This document shows, piece after piece, positions 1 through 47,169 of a stretch of DNA of 47,169 nt. The notes beneath the pieces were generated by a model. The model worked only from the letters and a program-made list of their open reading frames with translations. It was not told where the DNA came from and did not search any database. How positions within the stretch are numbered: position 1 is the stretch's first letter; every line of letters begins with the position of its first letter. A program made the position numbers and the translations under genes. Location: IMG/VR virus record IMGVR_UViG_3300045988_038165, positions 1-47,169 of that record. One strand, 5' to 3'. Origin of the DNA: a virus.

Positions 1-89
1 ATCACAACCGGAAACCTTACGGTAACTGATGGTGCAAAGATCGGTGCCTGGAATATATCGGGAGGCTCTCTTGTTTCGGCAAGCAATTC
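1..89. repeat. Terminal overlap: exact copy of 47081..47169 (overlap from assembling a circular or circularly permuted genome)
   Basis: Both window ends read ATCACAACCGGAAACCTTACGGTAACTGATGG...CTTGTTTCGGCAAGCAATTC, 89/89 identical. The repeat lies inside an ORF whose frame is continuous across the join. Confidence 0.95.
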
Positions 90-636
90 GCAGGCTAAGA
101 TCCTGTTAAACATGTCCGGTAATAAATTCCTTCGTATTAACGAAGAGGGGGACAGCCCTACAACTTCACGCACAGCATTGATGTCCATACGAAACGACAA
201 TTACAGTGGTCTAAGTATTGAATCATACGGAAGTTCCGGTTTTGCTCTAAGATGTTTGGCTAACGCAGGCACTGCAAATTCGATAGAATCGTATGGAAGT
301 CATATTTTCGCCCAAAGGGGCGGTGAAAAGTGGAACGCTCCCGGAATGCTGTGTACCGGATATGTATATCAAGCGGGTACAGTCACTAATGAATGGGGCA
401 ACGGGTGCACCTTAACCGGTGCACAGAAAATAGCTACTGGAAAATACAGGATATACCACAGTTTGAAGCATATGCAGTACGCTGTTTTAGTACAAGGCTT
501 AGGGGGGTATGGCTGGGTATTCGGTCAGGTAGAGACACAAAACAACTCTTATTTTGAGGTTTTAATGCTTGACGCAAACAAGGGTCCCCGTGATTGTCCA
601 TTCCGTGTGTTCGTTGTAGGTCGCAATGTTTGGTAA
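1..636 (+). CDS. Tail fibre / host-specificity protein, C-terminal segment (continuation of 42050..47080 across the circular junction; stop TAA 634..636)
   Basis: Frame 1 has no stop from base 1. Track ORF 112..636 is only the part after an internal Met. Position 42050 minus 47080 falls in the same frame. Confidence 0.85.
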   Translation: MTTGNLTVTDGAKIGAWNISGGSLVSASNSQAKILLNMSGNKFLRINEEGDSPTTSRTALMSIRNDNYSGLSIESYGSSGFALRCLANAGTANSIESYGSHIFAQRGGEKWNAPGMLCTGYVYQAGTVTNEWGNGCTLTGAQKIATGKYRIYHSLKHMQYAVLVQGLGGYGWVFGQVETQNNSYFEVLMLDANKGPRDCPFRVFVVGRNVW

Positions 637-747
637 ATACCATTGCAGGAGGAGATAATTTTGTGTATAAAATGTGGGATAGCTCACGTGTTTTAGTAGA
701 TTGCGGTGCAGTTATCTTCCTTTATGGTATGGTATAGCATTTAATTT

Positions 748-780
748 AACGGTAAGTTGGTTTTATCCTTCTTACCGTTT
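748..780 (+). terminator. Hairpin terminator after the fibre gene
   Basis: 9-bp stem AACGGTAAG (748..756) / CTTACCGTT (771..779) followed by T; lies in the gap after the late operon. Confidence 0.55.
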
Positions 781-787
781 ACCTTTG
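780..787 (+). promoter_or_regulatory. Bacteroidota-type -7 box TAccTTTG
   Basis: Matches TAnnTTTG, 41 nt upstream of ATG 828. Confidence 0.5.
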
Positions 788-827
788 TAGCAAATAATTT
801 ATTCATTCACAATTAAATATCATTTTT

Positions 828-1190
828 ATGGCAACAAAAGAAGCTATTTTTTATTTGGCGAGTGTTAAGTACTCGAAAGAAACACAGATTTTGAATTATA
901 GTTTTGAAACGGCAAACGGGCTGTTTGAGGGTCAGATTACAACCGTACAACAACCGGAACAGGCTAAGCAGATTACTCACTGTACGGCTGAGGTGTCTGT
1001 TAAGGAGATGGTGCAGGTCCCTGGAACGGATAACACGCCTACCATGCAGGAACAATACGTTAAGTTGGGCACTTTGTCGATGTCGCAGGCTCGTTTTGAA
1101 CTTAATCAATTCCCTTTGCACGAAAAGACACCTGCTTTGTTGGGAGATTTTCAGAACTATATCTTTGCACTAACTAAACCGTCGAAATAA
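828..1190 (+). CDS. Hypothetical protein (120 aa) heading the lysis cassette
   Basis: ATG ORF behind its own promoter box. Its stop shares a base with the next start (TAATG at 1188..1192). Confidence 0.6.
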   Translation: MATKEAIFYLASVKYSKETQILNYSFETANGLFEGQITTVQQPEQAKQITHCTAEVSVKEMVQVPGTDNTPTMQEQYVKLGTLSMSQARFELNQFPLHEKTPALLGDFQNYIFALTKPSK

Positions 1191-1684
1191 TGTCACAGGA
1201 ACAAATTAGGCTGCTGATGGTATCCACATGCAGTCCTATTCTTGCATTCTTAACACCTACGTCCGGATTCTTAACGGCACTTGTGTTTATGTTTGTCTTT
1301 AACATAATTTGCGGTATGCGTGCGGACGGTGTAAGCGTGTCAATCAAAGGTGCTCAGAGACTCACTATCTTTAAATTCGTATCGGCTTTACAGGAGTTCT
1401 TGCTGTATATGATGATTATAGTAGTGATATTCTCAGCGGTAACTAAAATGGGAGATAAAGACGCTGCTGTCATGTGCGCAAAGACAATAACGTATGTGTT
1501 CATGTACGTCTATTTATGCAGCGGTTTCCGTAACTTGTGCATAACATACCCGAACAACAAAGGTTTCAAACTGATCTATCACATCATTAGATTTGAGTTT
1601 AAGAGGCTGATGGGTGAACATGCGTCAAAGATAATCGAAGAGCAGGAAGAGAAAGAGAAACAAGTAATTCACAAGGGGGTATAA
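1190..1684 (+). CDS. Holin-like membrane protein
   Basis: 164 aa with several hydrophobic helices (ILAFLTPTSGFLTALVFMFVFNIICG, LLYMMIIVVIFSAV, ITYVFMYVYLCSGF) and a charged C-tail. Sits directly upstream of the endolysin. Confidence 0.55.
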   Translation: MSQEQIRLLMVSTCSPILAFLTPTSGFLTALVFMFVFNIICGMRADGVSVSIKGAQRLTIFKFVSALQEFLLYMMIIVVIFSAVTKMGDKDAAVMCAKTITYVFMYVYLCSGFRNLCITYPNNKGFKLIYHIIRFEFKRLMGEHASKIIEEQEEKEKQVIHKGV

Positions 1685-1707
1685 TGCCCCCTTTAAACAT
1701 TTAGATT

Positions 1708-2103
1708 ATGAAGTATTTTACGATTAAAGAACTTACAAAGTCCTCTACGGCTGAGGCTAAGGGGATAGATAACACCCCAACACCTGAGGTGGAGCGTAAT
1801 TTAACGGCTTTGGTTGAAAACGTATTAGACGGTGTTAGAGCGATTTACGGTAAACCTATCACAGTCAATTCGGGCTATCGGTGCCCGGAGCTAAACAGGG
1901 CTGTCGGAGGCGTATCTAACAGCCACCATGTAAAGGGATATGCTGCTGATATTACCGGAGGTAGTAAGGAGGAAAACGAACGGTTGTTCAATATCATTAA
2001 GCACAACTTTCATTTCTCCCAGTTAATAGACGAGAAAAATTTTAGTTGGGTGCATGTATCTTACGATCCCAATAACTTAAAAAACCAAACATTAAAACTA
2101 TGA
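1708..2103 (+). CDS. Endolysin, peptidase M15 (VanY / D-Ala-D-Ala carboxypeptidase-like) family
   Basis: Motifs SGYRCPELNRAVGGVSNSHHVKGYAADI and SWVHVSY match the Zn-ligand pattern H-x6-D...H of M15 phage endolysins. Confidence 0.85.
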   Translation: MKYFTIKELTKSSTAEAKGIDNTPTPEVERNLTALVENVLDGVRAIYGKPITVNSGYRCPELNRAVGGVSNSHHVKGYAADITGGSKEENERLFNIIKHNFHFSQLIDEKNFSWVHVSYDPNNLKNQTLKL

Positions 2104-2705
2104 AAGCTAAAATAACAGCCATAGTAGCCTTTTCTTTCCTTTGCCTACTAATTGTATGCCTTATTAGGTATAACGCGAAACTGAGGGAGCAAAACGGCAT
2201 TCTGAACAGGAATGTAAGTGTACTTACTACTCAGAATGTAGCATACCGAACGGAGTCCGGCAAATCAGCAATGAAAGCGGAGGAACTAAACCTCACTTTG
2301 CGTCAATACCGGAATACATTGCAGGGGAAAGACAGCACTATAAAGGACTTGAAACAAAGTATCAAAGACATAAAGAGTCATACAAGCATTCAAACGTCAA
2401 CGGAGAGCGTATTTTCCGGCTCTCTACGTGATAGTATTATAATTCGTGATAGTTTGGTTGCTGACACATTAAAATGCTTAAATTTCGCCTCTAAATGGGT
2501 AGATGTTAAAGGATGCATAGAACAGCCCGATGTATTTGCGGGTAAAGTAACCGTTCGGGACAGCTTGGAGTTGCTAAACATAGAGCACAGAAAGCGTTTC
2601 TTATGGTGGAGATTAAAGAAGGTGAAGTATAGGGAGTTTATTGTAACCAGTAAAAACTCAGATACGCAAATACTTGATTTAAAGGTGACTACAATAATTA
2701 AATAA
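2100..2705 (+). CDS. N-terminally membrane-anchored protein downstream of the endolysin (possible spanin or lysis accessory)
   Basis: ATGA overlap with the endolysin stop. N-terminal TM segment ITAIVAFSFLCLLIVCLI is followed by a coiled, polar region. The function is inferred from position only. Confidence 0.4.
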   Translation: MKAKITAIVAFSFLCLLIVCLIRYNAKLREQNGILNRNVSVLTTQNVAYRTESGKSAMKAEELNLTLRQYRNTLQGKDSTIKDLKQSIKDIKSHTSIQTSTESVFSGSLRDSIIIRDSLVADTLKCLNFASKWVDVKGCIEQPDVFAGKVTVRDSLELLNIEHRKRFLWWRLKKVKYREFIVTSKNSDTQILDLKVTTIIK

Positions 2706-2746
2706 TTAACATTGGTTAAAGCTGTTGCAGGTATAAAAATAATGCC

Positions 2747-2754
2747 TACATTTG
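2747..2754 (+). promoter_or_regulatory. Possible -7 box TAcaTTTG in the non-coding junction
   Basis: Matches TAnnTTTG, but no ORF follows; a long hairpin starts 8 nt downstream. Confidence 0.3.
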
Positions 2755-2761
2755 CACTCAG

Positions 2762-2809
2762 AGACTTACCAATAAATAAATTATTAATCATTTCTTTATT
2801 GGTAAGTCT
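2762..2809. repeat. Perfect 15-bp inverted repeat (hairpin with 18-nt AT loop)
   Basis: AGACTTACCAATAAA (2762..2776) pairs with TTTATTGGTAAGTCT (2795..2809). Confidence 0.9.
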
Positions 2810-3009
2810 TTATGTAGAAGCAAACGTATCATTAACAAAGCGTTGTTAATAATTGCAATCATGGTTTTTTAATATTAAGCGATTATTCCCTACTGGTTTG
2901 TGAAAATAGATAGGTTTTTAAAAAGAAAATTTCTATTCATTGATATATAATATAGGTTAATTAGTTAGGTAATTGTTGTTTATTTGATTTTTTGTCATTT
3001 TTCATTTTT

Positions 3010-3042
3010 CCTCGTTGCTTGTGAAAGTAGCGAGGTTTTTTT
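3010..3042 (+). terminator. Rho-independent terminator
   Basis: Stem CCTCGTTGC / GTAGCGAGG (two G-U pairs) followed by T7 (3036..3042). Confidence 0.6.
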
Positions 3043-3075
3043 ATGCCTTATCTCAGATGTATAAACGTTAAATTA

Positions 3076-3170
3076 GTGTTAAACATTAAAGTTTTGATTT
3101 GTAATTTAAAGTTTTGCTTTATATTTGCAGTGTCGAAAGAAACAAAGTAGTAACATTAAAATATACGATT
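3076..3170 (+). promoter_or_regulatory. Promoter-leader cassette, copy A (-7 box TAtaTTTG 3120..3127)
   Basis: GTGTTAAAC.TTAAAGTTTTG...TTTATATTTGCAGTGTCGAAAGAAACAAAGTAGTAACA... is homologous to the cassettes at 5776, 18161 and 32103. Confidence 0.6.
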
Positions 3171-3410
3171 ATGAAATTTAAAACATGGTATTTTAGAGAT
3201 ACTCTTAAAAAAGAGTGTTTTTCAGTAGAGGCTAAATCAATTAGAGGCGCATTGACTCAGATTAAGAAAAAGCAGCGTGAATGCGCTGAAAAGTTCGGGC
3301 ATACGGTATTTTGGACTATCTTTGAAAACGAAATGGTCGCCTCAAACATACGCTGCATATTGGTAACGTATGTGTTTCCCAATGGAGATATTAAACAAGA
3401 TGTATTATAA
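3171..3410 (+). CDS. Hypothetical small protein (79 aa)
   Basis: ATG at the conserved end of the leader cassette. The track start 3114 (TTG) would read through the promoter. Confidence 0.55.
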   Translation: MKFKTWYFRDTLKKECFSVEAKSIRGALTQIKKKQRECAEKFGHTVFWTIFENEMVASNIRCILVTYVFPNGDIKQDVL

Positions 3411-3425
3411 GCAAATTGAATCATT

Positions 3426-3704
3426 ATGAAATTCATAAAGAAGCAAAGTGACAAGATGCTGATAGCCACAAGGGATGAAGCGTTTGATGTATACGTCCGC
3501 AGTCACCCAGTTATAAGTAGGCTTATTAGGGAGATCGGGATAGAAATTATTCAGCAAGCGTACTACGGCAATCATATAGCCCGAATACCGATTGGGACAG
3601 ATGATAAGGATATTTTAAATACCATCTATCAAGTATTAGAGAATGACGGGTATAAACATTCCTTCGATATAGTAGAAAAGGTTTTAACAGTAAATATATT
3701 ATAA
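3426..3704 (+). CDS. Hypothetical protein (92 aa)
   Basis: ATG ORF, tightly packed with its neighbours. Confidence 0.55.
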   Translation: MKFIKKQSDKMLIATRDEAFDVYVRSHPVISRLIREIGIEIIQQAYYGNHIARIPIGTDDKDILNTIYQVLENDGYKHSFDIVEKVLTVNIL

Positions 3705-3721
3705 ACAGTAGTTTTAAAGTT

Positions 3722-4417
3722 ATGAATAACATTATTAAAGTTGGCGAAACTATAAACGCAAAAGAGTATATGACCTCAATGGAGGTTGCAGAAATCACAG
3801 GAAAGGAGCATAAACATGTTATGCGTGATATTAGAGTTCTATTAGAGCAGGGTGTGCATGAGTCCAATTTTGGTCTAACGTTCATTATCAGAACTTTACC
3901 TAATAATGCTCAAAGAAAAGACCCTTGTTATAATATCACAAAGAAGGGGTGTTTAATTCTCGCTTCCGGATATAACGCATTATTGCGTGAAAAGATAATC
4001 GACAGATGGGAAGAACTTGAAACAAAGGAAAGACAAACCGTGCCTGCTCTTCCTCAGACATATTTAGAAGCCTTGAAAGCATTAGTTTTATCAGAGGAAC
4101 AAAAGCAAGTTCTTGCATTGGAAAATGAATCAATGAAGCCAAAAGCCGATTATTTCGATACTTTAGTAGAAAGAGGAAGTAATTTAAATCTAAGAGATAC
4201 GGCTAAGATGATAGGAGTTTCTGAACGTTTCTTTATAGAATATCTATTACTAAATGGATACTTATATAGAGATGCTAAAAGAAAATTAAAACCGATAGCT
4301 AAATATGTAGGTAAGTATTTTGTTCTAAAGGAATGGTCCAGAGGCGAAAATACAGGCTCTCAGACATTAGTGACCGTGGAAGGCAAAGATAAGTTCTATA
4401 AATTAATCAATAAGTAA
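3722..4417 (+). CDS. Rha-N / KilAC (ANT) antirepressor-like protein, paralogue 1
   Basis: N-terminal segment MTSMEVAEITGKEHKHVMRDIR is a Rha-family hallmark. C-terminal segment KPKADYFDTLV...LRDTAKMIGVSE...KLKPIAKYVGKYF is KilAC/ANT-like. Confidence 0.75.
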   Translation: MNNIIKVGETINAKEYMTSMEVAEITGKEHKHVMRDIRVLLEQGVHESNFGLTFIIRTLPNNAQRKDPCYNITKKGCLILASGYNALLREKIIDRWEELETKERQTVPALPQTYLEALKALVLSEEQKQVLALENESMKPKADYFDTLVERGSNLNLRDTAKMIGVSERFFIEYLLLNGYLYRDAKRKLKPIAKYVGKYFVLKEWSRGENTGSQTLVTVEGKDKFYKLINK

Positions 4418-4440
4418 TCAATTTTAAAAATTAATCAATT

Positions 4441-4851
4441 ATGAAAACTTCAAATTATTTGTTCAGTGTTTTAGTAGGTTTGTGTTTGATGGCTATTGCC
4501 GATTTTCTTTCGTCTTGTGGCGATGAAGAAACGAAGTATGAAACGGCTTATTCGGTTATTGTCCCCTACTGGCAAACGGTGTATGTAGATGGTGAATGTA
4601 CCACAAATATACCCCTATTTGCTTGGGATAAGGTGGAGTTAACATCAGACTATGTTGAGGTATATTCAATGGGACATTTGAATTATCTGAAAGTTACCTC
4701 TACCGAAATGGATATTTACGGCTTTATCATTTACCACATTGATAGCCATAACAAAGAAACTATTCAATACCACCCGAAAGACGGTGTTCTTCGATACTCA
4801 CAGCGTTTAAACGGATCAGAAATAACCGTTGTTTTTACTCCATCACACTAA
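4441..4851 (+). CDS. Putative lipoprotein
   Basis: Signal peptide MKTSNYLFSVLVGLCLMAIADFLSS followed by Cys26 (lipobox-like LSSC). Confidence 0.55.
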   Translation: MKTSNYLFSVLVGLCLMAIADFLSSCGDEETKYETAYSVIVPYWQTVYVDGECTTNIPLFAWDKVELTSDYVEVYSMGHLNYLKVTSTEMDIYGFIIYHIDSHNKETIQYHPKDGVLRYSQRLNGSEITVVFTPSH

Positions 4852-4894
4852 CATTAAAACCTTCCGGAGTACAGGTCAACCGGGTAAACAACAG

Positions 4895-5728
4895 ATGAAA
4901 GATAGAATAACAGAAAACCAATTACAGCTAATTACTAAGGATAAAAAGCTGTCGGAGATGATAGAGGGTATCACTCAGATACGTTCTATTGTCAAAGAAA
5001 AGATGAATGTATATGAATGTATAACATATACTGAGGACGATATAAAAGAAGCAAAAGCAGATCGGGCAATGATTAACAAATCGTCTAAAGCCTTAAACGA
5101 TACCCGAATCGAACTCGAAAAGATATACATGCAGCCTTTTAACAAGTTCAAAGATGTGGTAAAGGACACATGCGACATGTTAGACCTTACCTCGAACAGC
5201 ATAGATTTACAGATAAAGAAGTTCGAACAGGAAGAAAAGGACGCAAAGATGAAGCAAATAAGGGACTATTTCGACGAGCACAACGAGTACCTTATAAATT
5301 TTGACCGTTGCTTTAAATCAAACTGGCTAAACAAGAACAAAGGTATTGCGATTGTTCGGGCTGAGATTAACGAACTGTTTGAGGTTGTTGCGGCTGACTT
5401 CGAGAAACTGAAAGAGCACTTTGATGGAGAGCCTTGTTATATGGCTATAATTGACAGGTATCAAGATACGTTGGACTATAACAACACCTACCAATACGGT
5501 GTATCACTCGTTAATAAGGCACTGGAAGCCACCACAGCGCAAAACTCGCCTCAGCTGACAGACACACCGAATCAGATACAACAGCCGCTAAAACAGCCGG
5601 AAAACAAGCCTCAGAGCGAACAGGTTTATGTAAGAGCATTTAAGGTCAAAGTAACAAGGGAACAAGCATTTGCACTGGCTGACTTTATGAAGGCAAACAA
5701 CATTGAGTTTGAGGGTATTAAATTATAA
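4895..5728 (+). CDS. DUF1351-like phage protein (tentative)
   Basis: I use the in-frame ATG 4895 in preference to the TTG track start 4829. The coiled N-terminal pattern (AKADRAMINKSSKALNDTRIELEKIYMQPFNKFKD) resembles DUF1351 as I recall it. Confidence 0.4.
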   Translation: MKDRITENQLQLITKDKKLSEMIEGITQIRSIVKEKMNVYECITYTEDDIKEAKADRAMINKSSKALNDTRIELEKIYMQPFNKFKDVVKDTCDMLDLTSNSIDLQIKKFEQEEKDAKMKQIRDYFDEHNEYLINFDRCFKSNWLNKNKGIAIVRAEINELFEVVAADFEKLKEHFDGEPCYMAIIDRYQDTLDYNNTYQYGVSLVNKALEATTAQNSPQLTDTPNQIQQPLKQPENKPQSEQVYVRAFKVKVTREQAFALADFMKANNIEFEGIKL

Positions 5729-5775
5729 GAGAGGATATTCCCCTCTTTTTTACTCCATTCACAAAGGTTAATTTC

Positions 5776-5873
5776 GTATTAAAGATTAAAGTTTTGCTTT
5801 GTGTTTTAAATTTAATCTTTATATTTGCAGAGTCAAAAGGAAACAAAGTACTAACAATTTAAAAACAACAATT
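5776..5873 (+). promoter_or_regulatory. Promoter-leader cassette, copy B (-7 box TAtaTTTG 5820..5827)
   Basis: TTAAAGATTAAAGTTTTGCTTTGTGTTTTAAA...TATATTTGCAGAGTCAAAAGGAAACAAAGTACTAACAATTTAAAAACAACAATT-ATG. Confidence 0.65.
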
Positions 5874-6074
5874 ATGGTTATAAAAACAAGGTTTAACGTT
5901 GGCGAAGAAGTGATGTACGGTGCACATAAAGAGCCGTTCAGAGTATTCTCCATTGAGATTCACGTAGGTAAAAAGGATAAGAACGTAACTTATCTCGTTC
6001 AGAGTCAATACGGTTTTATTCGTAGAGTGAGAGAAAATGATCTAATTAAATATCAGGTTAAAAATAACAAATAA
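5874..6074 (+). CDS. Hypothetical small protein (66 aa)
   Basis: ATG directly after the conserved leader. The track start 5799 runs through the promoter. Confidence 0.55.
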   Translation: MVIKTRFNVGEEVMYGAHKEPFRVFSIEIHVGKKDKNVTYLVQSQYGFIRRVRENDLIKYQVKNNK

Positions 6075-6077
6075 ATT

Positions 6078-6560
6078 ATGGATACATCATTTGAGAGAAC
6101 AAAAAATACAACTGATGAATGGTACACACCGAAGTATATTATAGAATCACTTGGGGAATTTGATACAGACCCCTGCGTATCTATGAAGCCTCTTTATAAC
6201 ACTGCAAAGATTATGTATAATAAACAAGATGACGGGCTAACGAAGGAGTGGCAAGGTCGTGTTTGGTTGAATCCTCCTTATTCCCGTCCTCTTATAGAAA
6301 AATTCGTTAACCGGATGTCTAAACATGGAAATGGAATAGTGTTATTGTTTAATAGATGTGACAGCAAAATGTTTCAAGACGTTATTTTCAAAACTGCTAC
6401 TGCTATATTATTTTTAAAGGGACGTATCAAGTTCTTGAAATAAGACGGTTCAACTGCTGGTAGTCCGGGCTGTGGAAGTGTATTAATTGCTTTTGGAGAT
6501 GATAATGCGGAAATACTTCGTACTTGCGGTATTGAAGGTAAGTTTTTCAGAATTAAATAA
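6078..6560 (+). pseudogene. dam: Phage Dam-family DNA N6-adenine methyltransferase, copy 1, interrupted by an in-frame TAA at 6441..6443
   Basis: Motifs DEWYTP, DPC and NPPYS are present. It has 161 codons, the same length as the intact copy at 11425..11907. The 39 codons after the stop (DGSTAGSPGCGSVLIAFGDDNAEILRTC...) align in frame with the paralogue. Confidence 0.8.
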
Positions 6561-6570
6561 CTAATAAATT

Positions 6571-7371
6571 ATGAAACAATACTTAGATTTACTTTCTTAT
6601 GTTTTGAATTATGGAGAAAAGCGAGAGGATAGAACAGGAACGGGAACTATCAGCGTTTTCGGAGGTACTCAAAAGGTTTACGATCTTCGTGACGGCTTCC
6701 CGCTTGTAACCACTAAAAAGCTATTCACAAAGGGTATTATACATGAATTGCTTTGGTTTATTAAAGGCGATACCAATATTAAGTACCTGCTTGAAAACGG
6801 TGTTCATATTTGGGACGCATGGGCAGATAAAAACGGTGATTTGGGACGCATTTACGGTGCACAATGGCGTGAATGGCGTGTTAACAGCAGGACTAAAATA
6901 GATCAGCTTAAATCAGTCATTGATATGATAAAGAATGACCCTTATTCACGTAGATTAATCGTCAATTCGTGGAACGTTGGCGACATCGATAAAATGAACT
7001 TGCCTCCCTGTCATTGCTTTTATCAGTTCTACGTATCAAAGGAAGGCTTTTTAGACCTGCAATTATATCAACGTAGTGCAGATTTATTTTTGGGAGTTCC
7101 GTTCAATATAGCGTCTTATTCGTTGTTGCTTGCTATGGTGGCGCAGGTGTGTAATCTGAAACCACGAAAATTCATTCATACAATCGGTGACGCTCACATA
7201 TATTTGAATCATGTTGAACAGGTAATGACGCAATTAGATCGCATTCCGTTGCGATTGCCGGAACTGGTTTTGAATTCTTCCGTTACCGATCTTTTTGATT
7301 TTAAGTTTGAGGATATAGATATTATTCATTATAACAGCCATTCGGCAATAAGAGGGGAGGTAGCAGTATGA
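6571..7371 (+). CDS. thyA: Thymidylate synthase
   Basis: [29 protein letters not shown] and [21 protein letters not shown] are canonical ThyA motifs. Confidence 0.95.
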
Positions 7372-7541
7372 CACCAATTAATTTTTTTGAAATTTATTTG
7401 CGTGAATCGCGTGAATTTGTTATAAGCGTATTAGAAAAGCAGGACGTTTTAACGCTTCAAAGAATAAAGAAGCAGTGTAAACCTGGCTGGTTACGCTGTC
7501 TTGTCATAGACGCAATAAATCACAAGTTATCCGGTATGTAA
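7368..7541 (+). CDS. Hypothetical small protein (57 aa, below the track cutoff)
   Basis: ATGA overlap with the thyA stop. Open for 57 codons ([17 protein letters not shown]...) and ends just before a terminator. Confidence 0.45.
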
Positions 7542-7547
7542 TTTAAA

Positions 7548-7580
7548 AGGGGAGTACAACGCTATGTATTCCCCTTTTTC
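7548..7580 (+). terminator. Rho-independent terminator
   Basis: AGGGGAGTACA / TGTATTCCCCT stem (one mismatch) followed by TTTT. Confidence 0.65.
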
Positions 7581-7674
7581 GTTCTATCCTCACGGACTAA
7601 ACGAGTCAATAAACAATAAGTAGTAACAAGTATTTAAGAAAAGTTCTACAAAAATAGTTCTAACAGTCGTTCTA
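7581..7674 (+). repeat. Four direct GTTCTA repeats (candidate operator or iteron cluster)
   Basis: GTTCTA occurs at 7581, 7643, 7657 and 7669. The last three are 12-14 nt apart, in the gap upstream of promoter box 7751. Confidence 0.45.
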
Positions 7675-7750
7675 TGCGTATATTTCCACCGTTTTAAATT
7701 TCATTAACTATAAAATTAAAGAAATTTTTTGCGTATTTAAAGTTTTGCCT

Positions 7751-7758
7751 TATCTTTG
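7751..7758 (+). promoter_or_regulatory. -7 box TAtcTTTG (degenerate cassette copy C)
   Basis: Preceded by TTAAAGTTTTGCC, 41 nt upstream of ATG 7799. Confidence 0.55.
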
Positions 7759-7798
7759 CATTGTTGAATTAAGTAAGTAACAATTAAAAGTAGTATAT

Positions 7799-7972
7799 AT
7801 GAATCAGAATGAAGTGCATGTTTGTCCGTATTGCGGAGGCGATTTATACCTCTGGCAATCTTATCCGGTTTTTAGCAAAGAATATTGCGATTACGATTGT
7901 GAGCCGGAACAAGAAGAAGAAAATATTTATAAATGTAGTGAATGTGGAAGGGAGGTCATAGATGTCGAGTGA
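7799..7972 (+). CDS. Small zinc-ribbon-like protein (57 aa, below the track cutoff)
   Basis: MNQNEVHVCPYCGG...YKCSECGREV has two CxxC pairs. The ORF overlaps the next ORF's start. Confidence 0.5.
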   Translation: MNQNEVHVCPYCGGDLYLWQSYPVFSKEYCDYDCEPEQEEENIYKCSECGREVIDVE

Positions 7973-8210
7973 TTTTAAGATTAATGAAGCCATTTTAAAC
8001 GCTAAGTTGAACGGCTTAAAAGTGAGTAAAAAAGAGATAGCTGAAATGTTGTGGGAGGATACAAAGCCAAAATCAAGAACGGTAAACATGTCCTCTCTTT
8101 GCAACCGGAGGACACGAAAGATTAATATCGAGTGGGTGTCAAAGATATGTGAGGCTACCGGAGTGGACGCAAATTTTCTGTTTAACATAAAACCAAAAAA
8201 CAATGATTAA
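7962..8210 (+). CDS. XRE/Cro-like helix-turn-helix protein
   Basis: SKKEIAEMLW...VNMSSLCNRRTRKINIEWVSKICEATGVDANFLF fits an HTH_3-type layout. Confidence 0.5.
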   Translation: MSSDFKINEAILNAKLNGLKVSKKEIAEMLWEDTKPKSRTVNMSSLCNRRTRKINIEWVSKICEATGVDANFLFNIKPKNND

Positions 8211-8820
8211 AAATTTATCAAAGATTCAAAACGAGATGAACGTCAAAAAAGGACGTTATAATAAGTTCGGAGGTTATTATTATCGTTCATGTGAGGACAT
8301 TTTGCAAACAGCAAAAGAAGTGTGTGAGAAATACGGCTGTTATGTGAATGTTACAGACACGATAGAATATATTGAAGGTCGATTCTATGTTAAAGCGACT
8401 GCAAAGGTTGTGGATATAGAAACCGGAGAATCAGAAACGGCAACTGCATTTGCCCGTGAGGAAGAAAGCAAAAAAGGAATGGACGGTGCACAGTTGACCG
8501 GAGCAACCTCAAGCTACGCACGTAAATACGCCCTCTGTGGACTTTTCGCAATTGATGATAGTATAGATAACGATTCATTAAACGGAACGCAGGAAAACGA
8601 AGGAAAAGCGGCAAATAAGAAGGGTGCTAGATCTTCATCAACAAGTCAACCGGATAACTCACAGAGTCAAACATCCATTTTGGTAGGATACGTCAACGAG
8701 TGTACAACGGTTGAACAACTGAGTAATTTGTTTAAAGCTAATCAAGCATATCAATCGGATAGTACATTTATGAATGCGCTATCTAAGAAGAGAGCCGAAA
8801 TTGAAAAAAGAAGTAATTAA
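8203..8820 (+). CDS. erf: ERF-family single-strand annealing protein
   Basis: FGGYYYRSCEDIL... and GATSSYARKYALCGLFAID are typical ERF motifs. A low-complexity C-tail follows. Confidence 0.7.
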   Translation: MIKNLSKIQNEMNVKKGRYNKFGGYYYRSCEDILQTAKEVCEKYGCYVNVTDTIEYIEGRFYVKATAKVVDIETGESETATAFAREEESKKGMDGAQLTGATSSYARKYALCGLFAIDDSIDNDSLNGTQENEGKAANKKGARSSSTSQPDNSQSQTSILVGYVNECTTVEQLSNLFKANQAYQSDSTFMNALSKKRAEIEKRSN

Positions 8821-8838
8821 CAATAAAAATTAATAAGT

Positions 8839-9780
8839 ATGAAAGATATTATAACAATACCCAAACTTAATCAATCAGATGTTATCTACATTGAAGAAAC
8901 ACATGAGTATTTCACACCGGACTTCAAGAAACTTCATGGTATAACCGGATTCATCAACGAACAATTGTTTCCCGGCAAACTTGACGGTATCCCGGAAAGC
9001 GTTTTATCCCTTGCTACTGAGCGAGGGAAACGAGTGCATGAAGAATGTGAAAATATAGATAATGAAGGAATTGAAGCCGAATCAAAGCAAGGTGAAAACT
9101 ACCTCAGATTGAAAGGTGATTTCGGACTAACTCACATTGCCTCAGAATATATAGTAACAGATAACGAGTTTATCGCATCACCGATTGATAAGGTGTATTT
9201 AGGCAGATACTCCGACTCTGTTATATTAGGAGACATAAAAACTACATACAAATTAGATATGTTATATCTATCATGGCAGTTATCAATCTATGCGTATTTT
9301 TTCGAGAGGCAGAACTCACATTTAAGGGTAGACGCTTTGTTAGCTATATGGCTGAGAGGCGAAGATACAGACAGTATTGTTCAGGTTGAACGGATACCCG
9401 ACAAAGAGATAGAGATATTTCTTCAATGTTGCAAAGAAGGCTTGAAATACGTAGATAATTGTAGTGCTGATTCATACGTTGCTAAATTAAACGATCTTCC
9501 GGCAAAGGTTGGTAACGTTGAGGAATCAGTATATCAGTTAATCGAAATGCAAAAGACGCTTGACGAACAAATGAATAAGTTTAAATCTCAGTTACTCGAA
9601 ATGATGAAAGAGGCGAAAGCGGACAATATCAAAGGTGACTTGATTACAATCACACGAAAGAAGGCATATCAAAGAGAATCATTTGACGCAAAAGCAATGA
9701 AAGACAAGTATCCTGACGTGTACGATGAATTTGTTAAGTTGTCAGACGTGAAAGAATCTATTCAAATTAAAGCGAAATAG
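8839..9780 (+). CDS. PD-(D/E)XK (RecB/Cas4-like) exonuclease
   Basis: ILGDIKTTYKL (D/E-x-K) and QLSIYAYFF (QxxxY) motifs. Adjacent to erf. Confidence 0.6.
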   Translation: MKDIITIPKLNQSDVIYIEETHEYFTPDFKKLHGITGFINEQLFPGKLDGIPESVLSLATERGKRVHEECENIDNEGIEAESKQGENYLRLKGDFGLTHIASEYIVTDNEFIASPIDKVYLGRYSDSVILGDIKTTYKLDMLYLSWQLSIYAYFFERQNSHLRVDALLAIWLRGEDTDSIVQVERIPDKEIEIFLQCCKEGLKYVDNCSADSYVAKLNDLPAKVGNVEESVYQLIEMQKTLDEQMNKFKSQLLEMMKEAKADNIKGDLITITRKKAYQRESFDAKAMKDKYPDVYDEFVKLSDVKESIQIKAK

Positions 9781-9782
9781 TT

Positions 9783-10085
9783 ATGGTTATAGATGAAAAG
9801 ATAGCGAACGAGATCGGCTTAGAGGCTGCTGCCGTATATTCGGAAATGATTCTTATCCTTTGTACTGGAATGTACAGAGAAAAGTTTAAAGGATGTCGAG
9901 TTAAACAAGTTCCCAACACAGTTTTCGTTTCGATAGCAAAGCTTAAAGAAGTGATACCCTTCATGTCTACGAAGAAATTGTATAATGCCGTAAATCGTCT
10001 CGTAGAACACGGATATATAAAAGAGGCTAATTATCGGTTACCAGGGATGAACACGACTAAATGCTATCAGATGGTAGAGAGATAG
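9783..10085 (+). CDS. Winged-helix-like DNA-binding protein, paralogous to the N-terminus of 12302..13270
   Basis: DEKIANEIGLEAAAVYS...IPFMSTKKLYNAVNRLVEHGYIKE aligns with DDKIATELGIEAACVLH...FPYMNSLKVYRVIGKLEEEGYILK. Confidence 0.45.
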   Translation: MVIDEKIANEIGLEAAAVYSEMILILCTGMYREKFKGCRVKQVPNTVFVSIAKLKEVIPFMSTKKLYNAVNRLVEHGYIKEANYRLPGMNTTKCYQMVER

Positions 10086-10107
10086 AGCCGGTTCTAATTG
10101 TGATATG

Positions 10108-10146
10108 CACCCCACTTGCAAGCGTTGTGAGTGGGGTGTTTTTTTT
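10108..10146 (+). terminator. Rho-independent terminator
   Basis: CACCCCACT / AGTGGGGTG 9-bp stem followed by T8. Confidence 0.8.
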
Positions 10147-10362
10147 GTAAAATGTTGATTTACAGCCTTGACGCAATTTTGCGTTCGGTGAATATATTAA
10201 TAATACTTGTATATCCAAAATTGGTGATACCTTTAGGGTATGCGGAAAATTACGCAGACCCCCTCAGTTTTGAGTTGGTTCTAATTATCAGACAGTTACA
10301 AATAAATAAATGTTAAAGTTTAAAATAACAATGTTTTTGTTTGCAATCAAAACTATTTATCA

Positions 10363-10370
10363 TATCTTTG
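10363..10370 (+). promoter_or_regulatory. -7 box TAtcTTTG
   Basis: 29 nt upstream of ATG 10399. Confidence 0.5.
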
Positions 10371-10398
10371 TAGAGTCAAATCAAAAACAATATATGAT

Positions 10399-10599
10399 AT
10401 GAATTTAGAGAATCTTTTTAAAATTAAAAATGTCGCTGATTATATGCGATGCAGTCCAACGTGGGTAATGAAGTTAATTAAAGCAGGTAAATTGAAACAT
10501 GTTAAAATTGACGGTGCGTATTTTGTTGTTCTTACAGGTGAGGAACTTGAAAAATACAAGGAGTTTAGAAAGGAGCTTGACGAATTGTTAAGCAAATAA
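10399..10599 (+). CDS. Small HTH protein (MerR/excisionase-like HTH_17 type)
   Basis: VADYMRCSPTWVMKLIKAGKLKHVKIDG pattern. Confidence 0.45.
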   Translation: MNLENLFKIKNVADYMRCSPTWVMKLIKAGKLKHVKIDGAYFVVLTGEELEKYKEFRKELDELLSK

Positions 10600-10636
10600 T
10601 AATTAATAATTAAAATTTAAAATTATAGAATCTAAT

Positions 10637-11374
10637 TTGTCTAAAGTTGGCGAAACTATAAACGCAAAAGAGTATATGACTTCGAGAGAAATTGCGGAAA
10701 TTGCAGGTAGAAACCACAAGGATGTTATGCGGTCTATTCGTGATATGGAAGACGCATGGGTCAAAGTTAACGGGCGCAATTTTGCGCTTGTTGAATATAC
10801 AGACATAAAAGGAGAGAAACGTCCTATGTATAAGCTAAATAAAACAGAGTGTCTATACATTGCAACCAAGTTCAATGACGAAGCGAGGGCTAAACTTGTT
10901 ATACGGTGGGAAGAACTGGAAAGAGCTAACAGCATGGGGAACTTTAACGTTCCTAAATCATTCCGTGAAGCCTTGTTACTTGCTGCCGAACAACAGGAAG
11001 TTATCGAAAATCAGCAAAAACAGATCGAGGAAAAGAACGCAAAGATAGAGTCTGATAAACCGAAAGTTCTGTTTAGCGAAGCGGTCGAAGCATCTAAGAA
11101 GTCTATTCTTATACGTGAACTGGCAAAAATAATCACTCAAAACGGTTATCAGATCGGAGAAAAGCAACTGTATGAACGCCTCAGAAAAGCAGGTTATCTT
11201 TGCAGCGTAGGAGAATCACGCAATCAGCCGTCTCAAGCATACATGAACATGGGTCTGTTTGAGATTAAGAAACGGGTGATAGTAACTGGTGAGGAATCTA
11301 AGGTTTGTACAACTACGGTTTTAACTCCGAAAGGAGTAAGGTATTTTGTGAATAAGTTTTTAGGTAAGAAGTAA
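10637..11374 (+). CDS. Rha-N / KilAC antirepressor-like protein, paralogue 2 (TTG start)
   Basis: MTSREIAEIAGRNHKDVMRSIR plus a KilAC-like C-terminal half. There is no in-frame ATG upstream, so the only plausible start is TTG 10637. Confidence 0.7.
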   Translation: MSKVGETINAKEYMTSREIAEIAGRNHKDVMRSIRDMEDAWVKVNGRNFALVEYTDIKGEKRPMYKLNKTECLYIATKFNDEARAKLVIRWEELERANSMGNFNVPKSFREALLLAAEQQEVIENQQKQIEEKNAKIESDKPKVLFSEAVEASKKSILIRELAKIITQNGYQIGEKQLYERLRKAGYLCSVGESRNQPSQAYMNMGLFEIKKRVIVTGEESKVCTTTVLTPKGVRYFVNKFLGKK

Positions 11375-11415
11375 ATAAACAAATAACATGGCAGGGTAAC
11401 ACCTGCCTATAAAAC
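11348..11415 (+). repeat. Gene-end + hairpin module, copy 1 (GGCAGG-GTAACA-CCTGCC at 11390..11407)
   Basis: GTGAATAAGTTTTTAGGTAAGAAGTAAATAA...CATGGCAGGGTAACACCTGCCTATAAAAC. It is repeated at 11923 and partly at 12259. Confidence 0.85.
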
Positions 11416-11424
11416 AGATTAGAA

Positions 11425-11907
11425 ATGATTAAAATTTTTGAAAGTTCGGCTGCTGCTACCGATGAATGGTACACACCGAAAGAAATAATAGACAGTTTAG
11501 GCAAATTTGACCTCGACCCGTGCGCTCCCATAAGTCCACTTTGGCAGACAGCTAAGATAATGTACAATAAGAGCGATGACGGGCTAACGAAGGAGTGGGC
11601 GGGCCGTGTTTGGCTGAATCCTCCATACTCCAAACCGCTTATGTGGCAGTTTGTAGAGAAATTGGCAGAACACGGCAACGGTATAGCACTACTTTTTAGC
11701 CGGTGTGACAGTCATAAATTTCAAGACATCATCTTCGCGAAAGCAACAGGTATGATGTTTTTGAGGAATCGAATAAAATTCTTCCGTCCCGATGGAACAC
11801 GTGGGGACAGCCCCGGTTGTGGTAGCATTTTAATCGCTTTCGGCGAAGAGAATGCAGAAGTATTAAGGACATGCGACCTCACAGGTAAATATGTACGACT
11901 CAATTAG
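11425..11907 (+). CDS. dam: Phage Dam-family DNA N6-adenine methyltransferase, copy 2 (intact)
   Basis: Motifs DEWYTP, DPC, NPPYS and SPGCGSILIAFG; 160 aa. Confidence 0.8.
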   Translation: MIKIFESSAAATDEWYTPKEIIDSLGKFDLDPCAPISPLWQTAKIMYNKSDDGLTKEWAGRVWLNPPYSKPLMWQFVEKLAEHGNGIALLFSRCDSHKFQDIIFAKATGMMFLRNRIKFFRPDGTRGDSPGCGSILIAFGEENAEVLRTCDLTGKYVRLN

Positions 11908-11922
11908 GGGCAAACGTACTTC

Positions 11923-11983
11923 GTGAATAAATTTTTAGGTAAGAAGTAAATAACATGGCGGGGTAATACCCGCCTATAAAAAC
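11923..11983 (+). repeat. Gene-end + hairpin module, copy 2 (GGCGGG-GTAATA-CCCGCC at 11957..11974)
   Basis: GTGAATAAATTTTTAGGTAAGAAGTAAATAACATGGCGGGGTAATACCCGCCTATAAAAAC. This is a non-coding relic of the ...YFVNKFLGKK-stop end of 10637..11374. Confidence 0.85.
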
Positions 11984-12012
11984 TATATTAATTAACTAAT
12001 AATAGAATAAAT

Positions 12013-12237
12013 ATGAATGATATTAAAAAGATTTCGATTGTTTGTAGTGCTGGTGCTGAAACATATCAGATAGGACAAAAAGTTAATGGTAGAATAGTAT
12101 CAAAAATAGAGAGATTAAGCGGTTTTGAGGACTCTGAAGAACGTTTTTTTTCGGGGTGTTTTATTGTTAAAGATAAAGAGGGCTATCCTATTTCTGAAAT
12201 TAGCGATAATACACCATATGTTATTGAATATGTATAA
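12013..12237 (+). CDS. Hypothetical protein (74 aa)
   Basis: ATG ORF bounded by hairpin modules 2 and 3. Confidence 0.5.
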   Translation: MNDIKKISIVCSAGAETYQIGQKVNGRIVSKIERLSGFEDSEERFFSGCFIVKDKEGYPISEISDNTPYVIEYV

Positions 12238-12294
12238 TAAATAAATAAATAAATAAATAAATAACATGGCAGGGTAACACCTGCCTATAAAAAC
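12238..12294 (+). repeat. (TAAA)6 microsatellite (12238..12261) plus hairpin module copy 3 (GGCAGG-GTAACA-CCTGCC at 12268..12285)
   Basis: Read directly: TAAATAAATAAATAAATAAATAAATAACATGGCAGGGTAACACCTGCCTATAAAAAC. Confidence 0.9.
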
Positions 12295-12301
12295 GAATAT
12301 T

Positions 12302-13270
12302 ATGATACATTGTTTTGATGATAAAATAGCAACGGAACTGGGTATAGAAGCTGCATGTGTCTTGCACAATTTTGCGTTTTGGATAAACAAGAATATAGCA
12401 GATAACCGCAATTATTTTGAAGGTAGATACTGGACTTATAACACAAGGGAGGCGTTATCTAAACTATTCCCATATATGAACTCATTGAAGGTATATAGAG
12501 TTATCGGAAAGTTGGAAGAAGAAGGATATATATTAAAGGGAAATTTTAATAAATCACGTATGGATCGCACAACGTGGTATGCGCTTACAAAAAAGTGTAT
12601 TAACATGTTAGTTTCATGTGGTTATACAGTGATAGGATACTCTGATACGAATTATCAAAAATGCAAAATGCAAGTTGAAAATATGAATAATGCAAGTTGC
12701 ATGAATGAACAGACTATACCAGATAGTATATATACAGATAGTAATACTAAATTGACTAACGTCAATTATAGTATAGCCACGCGCGAAGAAACAGACATAT
12801 TCGGTGAGCAATCAAATAACGATCCTATACCCTCCGAGATATTTGGATTCACAGCTAAAGGACTTGACGTAACAAAGAAAACAATCGAAAGGACAGATAA
12901 GCTATTTACTCAGCTAACATTTCCTTTCGAGTCCGAGGACTTTAAACGCTTATTCTACGTTCTAATGACTCAACCGAAATGGCGTGTAAAGACAAAGACC
13001 CTAACAGCTATGCAAGCTAACTTAAACGAGATAGCGCAATTTGAAGAAGAATTTGCTAAAAGCCTTATTCAACAAAGTATATCGAAAGGGTGGGCATCAC
13101 TGGTGTACGAGTCAACTCCTAAACAATATATGCAATGGCTGAGAGAGAAAACGGGAGCTACTAACCAATATCAGCAAAACAATTCTCAGCAATATAAGAC
13201 AAAGCAGTATTTTGCTAATGACGAGCATAGAGAAATATACGAGAGATACCTAACAGAGACGTTTGATTAA
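12302..13270 (+). CDS. Putative replication organiser / initiator-like protein (N-terminal winged-helix-like domain)
   Basis: The N-terminal domain is paralogous to 9783..10085, and the gene sits in the early replication/recombination block. The function is inferred. Confidence 0.35.
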   Translation: MIHCFDDKIATELGIEAACVLHNFAFWINKNIADNRNYFEGRYWTYNTREALSKLFPYMNSLKVYRVIGKLEEEGYILKGNFNKSRMDRTTWYALTKKCINMLVSCGYTVIGYSDTNYQKCKMQVENMNNASCMNEQTIPDSIYTDSNTKLTNVNYSIATREETDIFGEQSNNDPIPSEIFGFTAKGLDVTKKTIERTDKLFTQLTFPFESEDFKRLFYVLMTQPKWRVKTKTLTAMQANLNEIAQFEEEFAKSLIQQSISKGWASLVYESTPKQYMQWLREKTGATNQYQQNNSQQYKTKQYFANDEHREIYERYLTETFD

Positions 13271-13329
13271 CGAGAATGGCATTTGCTTTGCGAATTTAAG
13301 ACTTTCATAATAAAAACGAGTAATCTAAC

Positions 13330-14253
13330 ATGGAAATAGAGAAATATCAAAATAAAGGCGGAAAAGTGGCTTTATCGAGTGGCGTACTTCCGTCGTTCGT
13401 AGAGAGAAATAGAGAATTAATACAGTCTAATAAAATAAAGCAGCTTTCTAAGGTAGATCAGCGCATATTTGCAGAATCTACGAGAAAATTAATTTCCGAA
13501 GAAGAAAGCGAAGAAAAGAAAATAGAGTATTTAGGCATTATATTTATCGGGGTATGTTCTGATTTTGGCCTGAACGCTCCGGAGCGTAGTGCAGTTAAAA
13601 GCGTATTTTCTTCGATTTTTGATGTTGTAGACTTGTATTTTGATGATCTTTCATTCGCTGAAGTTAAACTTGCTTGGCGGTTGCTTGCTGTCGGTGAACT
13701 TGATAACTACCTGCCTAAAGATCGCTACGGGAGTCCGGATAAAAACCATTATGGCAGCTTGAATGTAGATTACGTAACGAAGATTTTGAAGGCATACAGA
13801 AAGCGTAAAGCGGACATGATGGCAAAAACTACTGCGCTATTGCCTGATAAGCCGAAAGCGACGCCGGAACAAGAAAGAGCGTTTTTGAATGTACAGGCTA
13901 ACAACTTTATTTTCGCTATTATGAAGTATAAATATAGCGGTCGCTTTAAGGCTGAATCTGATAGGCTTATAAGCGAGTCAACGTTCAAGTATATGGAACG
14001 GTTGGGGTATGACATGGATACTATACCGACATACGAGGATAAGAAGTTAGCTTTAGCGCAATTTAAAGGCAGACCGATAAATAGCTTTGCACAAGTGTTT
14101 GAAAAGGAATGTTTATCGACTTTCGGAATAGAACATGAAGCAGTTTATTTTCGTGCTTTAATGATAGCAAAGAAACGTTTGTTATTCCGGTACTGGGACG
14201 AAATGCTGATAGAGGAAGATAGCATAAAAGATTTGTATTACTATAAACATTAA
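13330..14253 (+). CDS. Hypothetical protein (307 aa)
   Basis: Long ATG ORF with no motif recognised. Confidence 0.6.
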   Translation: MEIEKYQNKGGKVALSSGVLPSFVERNRELIQSNKIKQLSKVDQRIFAESTRKLISEEESEEKKIEYLGIIFIGVCSDFGLNAPERSAVKSVFSSIFDVVDLYFDDLSFAEVKLAWRLLAVGELDNYLPKDRYGSPDKNHYGSLNVDYVTKILKAYRKRKADMMAKTTALLPDKPKATPEQERAFLNVQANNFIFAIMKYKYSGRFKAESDRLISESTFKYMERLGYDMDTIPTYEDKKLALAQFKGRPINSFAQVFEKECLSTFGIEHEAVYFRALMIAKKRLLFRYWDEMLIEEDSIKDLYYYKH

Positions 14254-14257
14254 AAAC

Positions 14258-14848
14258 ATGGAAATTAATATTTTAGTTGGAATTGACCCCGGTGTATCAG
14301 CCGGGGGGATAGCAATTTATAAGCCGGGTAGCCCGCTTGTCACTGTGAAAATGCCGGAAAAACCTTTGGAGATATACAATCTATTCAAAAAGATCAAGCG
14401 TTCCGGTAGCCCGATGATTGTTGTTGAGAGGCTGTCAATTAGGGGTGATGATACAGGAGGTAAGCAATATCGCATAGTTACCATGCTTGAAAACTACAAC
14501 AACCTTGTATGCTGTGCGAAAGTCCTCGAAATTCCTTTAGTGCTCGTTACTCCGATGACGTGGCAAACTGGTTTAGGTCTGAGGGTGAAGGGGGCGAAAG
14601 AGGACAAGTCGCTGAGAAAAGAGAAATATTTCCAGTTTGCTAAACGTTCCTTCCCGACTGGTAACGTCTTTAAGTGGAATAGTGATGCGGTTTGCATACT
14701 TCGTTTTACTCAATTGATGATGGCGAATAAACCTAAATGGATATCGGAGCATTTAGTCAATAGCTCAGATTGTGTGTTTTCTTTTGATTTAACGGACGAC
14801 TCCCTTAGATACAATAGATTGCTCAGGAATGAAAGAAAAGTTGAATAG
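14258..14848 (+). CDS. RuvC-like Holliday junction resolvase
   Basis: N-terminal ILVGIDPGVSAGGIAIY (catalytic Asp in a GIDPG context) and VVERL are typical of the RuvC fold. Confidence 0.5.
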   Translation: MEINILVGIDPGVSAGGIAIYKPGSPLVTVKMPEKPLEIYNLFKKIKRSGSPMIVVERLSIRGDDTGGKQYRIVTMLENYNNLVCCAKVLEIPLVLVTPMTWQTGLGLRVKGAKEDKSLRKEKYFQFAKRSFPTGNVFKWNSDAVCILRFTQLMMANKPKWISEHLVNSSDCVFSFDLTDDSLRYNRLLRNERKVE

Positions 14849-15026
14849 CGGTCAAATAAACAATGAAATAAGCGATATTTTGATTCAATCTATCATAACC
14901 ATGCGAGGAAAGCAAAAAAGGTACGAAAGGTTCGGTGAAAAGTACAGGGAGGCCAAAGAGGCAGCAGAAAAGAAAGTAGATGATATTATTGCGAAGTTGA
15001 CCGACTCACAAGGCAGCTTATTCTAA
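14829..15026 (+). CDS. Hypothetical small protein (65 aa)
   Basis: ATG ORF overlapping the upstream gene by 20 nt and followed by a terminator. Confidence 0.4.
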   Translation: MKEKLNSGQINNEISDILIQSIITMRGKQKRYERFGEKYREAKEAAEKKVDDIIAKLTDSQGSLF

Positions 15027-15039
15027 ACAAAGGTTAAAT

Positions 15040-15071
15040 AACGGGTATTTCGGAAAGATTTACCCGTTTTT
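15040..15071 (+). terminator. Rho-independent terminator
   Basis: AACGGGTA (15040..15047) / TACCCGTT (15061..15068) followed by TTT. Confidence 0.65.
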
Positions 15072-15153
15072 ATTTGCGTATAATTAAAGTTTTGATTTAA
15101 TTTGCAATATCAAAATTAATCATAGTAGTAACGATTTAAAAACTTATTAAAGT

Positions 15154-15501
15154 ATGAATACTAATGAAATGACTATTGCTGATGTAATTAAATCACCGGA
15201 GTTTAAAGATGAATTAACAAATCAGCTTTGTACTATGCGTACAGATGTCGAACGAGCTAAAAACAGAATTCTTATAAAAGGCGGTTTAACAAAGAGAATT
15301 ATGTTAGATCGCATTGATGATATGACAGTTGACGATCTTATTGAAGAATTTGAAAAGATACTATTGAGAAAGAGCGATCTCCCTGCTGCTGTGCGTGGCT
15401 TTATTTCTTCTTTGTGTGGTAGTGTATTTGCTAAGGTATTTTCTAAAATGAAACAAAATGAAGCAAAACAGGATAACAATACCGGGAAAGGTAACGAGTA
15501 A
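15154..15501 (+). CDS. Hypothetical protein (115 aa)
   Basis: ATG ORF after a degenerate cassette (ATTAAAGTTTTGATTTAATTTGCAAT...GTAGTAACGATTTAAAAAC). Confidence 0.55.
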   Translation: MNTNEMTIADVIKSPEFKDELTNQLCTMRTDVERAKNRILIKGGLTKRIMLDRIDDMTVDDLIEEFEKILLRKSDLPAAVRGFISSLCGSVFAKVFSKMKQNEAKQDNNTGKGNE

Positions 15502-15898
15502 CGGACAGTTGCAGATGTACATGGGTGAGTTAAACGAATTTGCTAAACTGCACAAAGGAAAGAATATCATAGCAAGTTTTAGCGTTTACGAGCCTACGCA
15601 GTCGGTCGCCATGAAAGCATATTACTACAAAGTGGTAGTACCACAGTTTCAGAAAGGAATGTACGACAATGGCAACAGGTGGAGCGAGAAAGATACCGAA
15701 TTGTACATGCGGAACTTGTGTCCGGTAACAATGGGTGAGGTTGTGGATATTGAAACGGGTGAGTATCGGAGTGACCCGGTAAGTATCAACGACTTATCAA
15801 ATAGTGAGTTTGTAGAATATATTGATTTTTTAAAACAGTTTGCAGCCGAGGAACTGGGAATATTCATAGAGGATGCAACAAAATACGTAAAGAAATGA
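15458..15898 (+). CDS. Hypothetical protein, weakly NinB-like (start uncertain; an alternative in-frame ATG lies about 60 nt downstream, roughly 15515-15520, where the product reads MYMGELNEF)
   Basis: C-terminal LSNSEFVEYIDFLKQFAAEELGIFIED resembles the end of lambda NinB as I recall it. This is weak evidence. Confidence 0.3.
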   Translation: MKQNRITIPGKVTSNGQLQMYMGELNEFAKLHKGKNIIASFSVYEPTQSVAMKAYYYKVVVPQFQKGMYDNGNRWSEKDTELYMRNLCPVTMGEVVDIETGEYRSDPVSINDLSNSEFVEYIDFLKQFAAEELGIFIEDATKYVKK

Positions 15899-16221
15899 AA
15901 GAAGTTAGAGTAGAAGATTGCGAAATGACATTGAGAGAAAAATTTGATTTGATGTGCGAGGCTCTTTCGGTGTCACCGGATGCTATTTTAAGCCGGGAGA
16001 TTACGAGAGATATTTCAATTAGAAGAAACTGTATTATTCATCAGTTGTATGATTATCGTTTGGACGGTTTGCCGGAGCTATTGGATAGGACGAGGGCTTT
16101 AATAGTGATAGCGCACCGCAAATTTCAAAACCGGTTGGAGGTTAACGATCCGTTGGCTGTTGAATACAAGCGATTAGTTGATGAAAGATTGGAGAGTTAT
16201 TTGAATGGCGAAGAAGAATAA
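15895..16221 (+). CDS. Hypothetical protein (108 aa)
   Basis: ATGA overlap with the upstream stop. Confidence 0.5.
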   Translation: MKEVRVEDCEMTLREKFDLMCEALSVSPDAILSREITRDISIRRNCIIHQLYDYRLDGLPELLDRTRALIVIAHRKFQNRLEVNDPLAVEYKRLVDERLESYLNGEEE

Positions 16222-16375
16222 ACAAAACTTAGTCCTCGTTCATTGTACAGAATGTAAATATAGCTCTGATCATCATAATTTGATATGCTATTGCAGTAAG
16301 AGAAAAAAAAAGTTATGCAGTTGCCCGAATATCGGAAGGGTATGCGAACATTATAAACCTAAAAACGAATATTAA
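16205..16375 (+). CDS. Small Cys-rich protein (56 aa, below the track cutoff)
   Basis: MAKKNKQNLVLVHCTECKYSSDHHNLICYCSKRKKKLCSCPNIGRVCEHYKPKNEY fills an otherwise empty gap. Its stop is 1 nt before ATG 16377. Confidence 0.4.
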   Translation: MAKKNKQNLVLVHCTECKYSSDHHNLICYCSKRKKKLCSCPNIGRVCEHYKPKNEY

Positions 16376-16376
16376 T

Positions 16377-17000
16377 ATGTTGTACGACAATTTCGAATTA
16401 AAGAGAGTAAGATTCATTCCAAACGGTTTGGAGGTAGATTACAATGATTGTATGAATGTTGACGGTGAGGCGGTTAAAACGTTTCATAAAGTGAAAAAAC
16501 CGGAGTATCCTCACCCTGATTTGCCGAACGTAGCTGGAAAATTGAGAGGGTATATCGTCCGGCTTATGGGTCTGATGAATTTTGAAAACATCACCTACTT
16601 ATCCGATCTTTCAAAACAGGATAAGGAGTTGGGTAAGCAGTTTCAAGACTTCTTTGAAATACAGTCTACTCGAATTCTGATTAGAGAGATTGTGAGAGAT
16701 GAAGAAAAGAACACAGTAATTATCAAATACGAGTTTACAGGTACAGACTTGTCGCTGTTTAAAATGCAGACTCCTAAAATCAATTTGAAGGGTGAAATAC
16801 TTAAATTTGAGATTGACATGGATGCTGATTTGGAAGGTATGAAGCACGAAATATTTGATTATCTGTTTAAGGGGAAGCGTGCGCAACTTTCAATGTTCGG
16901 TGAGATAGCAGAAGCCGATGACATAAAAGACGCTGAGGATGATTCGGAGGGTGATTCCTTCTTTGACGAAGAAACTGAAAGCGATGTACCTGCTGAATAG
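16377..17000 (+). CDS. Hypothetical protein with a highly acidic C-tail
   Basis: 207 aa, ending EIAEADDIKDAEDDSEGDSFFDEETESDVPAE. Confidence 0.55.
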   Translation: MLYDNFELKRVRFIPNGLEVDYNDCMNVDGEAVKTFHKVKKPEYPHPDLPNVAGKLRGYIVRLMGLMNFENITYLSDLSKQDKELGKQFQDFFEIQSTRILIREIVRDEEKNTVIIKYEFTGTDLSLFKMQTPKINLKGEILKFEIDMDADLEGMKHEIFDYLFKGKRAQLSMFGEIAEADDIKDAEDDSEGDSFFDEETESDVPAE

Positions 17001-17412
17001 TCCGGAAGAAATAGAGTATTGTTTAAGCAGGGGATATAATACCCTGCTTTTCAATCGACATTTTGACATAGAGCCTAAAGCAAGGTATCAGTATTTGAAA
17101 AGTCTATTCGGTGACGGTCACGATCAGAGGGCAAACGAGCGTTTTTTTCGGTACATGTGGGAGATTAAGCCTCACTATTGCGAAGAATGTTTGAAGCCGT
17201 TGAAGGGGTACTCAGCCGTTTATATTAGCCATATCATAACGAGAGCCTCTCACCCAATGTTGGCGCACGATCCTCGAAACATAAACATACTTTGCTTTGA
17301 ACATCATAATCAATGGGAACACGCTAACACCCGCAAGGGAATGCGTATCTATCAAGAAAATTTAGAGAAAATAAAAGTCCTCAAAAGGGATAGTTTAAAA
17401 TTACAAAAGTAG
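16984..17412 (+). CDS. HNH endonuclease
   Basis: CEECLKPL...HIITRASHPMLAHDPRNINILCFEHHNQWEH. The start is either ATG 16984 or the track ATG 16939. Confidence 0.65.
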   Translation: MYLLNSPEEIEYCLSRGYNTLLFNRHFDIEPKARYQYLKSLFGDGHDQRANERFFRYMWEIKPHYCEECLKPLKGYSAVYISHIITRASHPMLAHDPRNINILCFEHHNQWEHANTRKGMRIYQENLEKIKVLKRDSLKLQK

Positions 17413-17416
17413 TATC

Positions 17417-17671
17417 ATGGGAAAATTAGTAGAATTTACTGGGGTAGACGGACAAAAGGTATCAATAAATAGGGACAAAGTAGTATCTTTGGAGGCTTGT
17501 AACGATTCGACTAAGATTTTCACCGGATCTGGCGAATATGATTATTTGCGTGTTGCTGAGAATTTTAAAACGGTATCACGAAAAATAAACGGTGAAATAC
17601 GTGTAAGTTTTATAGATATAGCTATCTTTGTGCTATTCTTAATATTCATATTTTTAAAATTAATGCAATGA
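17417..17671 (+). CDS. Small tail-anchored membrane protein
   Basis: C-terminal IDIAIFVLFLIFIFLKL hydrophobic helix. ATGA overlap with ssb. Confidence 0.45.
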   Translation: MGKLVEFTGVDGQKVSINRDKVVSLEACNDSTKIFTGSGEYDYLRVAENFKTVSRKINGEIRVSFIDIAIFVLFLIFIFLKLMQ

Positions 17672-18123
17672 ACTTAAACAAAATTCAGTTAATCGGTCGG
17701 GTCTGTAATGATCCGCAAGTAAAAACGTTCGATAATGGGGGTAAGATTTGTAATGTGTCTATCGCTACAAACGAGCGTGCATATAAAACGAGTAGCGGAG
17801 TGGAAGTGCCGGAACGCACTGACTTTCACAACGTGGTATTCAAGGGAGGTTTAGCAGGTGTATGCGAGCAATATGTTACTAAAGGTTTGGAGTTATATGT
17901 AGAGGGCACTTTGCATTATCGGAAGTACACAGACTCGAATAACGTAGAAAAGACTATTGCGGAAATTATCGTTTCTAACATGCAGATGGGAGCGAAGCCG
18001 GGAGGCAATAGCGGTCAGCGGGCGGAATCTGCCGGAAGTGTGGGTCAGCCGCCAGTACAACCGACACCGCCACCATCACAAGCCTTAAAAGAACAGCAAT
18101 TTGCAGATGATTTGCCATTCTAA
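17668..18123 (+). CDS. ssb: Single-stranded DNA-binding protein
   Basis: OB-fold N-terminal segment (NKIQLIGRVCNDPQVK...FHNVVFKG), a Gly/Pro/Gln-rich linker and an acidic tip DDLPF. Confidence 0.9.
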   Translation: MNLNKIQLIGRVCNDPQVKTFDNGGKICNVSIATNERAYKTSSGVEVPERTDFHNVVFKGGLAGVCEQYVTKGLELYVEGTLHYRKYTDSNNVEKTIAEIIVSNMQMGAKPGGNSGQRAESAGSVGQPPVQPTPPPSQALKEQQFADDLPF

Positions 18124-18128
18124 AAACG

Positions 18129-18160
18129 AGGGATACTCTAAAGCAGGGTATCCCTTCTTT
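18129..18160 (+). terminator. Hairpin terminator
   Basis: AGGGATAC (18129..18136) / GTATCCCT (18148..18155) followed by TCTTT. Confidence 0.6.
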
Positions 18161-18269
18161 GTGTTAAATAAGTGTTAAAGATTAAAGTTTTGCTTTGTGT
18201 TCCAAAAGTTATGCTTATATTTGCAATGTCAAAAGGAAACAAAGTAGTAACAATTTAAAAACAACAATT
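18161..18269 (+). promoter_or_regulatory. Promoter-leader cassette, copy D (-7 box TAtaTTTG 18216..18223)
   Basis: 109 nt, 105/109 identical to 32103..32211. Contains the TTAAAGTTTTG -33-like element and the conserved leader GTCAAAAGGAAACAAAGTAGTAACAATTTAAAAACAACAATT-ATG. Confidence 0.7.
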
Positions 18270-18677
18270 ATGAAAAAGAAATTCGAACTAACAGAAAACT
18301 ATGTAGTAAACGAGTGTGGAACAAAGTTGTATCAAGTCAGATGTATTAAGACATTCAAGTATGCAGTAAAAGGAGAACTTGGAGGATACATCGAAAAAGA
18401 AGAAAACCTAAGTCAAGAAGGCAATGCTTGGGTGTACGGCAATGCCCAGGTGTACGGCAATGCCCAGGTGTACGGCAATGCCCAGGTGTACGGCAATGCT
18501 AAGGTGTACGACGATGCACTGGTGTCTGGCAACGCGTTGGTATCTGGTAATGCGTGGGTGTACGACAATGCCCAGGTGTACGACAATGCCCAGGTGTGCG
18601 GCAATGCCCAGGTGTACGGCAATGCCCAGGTGTACGGCAATGCACTGGTGTCTGGTGATACTAAGGTATGCAAATAA
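18270..18677 (+). CDS. Hexapeptide-repeat protein (135 aa)
   Basis: ATG at the end of the leader. The C-terminal 84 residues are 14 consecutive [GD]-[ND]-A-x-V-[YSC] hexapeptides. Confidence 0.7.
   Translation: MKKKFELTENYVVNECGTKLYQVRCIKTFKYAVKGELGGYIEKEENLSQEGNAWVYGNAQVYGNAQVYGNAQVYGNAKVYDDALVSGNALVSGNAWVYDNAQVYDNAQVCGNAQVYGNAQVYGNALVSGDTKVCK
18420..18671 (+). repeat. 14 tandem 18-nt repeats (consensus GGCAATGCCCAGGTGTAC)
   Basis: Read directly. Five units are identical to the consensus; the others differ at 1-6 positions. Confidence 0.95.
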
Positions 18678-18734
18678 TTTTCTATTGCTACGGGCTAAGT
18701 GTCAAGTAGTATATAACTTCCAAAATTAAATATT

Positions 18735-19121
18735 ATGGCAAAGAAAAGCATGTGCGGGCTTTATAATAAAAGCGTTCAAGTTTTAGATGAAGGTATGCAA
18801 AAAACAAATCTTATCCCAGTTAGCGGAACAATGTATCAGATCGGTGCTTATCAATACTTTACACATTGGGAGGGTGAGAAACTTGCTATTAGTGAGGCGA
18901 GTTCGGGATTCAGAGTATCAACATACAAGCGAATGGACGGTGAAACTCGTAGCCAGTTAATAAAAAGAGTTCTCGAAAGAATGAAAGAGTTTGATCCTTC
19001 GCTCGCTGACTGGAATAAGGTAAAATCAATTATGAAAAAAGAGGGTATTACTTATCCGGCAAATAAATGGGTGTCTAACTTAAAAGATATAAAATCAAAT
19101 GAAGAAAGTAAGAAAGATTAA
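18735..19121 (+). CDS. Hypothetical protein (128 aa)
   Basis: ATG ORF. Confidence 0.55.
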   Translation: MAKKSMCGLYNKSVQVLDEGMQKTNLIPVSGTMYQIGAYQYFTHWEGEKLAISEASSGFRVSTYKRMDGETRSQLIKRVLERMKEFDPSLADWNKVKSIMKKEGITYPANKWVSNLKDIKSNEESKKD

Positions 19122-19377
19122 TCGACTTAAAAGTCGTTTTGTTCCGGTTAAATTTAGCTTAAAGGAACAAAGGAAGTTTACCGATATTTTGAGTGGAAAA
19201 AGAAAAGTCAGAAAGGATAGAGATGAGACTTTCGATTGTCTTTTAAAACTTGATGAAATTACATTGAAAGCTGATTTATACTGTGCAGGTTTGGGTGAAC
19301 TTGTGTTTTCTGAGAGTGAAATGGAGGCGTTTAGCAGGTTTGAAAAAGTAAAAAGGGAGTTCTATCATGGAAAGTAA
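19099..19377 (+). CDS. Hypothetical protein (92 aa)
   Basis: ATG ORF with short overlaps on both sides. Confidence 0.45.
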   Translation: MKKVRKINRLKSRFVPVKFSLKEQRKFTDILSGKRKVRKDRDETFDCLLKLDEITLKADLYCAGLGELVFSESEMEAFSRFEKVKREFYHGK

Positions 19378-19639
19378 ATTAAATCAATTGGCTTTACTGA
19401 TTCTGCAGGAAGAAGAAGCATACAAGGACATGCAAGTAGCAAAGAAAAGACATGCCGCATGTCTTAAAGAAATGTTGGAATTTGAAAGCAAATCAAATTT
19501 AGGGAATATTCGATATTGCGGAAACTGTGTGTATCTTCCTGCTAAGAAAAGAGCCGGAAAGTATAAATGCTCGTTGACCGGAGAGAAAAAAGATTATTGC
19601 AGCGAGGGATGTGAAAAATATAGTGAATTACCATTTTAA
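19367..19639 (+). CDS. Hypothetical Cys-rich protein (90 aa)
   Basis: YCGNCVY...YKCSLTG...YCSEGCEKY. Confidence 0.45.
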   Translation: MESKLNQLALLILQEEEAYKDMQVAKKRHAACLKEMLEFESKSNLGNIRYCGNCVYLPAKKRAGKYKCSLTGEKKDYCSEGCEKYSELPF

Positions 19640-19651
19640 AAATAGAAAAAT

Positions 19652-19789
19652 ATGAATAATTTAATCAAAGTTGGAGAAAAAGAGTATATGACTTCAAAAG
19701 AGATTGCTGAGGTGACAGGAAAAGAAAGATTAAATGAAAAGGGTGTGAATACTATTCCTACCCTTACCACAGGAGGTACAAAACATTAA
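19652..19789 (+). pseudogene. Remnant of a Rha-family gene (45 codons)
   Basis: MNNLIKVGEKEYMTSKEIAEVTGKE matches the paralogue N-termini with a 4-codon deletion and then diverges to a stop. It is followed by the same 32-nt junction found after 20526. Confidence 0.65.
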
Positions 19790-19806
19790 CTTTAAATAAA
19801 TAAGAT

Positions 19807-20526
19807 ATGAATAATTTGATTAAAGTTGGCGAAACTATAAACGCAAAAGAAACTATGAGTTCTTTGCAGATAGCAGAGCTCACAGGTAAACAACATTCAA
19901 ATGTTATGAGAGATATTCGCAATATCCTTGAACAACTGGAAGAAAAACATAAATTTAATTTTGAATTGATGTTCAAAATCACCAAGTTAGGGAATAACGC
20001 AGAAAGAAAAGACCCTTATTATCTTCTAACTAAAAAAGATAGCCTACTTCTTGCAAGCGGATATGATGCAAATCTACGGGCTAAAATCATTAATCGTTGG
20101 GAAGAACTCGAAAAGGAGAAGCGTTTCGGCAACTTCGTTATTCCGTCTACATTTAGCGAGGCTTTAATGTTAGCAGCAAAACAAGCGGAGGAAATAGAGG
20201 AGAAAAATAAATTGCTGTTAGAGCAGACTCCAAAGGTTGAGTTTTATAATGCTGTTACAGGTAGCGAGGACACTATTGATATGCGAACGGTTGCAACTGT
20301 GTTGAATATGGGGATAGGTCGGAATAAAATATTTGAAGTATTAAGAGATAAACGTGTTCTTGATCGTAAAAACATGCCTTATCAAAAGTATATAGATTTG
20401 GGATATTTTAGAACAGTTGAAACTCAATATACAAAAAGTGATGGAACTAACTGCATTAATATAAAAACTGTGGTATTTCAAAAGGGACTAGATTTTATAC
20501 GCAAAACATTAACTTTAAACAAATAA
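19807..20526 (+). CDS. Rha-N / KilAC antirepressor-like protein, paralogue 3
   Basis: MSSLQIAELTGKQHSNVMRDIR plus a KilAC-like C-terminal half (TPKVEFYNAV...MRTVATVL). Confidence 0.7.
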   Translation: MNNLIKVGETINAKETMSSLQIAELTGKQHSNVMRDIRNILEQLEEKHKFNFELMFKITKLGNNAERKDPYYLLTKKDSLLLASGYDANLRAKIINRWEELEKEKRFGNFVIPSTFSEALMLAAKQAEEIEEKNKLLLEQTPKVEFYNAVTGSEDTIDMRTVATVLNMGIGRNKIFEVLRDKRVLDRKNMPYQKYIDLGYFRTVETQYTKSDGTNCINIKTVVFQKGLDFIRKTLTLNK

Positions 20527-20529
20527 GAT

Positions 20530-21111
20530 ATGATTGATTTTAGCAAAAATGTTATTAGCTTAACAAAAGAGTGTAAAGAACAGCATGAAAGAATGAAGGC
20601 AAAAGGTTTTCACGATAGAGATGTATCTTTGCCAGAGATATTTGGGCTTATCATTTCGGAGATGTGCGAGGCAATGGAGGCGGAGAGAAAAGGCAGAGTC
20701 ATTGAAAGTGATATTTACGATATGGTTTTAAGTTGTGACGCAGGTTTTGAAAACGTATTTAATCAGACGGTTAAGGACACCGTAGGCGATGAACTTGCAG
20801 ACGTTTTTATTCGGTGTATGGATGCAGTAGGAAAGTATAACAAGGAGAATAACGATATAGTTCTATTCAAGCATTGTATTGATGAACGAGTTAAAATTCT
20901 AAATAATACTCCTAATACATTTGCTTTTTACGTATGTCACCTCGCATACTGGGTAACAAGCAATGAAAAAATATGCTGCAATTACTTTACTACTATAATG
21001 GAGATATGTGCAGCAATAGCAATCATACATAACATTGATTTAGGTAGAGCGATTGAGGCAAAAATACGGTATAACGAAACGAGAGGCTATAAGCATGGGA
21101 AGAAATACTAA
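20530..21111 (+). CDS. MazG-like all-alpha nucleotide pyrophosphohydrolase (tentative)
   Basis: EIFGLIISEMCEAMEAERKG and GDELADVFIRCMD resemble the E-x2-E...E-x2-D metal-binding helices. Confidence 0.45.
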   Translation: MIDFSKNVISLTKECKEQHERMKAKGFHDRDVSLPEIFGLIISEMCEAMEAERKGRVIESDIYDMVLSCDAGFENVFNQTVKDTVGDELADVFIRCMDAVGKYNKENNDIVLFKHCIDERVKILNNTPNTFAFYVCHLAYWVTSNEKICCNYFTTIMEICAAIAIIHNIDLGRAIEAKIRYNETRGYKHGKKY

Positions 21112-21130
21112 TAACAAAATAGATAAAAAT

Positions 21131-21760
21131 ATGAACTTAGAACAAATCAAAATTAACGCTATTTTAGCGGCTGATCCGGACGGTATTCAAATAGACGGTA
21201 TTCACTATCAAGGTGATTCTATTCCTTTGTATCAGTTTCTCAATCAGAATAATGTTAATACAATGGATGGCTATGCGATAAAATACGCATTCCGCCACAG
21301 ACGAAAAAACAAAGAAAGAGATATTGCGAAAGCTATTCATACTCTACAATTGATTTTGAAAGACGAATACAACATGTATATGTTAGGCGGACAGTTGTAC
21401 ACGAAAGAGCAATATGACGAATTGCTCAGTCAAGCAAAAAAGGAGGCGGAAGGCAAAGAAACTGAAACTACGGTGATATATACCGATAAGAGGATAGATA
21501 TTAATAGGAATATTTACGTTCGTAAACTAAGCGAAGTTCAAGCCGTTTGTATAGATAGAACTAACATTTCACTTGATGATTTGCGGGCCATGGGGCTCGT
21601 GCTTAATGCTTACGGAATGGGAAAGGGAGCACATGTTACCAGCCAAAACGGAAAGGAGTTTTATGTTAAATATGGGTCTTACATTTGCCTCTCAGAGGAT
21701 GGGTATTATCAAGTTTATAGCAAGAGTGAATTTGAAAAACTGTTTGAGCCTAAACAATAA
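21131..21760 (+). CDS. DUF3310-like protein with a C-terminal extension
   Basis: GIHYQGDSIPLYQF...GYAIKYAFRHRRKNKERDIAKAIHTLQLIL fits the HY...KY..R...K...D..KA pattern. I use ATG 21131 in preference to the track start 21053. Confidence 0.5.
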   Translation: MNLEQIKINAILAADPDGIQIDGIHYQGDSIPLYQFLNQNNVNTMDGYAIKYAFRHRRKNKERDIAKAIHTLQLILKDEYNMYMLGGQLYTKEQYDELLSQAKKEAEGKETETTVIYTDKRIDINRNIYVRKLSEVQAVCIDRTNISLDDLRAMGLVLNAYGMGKGAHVTSQNGKEFYVKYGSYICLSEDGYYQVYSKSEFEKLFEPKQ

Positions 21761-21768
21761 TAAATAAA

Positions 21769-22302
21769 ATGAATACAGAAAGAACTTTATATGAAATTGA
21801 GGTAGCTCTATCTAAAAGTTATGATTTTAACTTTGTACGAAATATCATAGCTTTTAATGTAAATGGTATGAGTGATAGTTTAAGTATCTGGCACGAATGC
21901 GATATGCTCGTCTTATCAAAGTCCGGTTATCTCACAGAGATTGAAATTAAGCGTAGTTGGGCTGATTTTCTTGCTGATTTCAAGAAAAGTCATACTCACG
22001 AAGGAAGAGGCATTATCAAGTATTTCTATTACTGTGTTCCAGAATGCTTGCTTAAACAAGTTTACGATAAACTGGATGAACTAAAGGCTGACTATACGGG
22101 GATAATAACATACGATGAAGATTTAAAAATAACACTCCACGGACATCGATGTATTACTCACGATGGAAATTATTCGTATCACTTCACCGAACAACACCCA
22201 TATCGTAAGTTATTTCTTGAAGAACAGCTACAAGTCGCTCGGTTCGGTGCAATGCGAGCAATTAAATTAAAGGAAAAGTTTATTAATAGCCATTTGGCGT
22301 AA
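21769..22302 (+). CDS. MmcB-like PD-(D/E)XK protein (tentative)
   Basis: ECDMLVLSKSGYLTEIEIKRSWADFLADFKK...YFYYCVPE...GIITYD. Confidence 0.5.
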   Translation: MNTERTLYEIEVALSKSYDFNFVRNIIAFNVNGMSDSLSIWHECDMLVLSKSGYLTEIEIKRSWADFLADFKKSHTHEGRGIIKYFYYCVPECLLKQVYDKLDELKADYTGIITYDEDLKITLHGHRCITHDGNYSYHFTEQHPYRKLFLEEQLQVARFGAMRAIKLKEKFINSHLA

Positions 22303-22321
22303 AACAAAGAAAGCCTGAATG

Positions 22322-22359
22322 AAACCACGTTGTAAGTGTTACAGCGTGGTTTTCTTTTT
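22322..22359 (+). terminator. Rho-independent terminator ending the early region
   Basis: AAACCACG (22322..22329) / CGTGGTTT (22345..22352) followed by TCTTTTT. Confidence 0.75.
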
Positions 22360-22378
22360 GCATTCAATTTAATGCACC

Positions 22379-22386
22379 TATATTTG
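22379..22386 (+). promoter_or_regulatory. -7 box TAtaTTTG heading the packaging/structural genes
   Basis: 66 nt upstream of ATG 22452. Confidence 0.5.
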
Positions 22387-22451
22387 CATAGATAAACGAT
22401 TCATTTTTAGCAAAGTGAATCTATTTTTGTTTAAATATAATTCTTAATGAT

Positions 22452-23045
22452 ATGGTTAAAGTAGGTAGTATGATTAAATCACAAGGAAAAATAAAGAGAA
22501 CTGACGAACAATGGGAGGCTGACAAAGCGCTTGAATCTGAATTGTTTCTCAAGGGCTATTCTTATCGCAGAATCAGAGATAAGATCAATGAACGCTACAA
22601 AGAGATGGGAATAGATATACAAATATCTTATCAGTCTGTGTATAACGACATTCAGAAATGTTTGGCTGAGTGGAAACGGGAACAATTCACTAACATAGAC
22701 CAGTATGTTACACAGGAAATTCAAGCACTCGACAATGTAGCGAGGGAGGCGTGGGAGGAATGGGAACGCTCTAAGCGTCCTAAATGCAAAACGAAATACA
22801 GGTTTAAAACTGCTGTCGAGGTGCAAAAGGAAACTACTACGGGTGACCCTTCGTTCTTGAATGTTATTCTCAATGTACAGCAAAGGAAGGCACGTTTGTT
22901 GGGATATGATAGTCCGTTGGTTGTTTCCATAGTCGGGGATAAAGAAAAAGAGAAACCAAAATACGACTTATCCAGTGTTCCGGCAGATGTCCTCGAAAAA
23001 ATGGCAGACGCTTTGCAGAATGGAGGTGATGATGAAGATAAATAA
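22452..23045 (+). CDS. terS: Terminase small subunit (by position)
   Basis: 197 aa, directly upstream of and overlapping TerL, with a basic/helical N-terminal part. No specific motif recognised. Confidence 0.5.
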   Translation: MVKVGSMIKSQGKIKRTDEQWEADKALESELFLKGYSYRRIRDKINERYKEMGIDIQISYQSVYNDIQKCLAEWKREQFTNIDQYVTQEIQALDNVAREAWEEWERSKRPKCKTKYRFKTAVEVQKETTTGDPSFLNVILNVQQRKARLLGYDSPLVVSIVGDKEKEKPKYDLSSVPADVLEKMADALQNGGDDEDK

Positions 23046-24543
23046 TATACCACCTGAGGAAATTGTAAAAGCGGTTGCGAGAAACAAATTCAAGAACTTC
23101 ATTAAGTATATTGATAATGATATAAAACTCAGCAAGTTTCATAAAGCATACTACGAAATTCTTGATAGGTTTGCGCATGGGCAGATAAAAAAGCTGATTG
23201 TTTCCTGTCCGCCTCAGCATGGAAAATCGGAAGGTAGTAGCCGTAAACTTCCTGCCTTTATTTTAGGTTTACGTCCAGACGCAAAGATAGCGATAGGCTC
23301 TTATGCTGCAACGCTTGCTGAGGGCTTTAATAAGGACGTACAGCGCATTTTAGACACACCGGAGTATATTAGTTTGTTCCCCGGTACTCGAATCATGGGT
23401 GCTGAGAAAACGTCACGTTATGAAGCGTATACCCGTAATAGCAAAATGACTGAGGTAATAGGCAGAAAAGGGTCGGTTACGGCTGTAGGACGTTCGGGAG
23501 GTTTGACGGGTAAATCTGTAAACGTTGCTATACTTGATGACGTTTACAAAGATCACCTTGAAGCTAACTCACCTATTATTCGGGAAGCTGCATGGAAATG
23601 GTACACTACGGTTGTCAGAAAGCGCCTTGATAACAACGGTCAAGAATTGATCGTATTTACACGATGGAATAAAGACGACTTGATAGGTCGTATAGAAAAG
23701 AAAGAGAAAGTTATCACGGTAACAAAATGGTCTGACCTTGATAATATACCGGATGGCGCATGGGTAAAGATAAACTTTCCTGCATTGAAGGTGGGTGAGC
23801 AGACAGAAATAGACCAACGGCATGAAGGTGAGGCGTTGTGGGAAGAGAAACATAGCGCAAAAAAACTTCGTGCAGAGCGTGAACTTGATAAGGTTGAATT
23901 TGAGTGTTTGAATCAAGGGAATCCGGGAAGCGCAGAGGGACAGCTATACGGCAAGTTTAAAACGTGGTCTGATAAGTCAGATTTCGGTATATTTCTCGGT
24001 CGTGGTAACTATACCGATTGTGCAGATACAGGAACGGATAACCTTTGTAGCATATGCTATGATAAATACCGTTCAAAACAGCCAGTTTGGAGCGAGAAAG
24101 AAAAGGCATACAAGCATTTAATATTCTGCCTTGTAACCGATATAATATATACCACTGACCCGATAGAGGTTACACAGGTGACAGTGCCGGAGATGTTAAA
24201 CAGAAACGAAACTGAGTATGCTAACATTGAGAGTAATAACGGAGGACGTTCATTTGCTGTTAACATATCACCGAAAACTAAAACTGCGATACATTGGTTT
24301 TCTCAGCATAATAACAAAGAGGCGAGGATATTAACGCATGCTGCAAATGTTACGCAATCTATTGTCATGCCGTTCGGTTGGGAGTATAAATTTCCACGCT
24401 TCTACGAGGACGTTACAGGTTATCTGAGGGACTTTAAAGCGAACGCACATGATGATGCGCCGGATACATTAACTGGTATCGTAGAGAAAGAAGTTATGCC
24501 CGCTATCGAGCCTAAACGGAGAGGTATTAAGCGTATAAATTAA
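23020..24543 (+). CDS. terL: Terminase large subunit
   Basis: Walker A-like CPPQHGKSE, Walker B VAILDDVY and a nuclease half containing HDDAPD. The start is uncertain (ATG 22987, 23020, 23029 or 23032; the track start is GTG 22975). Confidence 0.85.
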   Translation: MEVMMKINNIPPEEIVKAVARNKFKNFIKYIDNDIKLSKFHKAYYEILDRFAHGQIKKLIVSCPPQHGKSEGSSRKLPAFILGLRPDAKIAIGSYAATLAEGFNKDVQRILDTPEYISLFPGTRIMGAEKTSRYEAYTRNSKMTEVIGRKGSVTAVGRSGGLTGKSVNVAILDDVYKDHLEANSPIIREAAWKWYTTVVRKRLDNNGQELIVFTRWNKDDLIGRIEKKEKVITVTKWSDLDNIPDGAWVKINFPALKVGEQTEIDQRHEGEALWEEKHSAKKLRAERELDKVEFECLNQGNPGSAEGQLYGKFKTWSDKSDFGIFLGRGNYTDCADTGTDNLCSICYDKYRSKQPVWSEKEKAYKHLIFCLVTDIIYTTDPIEVTQVTVPEMLNRNETEYANIESNNGGRSFAVNISPKTKTAIHWFSQHNNKEARILTHAANVTQSIVMPFGWEYKFPRFYEDVTGYLRDFKANAHDDAPDTLTGIVEKEVMPAIEPKRRGIKRIN

Positions 24544-24582
24544 TAGAAAGCAAATTGTATCTATGTTTCAAAATAATATAGG

Positions 24583-24590
24583 TACATTTG
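24583..24590 (+). promoter_or_regulatory. -7 box TAcaTTTG
   Basis: 39 nt upstream of ATG 24629. Confidence 0.45.
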
Positions 24591-24628
24591 CATTGTTAAT
24601 TAATTGTTTAACTAAAAATTAAGAAAAT

Positions 24629-25261
24629 ATGTTGTATTGTGATTGTCCGCTAGGAGCGGCTTTACCGGATATTCCGGCTGTAACATGTCCGGAGAACTTC
24701 GGTCAGATTCAGAAAGTAGTATTTCAGAGATTGATGGGTAAAGCGGCTGAGAATTCAATACCCGTTGCAACTGCTAAAACATTGGCTACTTGGACGGCTT
24801 TACTTGCTGCAAAAGACGCTACTAAAATGGTGGTTTCGCCGTACATTGCTGAGCCGACTGTTGAAGCTGGCGAGGCTTTGACGTATGGAGGTGGAAACGC
24901 AACACCCGGTGGTGTAGTTGAAATTTTGGGGTCTAATAGTACTTCGTTCACAGGGAAACTCCTCAAAACGCCTCAGAAAGTAATTAAGGTTTTAAAGGGT
25001 CTGATGTGCGAAGTAACTGGCGGACTTGGTGTTTGTCTGATTAACGGCAACGGTCAGATCGCTGCTATTAAAGACGGTGAAAACTATAAGCTAATTCCCA
25101 TTGAATCGCTGTTTGTAGGTGATCGCACCATTGGAGGTTTGGAAGCACCGGACACGAATGTAATTTCGTGGAGTTTCAAGCCTAATTGGTCGGATAACTT
25201 GGAGATTTTCAAACCGAACTTTAACCCTCTGACACAGTTAATACCGGCTTCGCCAGAATAA
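24629..25261 (+). CDS. Hypothetical beta-rich protein (210 aa), possibly structural
   Basis: Lies between terL and the portal gene behind its own promoter box. No motif recognised. Confidence 0.5.
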   Translation: MLYCDCPLGAALPDIPAVTCPENFGQIQKVVFQRLMGKAAENSIPVATAKTLATWTALLAAKDATKMVVSPYIAEPTVEAGEALTYGGGNATPGGVVEILGSNSTSFTGKLLKTPQKVIKVLKGLMCEVTGGLGVCLINGNGQIAAIKDGENYKLIPIESLFVGDRTIGGLEAPDTNVISWSFKPNWSDNLEIFKPNFNPLTQLIPASPE

Positions 25262-25263
25262 TA

Positions 25264-25533
25264 ATGAATGCTAAAAAAACAATGGTTTCCCTCACTTGTA
25301 AAGAGTTGGGGGAAACTCGTTTATTTGAAGTTGAACATGCCGAACGTCTTTTATCAATGTTTCCCAAAGGAGGGTGGGAAATGACAGAGGGCGAAGGCTA
25401 TTATTTAAAACAGGATGGGAAAATCAGTCGAAGAAATACGGGAGATATTCAGAAAACCGATAAATCGGAAGTGGATACAGAAAGCGAGGGAGCAGGAGGA
25501 AAGAATAGCCTTTCACGCAAGGGTAAAGGTTGA
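25264..25533 (+). CDS. Hypothetical protein (89 aa); C-terminal 39 codons overlap the portal ORF
   Basis: ATG ORF. The last third is low-complexity and overlaps 25415..27142 by 119 nt, so the true end or the coding status is uncertain. Confidence 0.35.
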   Translation: MNAKKTMVSLTCKELGETRLFEVEHAERLLSMFPKGGWEMTEGEGYYLKQDGKISRRNTGDIQKTDKSEVDTESEGAGGKNSLSRKGKG

Positions 25534-27142
25534 CGATGTACGTACAAAGCCTGCTTTAGACTTTCTTAATAGGGTGAAGATGTGGATAGCACCGGACAAA
25601 TACGAGATATTTAACTCTATGTTTCATTTTCCGGTAAAGACAAACGAGGTTACGAGTGAAATATTCGATAAATTGAGCCGTGTGTTTGACGGTCGGAATC
25701 CTGCTTTTAACTATCAGTTTACCGACTCGGAGGATCGTGATGATTGGGAGTATTACAGGCAGGAAGTACTAAAAGAGCCGCATGTTTGGTCTACCGATGG
25801 TTGGGATAATTTCAAGGATAGAATTAACTCCGTCCTTGTGATTGACTTGCCGGAAGTGCAAGAAGGTGATAAACCAGAGCCTTATTTCTATTTCATTGAT
25901 ATTGCCTCAGTTGTTAGCTACGAAACTACAAAAGAGGATAACAATATAATGGCGTGGATAATGTTCAAGACGAATGATGAAAGACTGATTCAGATTGATG
26001 ATGTTTTTTACAGACGTTTTAAAGTAGAAAAGAACAATTCACTCACATTGGAGGTTGAAAGTACGCATGATTTAGGTTATTGCCCTTCGCGTTTCTTTTG
26101 GTCTGACTCTATATCATTGCAAGAGCCGGATATAAAGAAAAGCCCGCTTACCAAAGTACTTGATTCGCTTGATTGGTATCTGTATCAATCAACGGCAAAG
26201 AAACATCTTGATTTGTACGGTGCTTATCCGATCTATTCCGGATATGAACAAGATTGCGATTATATTGCAAACGGAGGCAAAGAGAGGTGTAACGGACATG
26301 GTTTCTTAATCGGTGATAAGGGTGAATATATTGCAGACATGGACGGTCAACCTATGAAATGTCCAGTATGCTCCTCGAAACGGCTAAGCGGTGCAGGTTC
26401 TTATGTAGAAATACCAGTACCAAACGAGCAGCAACCGGACTTATCAGATCCTATCAAAATGCTAACAGCCGATGTATCTGCTTTGCAGTATAACGTGTCT
26501 GAGGAGGAACGTTTAAAGAAGAACATTATTACCTCTGTGACAGGTGTAGGCGGCGAAGTGCAGAAAGAAACAGCTGTAAACGAGAAACAAGTACAGGCTT
26601 CATTTGAGAGTCAAACGACAATTCTAAACCGGATCAAACGAGGCTTTGAGGAAGCACAATGCTTTGTAGACGCAACTGTTTGCCGACTGAGATACGGGAA
26701 TACTTTCGTTTCATGTTCAATTAACTACGGGACTGAGTTCTATATCTATACACCGGAACAACTTGCAGAGAGATACAAAGTACTCAAAGAGTCGGGAGCG
26801 AGCGAAAGCGAGTTAGACGCTATGCGTACACAGATAATCGAAACAGAGTACAGGCATGACCCAATACAAATGCAAAGGTTATTAATCTTGAAAGAGATTG
26901 AGCCTTATTCTCACTTAACGAGGGAAGAAGCAATTAATTTGTATAAAGAAAACGTTATAAGTGAGGAAGATTTGCGGATAAAACTAAACTTGCCTACATT
27001 TGTGCGTAGATTTGAAAGAGAGAACATGAATATTATAGAGTTTGGCTCTAATATTGATTACTCTAATAAGATAAACAAAATTTTAGAAACATTAAAACGT
27101 TATGCAAATGAACAGACCACTTTACCCGGAGCACCAGCTTGA
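25415..27142 (+). CDS. Portal protein (by size and position)
   Basis: 575 aa, the first large ORF after terL and upstream of the scaffold/capsid genes. Contains a KCPVCSSK zinc-knuckle-like insert. Confidence 0.55.
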   Translation: MGKSVEEIREIFRKPINRKWIQKAREQEERIAFHARVKVDDVRTKPALDFLNRVKMWIAPDKYEIFNSMFHFPVKTNEVTSEIFDKLSRVFDGRNPAFNYQFTDSEDRDDWEYYRQEVLKEPHVWSTDGWDNFKDRINSVLVIDLPEVQEGDKPEPYFYFIDIASVVSYETTKEDNNIMAWIMFKTNDERLIQIDDVFYRRFKVEKNNSLTLEVESTHDLGYCPSRFFWSDSISLQEPDIKKSPLTKVLDSLDWYLYQSTAKKHLDLYGAYPIYSGYEQDCDYIANGGKERCNGHGFLIGDKGEYIADMDGQPMKCPVCSSKRLSGAGSYVEIPVPNEQQPDLSDPIKMLTADVSALQYNVSEEERLKKNIITSVTGVGGEVQKETAVNEKQVQASFESQTTILNRIKRGFEEAQCFVDATVCRLRYGNTFVSCSINYGTEFYIYTPEQLAERYKVLKESGASESELDAMRTQIIETEYRHDPIQMQRLLILKEIEPYSHLTREEAINLYKENVISEEDLRIKLNLPTFVRRFERENMNIIEFGSNIDYSNKINKILETLKRYANEQTTLPGAPA

Positions 27143-27503
27143 TAAGGTGACAGCAGACAATTATCTGTGTCCGGAGAATGAAAAAGGTCACTATCATGTG
27201 ATTCAAGAAAGGTTACAGTTTGACCCAAATACTGGTGCAAGAGTGTTTTCGCCAGTCTTGCAGAAATACAGACCTTTAACTTTTGAAATGACGGTTTACC
27301 CGTATTTGAGTCGTGGAGGTTACGACATCAGAATTGTGCACGATCCTCGAAAGTATGCAAAGGATATGCAGGAATATTCAGAACAGGTTAAAAAAGCAAA
27401 GCAAGAACAGGCTTTAGAGGAACTGAGAGAACAGATCAGAGAGGAAGAGAGAAAGAAGGTTATTGCTGAGTTGAAAAAGGAAGAAAAGAAAGGAGGTAGG
27501 TAA
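27102..27503 (+). CDS. Hypothetical head-module protein (133 aa)
   Basis: ATG ORF with a charged coiled C-tail (EQALEELREQIREEERKKVIAELKKEEKK). Confidence 0.5.
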   Translation: MQMNRPLYPEHQLDKVTADNYLCPENEKGHYHVIQERLQFDPNTGARVFSPVLQKYRPLTFEMTVYPYLSRGGYDIRIVHDPRKYAKDMQEYSEQVKKAKQEQALEELREQIREEERKKVIAELKKEEKKGGR

Positions 27504-28420
27504 TGTTAACGGTAGATATTCTAAAACAAAATAAAGCTCTTTCGGAGCTAACAGATGAACAGTTGAATGCTATTGCTACTCTTTCTCAGAATGACGAAAC
27601 GCAGGTTGTTCAGACGAAAGTCAAGGAGGAAAGAGCAAAAGCAACTTTATCACTGAGTCAAGCGTTCGGCATTGACGATGTTACAGACCTCACACTTGAA
27701 AAGGCTGTTGAGTTCGGTAAGAACAAATTTTCTTCTATCGATTCTGCTAAGTTTGAAAAAACTATTTCAGACCTTAAAACAGAACTTGAGGCCGAAAAAG
27801 CAAAGAAGGTAGGTGATAAGGATAACGATAAAATAGCCGCTTTGCAGGCTGAGTTAAACGATACTAAGACGAAGTATTCGGAACTAACAAATCAGCTTAC
27901 AGAGAAAGAAAAAGAGTTCTCAAACAAGCTATCCGATTATAAGATCACTTCCCATATTACACAGGCTTTAGGCAGCATGAAGTTTGGAAAGGGAGTTAAT
28001 GACGCTGTGTTGAATATTATCAAACAGCAAGCAGTTAACGATCTGAAAACTGAGTTTACTCCTACAATTGTCGAGAAAGACGGTAAGGAAAGCGTTATCT
28101 TTATGAAAGACGGTGTACCTTACAACAATCCTGCAAATGGTCTGAATCCTTACTCTGTATCTGAACTGCTGACTGAGAAACTGAAACCTTTTGGTGTTCT
28201 TGACGAAGGAAGGACAGTGGGAGGTGCAGGAGGCAAAGGAGGCGGAAAAGGAACGCCAACGGCAATTGATTTGACAGGCTGTAAGACAAAGGTAGAAGCA
28301 CAGGAAGTTGCGCATAAATACCTTGCCGGAAAGGGTCTAACAGTGGGGTCGGAAGAGTACCAAACGGAACTCAATACAATTTGGCAAGAGAATGATATTC
28401 AAAACTTGCCTTTACAGTAA
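27503..28420 (+). CDS. Scaffolding protein (by composition and position)
   Basis: 305 aa, helical and coiled-coil-rich with a Gly-rich C-terminal patch. Directly upstream of the capsid gene. Confidence 0.5.
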   Translation: MLTVDILKQNKALSELTDEQLNAIATLSQNDETQVVQTKVKEERAKATLSLSQAFGIDDVTDLTLEKAVEFGKNKFSSIDSAKFEKTISDLKTELEAEKAKKVGDKDNDKIAALQAELNDTKTKYSELTNQLTEKEKEFSNKLSDYKITSHITQALGSMKFGKGVNDAVLNIIKQQAVNDLKTEFTPTIVEKDGKESVIFMKDGVPYNNPANGLNPYSVSELLTEKLKPFGVLDEGRTVGGAGGKGGGKGTPTAIDLTGCKTKVEAQEVAHKYLAGKGLTVGSEEYQTELNTIWQENDIQNLPLQ

Positions 28421-28469
28421 AACAAAAGGGGAGCGATCCCCACATTATAAACTTTAAAAACAGATTATT

Positions 28470-29669
28470 ATGAGCTTAATTGCGACACGCACTCAAGAAA
28501 TGCGGTTGAGAAATCCGCAAGTTGACAAAAACATGAGTCGCCTCACAGAGTGGGGTGCGCTTGACTTTTTCCTTTCTCAGACGAATGCACCTGATTCTAT
28601 GCTCACCGATGAAACGAAGCGTAGAGCATTTAGTTCTATGGGTACAGACATCAAAATTCCGGTGATTGATTATGACGGTACTGTAACAGTTGCAAACGAA
28701 CGCACATGCGTAATTGCGGACGCTGAGAATACCTCTAAACTGATGGCTGTTGTATGGAAAACATACGCTTTCGGTTTTACGATGGTCCCGACTATGTTTA
28801 ACAACAACGAAATTGACTATCAGAAAGATTTTGAAAAGAAAATGCTTAAGTTTTCTCGTAAATTCTTAGACCAAGTTGACAAGGACGCTATTGCAGCACT
28901 GGAAGCAGCTAAAACGCAAAAGTTTGGCAACCTGCTTTACTACACGCAGACAGCGAATGACGTACAGGTTAACTACATGCAGCGTAACGATATTTTAGGT
29001 GACTTGCACCCGATGTTCCGTTCTATGGACTATTCCGGTCAACTTCATATCGTAGGTGATACAGGTGTAGACGCTATTGTTCGGAAGTTGGAACAACACG
29101 GAATCTACAACGATGTTAACAAGCAACTGGAATATGCAAATAAGATTTTCCACTTTACAAATAACATGGTTTTGGAAAGCGAAAACTTTGCTCAATTCTA
29201 CGCAGTTGAAAGTGGTAACGTTGGTATGTTGACCCGTGTTGACCGCGAAGCCCTCAGACGAGCAACCTCTAAAGCAGGTCACGAATGGGACGTTATCAAC
29301 TTCCCGTTTGCAGGTTTCCAGGTTGGAACGCATTACTACGAATCAGTAGGCGATCAGTCAAAAACCGCAGGCGCAGCAACTGCTGACATGACATGTAACA
29401 TTAAAGAGCACTACGGTTTTTCTGTTGATATTGCTTTCGTTGTAGCTTACAACTCAGCACCGGAAACTGTTTCTAACCCGGTTATGAAGGTTGAAATCAA
29501 GAAGGACGGCTCTCAATTTGGAGGTACACCAGTTTACATTACGAACGCTGCACAAGTAGGAGTCCCCGGTGAGGGTGGTGCGCTTGATGTAAACATTGCA
29601 CAGGTCAAAGGTGAAGCAGCGTCAGCAACTGGCGGTGTTCTTAACGTGAAAACCTCGGCAGATGCATAG
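28470..29669 (+). CDS. Major capsid protein (by position)
   Basis: 399 aa, after the scaffold gene and followed by the strongest terminator in the late region. Confidence 0.6.
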   Translation: MSLIATRTQEMRLRNPQVDKNMSRLTEWGALDFFLSQTNAPDSMLTDETKRRAFSSMGTDIKIPVIDYDGTVTVANERTCVIADAENTSKLMAVVWKTYAFGFTMVPTMFNNNEIDYQKDFEKKMLKFSRKFLDQVDKDAIAALEAAKTQKFGNLLYYTQTANDVQVNYMQRNDILGDLHPMFRSMDYSGQLHIVGDTGVDAIVRKLEQHGIYNDVNKQLEYANKIFHFTNNMVLESENFAQFYAVESGNVGMLTRVDREALRRATSKAGHEWDVINFPFAGFQVGTHYYESVGDQSKTAGAATADMTCNIKEHYGFSVDIAFVVAYNSAPETVSNPVMKVEIKKDGSQFGGTPVYITNAAQVGVPGEGGALDVNIAQVKGEAASATGGVLNVKTSADA

Positions 29670-29699
29670 CGAGAAACTAAAATAGATGTTTAATTAAAA

Positions 29700-29731
29700 G
29701 GGAGGGGAAAGAAATATCCCTTCCCTTTTTT
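29700..29731 (+). terminator. Rho-independent terminator after the capsid gene
   Basis: GGGAGGGGA (29700..29708) / TCCCTTCCC (29717..29725), 9 bp with one G-U pair, followed by T6. Confidence 0.8.
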
Positions 29732-29744
29732 AATTTGAAGCAAC

Positions 29745-31049
29745 ATGTATAGAATAAAAGACATAAAAGATAGCTTAAAAAACGTAGTAGGTTGGAGGCA
29801 GTCGTACGATTTAGACAATCAGATAGACACCGAACTAACAACGTCTGAAAGCGGTATTTCTTATCAAGACGTTCACCCACTTGTGACGCTTGAAAACATA
29901 TCATCTATCATGCCGTTAGATTACTATAAGAAGTATCCGGAATATAGCGATACAAAGACTTATGCAATCGGTGACAAGGTGAGATTTAACAGTGATCCTC
30001 TATTGTCTAAACCATCTGTATGGATAGCTACAAACGGAACAACCGGAGAGCAGCCCTCAGAGGGTAGTCAAAACTGGAAGAGATATAACACTTTATCTGA
30101 TTACCTCAGAGAGTTAAACGAAAAAGCAATAACGGCTACTATCACTAAGTTTATCACAGAAAAGACGATAGCGGGGGAAACAAAGACGCTGTTAGAGCGT
30201 AGGCCACTGTTTGATGGTTCGGGCTACTACACTAACCAAATTGACCCTACAAAGAGCATGGTAGGATATGAAATATTGCCAGTTCGGGCGATGGGTGTTA
30301 CTACGAAGATCGAAAAAATCGGTTTGCAGTTTACGAAGCCAGTGAAAGTTAAGATGTATCTTTTCCACAGCTCACAGCCTCAGCCCATACACACGTTTGA
30401 CTTGAATTATACCGGAAATGGTGCGTATCAATGGTTTGATACACCGGACGTATTTCTGCCGTACATCTCTGAGATAACCTCACCGGGTGGCACATGGTAT
30501 CTGTGCTACGATCAAGAATCATTGCCGTATGATGTATTTGCAATCAACATGGCAAAAGACTTTAGCGCGGAGCCATGCGGAACTTGCAACGTTGGAAGTG
30601 TGCAGGCGTGGAGAGAGCTAACAAAGTATATTCAAATATCACCGTTCCGGAACGACACAAAGCAGGGGGATAATCTGTTTGATATTCAATCAAGCGTCTA
30701 TACACCTGCAACATGTTACGGAATGAATGTGCAGTTTACGGTAGCTTGTGACATCACCGACTTCATTATAAGCGAAAGACTTGTATTTGCGAACGCTCTT
30801 TCTTTGCAGATGGCTGCTTATATCCTCAGAGAACTTGCTTTGAATCCGAACGTCCGGCAGAATGCTAATCAATTAAACATTGATAGAGAATCAATCTTAT
30901 ACGAGGTTGACGGTGTGTCACAGGGACGTTCGCAGGGTATCGGGCATCAGTTGAATCAAGCAATGAAGGCATTGAGCGTTGATACAAAAGGGATGGATAG
31001 AATATGCTTGACGTGTAAAAATGGTGGTATCAGATTTAAATCGACATGA
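29745..31049 (+). CDS. Virion-module protein of unknown role (434 aa)
   Basis: A large ORF after the capsid gene. No motif recognised. Confidence 0.55.
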   Translation: MYRIKDIKDSLKNVVGWRQSYDLDNQIDTELTTSESGISYQDVHPLVTLENISSIMPLDYYKKYPEYSDTKTYAIGDKVRFNSDPLLSKPSVWIATNGTTGEQPSEGSQNWKRYNTLSDYLRELNEKAITATITKFITEKTIAGETKTLLERRPLFDGSGYYTNQIDPTKSMVGYEILPVRAMGVTTKIEKIGLQFTKPVKVKMYLFHSSQPQPIHTFDLNYTGNGAYQWFDTPDVFLPYISEITSPGGTWYLCYDQESLPYDVFAINMAKDFSAEPCGTCNVGSVQAWRELTKYIQISPFRNDTKQGDNLFDIQSSVYTPATCYGMNVQFTVACDITDFIISERLVFANALSLQMAAYILRELALNPNVRQNANQLNIDRESILYEVDGVSQGRSQGIGHQLNQAMKALSVDTKGMDRICLTCKNGGIRFKST

Positions 31050-31498
31050 TAACAACATTGTTAGATAGAGTTAAGAAAGTGAAAGAGGCTTTAGATACCG
31101 GACGAATAGCGAAGGAGATTGTGCGGGATAACGATAACATACTTATCGACATGAACGCACAAGACCAGCTATTCGCCAAAGGCGTTAACAGGTTGGGAGT
31201 CCGGATAGACGAATATAGACCGTACAGCCCTTTCACTATCAAGGTTAAGATAGAGAAACGGCAACCGTACGACCGGGTGACTTTGAAGGACACAGGGGAG
31301 TTTTACGACTCTTTCTACGTTGAAACGGCTGAGGATAGATTCTATATTAAAGCCTCAGACGAAAAAACGGACTGGTTGATTAAAAAATACGGTGCTGAGA
31401 TATTTGGTTTAACTAATGAGTCGCTTGCCGAATTTATTAACGATTATGTGAAAGATGAAGCGGCAAAAAAAGTCAAGGAGATACTAAATGAAAGATAG
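31046..31498 (+). CDS. Neck / head-completion candidate (150 aa)
   Basis: ATGA overlap with the upstream gene. The call rests on position only. Confidence 0.4.
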   Translation: MITTLLDRVKKVKEALDTGRIAKEIVRDNDNILIDMNAQDQLFAKGVNRLGVRIDEYRPYSPFTIKVKIEKRQPYDRVTLKDTGEFYDSFYVETAEDRFYIKASDEKTDWLIKKYGAEIFGLTNESLAEFINDYVKDEAAKKVKEILNER

Positions 31499-32057
31499 AG
31501 CTATTTTAAAGCCGAATGCGGTACTTTTCGATGAAGTGATAGGAAATGTACAGGTTAGCCTCGTAAAGTCGCTACAATGGCTAAATTATGCGTTTGGAAG
31601 CGCATATAAGTTAGTGGAGCGAACAGAGAAAGGAAAGTTCATCACTCCTTCTGTTTATTACAAGGATAAAGACTATTTGAGGTTAGAGCCGAATGACAAA
31701 TACGGTAACACCTGCTTTTTCTATATCCACGACTCACAAGATTACGAGGATAACGGAGCGTTCGGTTTCGGTGATTTGAAAGGTGAGGTGAGTATTATAT
31801 TCTGGTTCGACACCCGGACAATTCCCGGTGCGGAAGGGTACAACGTTGAGTTCGTCAAACAACGCATATTGCGAGCGTTAACGCATGAACTTGAAATACC
31901 ATACGGAGGCTTAAACGTTAAACGGGTATTAAATGACGCAAAGAATGTATATGACGGTTTCAGCATAGATAAGACCGACAATCAATTCTACGTATATCCT
32001 TATGCTTGTCTAAGGTTTGTATGTGACATGGTAGCACCGGAGGCGTGTTATCCATAA
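31488..32057 (+). CDS. Neck / tail-completion candidate (189 aa)
   Basis: Overlaps the upstream gene by 11 nt. The call rests on position only. Confidence 0.4.
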   Translation: MKDRAILKPNAVLFDEVIGNVQVSLVKSLQWLNYAFGSAYKLVERTEKGKFITPSVYYKDKDYLRLEPNDKYGNTCFFYIHDSQDYEDNGAFGFGDLKGEVSIIFWFDTRTIPGAEGYNVEFVKQRILRALTHELEIPYGGLNVKRVLNDAKNVYDGFSIDKTDNQFYVYPYACLRFVCDMVAPEACYP

Positions 32058-32065
32058 TACGATAA

Positions 32066-32102
32066 GGGGAATATATATATATATATGTATATATCCCCTT
32101 TT
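32066..32102 (+). terminator. Terminator hairpin containing a (TA)n tract
   Basis: GGGGAATATATATATATATATGTATATATCCCC followed by TTTT. Confidence 0.7.
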
Positions 32103-32211
32103 GTGTTAAATAAGTGTTAAAGATTAAAGTTTTGCTTTGTGTTTTAAAAGTTATGCTTATATTTGCAATGTCAAAAGGAAACAAAGTACTAACAATTAAA
32201 AAACAACAATT
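32103..32211 (+). promoter_or_regulatory. Promoter-leader cassette, copy E (-7 box TAtaTTTG 32158..32165)
   Basis: 105/109 identical to the early cassette at 18161..18269. Confidence 0.7.
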
Positions 32212-32394
32212 ATGAAAACAGATTTATTTAGTCAGAGAACAATTGAAAAATTTATTATGATTGAATTTGTTAAGGGTAACATGGATACTAAAGAGCAGGT
32301 AGATAGCATGATAGAATTAGTTCAAAGAAAATTAGACTTTTCATATAACGAAACATGTGACTTTATAAGGAACGCTATCGGTATAAACGCTTAA
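32212..32394 (+). CDS. Hypothetical small protein (60 aa), first gene of the accessory island
   Basis: ATG at the end of the conserved leader. Confidence 0.5.
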   Translation: MKTDLFSQRTIEKFIMIEFVKGNMDTKEQVDSMIELVQRKLDFSYNETCDFIRNAIGINA

Positions 32395-32410
32395 ATTAGA
32401 ATATTAACAA

Positions 32411-32428
32411 GTGGGGGTAATACCCCAC
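32411..32428 (+). repeat. GTAAYA-loop hairpin, copy 4 (GTGGGG-GTAATA-CCCCAC)
   Basis: Same loop and same AT-rich 3' context (ATTTAAAA) as the hairpins at 11390, 11957 and 12268. Confidence 0.7.
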
Positions 32429-32446
32429 ATTTAAAATAAAAATAAA

Positions 32447-33145
32447 ATGAACGAATTAATAAAAGTTGAAATTGAAACCAAAGACGGTGTAAATTTTGTA
32501 AGTAGTAGAGTGATTGCCAGTGAACTTGGAAAGGAGCATAAACATGTATTGGAGAGTATTAGGAAGATAGGTCAAAATCTCGACCCATCTAATTTCATAG
32601 AAAGTTCCTATCTCGACTCTTACGGAAGGGCTAAAGTAGAATACCTTTTAACTAAAGACGGTTTCACACTTTATATGTTCAATATTCAAGGTTACAACGA
32701 GTTTAAGATGGCTTATATAAACCGATTCAATGAAATGGAAAAGGCATTGAAGGAAATACAGCCTAAATTGCCTCAAACGTACAAAGAGGCTTTAAAGGAA
32801 CTACTCGTACAGGTAGAGGAAAACGAACGGTTACAGATTGAGAACAAAGATATGAAGCCCAAAGCCGAATACTTTGATGAAATAGTAGACCGGAACGGAC
32901 TAACCAATTTCAGAGATACAGCAAAGCTGTTAGGCGTGTCCGAAAAAGCACTTATCTTTCTTCTGATTGATAAGAAGTACATATACCGAGATCAGAAAGG
33001 AAAGTTGAAGCCAATTGCCAAGTATGTTGGAAACTATTTGGAGTTGAAGGAATGGGCGAAAGGTGAAAAGGCAGGGACTCAAACACTGGTAACTGCAAAA
33101 GGTAGAGATCACTTTTTAAAATTAATCAATAACGTAAAATTGTAA
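32447..33145 (+). CDS. Rha-N / KilAC antirepressor-like protein, paralogue 4
   Basis: VIASELGKEHKHVLESIRKI, plus a C-terminal half close to paralogue 1 (KPKAEYFDEIV...FRDTAKLLGVSE...KLKPIAKYVGNYL). Confidence 0.7.
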   Translation: MNELIKVEIETKDGVNFVSSRVIASELGKEHKHVLESIRKIGQNLDPSNFIESSYLDSYGRAKVEYLLTKDGFTLYMFNIQGYNEFKMAYINRFNEMEKALKEIQPKLPQTYKEALKELLVQVEENERLQIENKDMKPKAEYFDEIVDRNGLTNFRDTAKLLGVSEKALIFLLIDKKYIYRDQKGKLKPIAKYVGNYLELKEWAKGEKAGTQTLVTAKGRDHFLKLINNVKL

Positions 33146-33149
33146 TAAC

Positions 33150-33983
33150 ATGGAAAAGAAAGTAAATAGCACAGGGATGTATGAAACAACGTATTCTGGT
33201 GATGTATTCGTAGGTAAATTATCCACGCCTACAAAGATAGGTTTAACAGACCAAACGAAAGTAGCTCTTTTGGAGTATCTGACAGAGAGTGACGATTTTC
33301 ACAAACTGGTATGCGATATAACCGGAACTGAAAGAAAGCAGGTGAAAGTCTCCCAGGAACTTGAAAAGCTGAAAGAGGACTATTCGTATGTATGTGATAG
33401 ATATAAGAAGGAACAACAGAAAAGCAATTATTTGCTTAACAAATGGAGGAAAGAAACGGCAAGGAGATTGGAAGCTGAAAAAGAAAGAGATAATGCGGAA
33501 AGGCATCATAAGTTTATAGTTGATGAAATATTCTCAATGCTGAAAGAAGTTGAGTGTGGCTCTGTGAGAGGTATCGTAGATGAATTGAAGGCTGAGAGAA
33601 CAAACGGAAAATTGTTGGCGGAGGAAAACGAGATGTGCAGACGGGAGAATGACAAACTAAAGCTAAACTATGATAAGGTATGCAAGGAAAAGGAAAAATC
33701 GGAAAAGGTAAAGTATGAAACAGAAAAGAAGTACAATACAGACTTTGAGTATCTCAATAAATGCAATCAGAATCAAGCAAAGACCATTACTAACCAAATG
33801 AACGACATTTTGAGTCTGAGGAACGAACTTATCGAAGTAAGAACGGAACTTGCAGAACAGAAAGAGTTAGCTAAAAAGTATATGGCTAAATCTGAGAAAC
33901 TGCAATCAAAGTTGGATAAAGCCTCAAAACGTTATGGTGAATTGATTAAGCTAATCAGTGATAAAGCTATCAAGTCTATTTAA
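33150..33983 (+). CDS. Coiled-coil protein (277 aa)
   Basis: A globular N-terminal region of about 60 aa is followed by long heptad-like charged helices. No motif recognised. Confidence 0.55.
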   Translation: MEKKVNSTGMYETTYSGDVFVGKLSTPTKIGLTDQTKVALLEYLTESDDFHKLVCDITGTERKQVKVSQELEKLKEDYSYVCDRYKKEQQKSNYLLNKWRKETARRLEAEKERDNAERHHKFIVDEIFSMLKEVECGSVRGIVDELKAERTNGKLLAEENEMCRRENDKLKLNYDKVCKEKEKSEKVKYETEKKYNTDFEYLNKCNQNQAKTITNQMNDILSLRNELIEVRTELAEQKELAKKYMAKSEKLQSKLDKASKRYGELIKLISDKAIKSI

Positions 33984-34029
33984 TATAAACAGTCCGGTGT
34001 GAAAGCCGGACTTAAAAAGGAGGTTAAAA

Positions 34030-34272
34030 ATGCGTAGATTATCTATGTCAGACAAAGGTTTGCTTATTCCGGAAGAAGGGGAAATATTTTTTGCGGAAGT
34101 ACCAAATAAGGGGATAGATCGAAAAGTGAAAACACTGGTATCGAAAGACAAAAATCGATGCGAGAATTGTGTTTTTTATAATGGTGAACTCGGTGAATTG
34201 TGTTGGAGGGTGATGTGTCTTGAAGAAGGTGTACAATATACATTTAAGAGGGTGAGCGATGGGGAGATTTAA
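34030..34272 (+). CDS. Cys4 mini-protein, paralogue 1 (80 aa)
   Basis: RCENCVFYNGELGELCWRVMC has the spacing C-x2-C-x10-C-x4-C. Confidence 0.55.
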   Translation: MRRLSMSDKGLLIPEEGEIFFAEVPNKGIDRKVKTLVSKDKNRCENCVFYNGELGELCWRVMCLEEGVQYTFKRVSDGEI

Positions 34273-34477
34273 AAGCGTAGAACTATATGACACATTCATA
34301 ATAGATCACCCTGTAACAGGGGAAACAATCAGAGTGCAAGCGATGGAAGGCAACAATGTAATATCATGCAGAGAATGCCTATTTAGGCAAAAGGAGTTTA
34401 AAAAGATATGCCCGCTTATGCGATGTGTAGACATGGCTACGGGAAAGTGTCAAACCTATAAACAAGTAAAGTTATGA
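34259..34477 (+). CDS. Cys4 mini-protein, paralogue 2 (72 aa)
   Basis: SCRECLFRQKEFKKICPLMRC has the same C-x2-C-x10-C-x4-C spacing. Confidence 0.55.
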   Translation: MGRFKSVELYDTFIIDHPVTGETIRVQAMEGNNVISCRECLFRQKEFKKICPLMRCVDMATGKCQTYKQVKL

Positions 34478-34760
34478 AAAGATTAGATTTATCATGTCTA
34501 CCGTTAAATTTAGAGGTAGGCGAAAAGTTTGAGTTAATAGATAACGACGGCAAGTACCATTTATTGAAGTGTGTTATGCCAGATAAAAAAAATCGTGTAA
34601 AGGGTGCTTCTTTACTAAAACAAAAATACCATTTAACTGCGATTCTGTGATGTGCACAGAACTAGAAAGAGGCGTGAAAAGTGGTGAAGTGATATACATA
34701 GAACTTCCGGTAAAGAATGAATTTAAGCAAGACGAAGAAAGCAAAGATGATGTTTATTGA
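34474..34760 (+). CDS. Cys4 mini-protein, paralogue 3, split by a -1 frame change in an A8 tract (34585..34592)
   Basis: Frame 0 (ATG 34474, ATGA overlap) stops at 34650 without any Cys motif. The -1 frame after the A8 tract reads SCKGCFFTKTKIPFNCDSVMC (C-x2-C-x10-C-x4-C) and ends at TGA 34758..34760. Confidence 0.6.
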
Positions 34761-34870
34761 GAGGAATTAACTTAAACCAATGGTTACTTTTGGTAAGTAT
34801 AGTACTTACTTTTAGTAACTATTAAAGCGAAAGTTTAAAAATTAAAGTTTTAATATAATAGTGTTGACTT

Positions 34871-35230
34871 ATGAAAGAAGAAGTCATTTTAATGCGCTTA
34901 GAGCTACGTTCTCAAATTAATGACACAATCTTACGTGTTGGGAAAGAAAGTCCAGCAGAAGGCAAGGAAATGGTGTCTATGTTGATATCCTGTGACTTTG
35001 TTGATGTGTACGACTTACTGGAAGGAGAAACGAGTGCATTTTTGGAGTATATGGAAAGTTGTGGTTTTATCAGAACGGAAATGCGAAAGATTAATGTTAA
35101 TAGCAACCGTTCTTATGTTCAGTGTGAAAGGGTGTCTATTCACGAATGGGTGAAGTTTGTGCAGGATAAGGGGTGTTTGTGTCACCCTGCATTGATTGCT
35201 CTGTATAGGAACTATACAGAAAATAGCTAA
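34871..35230 (+). CDS. Hypothetical protein (119 aa), last gene of the island
   Basis: ATG ORF. Confidence 0.5.
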   Translation: MKEEVILMRLELRSQINDTILRVGKESPAEGKEMVSMLISCDFVDVYDLLEGETSAFLEYMESCGFIRTEMRKINVNSNRSYVQCERVSIHEWVKFVQDKGCLCHPALIALYRNYTENS

Positions 35231-35367
35231 TCATGAATTATTAAGTAAGGAATAGGAGGTTAACGTCTCCTTTTCTTGTTTATATACATTTGCTTTTTAT
35301 CCAGCCTCGGAGCGGTTCAGACTAACCTTTTAATTATCAATGTGTTTTGTTTTTCGCTATTTATTCA

Positions 35368-35375
35368 TACATTTG
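35368..35375 (+). promoter_or_regulatory. -7 box TAcaTTTG (a second box lies at 35285..35292)
   Basis: 23 nt upstream of ATG 35398. The upstream twin box follows a weak hairpin AGGAG..CTCCTTTTC. Confidence 0.45.
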
Positions 35376-35397
35376 TACAAAACTAATATGTTAGAAT

Positions 35398-35700
35398 ATG
35401 GAAAAAGTAAATTTACTATTAAATTGTGCGCTTCTTGTGGCGTTCATGGCGGCTTTTGTCGTTGGTTTATTGCGAAAGTGGGGAGTAATCGAAAGATTGC
35501 AGGTATTCGGTGATATGTGGCTTAAAAAGCTATTCCCTGCATATAGTCGTAGCTTCATGTATCAGTTGGCAGGGTGCAATTTCTGCCTGTCGTTTTGGGC
35601 TTCGTCTGTGTTATCTATGATATTCGCTATTTCATTCGGTGAGCCGTTATTCCTCGCTACACCGTTATTTGCTGCGCCTGTTTGTCGAATCTTAATTTAA
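35398..35700 (+). CDS. Small integral membrane protein (100 aa, about 3 TM helices)
   Basis: LLLNCALLVAFMAAFVVGLL, CNFCLSFWASSVLSMIFAISF and LFLATPLFAAPV. The CNFCLSFW segment recalls DUF1360, but only tentatively. Confidence 0.5.
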   Translation: MEKVNLLLNCALLVAFMAAFVVGLLRKWGVIERLQVFGDMWLKKLFPAYSRSFMYQLAGCNFCLSFWASSVLSMIFAISFGEPLFLATPLFAAPVCRILI

Positions 35701-35705
35701 TCAGC

Positions 35706-35960
35706 ATGAAGTATAATAGCGTATTACCACCGTTTGAAACGGTTGATATTATCAAGTATAATGGTGTAGAGTCTTTGCAGAGTTTTACCGATGCAGTCGC
35801 TATCCTTTCGGAGTCTGAAAACATGGGAACGTATGAAGTTAACGGAAGACTTATGCAGTGTTACAAGGGTGATTGTCTGATCAAGGAGGCAAAAGGGCAC
35901 ATCTATTGCCTCGATGCTGATGCGGTATCGATTATATTTGAGAAAGGAGGTGAGGAATGA
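35706..35960 (+). CDS. Hypothetical protein (84 aa)
   Basis: ATG 35706, in frame with the track ORF 35682. ATGA overlap with the next gene. Confidence 0.45.
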   Translation: MKYNSVLPPFETVDIIKYNGVESLQSFTDAVAILSESENMGTYEVNGRLMQCYKGDCLIKEAKGHIYCLDADAVSIIFEKGGEE

Positions 35961-36697
35961 AAGTAGGACAGCATGAAGTGGAGTTGTATGAAGGCATTGA
36001 CTCGCTGCCTATTGCGAGGTATCAAAAGTTCAATCGGTTGATGTTGGTTGATTCCGGTGTAGGCTCTACTATTGAGGAACTGGACACCCATCTGAGGCGG
36101 GCTATCCTGTACTGCAAGACTAACGCCGATCACACGTACACCGAACTGCTAAACCTTAGGCAGTCGTTTCACATGGCAACGAACGGCATTCATCCGGGCA
36201 TGATTGCCTTCGGTGCGTTCGTCAAGTCATTGGATGGGAAAGAGTATCCCGTACACATAACTGACGAGCAATTGCAGGAAATACACACCATTCTATCAGA
36301 TGTAACCGTTTCGGAGCTGTCAGAGGCAAACGAGGCGGTCAAAAAAAAAATAGAGGGTGAGATGTCGATGTACTTCCCGACAATGGGTGACAGTCCTCAG
36401 ATTAAGGAGTACTACGATCTGAAATTGCAGCTACTAACCGCAATGTTAGATCAAACAGCGAACGGGATAGACCGGAAAGATGAAATACAGTCGTTGACCG
36501 ATCAATTAACGGTATTCTATCCGCCTCGCTGCTTTCAAGGCGAGAAATCGGTAGAGATACAGTCAGATAAGGAGTTTACGGAGATGTGTTTACTTATAAC
36601 GAAGGAAATGCACATAAACGCAAAGGACATGACAGTATTTGATTTCTACTCAGCATTCGAGATGATTAAAAGACAAAGTAAAAAAGCTAAAAAGTAA
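35957..36697 (+). CDS. Tail assembly chaperone candidate (by position, helical)
   Basis: 246 aa, directly upstream of the tape measure gene. Contains an A10 tract at 36341..36350. Confidence 0.4.
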   Translation: MKVGQHEVELYEGIDSLPIARYQKFNRLMLVDSGVGSTIEELDTHLRRAILYCKTNADHTYTELLNLRQSFHMATNGIHPGMIAFGAFVKSLDGKEYPVHITDEQLQEIHTILSDVTVSELSEANEAVKKKIEGEMSMYFPTMGDSPQIKEYYDLKLQLLTAMLDQTANGIDRKDEIQSLTDQLTVFYPPRCFQGEKSVEIQSDKEFTEMCLLITKEMHINAKDMTVFDFYSAFEMIKRQSKKAKK

Positions 36698-36702
36698 AGA
36701 GT

Positions 36703-39700
36703 ATGGCAAACGATGTTAAAGGAATAAAATACAGCGATCTGATACAGCCGGATAACAGCATATCAGAGGCGGTTAAGCAGTTAGAGCAACTGCAAAAGCT
36801 ATATGAAACAATGTTAAAGCGTATCGAAGAAGGTGCGAAAGGTCTGCAAAAGCCACTCAGTGAGGGAGGCGGTGCGACAGAGGAAGGGCGCAAAAAGATT
36901 GATGCCTACGAAAGACAGGTGCGTTCACTGGCGAAGGCAGAGGTTGATCTGAAGTTGGCGATGAATGACACCGCTAAGGAGATTGCCGTATTGAAGCAGC
37001 AGCAGACAGACCAAACACGCCTCAATAAGTTAGTAGCTAAACTTAATAACTCAATGGCTGGTAGCTACAATGCCCTGTCAGCGCAATACGAGCTAAACAA
37101 GGTTAAAATGAACAATCTTTCGCAGTCGTATTTGGAGAATACAGAAGCCGGAAAGAGGCTGGTTAAACAAACGGCTGAGATATACGCAGCGATGGATAAG
37201 TATCAAAAGAGCACTGGAAAGCACACGTTAAGCGTAGGTAATTACAAGCAAGCGTTTGACGGTTTAGGTTTCTCAGTGTCACAGGTTGCACGGGAGTTGC
37301 CATCACTCGCCATCAGTGCAAATACCTTCTTCCTCGCTATCTCGAATAACATTCCGATGGTGATAGACGAGATACAGAAACTGAGAGCTGCAAATGAAGC
37401 AGCAGCAAAAGCGGGTGAGGCGCAAGTAAGTATAACCGGAAAACTTATTAAGTCGATGTTTTCGTTTAACACAGTTATGGTACTTGTGCTTACTGCATTC
37501 TCTCTGTGGGGTAAGGATATAACCAACTGGATAGGTAGCCTATTCAAAGGTAAAACAACGGTAGATCAATTGAAACGGTCTACTACTGACTTGAAAGACG
37601 CAATATTAGATGCTGGGAAGAGTGCCGTAAACGAGTCTGTGAGACTGAAAATCTTATATAAAGCGGCTACCGATTCCACACGCAGCCAAAACGAGCGTCT
37701 AAAGGCTGTTAAGGAGCTAAAGAAAGAGTATCCGGAGTACCTTAAAAACCTCTCTGATGAAACCATTATGGCGGGTAACGCATCAAAGGAGTATAAGGAA
37801 CTTGCAAAACACATTCTATCGGTCGCAATGGCACGTGCTTACGAGGAAAGGATACAAAAGAATGCCAAAGAAGTTCTTGACCTCGAGGAAAAGAAGAATC
37901 AAGTATTAGAGGAAGGTAGAAAGACTTACCAAAAGCAACAAAAGGAGATCGAGGAACTTAAACGTTCGTCTAAGGGTATCGGTGTCGGTGCGGTGGCTTT
38001 GGAAGCGGCTTTACAAGGGCAGGCGTCCGCGTGGAATACCGCCAAAAAGGAGGCAAAGAGCTATGACGAACAAATAGCAGTTATCAATAAGTCGAGTGAG
38101 GAACTTGCTAAAAAGGTGGTTATTCCCGATCTTCTTGCAGGGGACAAAGGAGGTAAGACGAAGAAAAGTACTAAGAAGGACTTTGACCTACAAGCTGAGT
38201 ATGAAAATAGCCGTATAGCACTTATTATTGATTCCCGTTTGAAAGAGCAGGAAGAACGTAAAAAAGCAACGGCAGATGAACTGAAAAAGCTAAAGGAGAG
38301 CACAACGGAGAAACAAAGAGCTATGCAGTTGTATGCTGATACCGTGTACAATATAGAGGCAAAATTACGTAGAGATTTGGAGAAACTGCAAAACGACTGG
38401 AAAGTAGAGGACTTGCAAATCACGCATGACCGATTGAGTGAACGCCTAAATGCTGTTAGACGTGGCACGGCTGACGAACTATTGATCCAAGTGCAGCTCC
38501 TCGAAAACGAAAGAGCGCAGGACGAATTACACATTAAACAGTCGACTGACACAGAAGCGGTAAAGAATGAACGTCTATTGATATTACAGCGTGCGTATCA
38601 ACTTGCTTCTGCAAAGCTGAGAGATGATTTCACGAAGGATCAAGATCAGCGTATAATATCAAGTTCTGTGTTCCGGCTGCAGCAAGAACAGCAAGCGAGC
38701 GAAGCCGAATTTTACATTGTGCAGAGATCAGCTAAAGAGCAGGAAGTTTTCCGTTTAAATGCTGAGCGTCAAAAATGGGAACAGATATTAGAACTAACAC
38801 GATTGTACGGTTCTCAGATTACAGGATACGAGATTAAGACGGTTGAGGATACCATCAAAGGTATAGACAATGCGATTAAACAAAATACGTCCGGTTGGGA
38901 CAGTGAGCAGGGTGTATTTGGCAACCTGTTTGATCTGATGTTCGGAGGTGCGTTCGGTGATAAGGGCGGAAAGTCCGGACAGGAACGTGCAGAGGAGTTC
39001 AAACAGTCCATTTTAGACGCTTCTGAGTTTGCGATAGAGAATCTTAAGAGCGTGGCACAAGCGAGGGTAGAAGCGGCTGAGAAAGCTGTACAGGCAGCAG
39101 AAAAGGAAGTGTCAGCCCGACAGAAGGTTTTGGACGCTGAGATTCAAGCGAGAGCAAGCGGATACGCCAACAACGTAGCTACGGCACAGAAAGAACTGGA
39201 CTTTGCCCGAAAGCAGCAAGAAAAGGCTCTGAGGGATAAGAAGAAGGCACAGAAGCAGCAAGAGCGCATAGATACGCTTATGCAGGCAAGTTCTTTGGTG
39301 ACTGCTACAGCTAACTTGTGGAAGGACTTAGGTTTAGCCGCTATTCCGGCAATCGCTCTGATGTGGGGGTCTTTTGCCTTCGCTAAGATCAAAGCCTCTC
39401 AGTTATCTAAAGCCTCAGACCAAACGGAGGAATACGGTGACGGTACGGTAGAAATGATTGATTACGGAGGCTCACATGCTTCGGGTAATGATGTTGATTT
39501 AGGCACAACGAAGGACGGTAAGCGCAGACGGGTAGAAAAGGGTGAGTATTTCGCTGTAATCAACAAACGTTCCTCACAACGTTATAGGCGATTAGTCCCG
39601 GACTTGATTAATTCACTGAATAAGGGTACTTTTGAACAGAAATACCTAAACGCCTACTCCGGTGCTGATGAAGTCACGAATATCATGCAGGGAGGCAACG

Positions 39701-39831
39701 TAGATTTGTCTAATGTTGAACGTGATTTGAAGTCAATCAAGGAGAGTGCCGGACACAAGTTTATAACCGGAGCGGACGGTACGATAATTGAGGTGAAAGG
39801 AAATGTTAAACGTATAATAAAGACGAAATGA
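36703..39831 (+). CDS. Tape measure protein
   Basis: 1,042 aa, with long coiled-coil stretches and hydrophobic segments (FNTVMVLVLTAFSLWG, AAIPAIALMWGSFAFA). Sits upstream of the distal tail genes. Confidence 0.85.
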   Translation: MANDVKGIKYSDLIQPDNSISEAVKQLEQLQKLYETMLKRIEEGAKGLQKPLSEGGGATEEGRKKIDAYERQVRSLAKAEVDLKLAMNDTAKEIAVLKQQQTDQTRLNKLVAKLNNSMAGSYNALSAQYELNKVKMNNLSQSYLENTEAGKRLVKQTAEIYAAMDKYQKSTGKHTLSVGNYKQAFDGLGFSVSQVARELPSLAISANTFFLAISNNIPMVIDEIQKLRAANEAAAKAGEAQVSITGKLIKSMFSFNTVMVLVLTAFSLWGKDITNWIGSLFKGKTTVDQLKRSTTDLKDAILDAGKSAVNESVRLKILYKAATDSTRSQNERLKAVKELKKEYPEYLKNLSDETIMAGNASKEYKELAKHILSVAMARAYEERIQKNAKEVLDLEEKKNQVLEEGRKTYQKQQKEIEELKRSSKGIGVGAVALEAALQGQASAWNTAKKEAKSYDEQIAVINKSSEELAKKVVIPDLLAGDKGGKTKKSTKKDFDLQAEYENSRIALIIDSRLKEQEERKKATADELKKLKESTTEKQRAMQLYADTVYNIEAKLRRDLEKLQNDWKVEDLQITHDRLSERLNAVRRGTADELLIQVQLLENERAQDELHIKQSTDTEAVKNERLLILQRAYQLASAKLRDDFTKDQDQRIISSSVFRLQQEQQASEAEFYIVQRSAKEQEVFRLNAERQKWEQILELTRLYGSQITGYEIKTVEDTIKGIDNAIKQNTSGWDSEQGVFGNLFDLMFGGAFGDKGGKSGQERAEEFKQSILDASEFAIENLKSVAQARVEAAEKAVQAAEKEVSARQKVLDAEIQARASGYANNVATAQKELDFARKQQEKALRDKKKAQKQQERIDTLMQASSLVTATANLWKDLGLAAIPAIALMWGSFAFAKIKASQLSKASDQTEEYGDGTVEMIDYGGSHASGNDVDLGTTKDGKRRRVEKGEYFAVINKRSSQRYRRLVPDLINSLNKGTFEQKYLNAYSGADEVTNIMQGGNVDLSNVERDLKSIKESAGHKFITGADGTIIEVKGNVKRIIKTK

Positions 39832-42002
39832 ATGTAAAAGATTTGAGGTTTAAAATCGGGGGTGTCATTGTACACCCTCTTTACACCGAGCTAAAACGGA
39901 AGTTCGGCAAAGAGAATCAACAGGAGTTTTTCAGAGAAACAATCGAAGGTAGTTTAACTTTTATAGGTGCGGACTATTTGTTAATAAAGAATAAGAGCAT
40001 TGAGGATGTTATCTACATGACTATCGAACAAAAGGACAAAGGACAGACGGATGCGCAATACACTGTCATTTATGAAGCCTATTTCAGTAAGACTGATTGC
40101 GAGATAGATAACGACAATCGGAGTTGCAAGGTTAAGTTATCACCTAAAGACGCTTATTCCGGCATAATGAAGAACATTGAGAATAAGTATGACTTAATCA
40201 GACTTGCACCAGCCTTGACTCAGATAGGCGTGTATAAGCGTCCGCTTGTGCAGGTGTACATTGCAGGGGCCGGAACAATATCTAACTACCTTGCAGGGAC
40301 CCAGTATGAAACGGATGTGTATAACGTAGTTACAGACAATAACGAGTTGATTAACGAACATCACTTTGCTTTCTTCGCTGCATATAACGAGGTGGAAGTT
40401 AAGGCAGTTCCATATCAATCTTTTAACGGTAAGTACTACGGAAAGAACGGTATATACACGAAGTTGGACGGGAATTACTCAATTAAATGGAGTTATAGCG
40501 AGGGTCTTAATATCGGTTACCTATCACTTGAAAATAGGGACGGTGTAATACTGTACAGATCGCAAAAAATCACATGGAAGGATAAGAGCTATTTCTACAT
40601 AGATGTTTCTGAAATTACGTTTGAAAGGGTAGTAAACAAACCTACATTCCCTCAGTCCTTCGGTGGAAACTCGGTATTGCTTCAAAAGGTATTTCAACGG
40701 TTGCTGTTAGACCTTCCGGAGTTTGACGGTAAACCAACAGGGAGGTTATCGTCCGAAGATGTTTACCCGACAAATAGTAATTACCTGTATGCCGCACCGC
40801 TTGTGGGAAACTATTTCTATACGTCTACAAAGGTGCAGGAAGTCCCAACGGAATATGGCGTAAACGATGAAGGCAAATACTTTGTAGATAACTTTCTCCC
40901 TGCCGTTGTGGGTGCAGGTAAACTGTATCCGGTGTGCCGTTCAAGATGGGGTAATATGTCTATTTGGTTTGAGTATGATCTATCTTACAATGCTTTGGAA
41001 GAGCGTGCGAGAAAGAAGTACGTATTAAGACACTCTTTTTCGATAAGTGACGTAATAAAGACATTGCTAACGCAGGTAGACCCAACGTTGCACCACGAAG
41101 CCACGGAGGAATATTCACGCTTCTTATACGGTACGTCTATTCCGTTGACTGGCGCACCTTACAGAGTGTTTATCACTCCAAAGAGTAACATTCTAAAGGG
41201 TGAGTATGATCAGCCCGCTAAGAAGGCAGAAACGACACTCAGCGACATATTTAAGATGCTACGTGATACTATGAAACTCTATTGGTTTATAGACGGTGAT
41301 AAACTGAGGATAGAGCATATATCGTATTTCATGTCCGGAGGCTCTTATACTGGTACTGGGACCGTCGGTATTGACTTAACTAAATTGAGGTATGCAAAGA
41401 GTGGGCAGCTATTCACGTTTAAAACCAACACGGTTAAGTACGATAAAACCGATCTGCCTTCCCGTTTTGAATTTTCTTGGATGGACGACACGACTAATAC
41501 CTTCGCAGGCTTCCCTATTGATGTAAAGTCAAACTATGTACAGGAGGGGAAGAAAGAGGATATTCGAGTAGCTAACTTTTCGTCTGATGTTGACTATATG
41601 CTGCTATCACCGGGCGACTTTTCCTCAGATGGTTTTGCGTTGCTTGGTGCGGTTCAAAAGTCCGGCAAATGGGAACTGCCATTTATTACGGTGCCGTTGA
41701 CGGATAAGTCGGGTAACAACTACACCGTAACGCCTCAAAACGGCTACATGTCGTTCTTGCATCTCGTTAAGTACTACATGTACGATATGCCCGCAGCTAA
41801 CATTGAACACGAAGGAGACAAGACGGTTACAGTCCAACGGCTGAGGCGAAGTATGACACAAGACTTATCATTCACCTATAACACAGCGCCCGATCCGGTA
41901 AAGCTAATGACTACCGATGTCGGAAATGGGAAGCCTCTAACCATGACTGAGGACTTAACAACTCGTGAAATAACCGTTTCACTCACATATACCCCCTCTT
42001 AA
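39828..42002 (+). CDS. Distal tail / baseplate-hub-type protein (724 aa)
   Basis: ATGA overlap with the tape measure stop. The call rests on position only. Confidence 0.4.
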   Translation: MNVKDLRFKIGGVIVHPLYTELKRKFGKENQQEFFRETIEGSLTFIGADYLLIKNKSIEDVIYMTIEQKDKGQTDAQYTVIYEAYFSKTDCEIDNDNRSCKVKLSPKDAYSGIMKNIENKYDLIRLAPALTQIGVYKRPLVQVYIAGAGTISNYLAGTQYETDVYNVVTDNNELINEHHFAFFAAYNEVEVKAVPYQSFNGKYYGKNGIYTKLDGNYSIKWSYSEGLNIGYLSLENRDGVILYRSQKITWKDKSYFYIDVSEITFERVVNKPTFPQSFGGNSVLLQKVFQRLLLDLPEFDGKPTGRLSSEDVYPTNSNYLYAAPLVGNYFYTSTKVQEVPTEYGVNDEGKYFVDNFLPAVVGAGKLYPVCRSRWGNMSIWFEYDLSYNALEERARKKYVLRHSFSISDVIKTLLTQVDPTLHHEATEEYSRFLYGTSIPLTGAPYRVFITPKSNILKGEYDQPAKKAETTLSDIFKMLRDTMKLYWFIDGDKLRIEHISYFMSGGSYTGTGTVGIDLTKLRYAKSGQLFTFKTNTVKYDKTDLPSRFEFSWMDDTTNTFAGFPIDVKSNYVQEGKKEDIRVANFSSDVDYMLLSPGDFSSDGFALLGAVQKSGKWELPFITVPLTDKSGNNYTVTPQNGYMSFLHLVKYYMYDMPAANIEHEGDKTVTVQRLRRSMTQDLSFTYNTAPDPVKLMTTDVGNGKPLTMTEDLTTREITVSLTYTPS

Positions 42003-42017
42003 TAGGGGGTATTTTCG

Positions 42018-42025
42018 TATATTTG
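42018..42025 (+). promoter_or_regulatory. -7 box TAtaTTTG
   Basis: 25 nt upstream of ATG 42050. Confidence 0.45.
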
Positions 42026-42049
42026 CTAAATAATTAAATTTTTATAAAC

Positions 42050-45000
42050 ATGAATACATTCAACAACTTTAGTCCATTGGCTTTCAGAGAGAAAAGCATG
42101 AAGGCTACGTATAAAAAATGGTACGCTTATGGTAAAGAGTTCGCTTTGCCGTTTAGTACAACCGAATTACCACCGTTTCAGTTTACAGTTGCCAATCTGC
42201 CATCATTTGACCCTACTACGGTAGAGGTATCCCTCGTGGATGAAGCAACCGGAACGAGAGTCGCAACTGGTGTCAAAATAAAGGTTGATACGATGGACGA
42301 ACATAACTCAGTTTTATACGTATCACCCGGGAGCAATGTGTATGCTAAATCAATAGAGCCGGGTGTATATCGAGCCGAGTTTACTATACCCGAAGGTAAA
42401 ACATACGTATCTACACCGATATGCGTAACCGAAGGCATAGAAACTAATACCAACTTCGTTAAATTGGAGTACTGGAATGATGAAAAGTTGGCTTATCCTA
42501 ATGGTTTTATAACCACTGGTACGGATAATGATTTCAAGTTTCAGATGTATATCCCGACTACCTTCTTTAAACCGAAATACGAGTTCGAAGAAGAGATAAC
42601 AAAGAGAGCAGGCTATAAGTTTCTCGAATTGCAGACTTGCAACAAGGTGTTCGGTTTTAACTTCCTCGCACCGGAGTACATTTGCGATGCGCTTCGTTTA
42701 GTGCGTCTATCTGACTATATCCGTTTCGCCCATGACGGTGAGTATTACAACGCTCTGAACTTTGAGTACGCCCCCGATTGGCAGGATAACGGATATTTGG
42801 CTGCAATCGAATGCCAGTTTGAGACAGATACGATCATTCAGAAACTCCCTTCTTTCAACCGGAGAGATATAGAGTCTTTTTATAATGCCCTACTCGCTGA
42901 CATAGACACTCCAATTCTGTTTAGTCCGGACGTAGTAGGGCTGTATTACCGTGAATATAGACAGGGAGAGCCGACGATCAAAGGTAAATTGATCCGTGAG
43001 TTATCACCGATTGATCTGATAGACGAAAATACTACTATTGCCGTGGATATGGGTGCTGGTGAGGCACGCAAATTCAACCTTTACCGCATGTTGGAGGGGT
43101 ATATCTCAAAGAATCACGAAGATGTAACGGAGTTCCTTTTGTCCCTACGTGGAGGTGCTAATATAGGTACACCTAACACAAGCGGTGAGTACCCTGCAAG
43201 CGTAGACAGGGACGGGAACACTAAGTTAAAGGACATACAGGGGAATGATGCAACGTTGAATAAGGTCACAGGAAAAGATGCTACGTTTAAAACTGTGGAA
43301 ACTGGTTTTTTAACTGTTAACAAGACTTCCGCAATAATTGACGGAATGGGTAATGCCAATGTAACCGATTTAACTGCAAGGGGTGACTCTATGTTGCGCA
43401 GTGACGTGTATACAGGGTCAAAAGACGGCAATCATACCGGAAAGATTACGAAAGAAGGACAGTTGCAGTATCTTTCAGCCATCATTTACGAGTTCCTTTC
43501 GTCTGAAACGTTTGTTCCCGGCTTCTTGGGTGAGGGCTTCAAAATATGGTTGGAAAACGGTAACTGGCATATCGAATGCGATAACCTAACCGTCCGTCAA
43601 ACTATGAACGTCTTTGAGTTGCTTATTCAAAAGATACGTAGCGTCAATGGTGCTATTGTCGTATCCCAATCAAACGGAAAGGTTACAGCCGTTGAGGACA
43701 CCGGAACTCAGTACAAAATCACGTTCGGAGAGGAATTTCCTACCTTTCAAGAGGGTGACTTGATACGCTGCCAATCGTGGAGTAAGAATAACCTTAAATT
43801 CTATTGGGTAGAGGTAAAGACAGCCGCAGACGGTTATATTCTTTGCGATAAGTCTGAGTTTAACAACGTTGTTCCGGCTGTCGGTGATGAAGTTGTTCAG
43901 ATGGGGAACACGAAGAATGCAGAACGGCAAGCGTTGATTTACATCACAGCGCAGGAAAGCGGTAAACCGTACATTGAGATTCTGAACGGTGTCAAGACAA
44001 AGAGTCTGGCCGGGACAGACCGCACCCGTCTTGGCGATCTGTCTAACATTGTAGACCCCGATTTCACAGGTGAGGCGGCTGTTAAAGGAACTGGTTTCTA
44101 CTCTACTAATGCCTTCTTAAAGGGTATCTTTGTGTTGCGCAACGGAAAGCGTGTAGAGGACGAGATTAAGATTGCAAAGGACGCAGCCGATCAAGCGGCA
44201 CAGGACGCAGCGAACGCAGCGCAATCGGCACAGGAAGCGAAAGACAGGCTTAATAAATGGGCTGATGATGGCTTTATCTCACCGACTGAGAAACCTGCAT
44301 TGATTGACGAGGGAAAGAGGATACGGGCAGAACATCTTAGTATTTTAGCTGATGCGAGTAAGTATGGAGTATCTGCAACTGTATATACACAAGCATATAA
44401 CGACTATTTAGGTCAATTGCAATACCACTCAGCACCGACACCGGAAAATATTGTAGTTCTTGAAGGTCTTGCCGCATCTCAGACTACATACTATAATCAG
44501 CGTAATCTAATTCTGAGCGCAATTGCCGATGCAGCTAAGGCATACGTAGACGAAGCTGATAAGAAACTGAAAGAGTACTTAGATACGGAAATTACAGCTA
44601 TTCCCGGTAAGATTGAACTTGCTGTACGTAGCTTAAAAGTATCAGATGTTAACTTATTGAAAGGTGCATATAAGGAGTTGAAAAACGCTAACTATGGTTT
44701 CGGTGCTTATTCATACGATGTACCACTTGTAAATGGTAAGGAATACATGTTGACAGTATGCTATACCTTATCGGCAAATAACACACATATTGAAGCATAC
44801 GCAAATAGAGGTGCTAACCGTCTTGCAAATTTTACTACTAAGGGTGATAAGGTTATTGAAAGCAAAAAGGTTACTATGGCAGGATATACACCTTCTTATG
44901 GACTTTGGTTCTATCAGTTTCCTGGTGGTACATACGGATCAAAAGTACATTGGGCTGTTTTGACTGATGGCAATTTAGGCGTAACCAGTTGGATACCTTC

Positions 45001-47169
45001 TGCAAGTGAGAAGAACGTAGGACTTAGAAACTTGTGCTCTTTTAAGCGTATCACTGATGCTGGTTTTACGTATTTAGAAAATTATGAAGATGATGGGAGT
45101 TTTTATGTTGCTCCCGGAAAACTCAACGAAGAAACGAATTTAGCGAATAAGGATATGTTTGGATTAACCTATGATCCTCAAAAGCAATATTACATATTTA
45201 TAGATTCAGCTATTAGATCAGATACTAATTTGGATAAATCGAGTACGTTTTTTATAATTAAATATACCGATGGAACTGAGCAAAGTGTATGTATTGTATA
45301 TCCTAATAAAATAGATTACAATTATATTATAACGCAAAAGCCTATTTCTAAAATAGTCGGCTCTTATGGTAATGGATATGGTTCAACTCTGAGGATCGGT
45401 GTTTATGAAACAAGCTTTCCTGTTTCATGGAGTCCCGCACCCGAAGATCAGTTATATCAATCTGTTAAGTACACAGACACTCAAATTTTGGCAGTTGATG
45501 GTAAAATAGAACTTTCCGTCACCACTAAAGTTAATCAAATAGGCGTCGGGGGTGATAATTTAGTGAGATATTATTCTGACACACTTCTTTCTTATTACGT
45601 GTATAGTTCAACTCCAATCGTAAAAGACGGATACGCATTTGAAACCACTTGGAGTAGTTCTAATACAGCAGGTGTTTTATCTGTGACAAATCAAAGGATA
45701 GGACAAGGTGAAATACCTAATTTTTGTTATAGATTTAGAATGCTAATAAATGGAGTTCCAGCGACTGAAGATAGAATTGCAGATAAAAGACTAACCACAT
45801 ACGCAGCGAGTGGGGAAATGTATTATGATGGAGACGGGAATTTCTATGGATTCGTAAAAGGGAATACAGGCGGTTGGTTTATTCATGTACCAACAACAGG
45901 TATGAAAGGCGGTGATGTTATTAGAATAGAGAATTTCATTGTAGCAAAAGGTACTGTATGTCCCGGTTTTTCCCCTTCTTCTGCTGATATTAGCTTTCTT
46001 AACGAAAGGTTCACGCAATCAAAGATTAATATTGTTGAAGGTAAGATAACCACAACCGTTGAACAGATAAATACCGTTGATGGACGTGTTACCGGACTTG
46101 CCTCACGTGTTACCCAGACTGAAAGTAGTATTAATTCTGTTGTTGGAGACATTAACACATTGAATAATACTACCGAAAGGAAGGTAACAAAACGAATAGA
46201 CTTAACAGGGTGGGATAACAATAAATTCTATCCGTTAGCTATCGGACTGAAACAGAATCGTAAGAACAAAATAATGATATATCGTCCTTTAGATGGAGCT
46301 TACGGTACACCTTCATACGGTACGCATACGAATGGTTTTTCTATGGGACTAACATTTGAGATGTCTGGTTCTGGCTGGGGGAGTTCGCCCGTTATTATTA
46401 ATATATTTGATTATTATAAATCATGGACTGCCGCGGGTGCAAAAATCGTGGTAGATTTAAGTCAGCTTACTAACTCTTCTGAATGTGTTATGGGTATTCG
46501 AGGTGGGTCTAAGTATGATGTAACGATATATGATATGACAGACCCGAACGACATCAATGTGTTTAACGCTGACTATACCTCTCAATACGGTCAAGTGTAT
46601 CCAGTTCGCACAGATGGTACAGAGCCAGTTCGCACATACGGCTATTACACGGAGATTAAACAAGAACGTGATAGAATAACCGCAACTGCTGCAAAGGTAG
46701 ACGATCAGGGCAACAGATTGAGTGCGGCTGAGATTAAACTTGATTCCACAAGCGTTAAACTTGGTGTTGTTGAAGGTACTGCAAACAGTGCAAATACTGC
46801 CGCAGGCAATGCACAAAGTACCGCTAATGCAGCTAACAGTTTGGCAAGCACAGCCAAGAGCAAAGCGGAAGCCGCAGACGGACGCGTCACAGCCACGCAA
46901 AACGGACTTGTCGAAACCGGGATAAACATTACTTCCCACAAAATAGTTTTGAAGTCTGATAACGTCCTCTTTCAGAACAACGCAGGACAGCAAACGGCAG
47001 CTTTGAACGCAGATGGTCGGTTGACTGCCAACGTGATTGAGGCTGGTGAGGTTGTTGCTAATGGCTTTGCTGCACAGCGAATCACAACCGGAAACCTTAC
47101 GGTAACTGATGGTGCAAAGATCGGTGCCTGGAATATATCGGGAGGCTCTCTTGTTTCGGCAAGCAATTC
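42050..47169 (+). CDS. Tail fibre / host-specificity protein, N-terminal 5.1 kb (open to the window end; continues at 1..636; 1,888 codons in total)
   Basis: I translated the frame starting at ATG 42050 by eye and found no stop before the window end. The track omits it because it has no stop within the linear window. Only short antisense or off-frame ORFs are listed here. Confidence 0.85.
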   Translation, partial: MNTFNNFSPLAFREKSMKATYKKWYAYGKEFALPFSTTELPPFQFTVANLPSFDPTTVEVSLVDEATGTRVATGVKIKVDTMDEHNSVLYVSPGSNVYAKSIEPGVYRAEFTIPEGKTYVSTPICVTEGIETNTNFVKLEYWNDEKLAYPNGFITTGTDNDFKFQMYIPTTFFKPKYEFEEEITKRAGYKFLELQTCNKVFGFNFLAPEYICDALRLVRLSDYIRFAHDGEYYNALNFEYAPDWQDNGYLAAIECQFETDTIIQKLPSFNRRDIESFYNALLADIDTPILFSPDVVGLYYREYRQGEPTIKGKLIRELSPIDLIDENTTIAVDMGAGEARKFNLYRMLEGYISKNHEDVTEFLLSLRGGANIGTPNTSGEYPASVDRDGNTKLKDIQGNDATLNKVTGKDATFKTVETGFLTVNKTSAIIDGMGNANVTDLTARGDSMLRSDVYTGSKDGNHTGKITKEGQLQYLSAIIYEFLSSETFVPGFLGEGFKIWLENGNWHIECDNLTVRQTMNVFELLIQKIRSVNGAIVVSQSNGKVTAVEDTGTQYKITFGEEFPTFQEGDLIRCQSWSKNNLKFYWVEVKTAADGYILCDKSEFNNVVPAVGDEVVQMGNTKNAERQALIYITAQESGKPYIEILNGVKTKSLAGTDRTRLGDLSNIVDPDFTGEAAVKGTGFYSTNAFLKGIFVLRNGKRVEDEIKIAKDAADQAAQDAANAAQSAQEAKDRLNKWADDGFISPTEKPALIDEGKRIRAEHLSILADASKYGVSATVYTQAYNDYLGQLQYHSAPTPENIVVLEGLAASQTTYYNQRNLILSAIADAAKAYVDEADKKLKEYLDTEITAIPGKIELAVRSLKVSDVNLLKGAYKELKNANYGFGAYSYDVPLVNGKEYMLTVCYTLSANNTHIEAYANRGANRLANFTTKGDKVIESKKVTMAGYTPSYGLWFYQFPGGTYGSKVHWAVLTDGNLGVTSWIPSASEKNVGLRNLCSFKRITDAGFTYLENYEDDGSFYVAPGKLNEETNLANKDMFGLTYDPQKQYYIFIDSAIRSDTNLDKSSTFFIIKYTDGTEQSVCIVYPNKIDYNYIITQKPISKIVGSYGNGYGSTLRIGVYETSFPVSWSPAPEDQLYQSVKYTDTQILAVDGKIELSVTTKVNQIGVGGDNLVRYYSDTLLSYYVYSSTPIVKDGYAFETTWSSSNTAGVLSVTNQRIGQGEIPNFCYRFRMLINGVPATEDRIADKRLTTYAASGEMYYDGDGNFYGFVKGNTGGWFIHVPTTGMKGGDVIRIENFIVAKGTVCPGFSPSSADISFLNERFTQSKINIVEGKITTTVEQINTVDGRVTGLASRVTQTESSINSVVGDINTLNNTTERKVTKRIDLTGWDNNKFYPLAIGLKQNRKNKIMIYRPLDGAYGTPSYGTHTNGFSMGLTFEMSGSGWGSSPVIINIFDYYKSWTAAGAKIVVDLSQLTNSSECVMGIRGGSKYDVTIYDMTDPNDINVFNADYTSQYGQVYPVRTDGTEPVRTYGYYTEIKQERDRITATAAKVDDQGNRLSAAEIKLDSTSVKLGVVEGTANSANTAAGNAQSTANAANSLASTAKSKAEAADGRVTATQNGLVETGINITSHKIVLKSDNVLFQNNAGQQTAALNADGRLTANVIEAGEVVANGFAAQRITTGNLTVTDGAKIGAWNISGGSLVSASN
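47081..47169. repeat. Terminal overlap: exact copy of 1..89
   Basis: 89/89 identical to the window start. Confidence 0.95.

Follow-up and report, generated by a model that had tools for sequence, protein, structure and literature searches.

Morons of lambdoid and HK97-like phages have an autonomous promoter and terminator and a deviant base composition, and they interrupt pairs of late genes that are neighbours in related phages. T4-type myoviruses carry the promoter-early stem-loop (PeSL; Arbiol et al. 2010, PMC2839356; Comeau et al. 2014, PMC4122927), with which morons are contrasted in the discussion section of PMC2839356. The PeSL is a multi-copy intergenic element of ~100 bp that brings together a stem-loop terminator of the GGGG...CCCC type with a host-type promoter and a translation-start leader. 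Found ahead of small ORFans of variable regions, it insulates these accessory genes from the neighbouring late virion genes, and an indel is bounded by two copies in one phage where its relative has a single copy.

The DNA analysed here (the window, 47,169 nt, IMG/VR record IMGVR_UViG_3300045988_038165) is a circularly assembled B40-8/B124-14-like Bacteroides fragilis siphophage. An accessory island of ~3.3 kb (32058-35397) splits its tail-gene operon, and the cassette at its head shares the PeSL properties given above. It differs from the PeSL in having a Bacteroides -33 TTTG / -7 TAnnTTTG promoter instead of sigma-70 -35/-10, an A-rich leader without Shine-Dalgarno, and its stem-loop upstream of the promoter. 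There are 4-6 copies per 47-kb siphophage genome, compared with ~50 per T4-type genome. Recombination and mini-circles belong to the PeSL record, whereas shuffling here is read from genome comparison alone. The cassette has no sequence homology with PeSLs, and the likeness is an analogy rather than family membership. Like a moron, the island is an autonomous unit of deviant base composition between late genes adjacent in relatives. Unlike one, it is multi-gene and mosaic instead of a single gene, is fixed at one site across the whole clade, and has a regulatory cassette repeated elsewhere in the same genome; its phage is also described as lytic (PMC7644841), without prophage expression.

Two further comparisons concern gene content. 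The 232-aa island protein has both domains of the Rha/KilAC (ANT) anti-repressor-like regulators and is one of four paralogues in the genome. It differs in that its N-terminal half is exchanged between close relatives, and in that a phage described as lytic has no repressor or lysogeny module to antagonise. The PDS1-like Parabacteroides/Bacteroides siphophages (PDB 9wwa/9wwb neck-tail structure; MN929097, OP172815, OR296437) have homologous tube (E 2e-68), adaptor (5e-137), and terminator (2e-34) proteins and an identical structural gene order, in which the tube gene again falls between terminase and portal. They are without the island, and their DUF1360 membrane-protein gene begins 4-11 nt after the terminator gene.

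Distribution of the island

The original prediction proposed a presence/absence check in related phages, which separated the two samples completely. The slot was found at the same junction in 18/18 clade genomes compared (16 with a complete slot) and in none of the seven outgroup phages that share structural synteny (TerL, tube, portal, capsid, adaptor, p150, terminator, DUF1360 protein, p246-like protein, and tape measure). The outgroup gap 3' of the terminator gene ranged from a 22-nt overlap to 322 nt, and the DUF1360 gene directly followed the terminator gene in PDS1 and C1_85S2P. Because the flanking genes are adjacent in the outgroups, the island, judged from gene order, is a derived insertion specific to the B40-8/B124-14-like clade, and its universality there indicates that the insertion is old. 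The island is already part of every published B40-8-like genome.

Slot size across the 18 clade genomes was 1.7-5.7 kb, with mosaic content and a GC of 0.335-0.357. In the window the GC values were 0.349 for the island, 0.367 for the early region, and 0.414 and 0.428 for the flanking late modules; the base composition of the island fits the early region and not the late modules. A semi-conserved set consisted of the 119-aa homologue (18/18), Cys4 mini-proteins (16/18), and a long coiled-coil protein (15/18). The solved virion of PDB 9wwa is that of an island-less phage (tube protein 100% identical to PD491P1 and 97.6% to PDS1), so this type of tail can be built without the island genes.

Signals at the island boundaries

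The features run from a terminator hairpin through the promoter-leader cassette and the ORFs to a hairpin and Bacteroides-type promoter boxes before the tail genes (Table 1). All seven predicted ORFs were found at their expected coordinates.

Table 1. Coordinates of the island features, flanking genes, and related elements in the window
Feature	Position	Strand	Remarks
Second cassette copy	18158..18276	+	Hairpin −17.8 kcal/mol, z = −4.5
Tail tube protein gene (MP2)	24629..25261	+	PDB 9wwa_N 'tube protein', E 2e-68, full length
Tail terminator protein gene, 189 aa	31488..32057	+	PDB 9wwa_h 'terminator protein', E 2e-34
Intrinsic-terminator-like hairpin	32066..32102	+	GGGG..(AT)n..CCCC + T-run; closes head-neck operon
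Promoter-leader cassette	32100..32218	+	-33 TTTG, -7 box, A-rich leader reaching ATG
60-aa protein	32212..32394	+	Slot family c4; orthologues 73-93% identical in 9 other clade phages
GC hairpin linker	32405..32445	+	Five-copy intergenic family D6; −12.8 kcal/mol
Rha (N-terminal) + KilAC/ANT (C-terminal) regulator, 232 aa	32447..33145	+	PF09669, PF03374, phrog_63, TIGR02681
277-aa coiled-coil protein	33150..33983	+	N-terminal 182 aa conserved, C-terminal coil variable
Cys4 mini-protein 1, 80 aa	34030..34272	+	CxxC..CxxxxC; family c1
Cys4 mini-protein 2, 72 aa	34259..34477	+	Paralogue of 80-aa protein
Cys4 mini-protein 3, frameshifted	34474..34760	+	ORF 34474-34650 (58 aa), remainder in other frame to 34760
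Imperfect palindrome, 45 nt	34779..34823	.	Upstream of 119-aa gene
119-aa protein	34871..35230	+	phrog_34779 at 4e-23
Weak hairpin + T-run	35254..35271	+	Terminator-like; −12.7 kcal/mol, z = −3.2
Tail-operon promoter region	35285..35375	+	TACATTTG at 35285 and 35368
Small DUF1360-like membrane protein	35398..35700	+	Weak PF07098 match

The head-neck operon ends with the tail terminator gene, of which every clade genome and the outgroups have an orthologue. The hairpin behind this gene, GGGGAATATATATATATATATGTATATATCCCC followed by TTTTGTG, had been predicted to be a strong terminator, and folding bore this out (−20.0 kcal/mol, z = −4.2, equalled by 0/200 shuffles). A GGGG/CCCC hairpin with a T-run was present at the same position in 16/16 complete slots, all of which were opened by hairpin plus cassette.

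The slot cassette promoter has a -33 TTTG (32136), an 18-nt spacer, and the -7 box TATATTTG (32158), and the leader is conserved to the ATG at 32212. As predicted, the cassette is a copy of an early-region one: it showed 97% identity with 18158-18276 over 119 nt, including an exact 44-nt core for which 0 occurrences are expected by chance. Weaker copies were detected in the window at 3062, 5762, and 7735. PMC2535602 (2008) had already described the repeat, as a '96 bp perfect repeat'. The label of an early-type promoter holds only in so far as the cassette is identical to those of the replication half. Since late genes (terS 22379, tube 24583, tail genes 35368, and fibre 42018) likewise have host-type -7 boxes in front of them, the island cannot be called early from promoter type alone. 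Several replication-half units are headed by the same cassette, which makes co-expression of the island with those non-late genes most likely.

At the downstream end, the predicted hairpin and the two boxes were both recovered. The box at 35368 is preceded, at 18-nt spacing, by a -33 TTTG and lies 30 nt before the start codon at 35398, where the tail-assembly/tape-measure block begins with a gene that has an orthologue in all clade genomes. A -33/-7 promoter ~30 nt before the p100 start marked the end of 18/18 slots. With its own terminator, a promoter cassette, and a fresh downstream tail promoter, the island agrees, at the level of predicted signals, with the autonomous transcription unit that had been proposed.

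Apparent reshuffling at the cassette copies

Several comparisons place the cassette at the edges of exchanged DNA. In BF698P1 and BK649P1 two cassettes enclose an additional 103-aa gene, at a place where the window has only one cassette. Between the window and BF695P3, three of the five window cassettes fell exactly at homology breakpoints (5875, 18276, and 32175), a coincidence with a rough binomial P of ~0.02, which is a weak statistic from one genome pair with ends that are not independent. The breakpoint at 18276, the 3' end of the 18158 cassette, bounds a 2.2-kb replacement relative to BF695P3. The 58-aa slot family c3 was located in the slot in 11 phages and behind an early-region cassette in BF695P3.

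Identity was 96.5% between the window slot and 18k copies and 93.9% between the two B40-8 copies, whereas the BF695P3 slot copy shared only 83% with the BF695P3 27k copy. The latter corresponds to the window 18k copy, with which it was 86.5% identical. These values indicate that paralogous cassettes were homogenised independently. Slot contents look reshuffled at the repeated promoter cassette, which marks indel breakpoints, heads interchangeable genes, and by analogy appears to behave like the PeSL of T4-type hyperplastic regions.

Proposed origin and expression of the island

Taken together, we consider it fairly probable that the island is a clade-specific hyperplastic accessory region, diversified via the cassette and encoding small non-virion proteins. 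It would have been inserted between the tail-terminator and the tail-assembly/tape-measure genes in a B40-8/B124-14-like ancestor. Transcription of the head-neck operon would stop at the hairpin at 32066-32102, host RNA polymerase would read the island from the -33/-7 promoter of the ~115-bp hairpin-promoter-leader cassette, most likely together with non-late genes, and the tail genes would restart from their own promoter at ~35368. The cassette may supply the homology for recombination, with genes gained, lost, and exchanged at its copies, both within the slot and between slot and early region. The predicted products are a DNA-binding regulator of the Rha/KilAC type, a coiled-coil protein of variable length, Cys4 mini-proteins resembling zinc knuckles, and the 119-aa protein universal in the clade; host defences or the regulation of host or phage are their probable targets.

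Island proteins and alternative explanations

Family searches with the 60-aa protein gave no match. It is followed by the D6 linker (copies at 1669, 11384, 11951, 12262, and 32405), which was 92% identical in vB_BfrS_23 and B124-14 despite different neighbouring genes. The 232-aa protein scored well above the Pfam gathering thresholds for Phage_pRha PF09669 (78.1 vs 29.9 bits) and ANT/KilAC PF03374 (78.8 vs 25.3 bits) and matched TIGR02681 and phrog_63 (1e-52). Its window paralogues are encoded at 3722-4417 (46% identity), 10637-11374 (28%), and 19807-20526 (28%), which together with both domains confirms it as a fourth Rha/KilAC paralogue. As a slot gene it was restricted to the window's subclade. 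The 277-aa protein had 274 homologue clusters of 172-356 aa, mostly on phage-sized or shorter contigs, and the named members were clade phages; Pfam yielded generic coiled-coil noise only. In BF695P3 the coiled-coil protein is fused to the Rha/KilAC gene.

Three tandem Cys4 genes had been predicted, and two of them are intact. The third has lost one base in the A8 run at 34585-34592 compared with intact 100-aa orthologues (BF486P1 and vB_BfrS_23), and its Cys motif continues out of frame. Family c1 had 23 members across 16 phages with the four Cys conserved. The 72-aa and 80-aa proteins shared 24% identity, with their four Cys all in register, and the orthologues of the 72-aa protein showed 83-99% identity. 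The AF2 model of the 80-aa protein (pLDDT 86.9) had no fold match in the PDB.

For the 119-aa protein the AF2 model likewise had a pLDDT of 86.9; it matched nothing in the PDB, and BFVD gave just three unnamed short entries. The family has H91, W93, and a G-x-x-CHPAL motif as invariants, and an exhaustive HMM search returned only 13 cluster representatives, twelve of them 49-143 aa long; the thirteenth, a 2,736-aa repeat protein, was taken as spurious. Both the 119-aa and the Cys4 proteins yield confident models that have no known relatives.

The semi-conserved slot core could mean a role in the phage's own development, e.g., tail-gene regulation or assembly, instead of an accessory one. In such a developmental module the 119-aa protein, with Rha/KilAC where present, would be made before the tail genes and control the promoter at 35285-35375, thus timing tail-assembly/tape-measure output. 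Among the slot genes, only the 119-aa gene has homologues in 18/18 clade genomes. It is placed at the 3' end of the slot; in the window the tail promoter comes immediately after it, and in about half of the genomes just a 126-aa c5 gene follows. The palindrome upstream of it (21-nt arms, 76% complementary; −18.3 kcal/mol, z = −3.0) and the DNA-binding nature of Rha-family regulators point the same way, and a new promoter became necessary once the insertion had split the operon. The best fold matches of the 119-aa model were winged-helix proteins (TFIIE, Pex, and RepE) but were non-significant (best E 0.7, TM ~0.25), and family searches returned no DNA-binding family. As the tail promoter at 35368 has the full host-type -33/-7 consensus, it may need no activator, and most slots are without Rha/KilAC. 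We regard timing of the tail genes as an unlikely explanation of the island.

Another explanation is that the genes are clade-specific late morphogenetic accessories (tail/neck assembly factors, decoration, or fibre-like proteins) whose position reflects their function, since they sit inside the structural module and a long coiled-coil protein occupies the equivalent place in 15/18 phages. In agreement with the prediction of no recognisable virion part, no island product matched a virion family in Pfam, PHROG, NCBIfam, or PADLOC. The proteins other than Rha/KilAC matched no family of known function in these collections, their homologues are apparently confined to this phage group (mostly phage-sized or shorter contigs, with clade phages as the named members), and no PADLOC defence or anti-defence model was matched by any island protein. 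With no fold match either, the anti-defence, superinfection-exclusion, or host-takeover functions suggested in the original prediction received no direct support. A PDB search with the island proteins gave no matches, which is uninformative because the solved phage is island-less. Proteomics of the B124-14 virion detected only three abundant proteins, so that minor components would have been missed (PMC3338817), which leaves room for virion accessories. Against such a role, the outgroups have homologous adaptor, terminator, tube, chaperone-like, and tape-measure genes without an island, B124-14, BF702P1, and B40-8 are without the coiled-coil gene, and one Cys4 gene is frameshifted in the window genome. 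The mosaic content, early-like GC, front terminator, and a cassette common to replication-region genes also disagree with late accessories, and this explanation appears improbable.

A recent, sporadic acquisition of a fitness or conversion gene by illegitimate recombination, in which the cassette had no part in mobility, would fit the own promoter and terminator, deviant GC, and insertion between genes adjacent in relatives, but is very improbable given a clade-universal and hence old slot, a leading cassette that is the phage's own 4-6-copy element present at breakpoints, and phages described as lytic (PMC7644841), with no prophage state for a conversion gene. The moron layout of the original prediction is therefore retained as a separately signalled insertion between genes adjacent in outgroups; the island is not sporadic, the prophage-conversion sense is inapplicable to phages described as lytic, and 'hyperplastic region' describes it better.

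Tail tube gene

The original prediction noted that no tube gene fills the slot and pointed to 24629-25261 as a candidate. The candidate was correct (Table 1) and encodes MP2, a B40-8 tail protein known by N-terminal sequencing (PMC2535602). The slot indeed has no tube gene, but the island is not its replacement: the tube gene lies between the large terminase and portal genes in the window and in 7/7 island-less outgroups, so this displacement is ancestral and unrelated to the island.

Window and Related Genomes

The long ORFs of the window all lay on the + strand, and bases 1–89 were identical to bases 47081–47169. With these identical 89-nt ends the window is an assembly closed into a circle of about 47,080 bp; a tail-fibre ORF spans its junction. 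Megablast of positions 28000–40000 matched exclusively Bacteroides siphophages of the B40-8/B124-14 group, with BF695P3 and BF695P2 on top (about 92% identity, 83% of the query). B40-8/B124-14-like phages are the classic B. fragilis phages of the human gut, known as faecal-pollution markers and therapy candidates. We fetched 17 related genomes or regions, which with the window gave a clade set of 18, anchored by the 189-aa, 100-aa, 92-aa, and 246-aa proteins conserved in all of them. Outgroups were found by tblastn with the terminator protein and were distant Bacteroidota siphophages (24–38% identity). Seven were inspected: Parabacteroides PDS1, Elizabethkingia TCUEAP2, Croceibacter P2559Y, BF486P2, Alistipes AS73P1, BKO1-3, and B. 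uniformis C1_85S2P.

Tail Tube Gene and Origin of the Insertion

A terminator, an early-like cassette, a closing hairpin, promoter boxes, and seven ORFs had been described at 32058–35397, and all of them were present. As the gene in front encodes the tail terminator protein by its PDB match, the island starts directly behind the tail terminator gene. The tube gene canonically follows right after this gene, before the chaperones and the tape measure. No tube-protein homologue was found between the terminator and chaperone genes of the window, and the original prediction had placed the island in the slot of this missing gene, with a displaced gene as the only tube candidate. The candidate was borne out by a full-length match to the tube of PDB 9wwa, and its B40-8 homologue, MP2, was identified as a tail protein by N-terminal sequencing (PMC2535602). 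Two other proteins were rejected as the tube, the 246-aa protein (35957–36697) as MP2 is the tube, and the 434-aa protein as its PDB match is the adaptor.

All seven outgroups showed the gene order terminase, tube, portal, capsid, adaptor, p150, terminator, small DUF1360 membrane protein, p246-like, tape measure. A link between the island and a missing tube gene is thus wrong; since island-less outgroups have the same order, the tube position between large terminase and portal is ancestral to the whole lineage and unrelated to the island. At the terminator/DUF1360 junction none of the seven outgroups had an island, the gap ranging from a 22-nt overlap to 322 nt, and a slot with insert was found in 18/18 clade genomes. 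By this presence/absence check the island is a derived insertion, confined to the B40-8-like clade and present throughout it. The tube chain in the PDB is 100% identical to that of Parabacteroides phage PD491P1 and 97.6% to that of PDS1, so the solved virion comes from an island-less phage. A literature search for a usable paper on 9wwa or the OP172xxx isolates found none.

Coordinates of features in the window
Feature	Position	Strand	Detail
Tube protein, 210 aa	24629–25261		PDB 9wwa/9wwb, full length, E 2e-68; identity roughly 60%, judged by eye on the printed alignment
Adaptor protein, 434 aa	29745–31049		PDB 9wwa, E 5e-137
Terminator protein, 189 aa	31488–32057		PDB 9wwa, E 2e-34
Opening terminator-like hairpin	32066–32102	+	−20.0 kcal/mol, z = −4.2; UUUUGUG next
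Slot cassette	32100–32218	+	97% identical over 119 nt to 18158–18276
Weaker cassette copies	3062, 5762, 7735		five copies in all with 18158 and 32100
D6 hairpin family, five intergenic copies	1669, 11384, 11951, 12262, 32405		TAACAnGnnGGGGTAAyACCCCnC, then A-rich tract
Closing hairpin	35254–35271	+	computed fold
TACATTTG boxes	35285, 35368	+	35368 box with proper −33, 30 nt before the 35398 start

Slot within the Clade

In every clade genome the slot was bounded by the terminator gene and the gene of the 100-aa membrane protein, with a size of 1.7 kb (B40-8) to 5.7 kb (vB_BfrS_23) and a GC content of 0.335–0.357. A GGGG/CCCC hairpin with T-run, followed by the cassette, stood at the start of 16/16 complete slots, and 18/18 closed with a −33/−7 promoter that preceded the membrane-protein gene by about 30 nt. 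The content was mosaic, yet drawn from a common gene pool. The 119-aa gene occurred in all 18 genomes, Cys4 mini-proteins (23 members) in 16, a long coiled-coil protein of two sequence families in 15, and the 60-aa gene in 10. The Rha/KilAC gene was confined to the window's subclade (5/18), and its N-terminal half was exchanged between relatives. In BF695P3 (12970–14397) the Rha/KilAC and coiled-coil genes were fused in one 475-aa ORF, which hints at joint action of the two products or is a sequencing error.

As the slot contains the start of the B40-8 and BF3-TP1 records, we considered it as a site of physical genome ends. This was rejected, as the breaks look like assembly breaks: the B40-8 record (NC_011222) was cut inside the loop of the slot terminator hairpin, and those of BF3-TP1 and BF10P1 begin inside the repeated cassette. 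Assembly or sequencing probably broke off at a hairpin or repeat in these records.

Behind the slot, the DUF1360-like gene region (orthologous to 35398–35700) was annotated as an opposite-strand 246-nt ORF in five GenBank records (L010, 5326–5571; L011, 5802–6047; L012, 5638–5883; L013, 4840–5085; L015, 2992–3237). The 92-aa gene at 35682–35960, between the membrane-protein and 246-aa genes, was clade-conserved with 26–33% identity between subclades. No counterpart of it was annotated in the inspected outgroup regions, where at most one small gene was annotated between the terminator and p246-like genes.

Island Signals and Composition

A 44-nt cassette core was exact at both the 32100 and 18158 sites (0 expected by chance), and GGGG/CCCC hairpins preceded both copies. 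The cassette promoter followed the Bacteroides consensus, with −33 TTTG (32136), 18 nt, and −7 TATATTTG at 32158, and the A-rich leader was conserved up to the ATG. GC content was 0.349 for the island, 0.367 for the early region, and 0.414 and 0.428 for the flanking late modules; the island composition is therefore early-region-like and unlike that of the late modules. Scans of the island for Rfam families, tRNAs, and tandem repeats gave nothing except the (AT)12 run of the terminator stem.

Cassette at Rearrangement Breakpoints

Across the 24 clade records holding most of the cassette, 4–6 copies were found per genome. BF698P1 and BK649P1 carried an extra 103-aa gene between two cassettes at a place where the window has a single one, and several other slots had two cassettes or one split by a 150-nt insert. 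When the window was compared with the whole BF695P3 genome, homology broke exactly at three of five cassettes (5875, 18276, and 32175), a coincidence with a rough binomial P of about 0.02 for this one genome pair. The slot gene family c3 (58 aa) was in the slot in 11 phages; in BF695P3 it lay at 26903–27079, directly behind the early-region cassette, and this gene has thus changed place between cassette-headed loci. The slot and 18k copies were 96.5% identical in the window and the two B40-8 copies 93.9%; the BF695P3 slot copy was only 83% identical to its 27k copy, the counterpart of the window 18k copy, and these two counterparts shared 86.5%. By these identities the paralogous cassettes have been homogenised independently. 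Because of the two-cassette inserts, the breakpoints, the c3 relocation, and the independent homogenisation, the data suggest that the cassette is a recombination substrate as well as an expression signal.

The same recombination behaviour was described for the promoter-early stem-loop (PeSL) cassettes in the hyperplastic regions of T4-type phages (PMC2839356). Like them, the cassette is a conserved motif of about 100 bp that recurs in several intergenic copies and has a stem-loop and a promoter; it is tied to indel or replacement breakpoints and variable ORFans. However, PeSLs of T4-type phages carry a sigma-70 −35/−10 early promoter, whereas the cassette has the Bacteroides −33 TTTG/−7 TAnnTTTG type and occurs in a siphophage. 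By this comparison it is an analogue of PeSLs and does not belong to the PeSL family.

Island Proteins

Searches of Pfam, PHROGs, NCBIfam, and PADLOC with the island proteins gave just Rha/KilAC and one PHROG of unknown function. The 232-aa protein, predicted as a fourth Rha/KilAC paralogue, was confirmed as such: Phage_pRha scored 78.1 bits (Pfam gathering threshold 29.9), ANT 78.8 (25.3), and TIGR02681 56.7 (45.95), with three paralogues in the window. In PADLOC, six of the seven proteins had no match and the Rha protein reached only E 0.008–0.016, none significant. A PDB sequence search with the seven proteins concatenated gave no match, which carries no weight because the solved phage is without an island.

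The three tandem Cys4 ORFs of the original prediction were found, but the third is not intact. Compared with intact 100-aa orthologues it is frameshifted at an A8 run (34585–34592), genuinely or through a homopolymer error, and the Cys motif runs on in another frame to 34760. The 80-aa Cys4 protein has the motif CxxC...CxxxxC, and the 119-aa protein has an invariant H91, W93, and G-x-x-CHPAL. AF2 models of both reached a pLDDT of 86.9, the latter with three helices, a four-stranded sheet, and a C-terminal helix. Fold search with these models gave no significant PDB match, the best E being 1.9 for the Cys4 protein and 0.7, weakly winged-helix-like, for the 119-aa protein. Against BFVD the 119-aa model matched three short unnamed entries only (84–116 aa), and among 1.84 billion representatives an exhaustive profile search picked out 13 clusters, twelve of them of 49–143 aa; a 2,736-aa repeat protein among the 13 was taken as spurious.

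Homologues of the 277-aa coiled-coil protein formed 274 clusters, and their lengths varied widely. In many homologues the N-terminal 182 aa were 80–95% identical and the C-terminal coil was replaced; Pfam gave generic coiled-coil noise only. Large-database homologues of the 119-aa, 277-aa, and Cys4 proteins lay on contigs mostly phage-sized or shorter, and the named members were clade phages.

Interpretation

The comparisons within and outside the clade show a clade-specific, mosaic insertion with predicted transcription signals that splits a late operon whose contiguity is ancestral. Its leading cassette is common to replication-region units and, in the alignments, coincides with rearrangement breakpoints. 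We infer that the host polymerase would transcribe the island together with the non-late genes, that recombination at cassettes would drive its turnover, and that its products would be non-virion regulators or effectors. The main caution on the predicted non-late timing is that host-type promoter boxes also precede late genes.

In the strongest rival, the conserved core would act in late regulation of the phage itself, and foremost the 119-aa gene, which sits at the slot end next to the tail promoter. The occurrence of this gene throughout the clade is consistent with such a role. A structural or assembly role of the island genes, for which their place inside a late operon speaks, is less likely; the solved virion, being island-less, shows that the tail type is built without them. 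Less likely, too, is a classical moron: the island is inserted between genes adjacent in related phages (seven outgroups), has its own promoter and terminator (sequence predictions), and differs in base composition from its flanking genes, but morons are sporadic among close relatives and prophage-expressed, whereas the slot is fixed in the clade and its phages are described as lytic in the abstract of PMC7644841. Of the accessory island first proposed, the insertion with its own predicted signals stands, and the sporadic moron gives way to a hyperplastic region fixed in 18/18 clade genomes.

The non-virion regulator or effector reading can be widened, speculatively. The cassette might possibly be a mobile linker of Bacteroides siphophages, a functional PeSL counterpart that evolved with the Bacteroides promoter type and shuttles small genes between the early region and a landing pad in the tail operon, which would be a nursery of host-takeover or anti-defence proteins. 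Candidates would be the Cys4 zinc-knuckle mini-proteins, an expanding family, and the 119-aa protein found throughout the clade; both give confident models and lack known relatives.

The analysis fixes the annotation of the tube, adaptor, and terminator genes and gives a short list of conserved, well-modelled orphan proteins that may act on the Bacteroides host. The 2.8-kb variable region, with its ready-made expression cassette, is probably dispensable and an obvious payload insertion site. If the cassette mediates gene shuffling, PeSL-like modular exchange would not be limited to T4-type myoviruses but would also operate in an unrelated phage lineage whose promoters are of another type.

Other Elements of the Window

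Directly behind the 18k cassette lay a gene (18270–18677) for a 135-aa beta-solenoid protein with a YdcK repeat (PF18836, 1e-18) and bactofilin and hexapeptide-like matches. It is made of 13 copies of an 18-nt repeat, and tandem repeats extended over 18384–18709. In place of the window segment 18277–20514, BF695P3 had about 630 nt.

The −7 box before the tube gene and the tail genes was TACATTTG (24583, 35285, 35368, 2747, and 42677), and that of the cassette promoters was TATATTTG or TATCTTTG. The TACATTTG boxes may point to a class of promoters that is separate, weaker, or regulated. No other motif common to them was seen, and none of nine proteins near terS was a phage sigma factor that could define a distinct late class.

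A 45-nt imperfect palindrome at 34779–34823, in the gap of 220 nt ahead of the 119-aa gene, folded into a hairpin of −18.3 kcal/mol (z = −3.0) and could be an attenuator or operator. The island copy of the D6 family, a small GC hairpin linker at 32405–32445, was 92% conserved between phages with differing adjacent genes, and this hairpin may act as another linker for recombination or may affect the stability or processing of RNA.

Follow-up and report, generated by a model that had tools for sequence, protein, structure and literature searches.

Programmed -1 ribosomal frameshifting, as in dnaX and in the phage tail-assembly chaperone genes G/GT, uses a slippery stretch of lysine codons within a conserved two-frame architecture, is accompanied by a stimulatory element, and leaves a defined shorter isoform beside the frameshifted product. 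Dispensable phage genes ("morons") also occur as frameshift alleles, in which single +/-1 homopolymer indels arise recurrently and independently while intact orthologues persist. Genes disrupted at A or T runs can be restored at the mRNA level by an extra A, as described for IS elements and "authentic frameshifts" (PMC1088944) and for Citrobacter tssM, whose slippage-rescued run is A11 (PMC4256274). Coding sequences in many genomes typically show selection against A/T runs from nine nucleotides upward (Baranov et al., PMC1088944). Hypermutable polyG tracts were described in Campylobacter phage genes (Sorensen et al. 2021, Cell Rep 35:109214, as cited in PMC10877375). Here, a small gene of a Bacteroides phage that is one base short at an A run was compared with these systems.

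The window, meaning the whole stretch of 47,169 nt that was analysed (IMG/VR record IMGVR_UViG_3300045988_038165), is a 47-kb genome with 39% GC and nearly all genes on one strand, and it is a B40-8/B124-14-like Bacteroides fragilis siphophage. No tRNA genes were found anywhere in the window. Its last ~5 kb (42003-46721) holds few plus-strand ORFs, with gaps of 1.2-1.8 kb and only short ORFs on the minus strand. A sequence of 110-130 nt is present in three copies with 89-95% identity (5767-5876, 18149-18279, and 32119-32250); it carries Bacteroides-type promoter motifs (TTTG ... TATATTTG, i.e., TAnnTTTG) and a common leader with an ATG at its end (..AACAATTATG), and it looks like a repeated promoter/5'-UTR cassette heading three transcription units.

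The gene under study belongs to a cassette of Cys4 mini-genes in the tail module, which lies between a tail protein gene and the tape-measure gene and adjoins an Ant-like anti-repressor; this position is that of a typical accessory-gene island. A 3-kb segment spanning the cassette is matched by 24 Bacteroides phage records with 68-93% identity, and related phages carry 2-6 such mini-genes in tandem, the copy number being variable. The mini-genes go unmentioned in the B124-14 genome paper, and neither a primary paper nor the sequencing platform was found in the literature for the OP1726xx isolates. The features of the cassette in the window are as follows.

34030..34272, plus strand: ORF of gene 1, an intact 80-aa Cys4 mini-protein (CENCVFYNGELGELCWRVMC; C-x2-C-x10-C-x4-C)
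34259..34477, plus strand: ORF of gene 2, an intact 72-aa Cys4 mini-protein (CRECLFRQKEFKKICPLMRC)
34474..34650, plus strand: ORF of gene 3 in frame 0, 58 aa, without a Cys motif (protein P0056)
34585..34592, plus strand: A8 tract, the site of the one-base deficit in gene 3
34587..34760, plus strand: downstream part of gene 3 in the -1 frame (KKSCKGCFF...DDVY), open, with its stop TGA at 34758-60
34596..34655, plus strand: codons of the gene 3 Cys4 motif (CKGCFFTKTKIPFNCDSVMC), in the -1 frame
34650..34760, plus strand: 36-aa ORF (P0170), called by gene finders in the broken allele
34782..34819, neither strand in particular: imperfect palindrome GGTTACTTTTGGTAAGTATAGTACTTACTTTTAGTAAC just 3' of the cassette, read from the sequence

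A first-pass annotation of this DNA had described three overlapping small ORFs with a Cys4 signature at identical spacing, and all of its coordinates and translations were correct when re-derived. Genes 1 and 2 overlap by 14 nt, and the stop of gene 2 and the start of gene 3 share ATGA. Translation confirmed that frame 0 of gene 3 runs from 34474 to 34650 with no Cys motif and that the signature lies in the -1 frame; the frame-0 product comprises the conserved N-terminal 38 residues followed by 20 out-of-frame residues up to the stop at 34648-50. The -1 frame is closed upstream by the TAA at 34584-86 and is thereafter open to the TGA at 34758-60, encoding ..SCKGCFFTKTKIPFNCDSVMC.., again as described. 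This downstream part keeps all the family-invariant residues in the alignment and is 88% identical to the intact 95-aa protein P0001. One extra A at the A8 tract does give a 95-aa protein, and A9 is not the sole one-base repair: the natural in-frame alleles read A8-TT (KKNSC), A8-GT (KKKSC), and A5CA3-T (KNKSC). The ATG of the 36-aa ORF overlaps the frame-0 TGA (TGATG); this overlap is probably incidental, because that Met belongs to the conserved VMC motif. What public records list as a 58-aa and a 36-aa ORF are the halves of a single broken gene.

The palindrome at 34782-34819 is preceded by the conserved GAATTAACTTAA, occurs at the same place in L001-L037, and is kept in all relatives. It marks the 3' boundary of the variable region and may be a terminator or a recombination boundary. 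On the other side of the cassette, a GC-rich hairpin (GTCCGG-TGTGAAA-GCCGGAC, 33993-34016) lies between the 277-aa gene and gene 1, and it is terminator-like without a T run. In BK649P1 (L005, 1833-2188), the homologue of the 119-aa gene that follows the cassette aligns as two pieces in different frames, with a frameshift or a replaced N-terminus as possible causes.

When 109 proteins of the three groups of paralogues are aligned, the residues C42, C45, F47, C56, and C61 are invariant (C-x2-C-x-F-x8-C-x4-C), and the Cys residues are also invariant in a 59-sequence alignment of gene 3; the residues lost from the frame-0 product are these invariant ones. Profile-profile comparisons aligned the paralogues in register (E = 3e-6 for genes 1 and 2, 2e-4 for genes 1 and 3, and 1e-3 for genes 2 and 3), and by these alignments the common Cys4 signature is not a matter of chance. 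A 5.8-billion-protein set held 62 clusters of homologues of repaired gene 3, 29 of gene 2, and 64 of gene 1. Gene 2 is the most conserved paralogue, with 83-99% identity across relatives. Clustered at 50% identity, 1.84 billion proteins yielded just 35 representatives of the whole family. Neither Pfam nor PHROG had a significant match to the three proteins or to more distant or longer members, searching the PDB with a sequence profile returned no hits, and no relative was present in 185,579 species-representative bacterial and archaeal genomes. By the reach of these searches, the Cys4 proteins are a small, orphan, phage-restricted, and undescribed family of ~70-100 aa.

An AlphaFold2 model from the gene 3 alignment alone was unusable (pLDDT 54), and one from the three-paralogue alignment was of moderate quality (pLDDT 69.7). 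In the latter, N-terminal strands and a C-terminal strand form a small sheet with the Cys segment between them; the family fold would thus comprise an N-terminal beta-hairpin region, the C-x2-C-x-F-x8-C-x4-C segment, and a C-terminal strand. Foldseek found no match to this model in the PDB (best E = 0.3, TM about 0.2), and its matches in BFVD were the family's own members. The proteins presumably bind zinc. They resemble small Cys4 zinc-ribbon and zinc-knuckle proteins in having two invariant Cys pairs (C-x2-C ... C-x4-C) within 70-100 aa. They differ from them in having no Pfam, PHROG, or PDB match in sequence or fold, and, unlike in zinc-ribbon proteins, the Cys segment is predicted to be inserted between N- and C-terminal beta-strands (pLDDT ~70).

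The cassette varies in its modules as well as in its copy number. Its variants include two-module fusions of 165-176 aa and the in-register gene 1/gene 2 chimeras P0090 and P0091. Among the chimeric mini-proteins P0090, P0091, P0084, and P0087 are an N-domain of gene 1 joined in register to a Cys motif of gene 2, a gene 1/gene 2 deletion hybrid, and gene 2 Cys motifs with foreign N-termini; they indicate module shuffling between paralogues. In L042 (940-1773, P0173), the upstream 277-aa coiled-coil gene, which is at 33150-33983 in the window, is fused in frame to a gene 1-type Cys4 module that replaces the coiled-coil C-terminus. Tandem duplication, fusion of modules, recombination in register, and repeated frameshifts at homopolymers shape the evolution of the family, a pattern that is typical of genes engaged with the host. 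From the position, copy-number variation, and recombination pattern, all of which suggest it, we infer a role in host interaction.

The alleles closest to that of the window differ at the A tract. The segment from GAT to CGTGT is 10 nt long in every in-frame allele and 9 nt in both broken alleles.

L039: A5CA3T, 10 nt, intact (KNKS)
L018: A8GT, 10 nt, intact (KKKS)
L012-17: A8TT, 10 nt, intact (KKNS)
L001: A5TAGTT, 10 nt, intact
Window, L009, and L042/43: A8T, 9 nt, broken
L010/11 (SRR19633725/SRR19633700): A7GT, 9 nt, broken

A single deletion would turn A8-GT, A8-TT, or a hypothetical A9-T into the allele of the window. The downstream frame of the broken alleles shows few substitutions (~6 in 175 nt), and the alleles are mutually mosaic. 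The site itself is not conserved: most orthologues are a single in-frame ORF without the tract (BF486P1, BK649P1, vB_BfrS_23, and UZM3, for example, are intact), and ~58 of the 62 gene 3 protein clusters are full-length. AAA makes up 55% of the Lys codons and AAA-AAA 12 of the 63 Lys-Lys dicodons, where a share of ~20-30% is expected from AAA usage. Thus, Lys codon usage leaves the A tract in need of no special explanation. An exact-pattern scan of metagenome contigs had L038 as its sole match, which was unrelated and due to chance, and a scan of IMG/VR with a gapped tract pattern gave no matches.

A single base missing at a homopolymer is the classic signature of a sequencing or assembly error, and the first-pass annotation had listed such an error, with gene 3 really intact in the phage, among its explanations. 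Against this, the identical A8-T junction, and with it the 58-aa product P0056, is present on at least six contigs from four source collections (JGI/IMG, Logan, ENA, and NCBI nr). One of them, L009, matches the window over 6.2 kb with 100% identity. A variant with two N-terminal substitutions and an identical out-of-frame tail (P0155) comes from another project (ERR1301182 and ERR1301120). Its DNA (L042/L043) has the exact A8-T junction in flanks only 92-96% identical to the window, and its gene 3 ends in a different, two-module 3' part, the -1 frame being open for ~130 codons in L042. The related A7-GT break occurs in two further runs (SRR19633725/SRR19633700). Neither of the repaired proteins of the window allele (..DKKKSC.. 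and ..DKKNSC..) was among ~15 billion proteins, so that no intact version of this allele is on record, and an A10 run (36341-36350) and several T8 runs of the window are in frame within intact ORFs. Because the junction recurs, also in a diverged background, no repaired protein was found, and the A10 and T8 runs are in frame, a sequencing error is very unlikely and can be considered effectively excluded. The break is real and recurrent, and it should not be "corrected" as a sequencing error in annotation.

The A10 run lies in the gene of a 246-aa virion structural protein (35957-36697), directly ahead of the tape-measure gene. Its length exceeds the usual threshold for slippage, each of the two other frames meets a stop just past the run, and truncated products could result. 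An A9 run (16303-16311) between the ORFs at 15895-16221 and 16377-17000 appears intergenic and breaks no gene.

Gene 3 is also broken independently at other sites.

BF698P1: one T short (T5, not T6) in the C-F-F codons; 73 contigs carry the intact T6 allele (P0020)
L041: T5 instead of T6
L036: T7, of opposite sign
BF695P2/P3: a G lost after T6; a metagenome contig (P0156) has this lesion too
L040: one A short (A6, not A7) in the Cys2-Cys3 loop
BF698P3 and L041: frameshifted C-terminal tail

In gene 1, too, there are alleles with one extra T (P0151 and P0154). Break rates were compared at unbiased loci, that is, isolates and IMG/VR records collected regardless of the state of the gene. Gene 3 was frame-broken at 4 of 26 such loci, the five neighbouring genes in 1 of 104 gene-locus pairs (Fisher p = 0.006; ~0.03 after identical alleles were collapsed), and gene 2 at none of 23.

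We think that gene 3 of the window is probably a natural, heritable frameshift allele of a dispensable, fast-recombining accessory gene, the product of which is truncated and lacks the Cys4 core. Intact orthologues exist, invariant residues are lost, and the lesion is in the genome rather than in the assembly, as it is seen on multiple contigs, in multiple sources, and in multiple backgrounds. The first-pass interpretation holds as far as it described paralogous Cys4 mini-genes, the third of which needs a -1 shift or one base; it had left the simplest option off its list, and this option, a heritable frameshift polymorphism in a dispensable accessory gene, is the best supported. In AT-rich coding sequence, Lys-Lys (AAA AAA) and Phe-Phe (TTT TTT) pairs would create homopolymers that act as hot spots of replication slippage, and a one-base deletion at or beside the A8 run would have yielded the present allele. 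If gene 3 is dispensable, possibly through redundancy with its paralogues, +/-1 alleles could arise repeatedly and persist. The family forms a tandem cassette in the tail-gene module, beside the Ant-like anti-repressor, that varies from 2 to 6 copies and includes fusions and chimeras. The main product would be the 58-aa truncated peptide without the four invariant Cys, which would make the allele null; should non-programmed slippage on A8 now and then restore the frame, it would still be no more than a weak hypomorph. Both the dispensability of gene 3 and the absence of a functional full-length product are what we infer from this pattern.

Some observations run counter to this reading. The broken alleles are all "young", each with a single lesion, an open downstream frame, and the conserved residues kept, and no heavily decayed copies of gene 3 were seen among them. 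About half of the A-tract-bearing haplotypes are broken, and the broken haplotype has endured in different projects and genomic backgrounds. Young, persistent broken alleles also fit reversible switching or the use of the downstream frame by slippage. Six of the seven gene 3 lesions, moreover, need the same -1 correction, a shared sign to which a deletion bias at homopolymers would likewise lead.

Slippage of this kind would give a useful level of full-length protein from the A8 allele and leave gene 3 functional or down-tuned rather than dead, which we consider quite unlikely; the route would be either RNA-polymerase slippage inserting an A or -1 ribosomal frameshifting on A_AAA_AAU or U_AAA_AAA. 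A -1 shift at A8 gives ..DKKK/NSCKGC.., the peptide of the natural in-frame alleles, and three genomic backgrounds keep the downstream frame intact. In the zero frame, GAU AAA AAA AAU holds both A_AAA_AAU (34587-34593) and U_AAA_AAA, a slippery heptamer that is a weak indication by itself. However, the site and a two-frame architecture are not conserved, sister alleles with this tract are in frame, other alleles are broken at sites ill suited to shifting (T5 and the deleted G), and the T7 allele needs the opposite shift. Nor does the structure downstream point to a stimulatory element: the fold of the next 87 nt has -15.4 kcal/mol (z = -0.68 against shuffles), and 49 of 200 shuffles fold as well. 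Since Shine-Dalgarno pairing plays little part in Bacteroidota, a dnaX-like upstream stimulator is unlikely. A hairpin after the tract (GUAAAG..CUUUAC) was rejected as a stimulator, as it encodes the conserved CKGCFFT motif, occurs in in-frame alleles, and is outside the minimum-free-energy fold. Genes disrupted at A/T runs are restorable at the mRNA level (PMC1088944; tssM with A11, PMC4256274), but A8 is shorter than the run of ~9 A/T or more expected for programmed transcriptional slippage, and selection against slippage typically sets in at 9 nt (PMC1088944). Programmed slippage, ribosomal or transcriptional, which the first-pass annotation had proposed, is thus not upheld. Low-level, non-programmed slippage on A8 is biochemically plausible, and nothing shows its use.

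Phase-variable expression, also proposed earlier, would make gene 3 a phage contingency locus, whose homopolymers switch the gene ON and OFF reversibly by replication slippage and keep populations mixed; we rate this as unlikely, if with an appreciable chance. The protein might, for example, help on some Bacteroides hosts and be harmful on others, or be sensed by a host defence. Close alleles do show the length polymorphism of a frame-toggling homopolymer (A7-GT/A8-GT, A8-T/A8-TT, and T5/T6/T7). The broken alleles have one lesion each and are otherwise intact, as expected of revertible alleles, the broken haplotype persists in several genomic backgrounds, gene 3 is broken far more often than its neighbours, and a precedent is cited in PMC10877375, the hypermutable polyG tracts of Campylobacter phage genes. 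On the other hand, no sign of selection maintaining the tract was found: the tracts are short (5-8 nt) and absent from most alleles, their positions differ between lineages, and codon usage accounts for them (~20-30% expected from Lys codons). The BF695P2/P3 lesion is moreover a deleted G beside a tract, with no change of tract length. A broader version, in which the Cys4 cassette is an arms-race module and gene 3 its contingency gene, flipped OFF and ON by its A/T runs or read through low-level A8 slippage, is distinctly unlikely. The cassette would then act against host defences, for example, or be sensed by them, and a phage population would always contain both states. If the ON/OFF states were reversible or host-dependent, homopolymer phase variation in phages would extend beyond the Campylobacter polyG tracts to abundant human-gut Bacteroides phages.

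Compared with the described systems, gene 3 shares with dnaX and G/GT a slippery stretch of lysine codons and the -1 requirement. It differs from them in having no conserved two-frame architecture or stimulatory element, and its frame-0 product would be a truncated fold rather than a defined shorter isoform. As in transcriptional-slippage rescue of IS elements and "authentic frameshifts" (PMC1088944) and of tssM (PMC4256274), an extra A in the mRNA would restore the ORF; unlike in those cases, the run is A8, not 9-11 or longer, and is not conserved among orthologues. Like the Campylobacter phage tracts, as cited in PMC10877375, the runs of gene 3 are homopolymers inside phage ORFs whose length varies between genomes and toggles the frame, whereas they differ from polyG in being short A/T runs (5-8 nt) that are not conserved and lie in a small protein. 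The closest likeness of the heritable frameshift allele that we favour is to frameshift alleles in dispensable phage "moron" genes. Gene 3 departs from these in having no decayed copies and a persistent haplotype, which makes it somewhat more orderly than plain decay. With them it shares the single +/-1 homopolymer indel, the intact orthologues, the recurrent independent lesions, and a place in a hyperplastic accessory region that adjoins an Ant-like gene; on the present evidence, this is a natural frameshift polymorphism of an ordinary kind.
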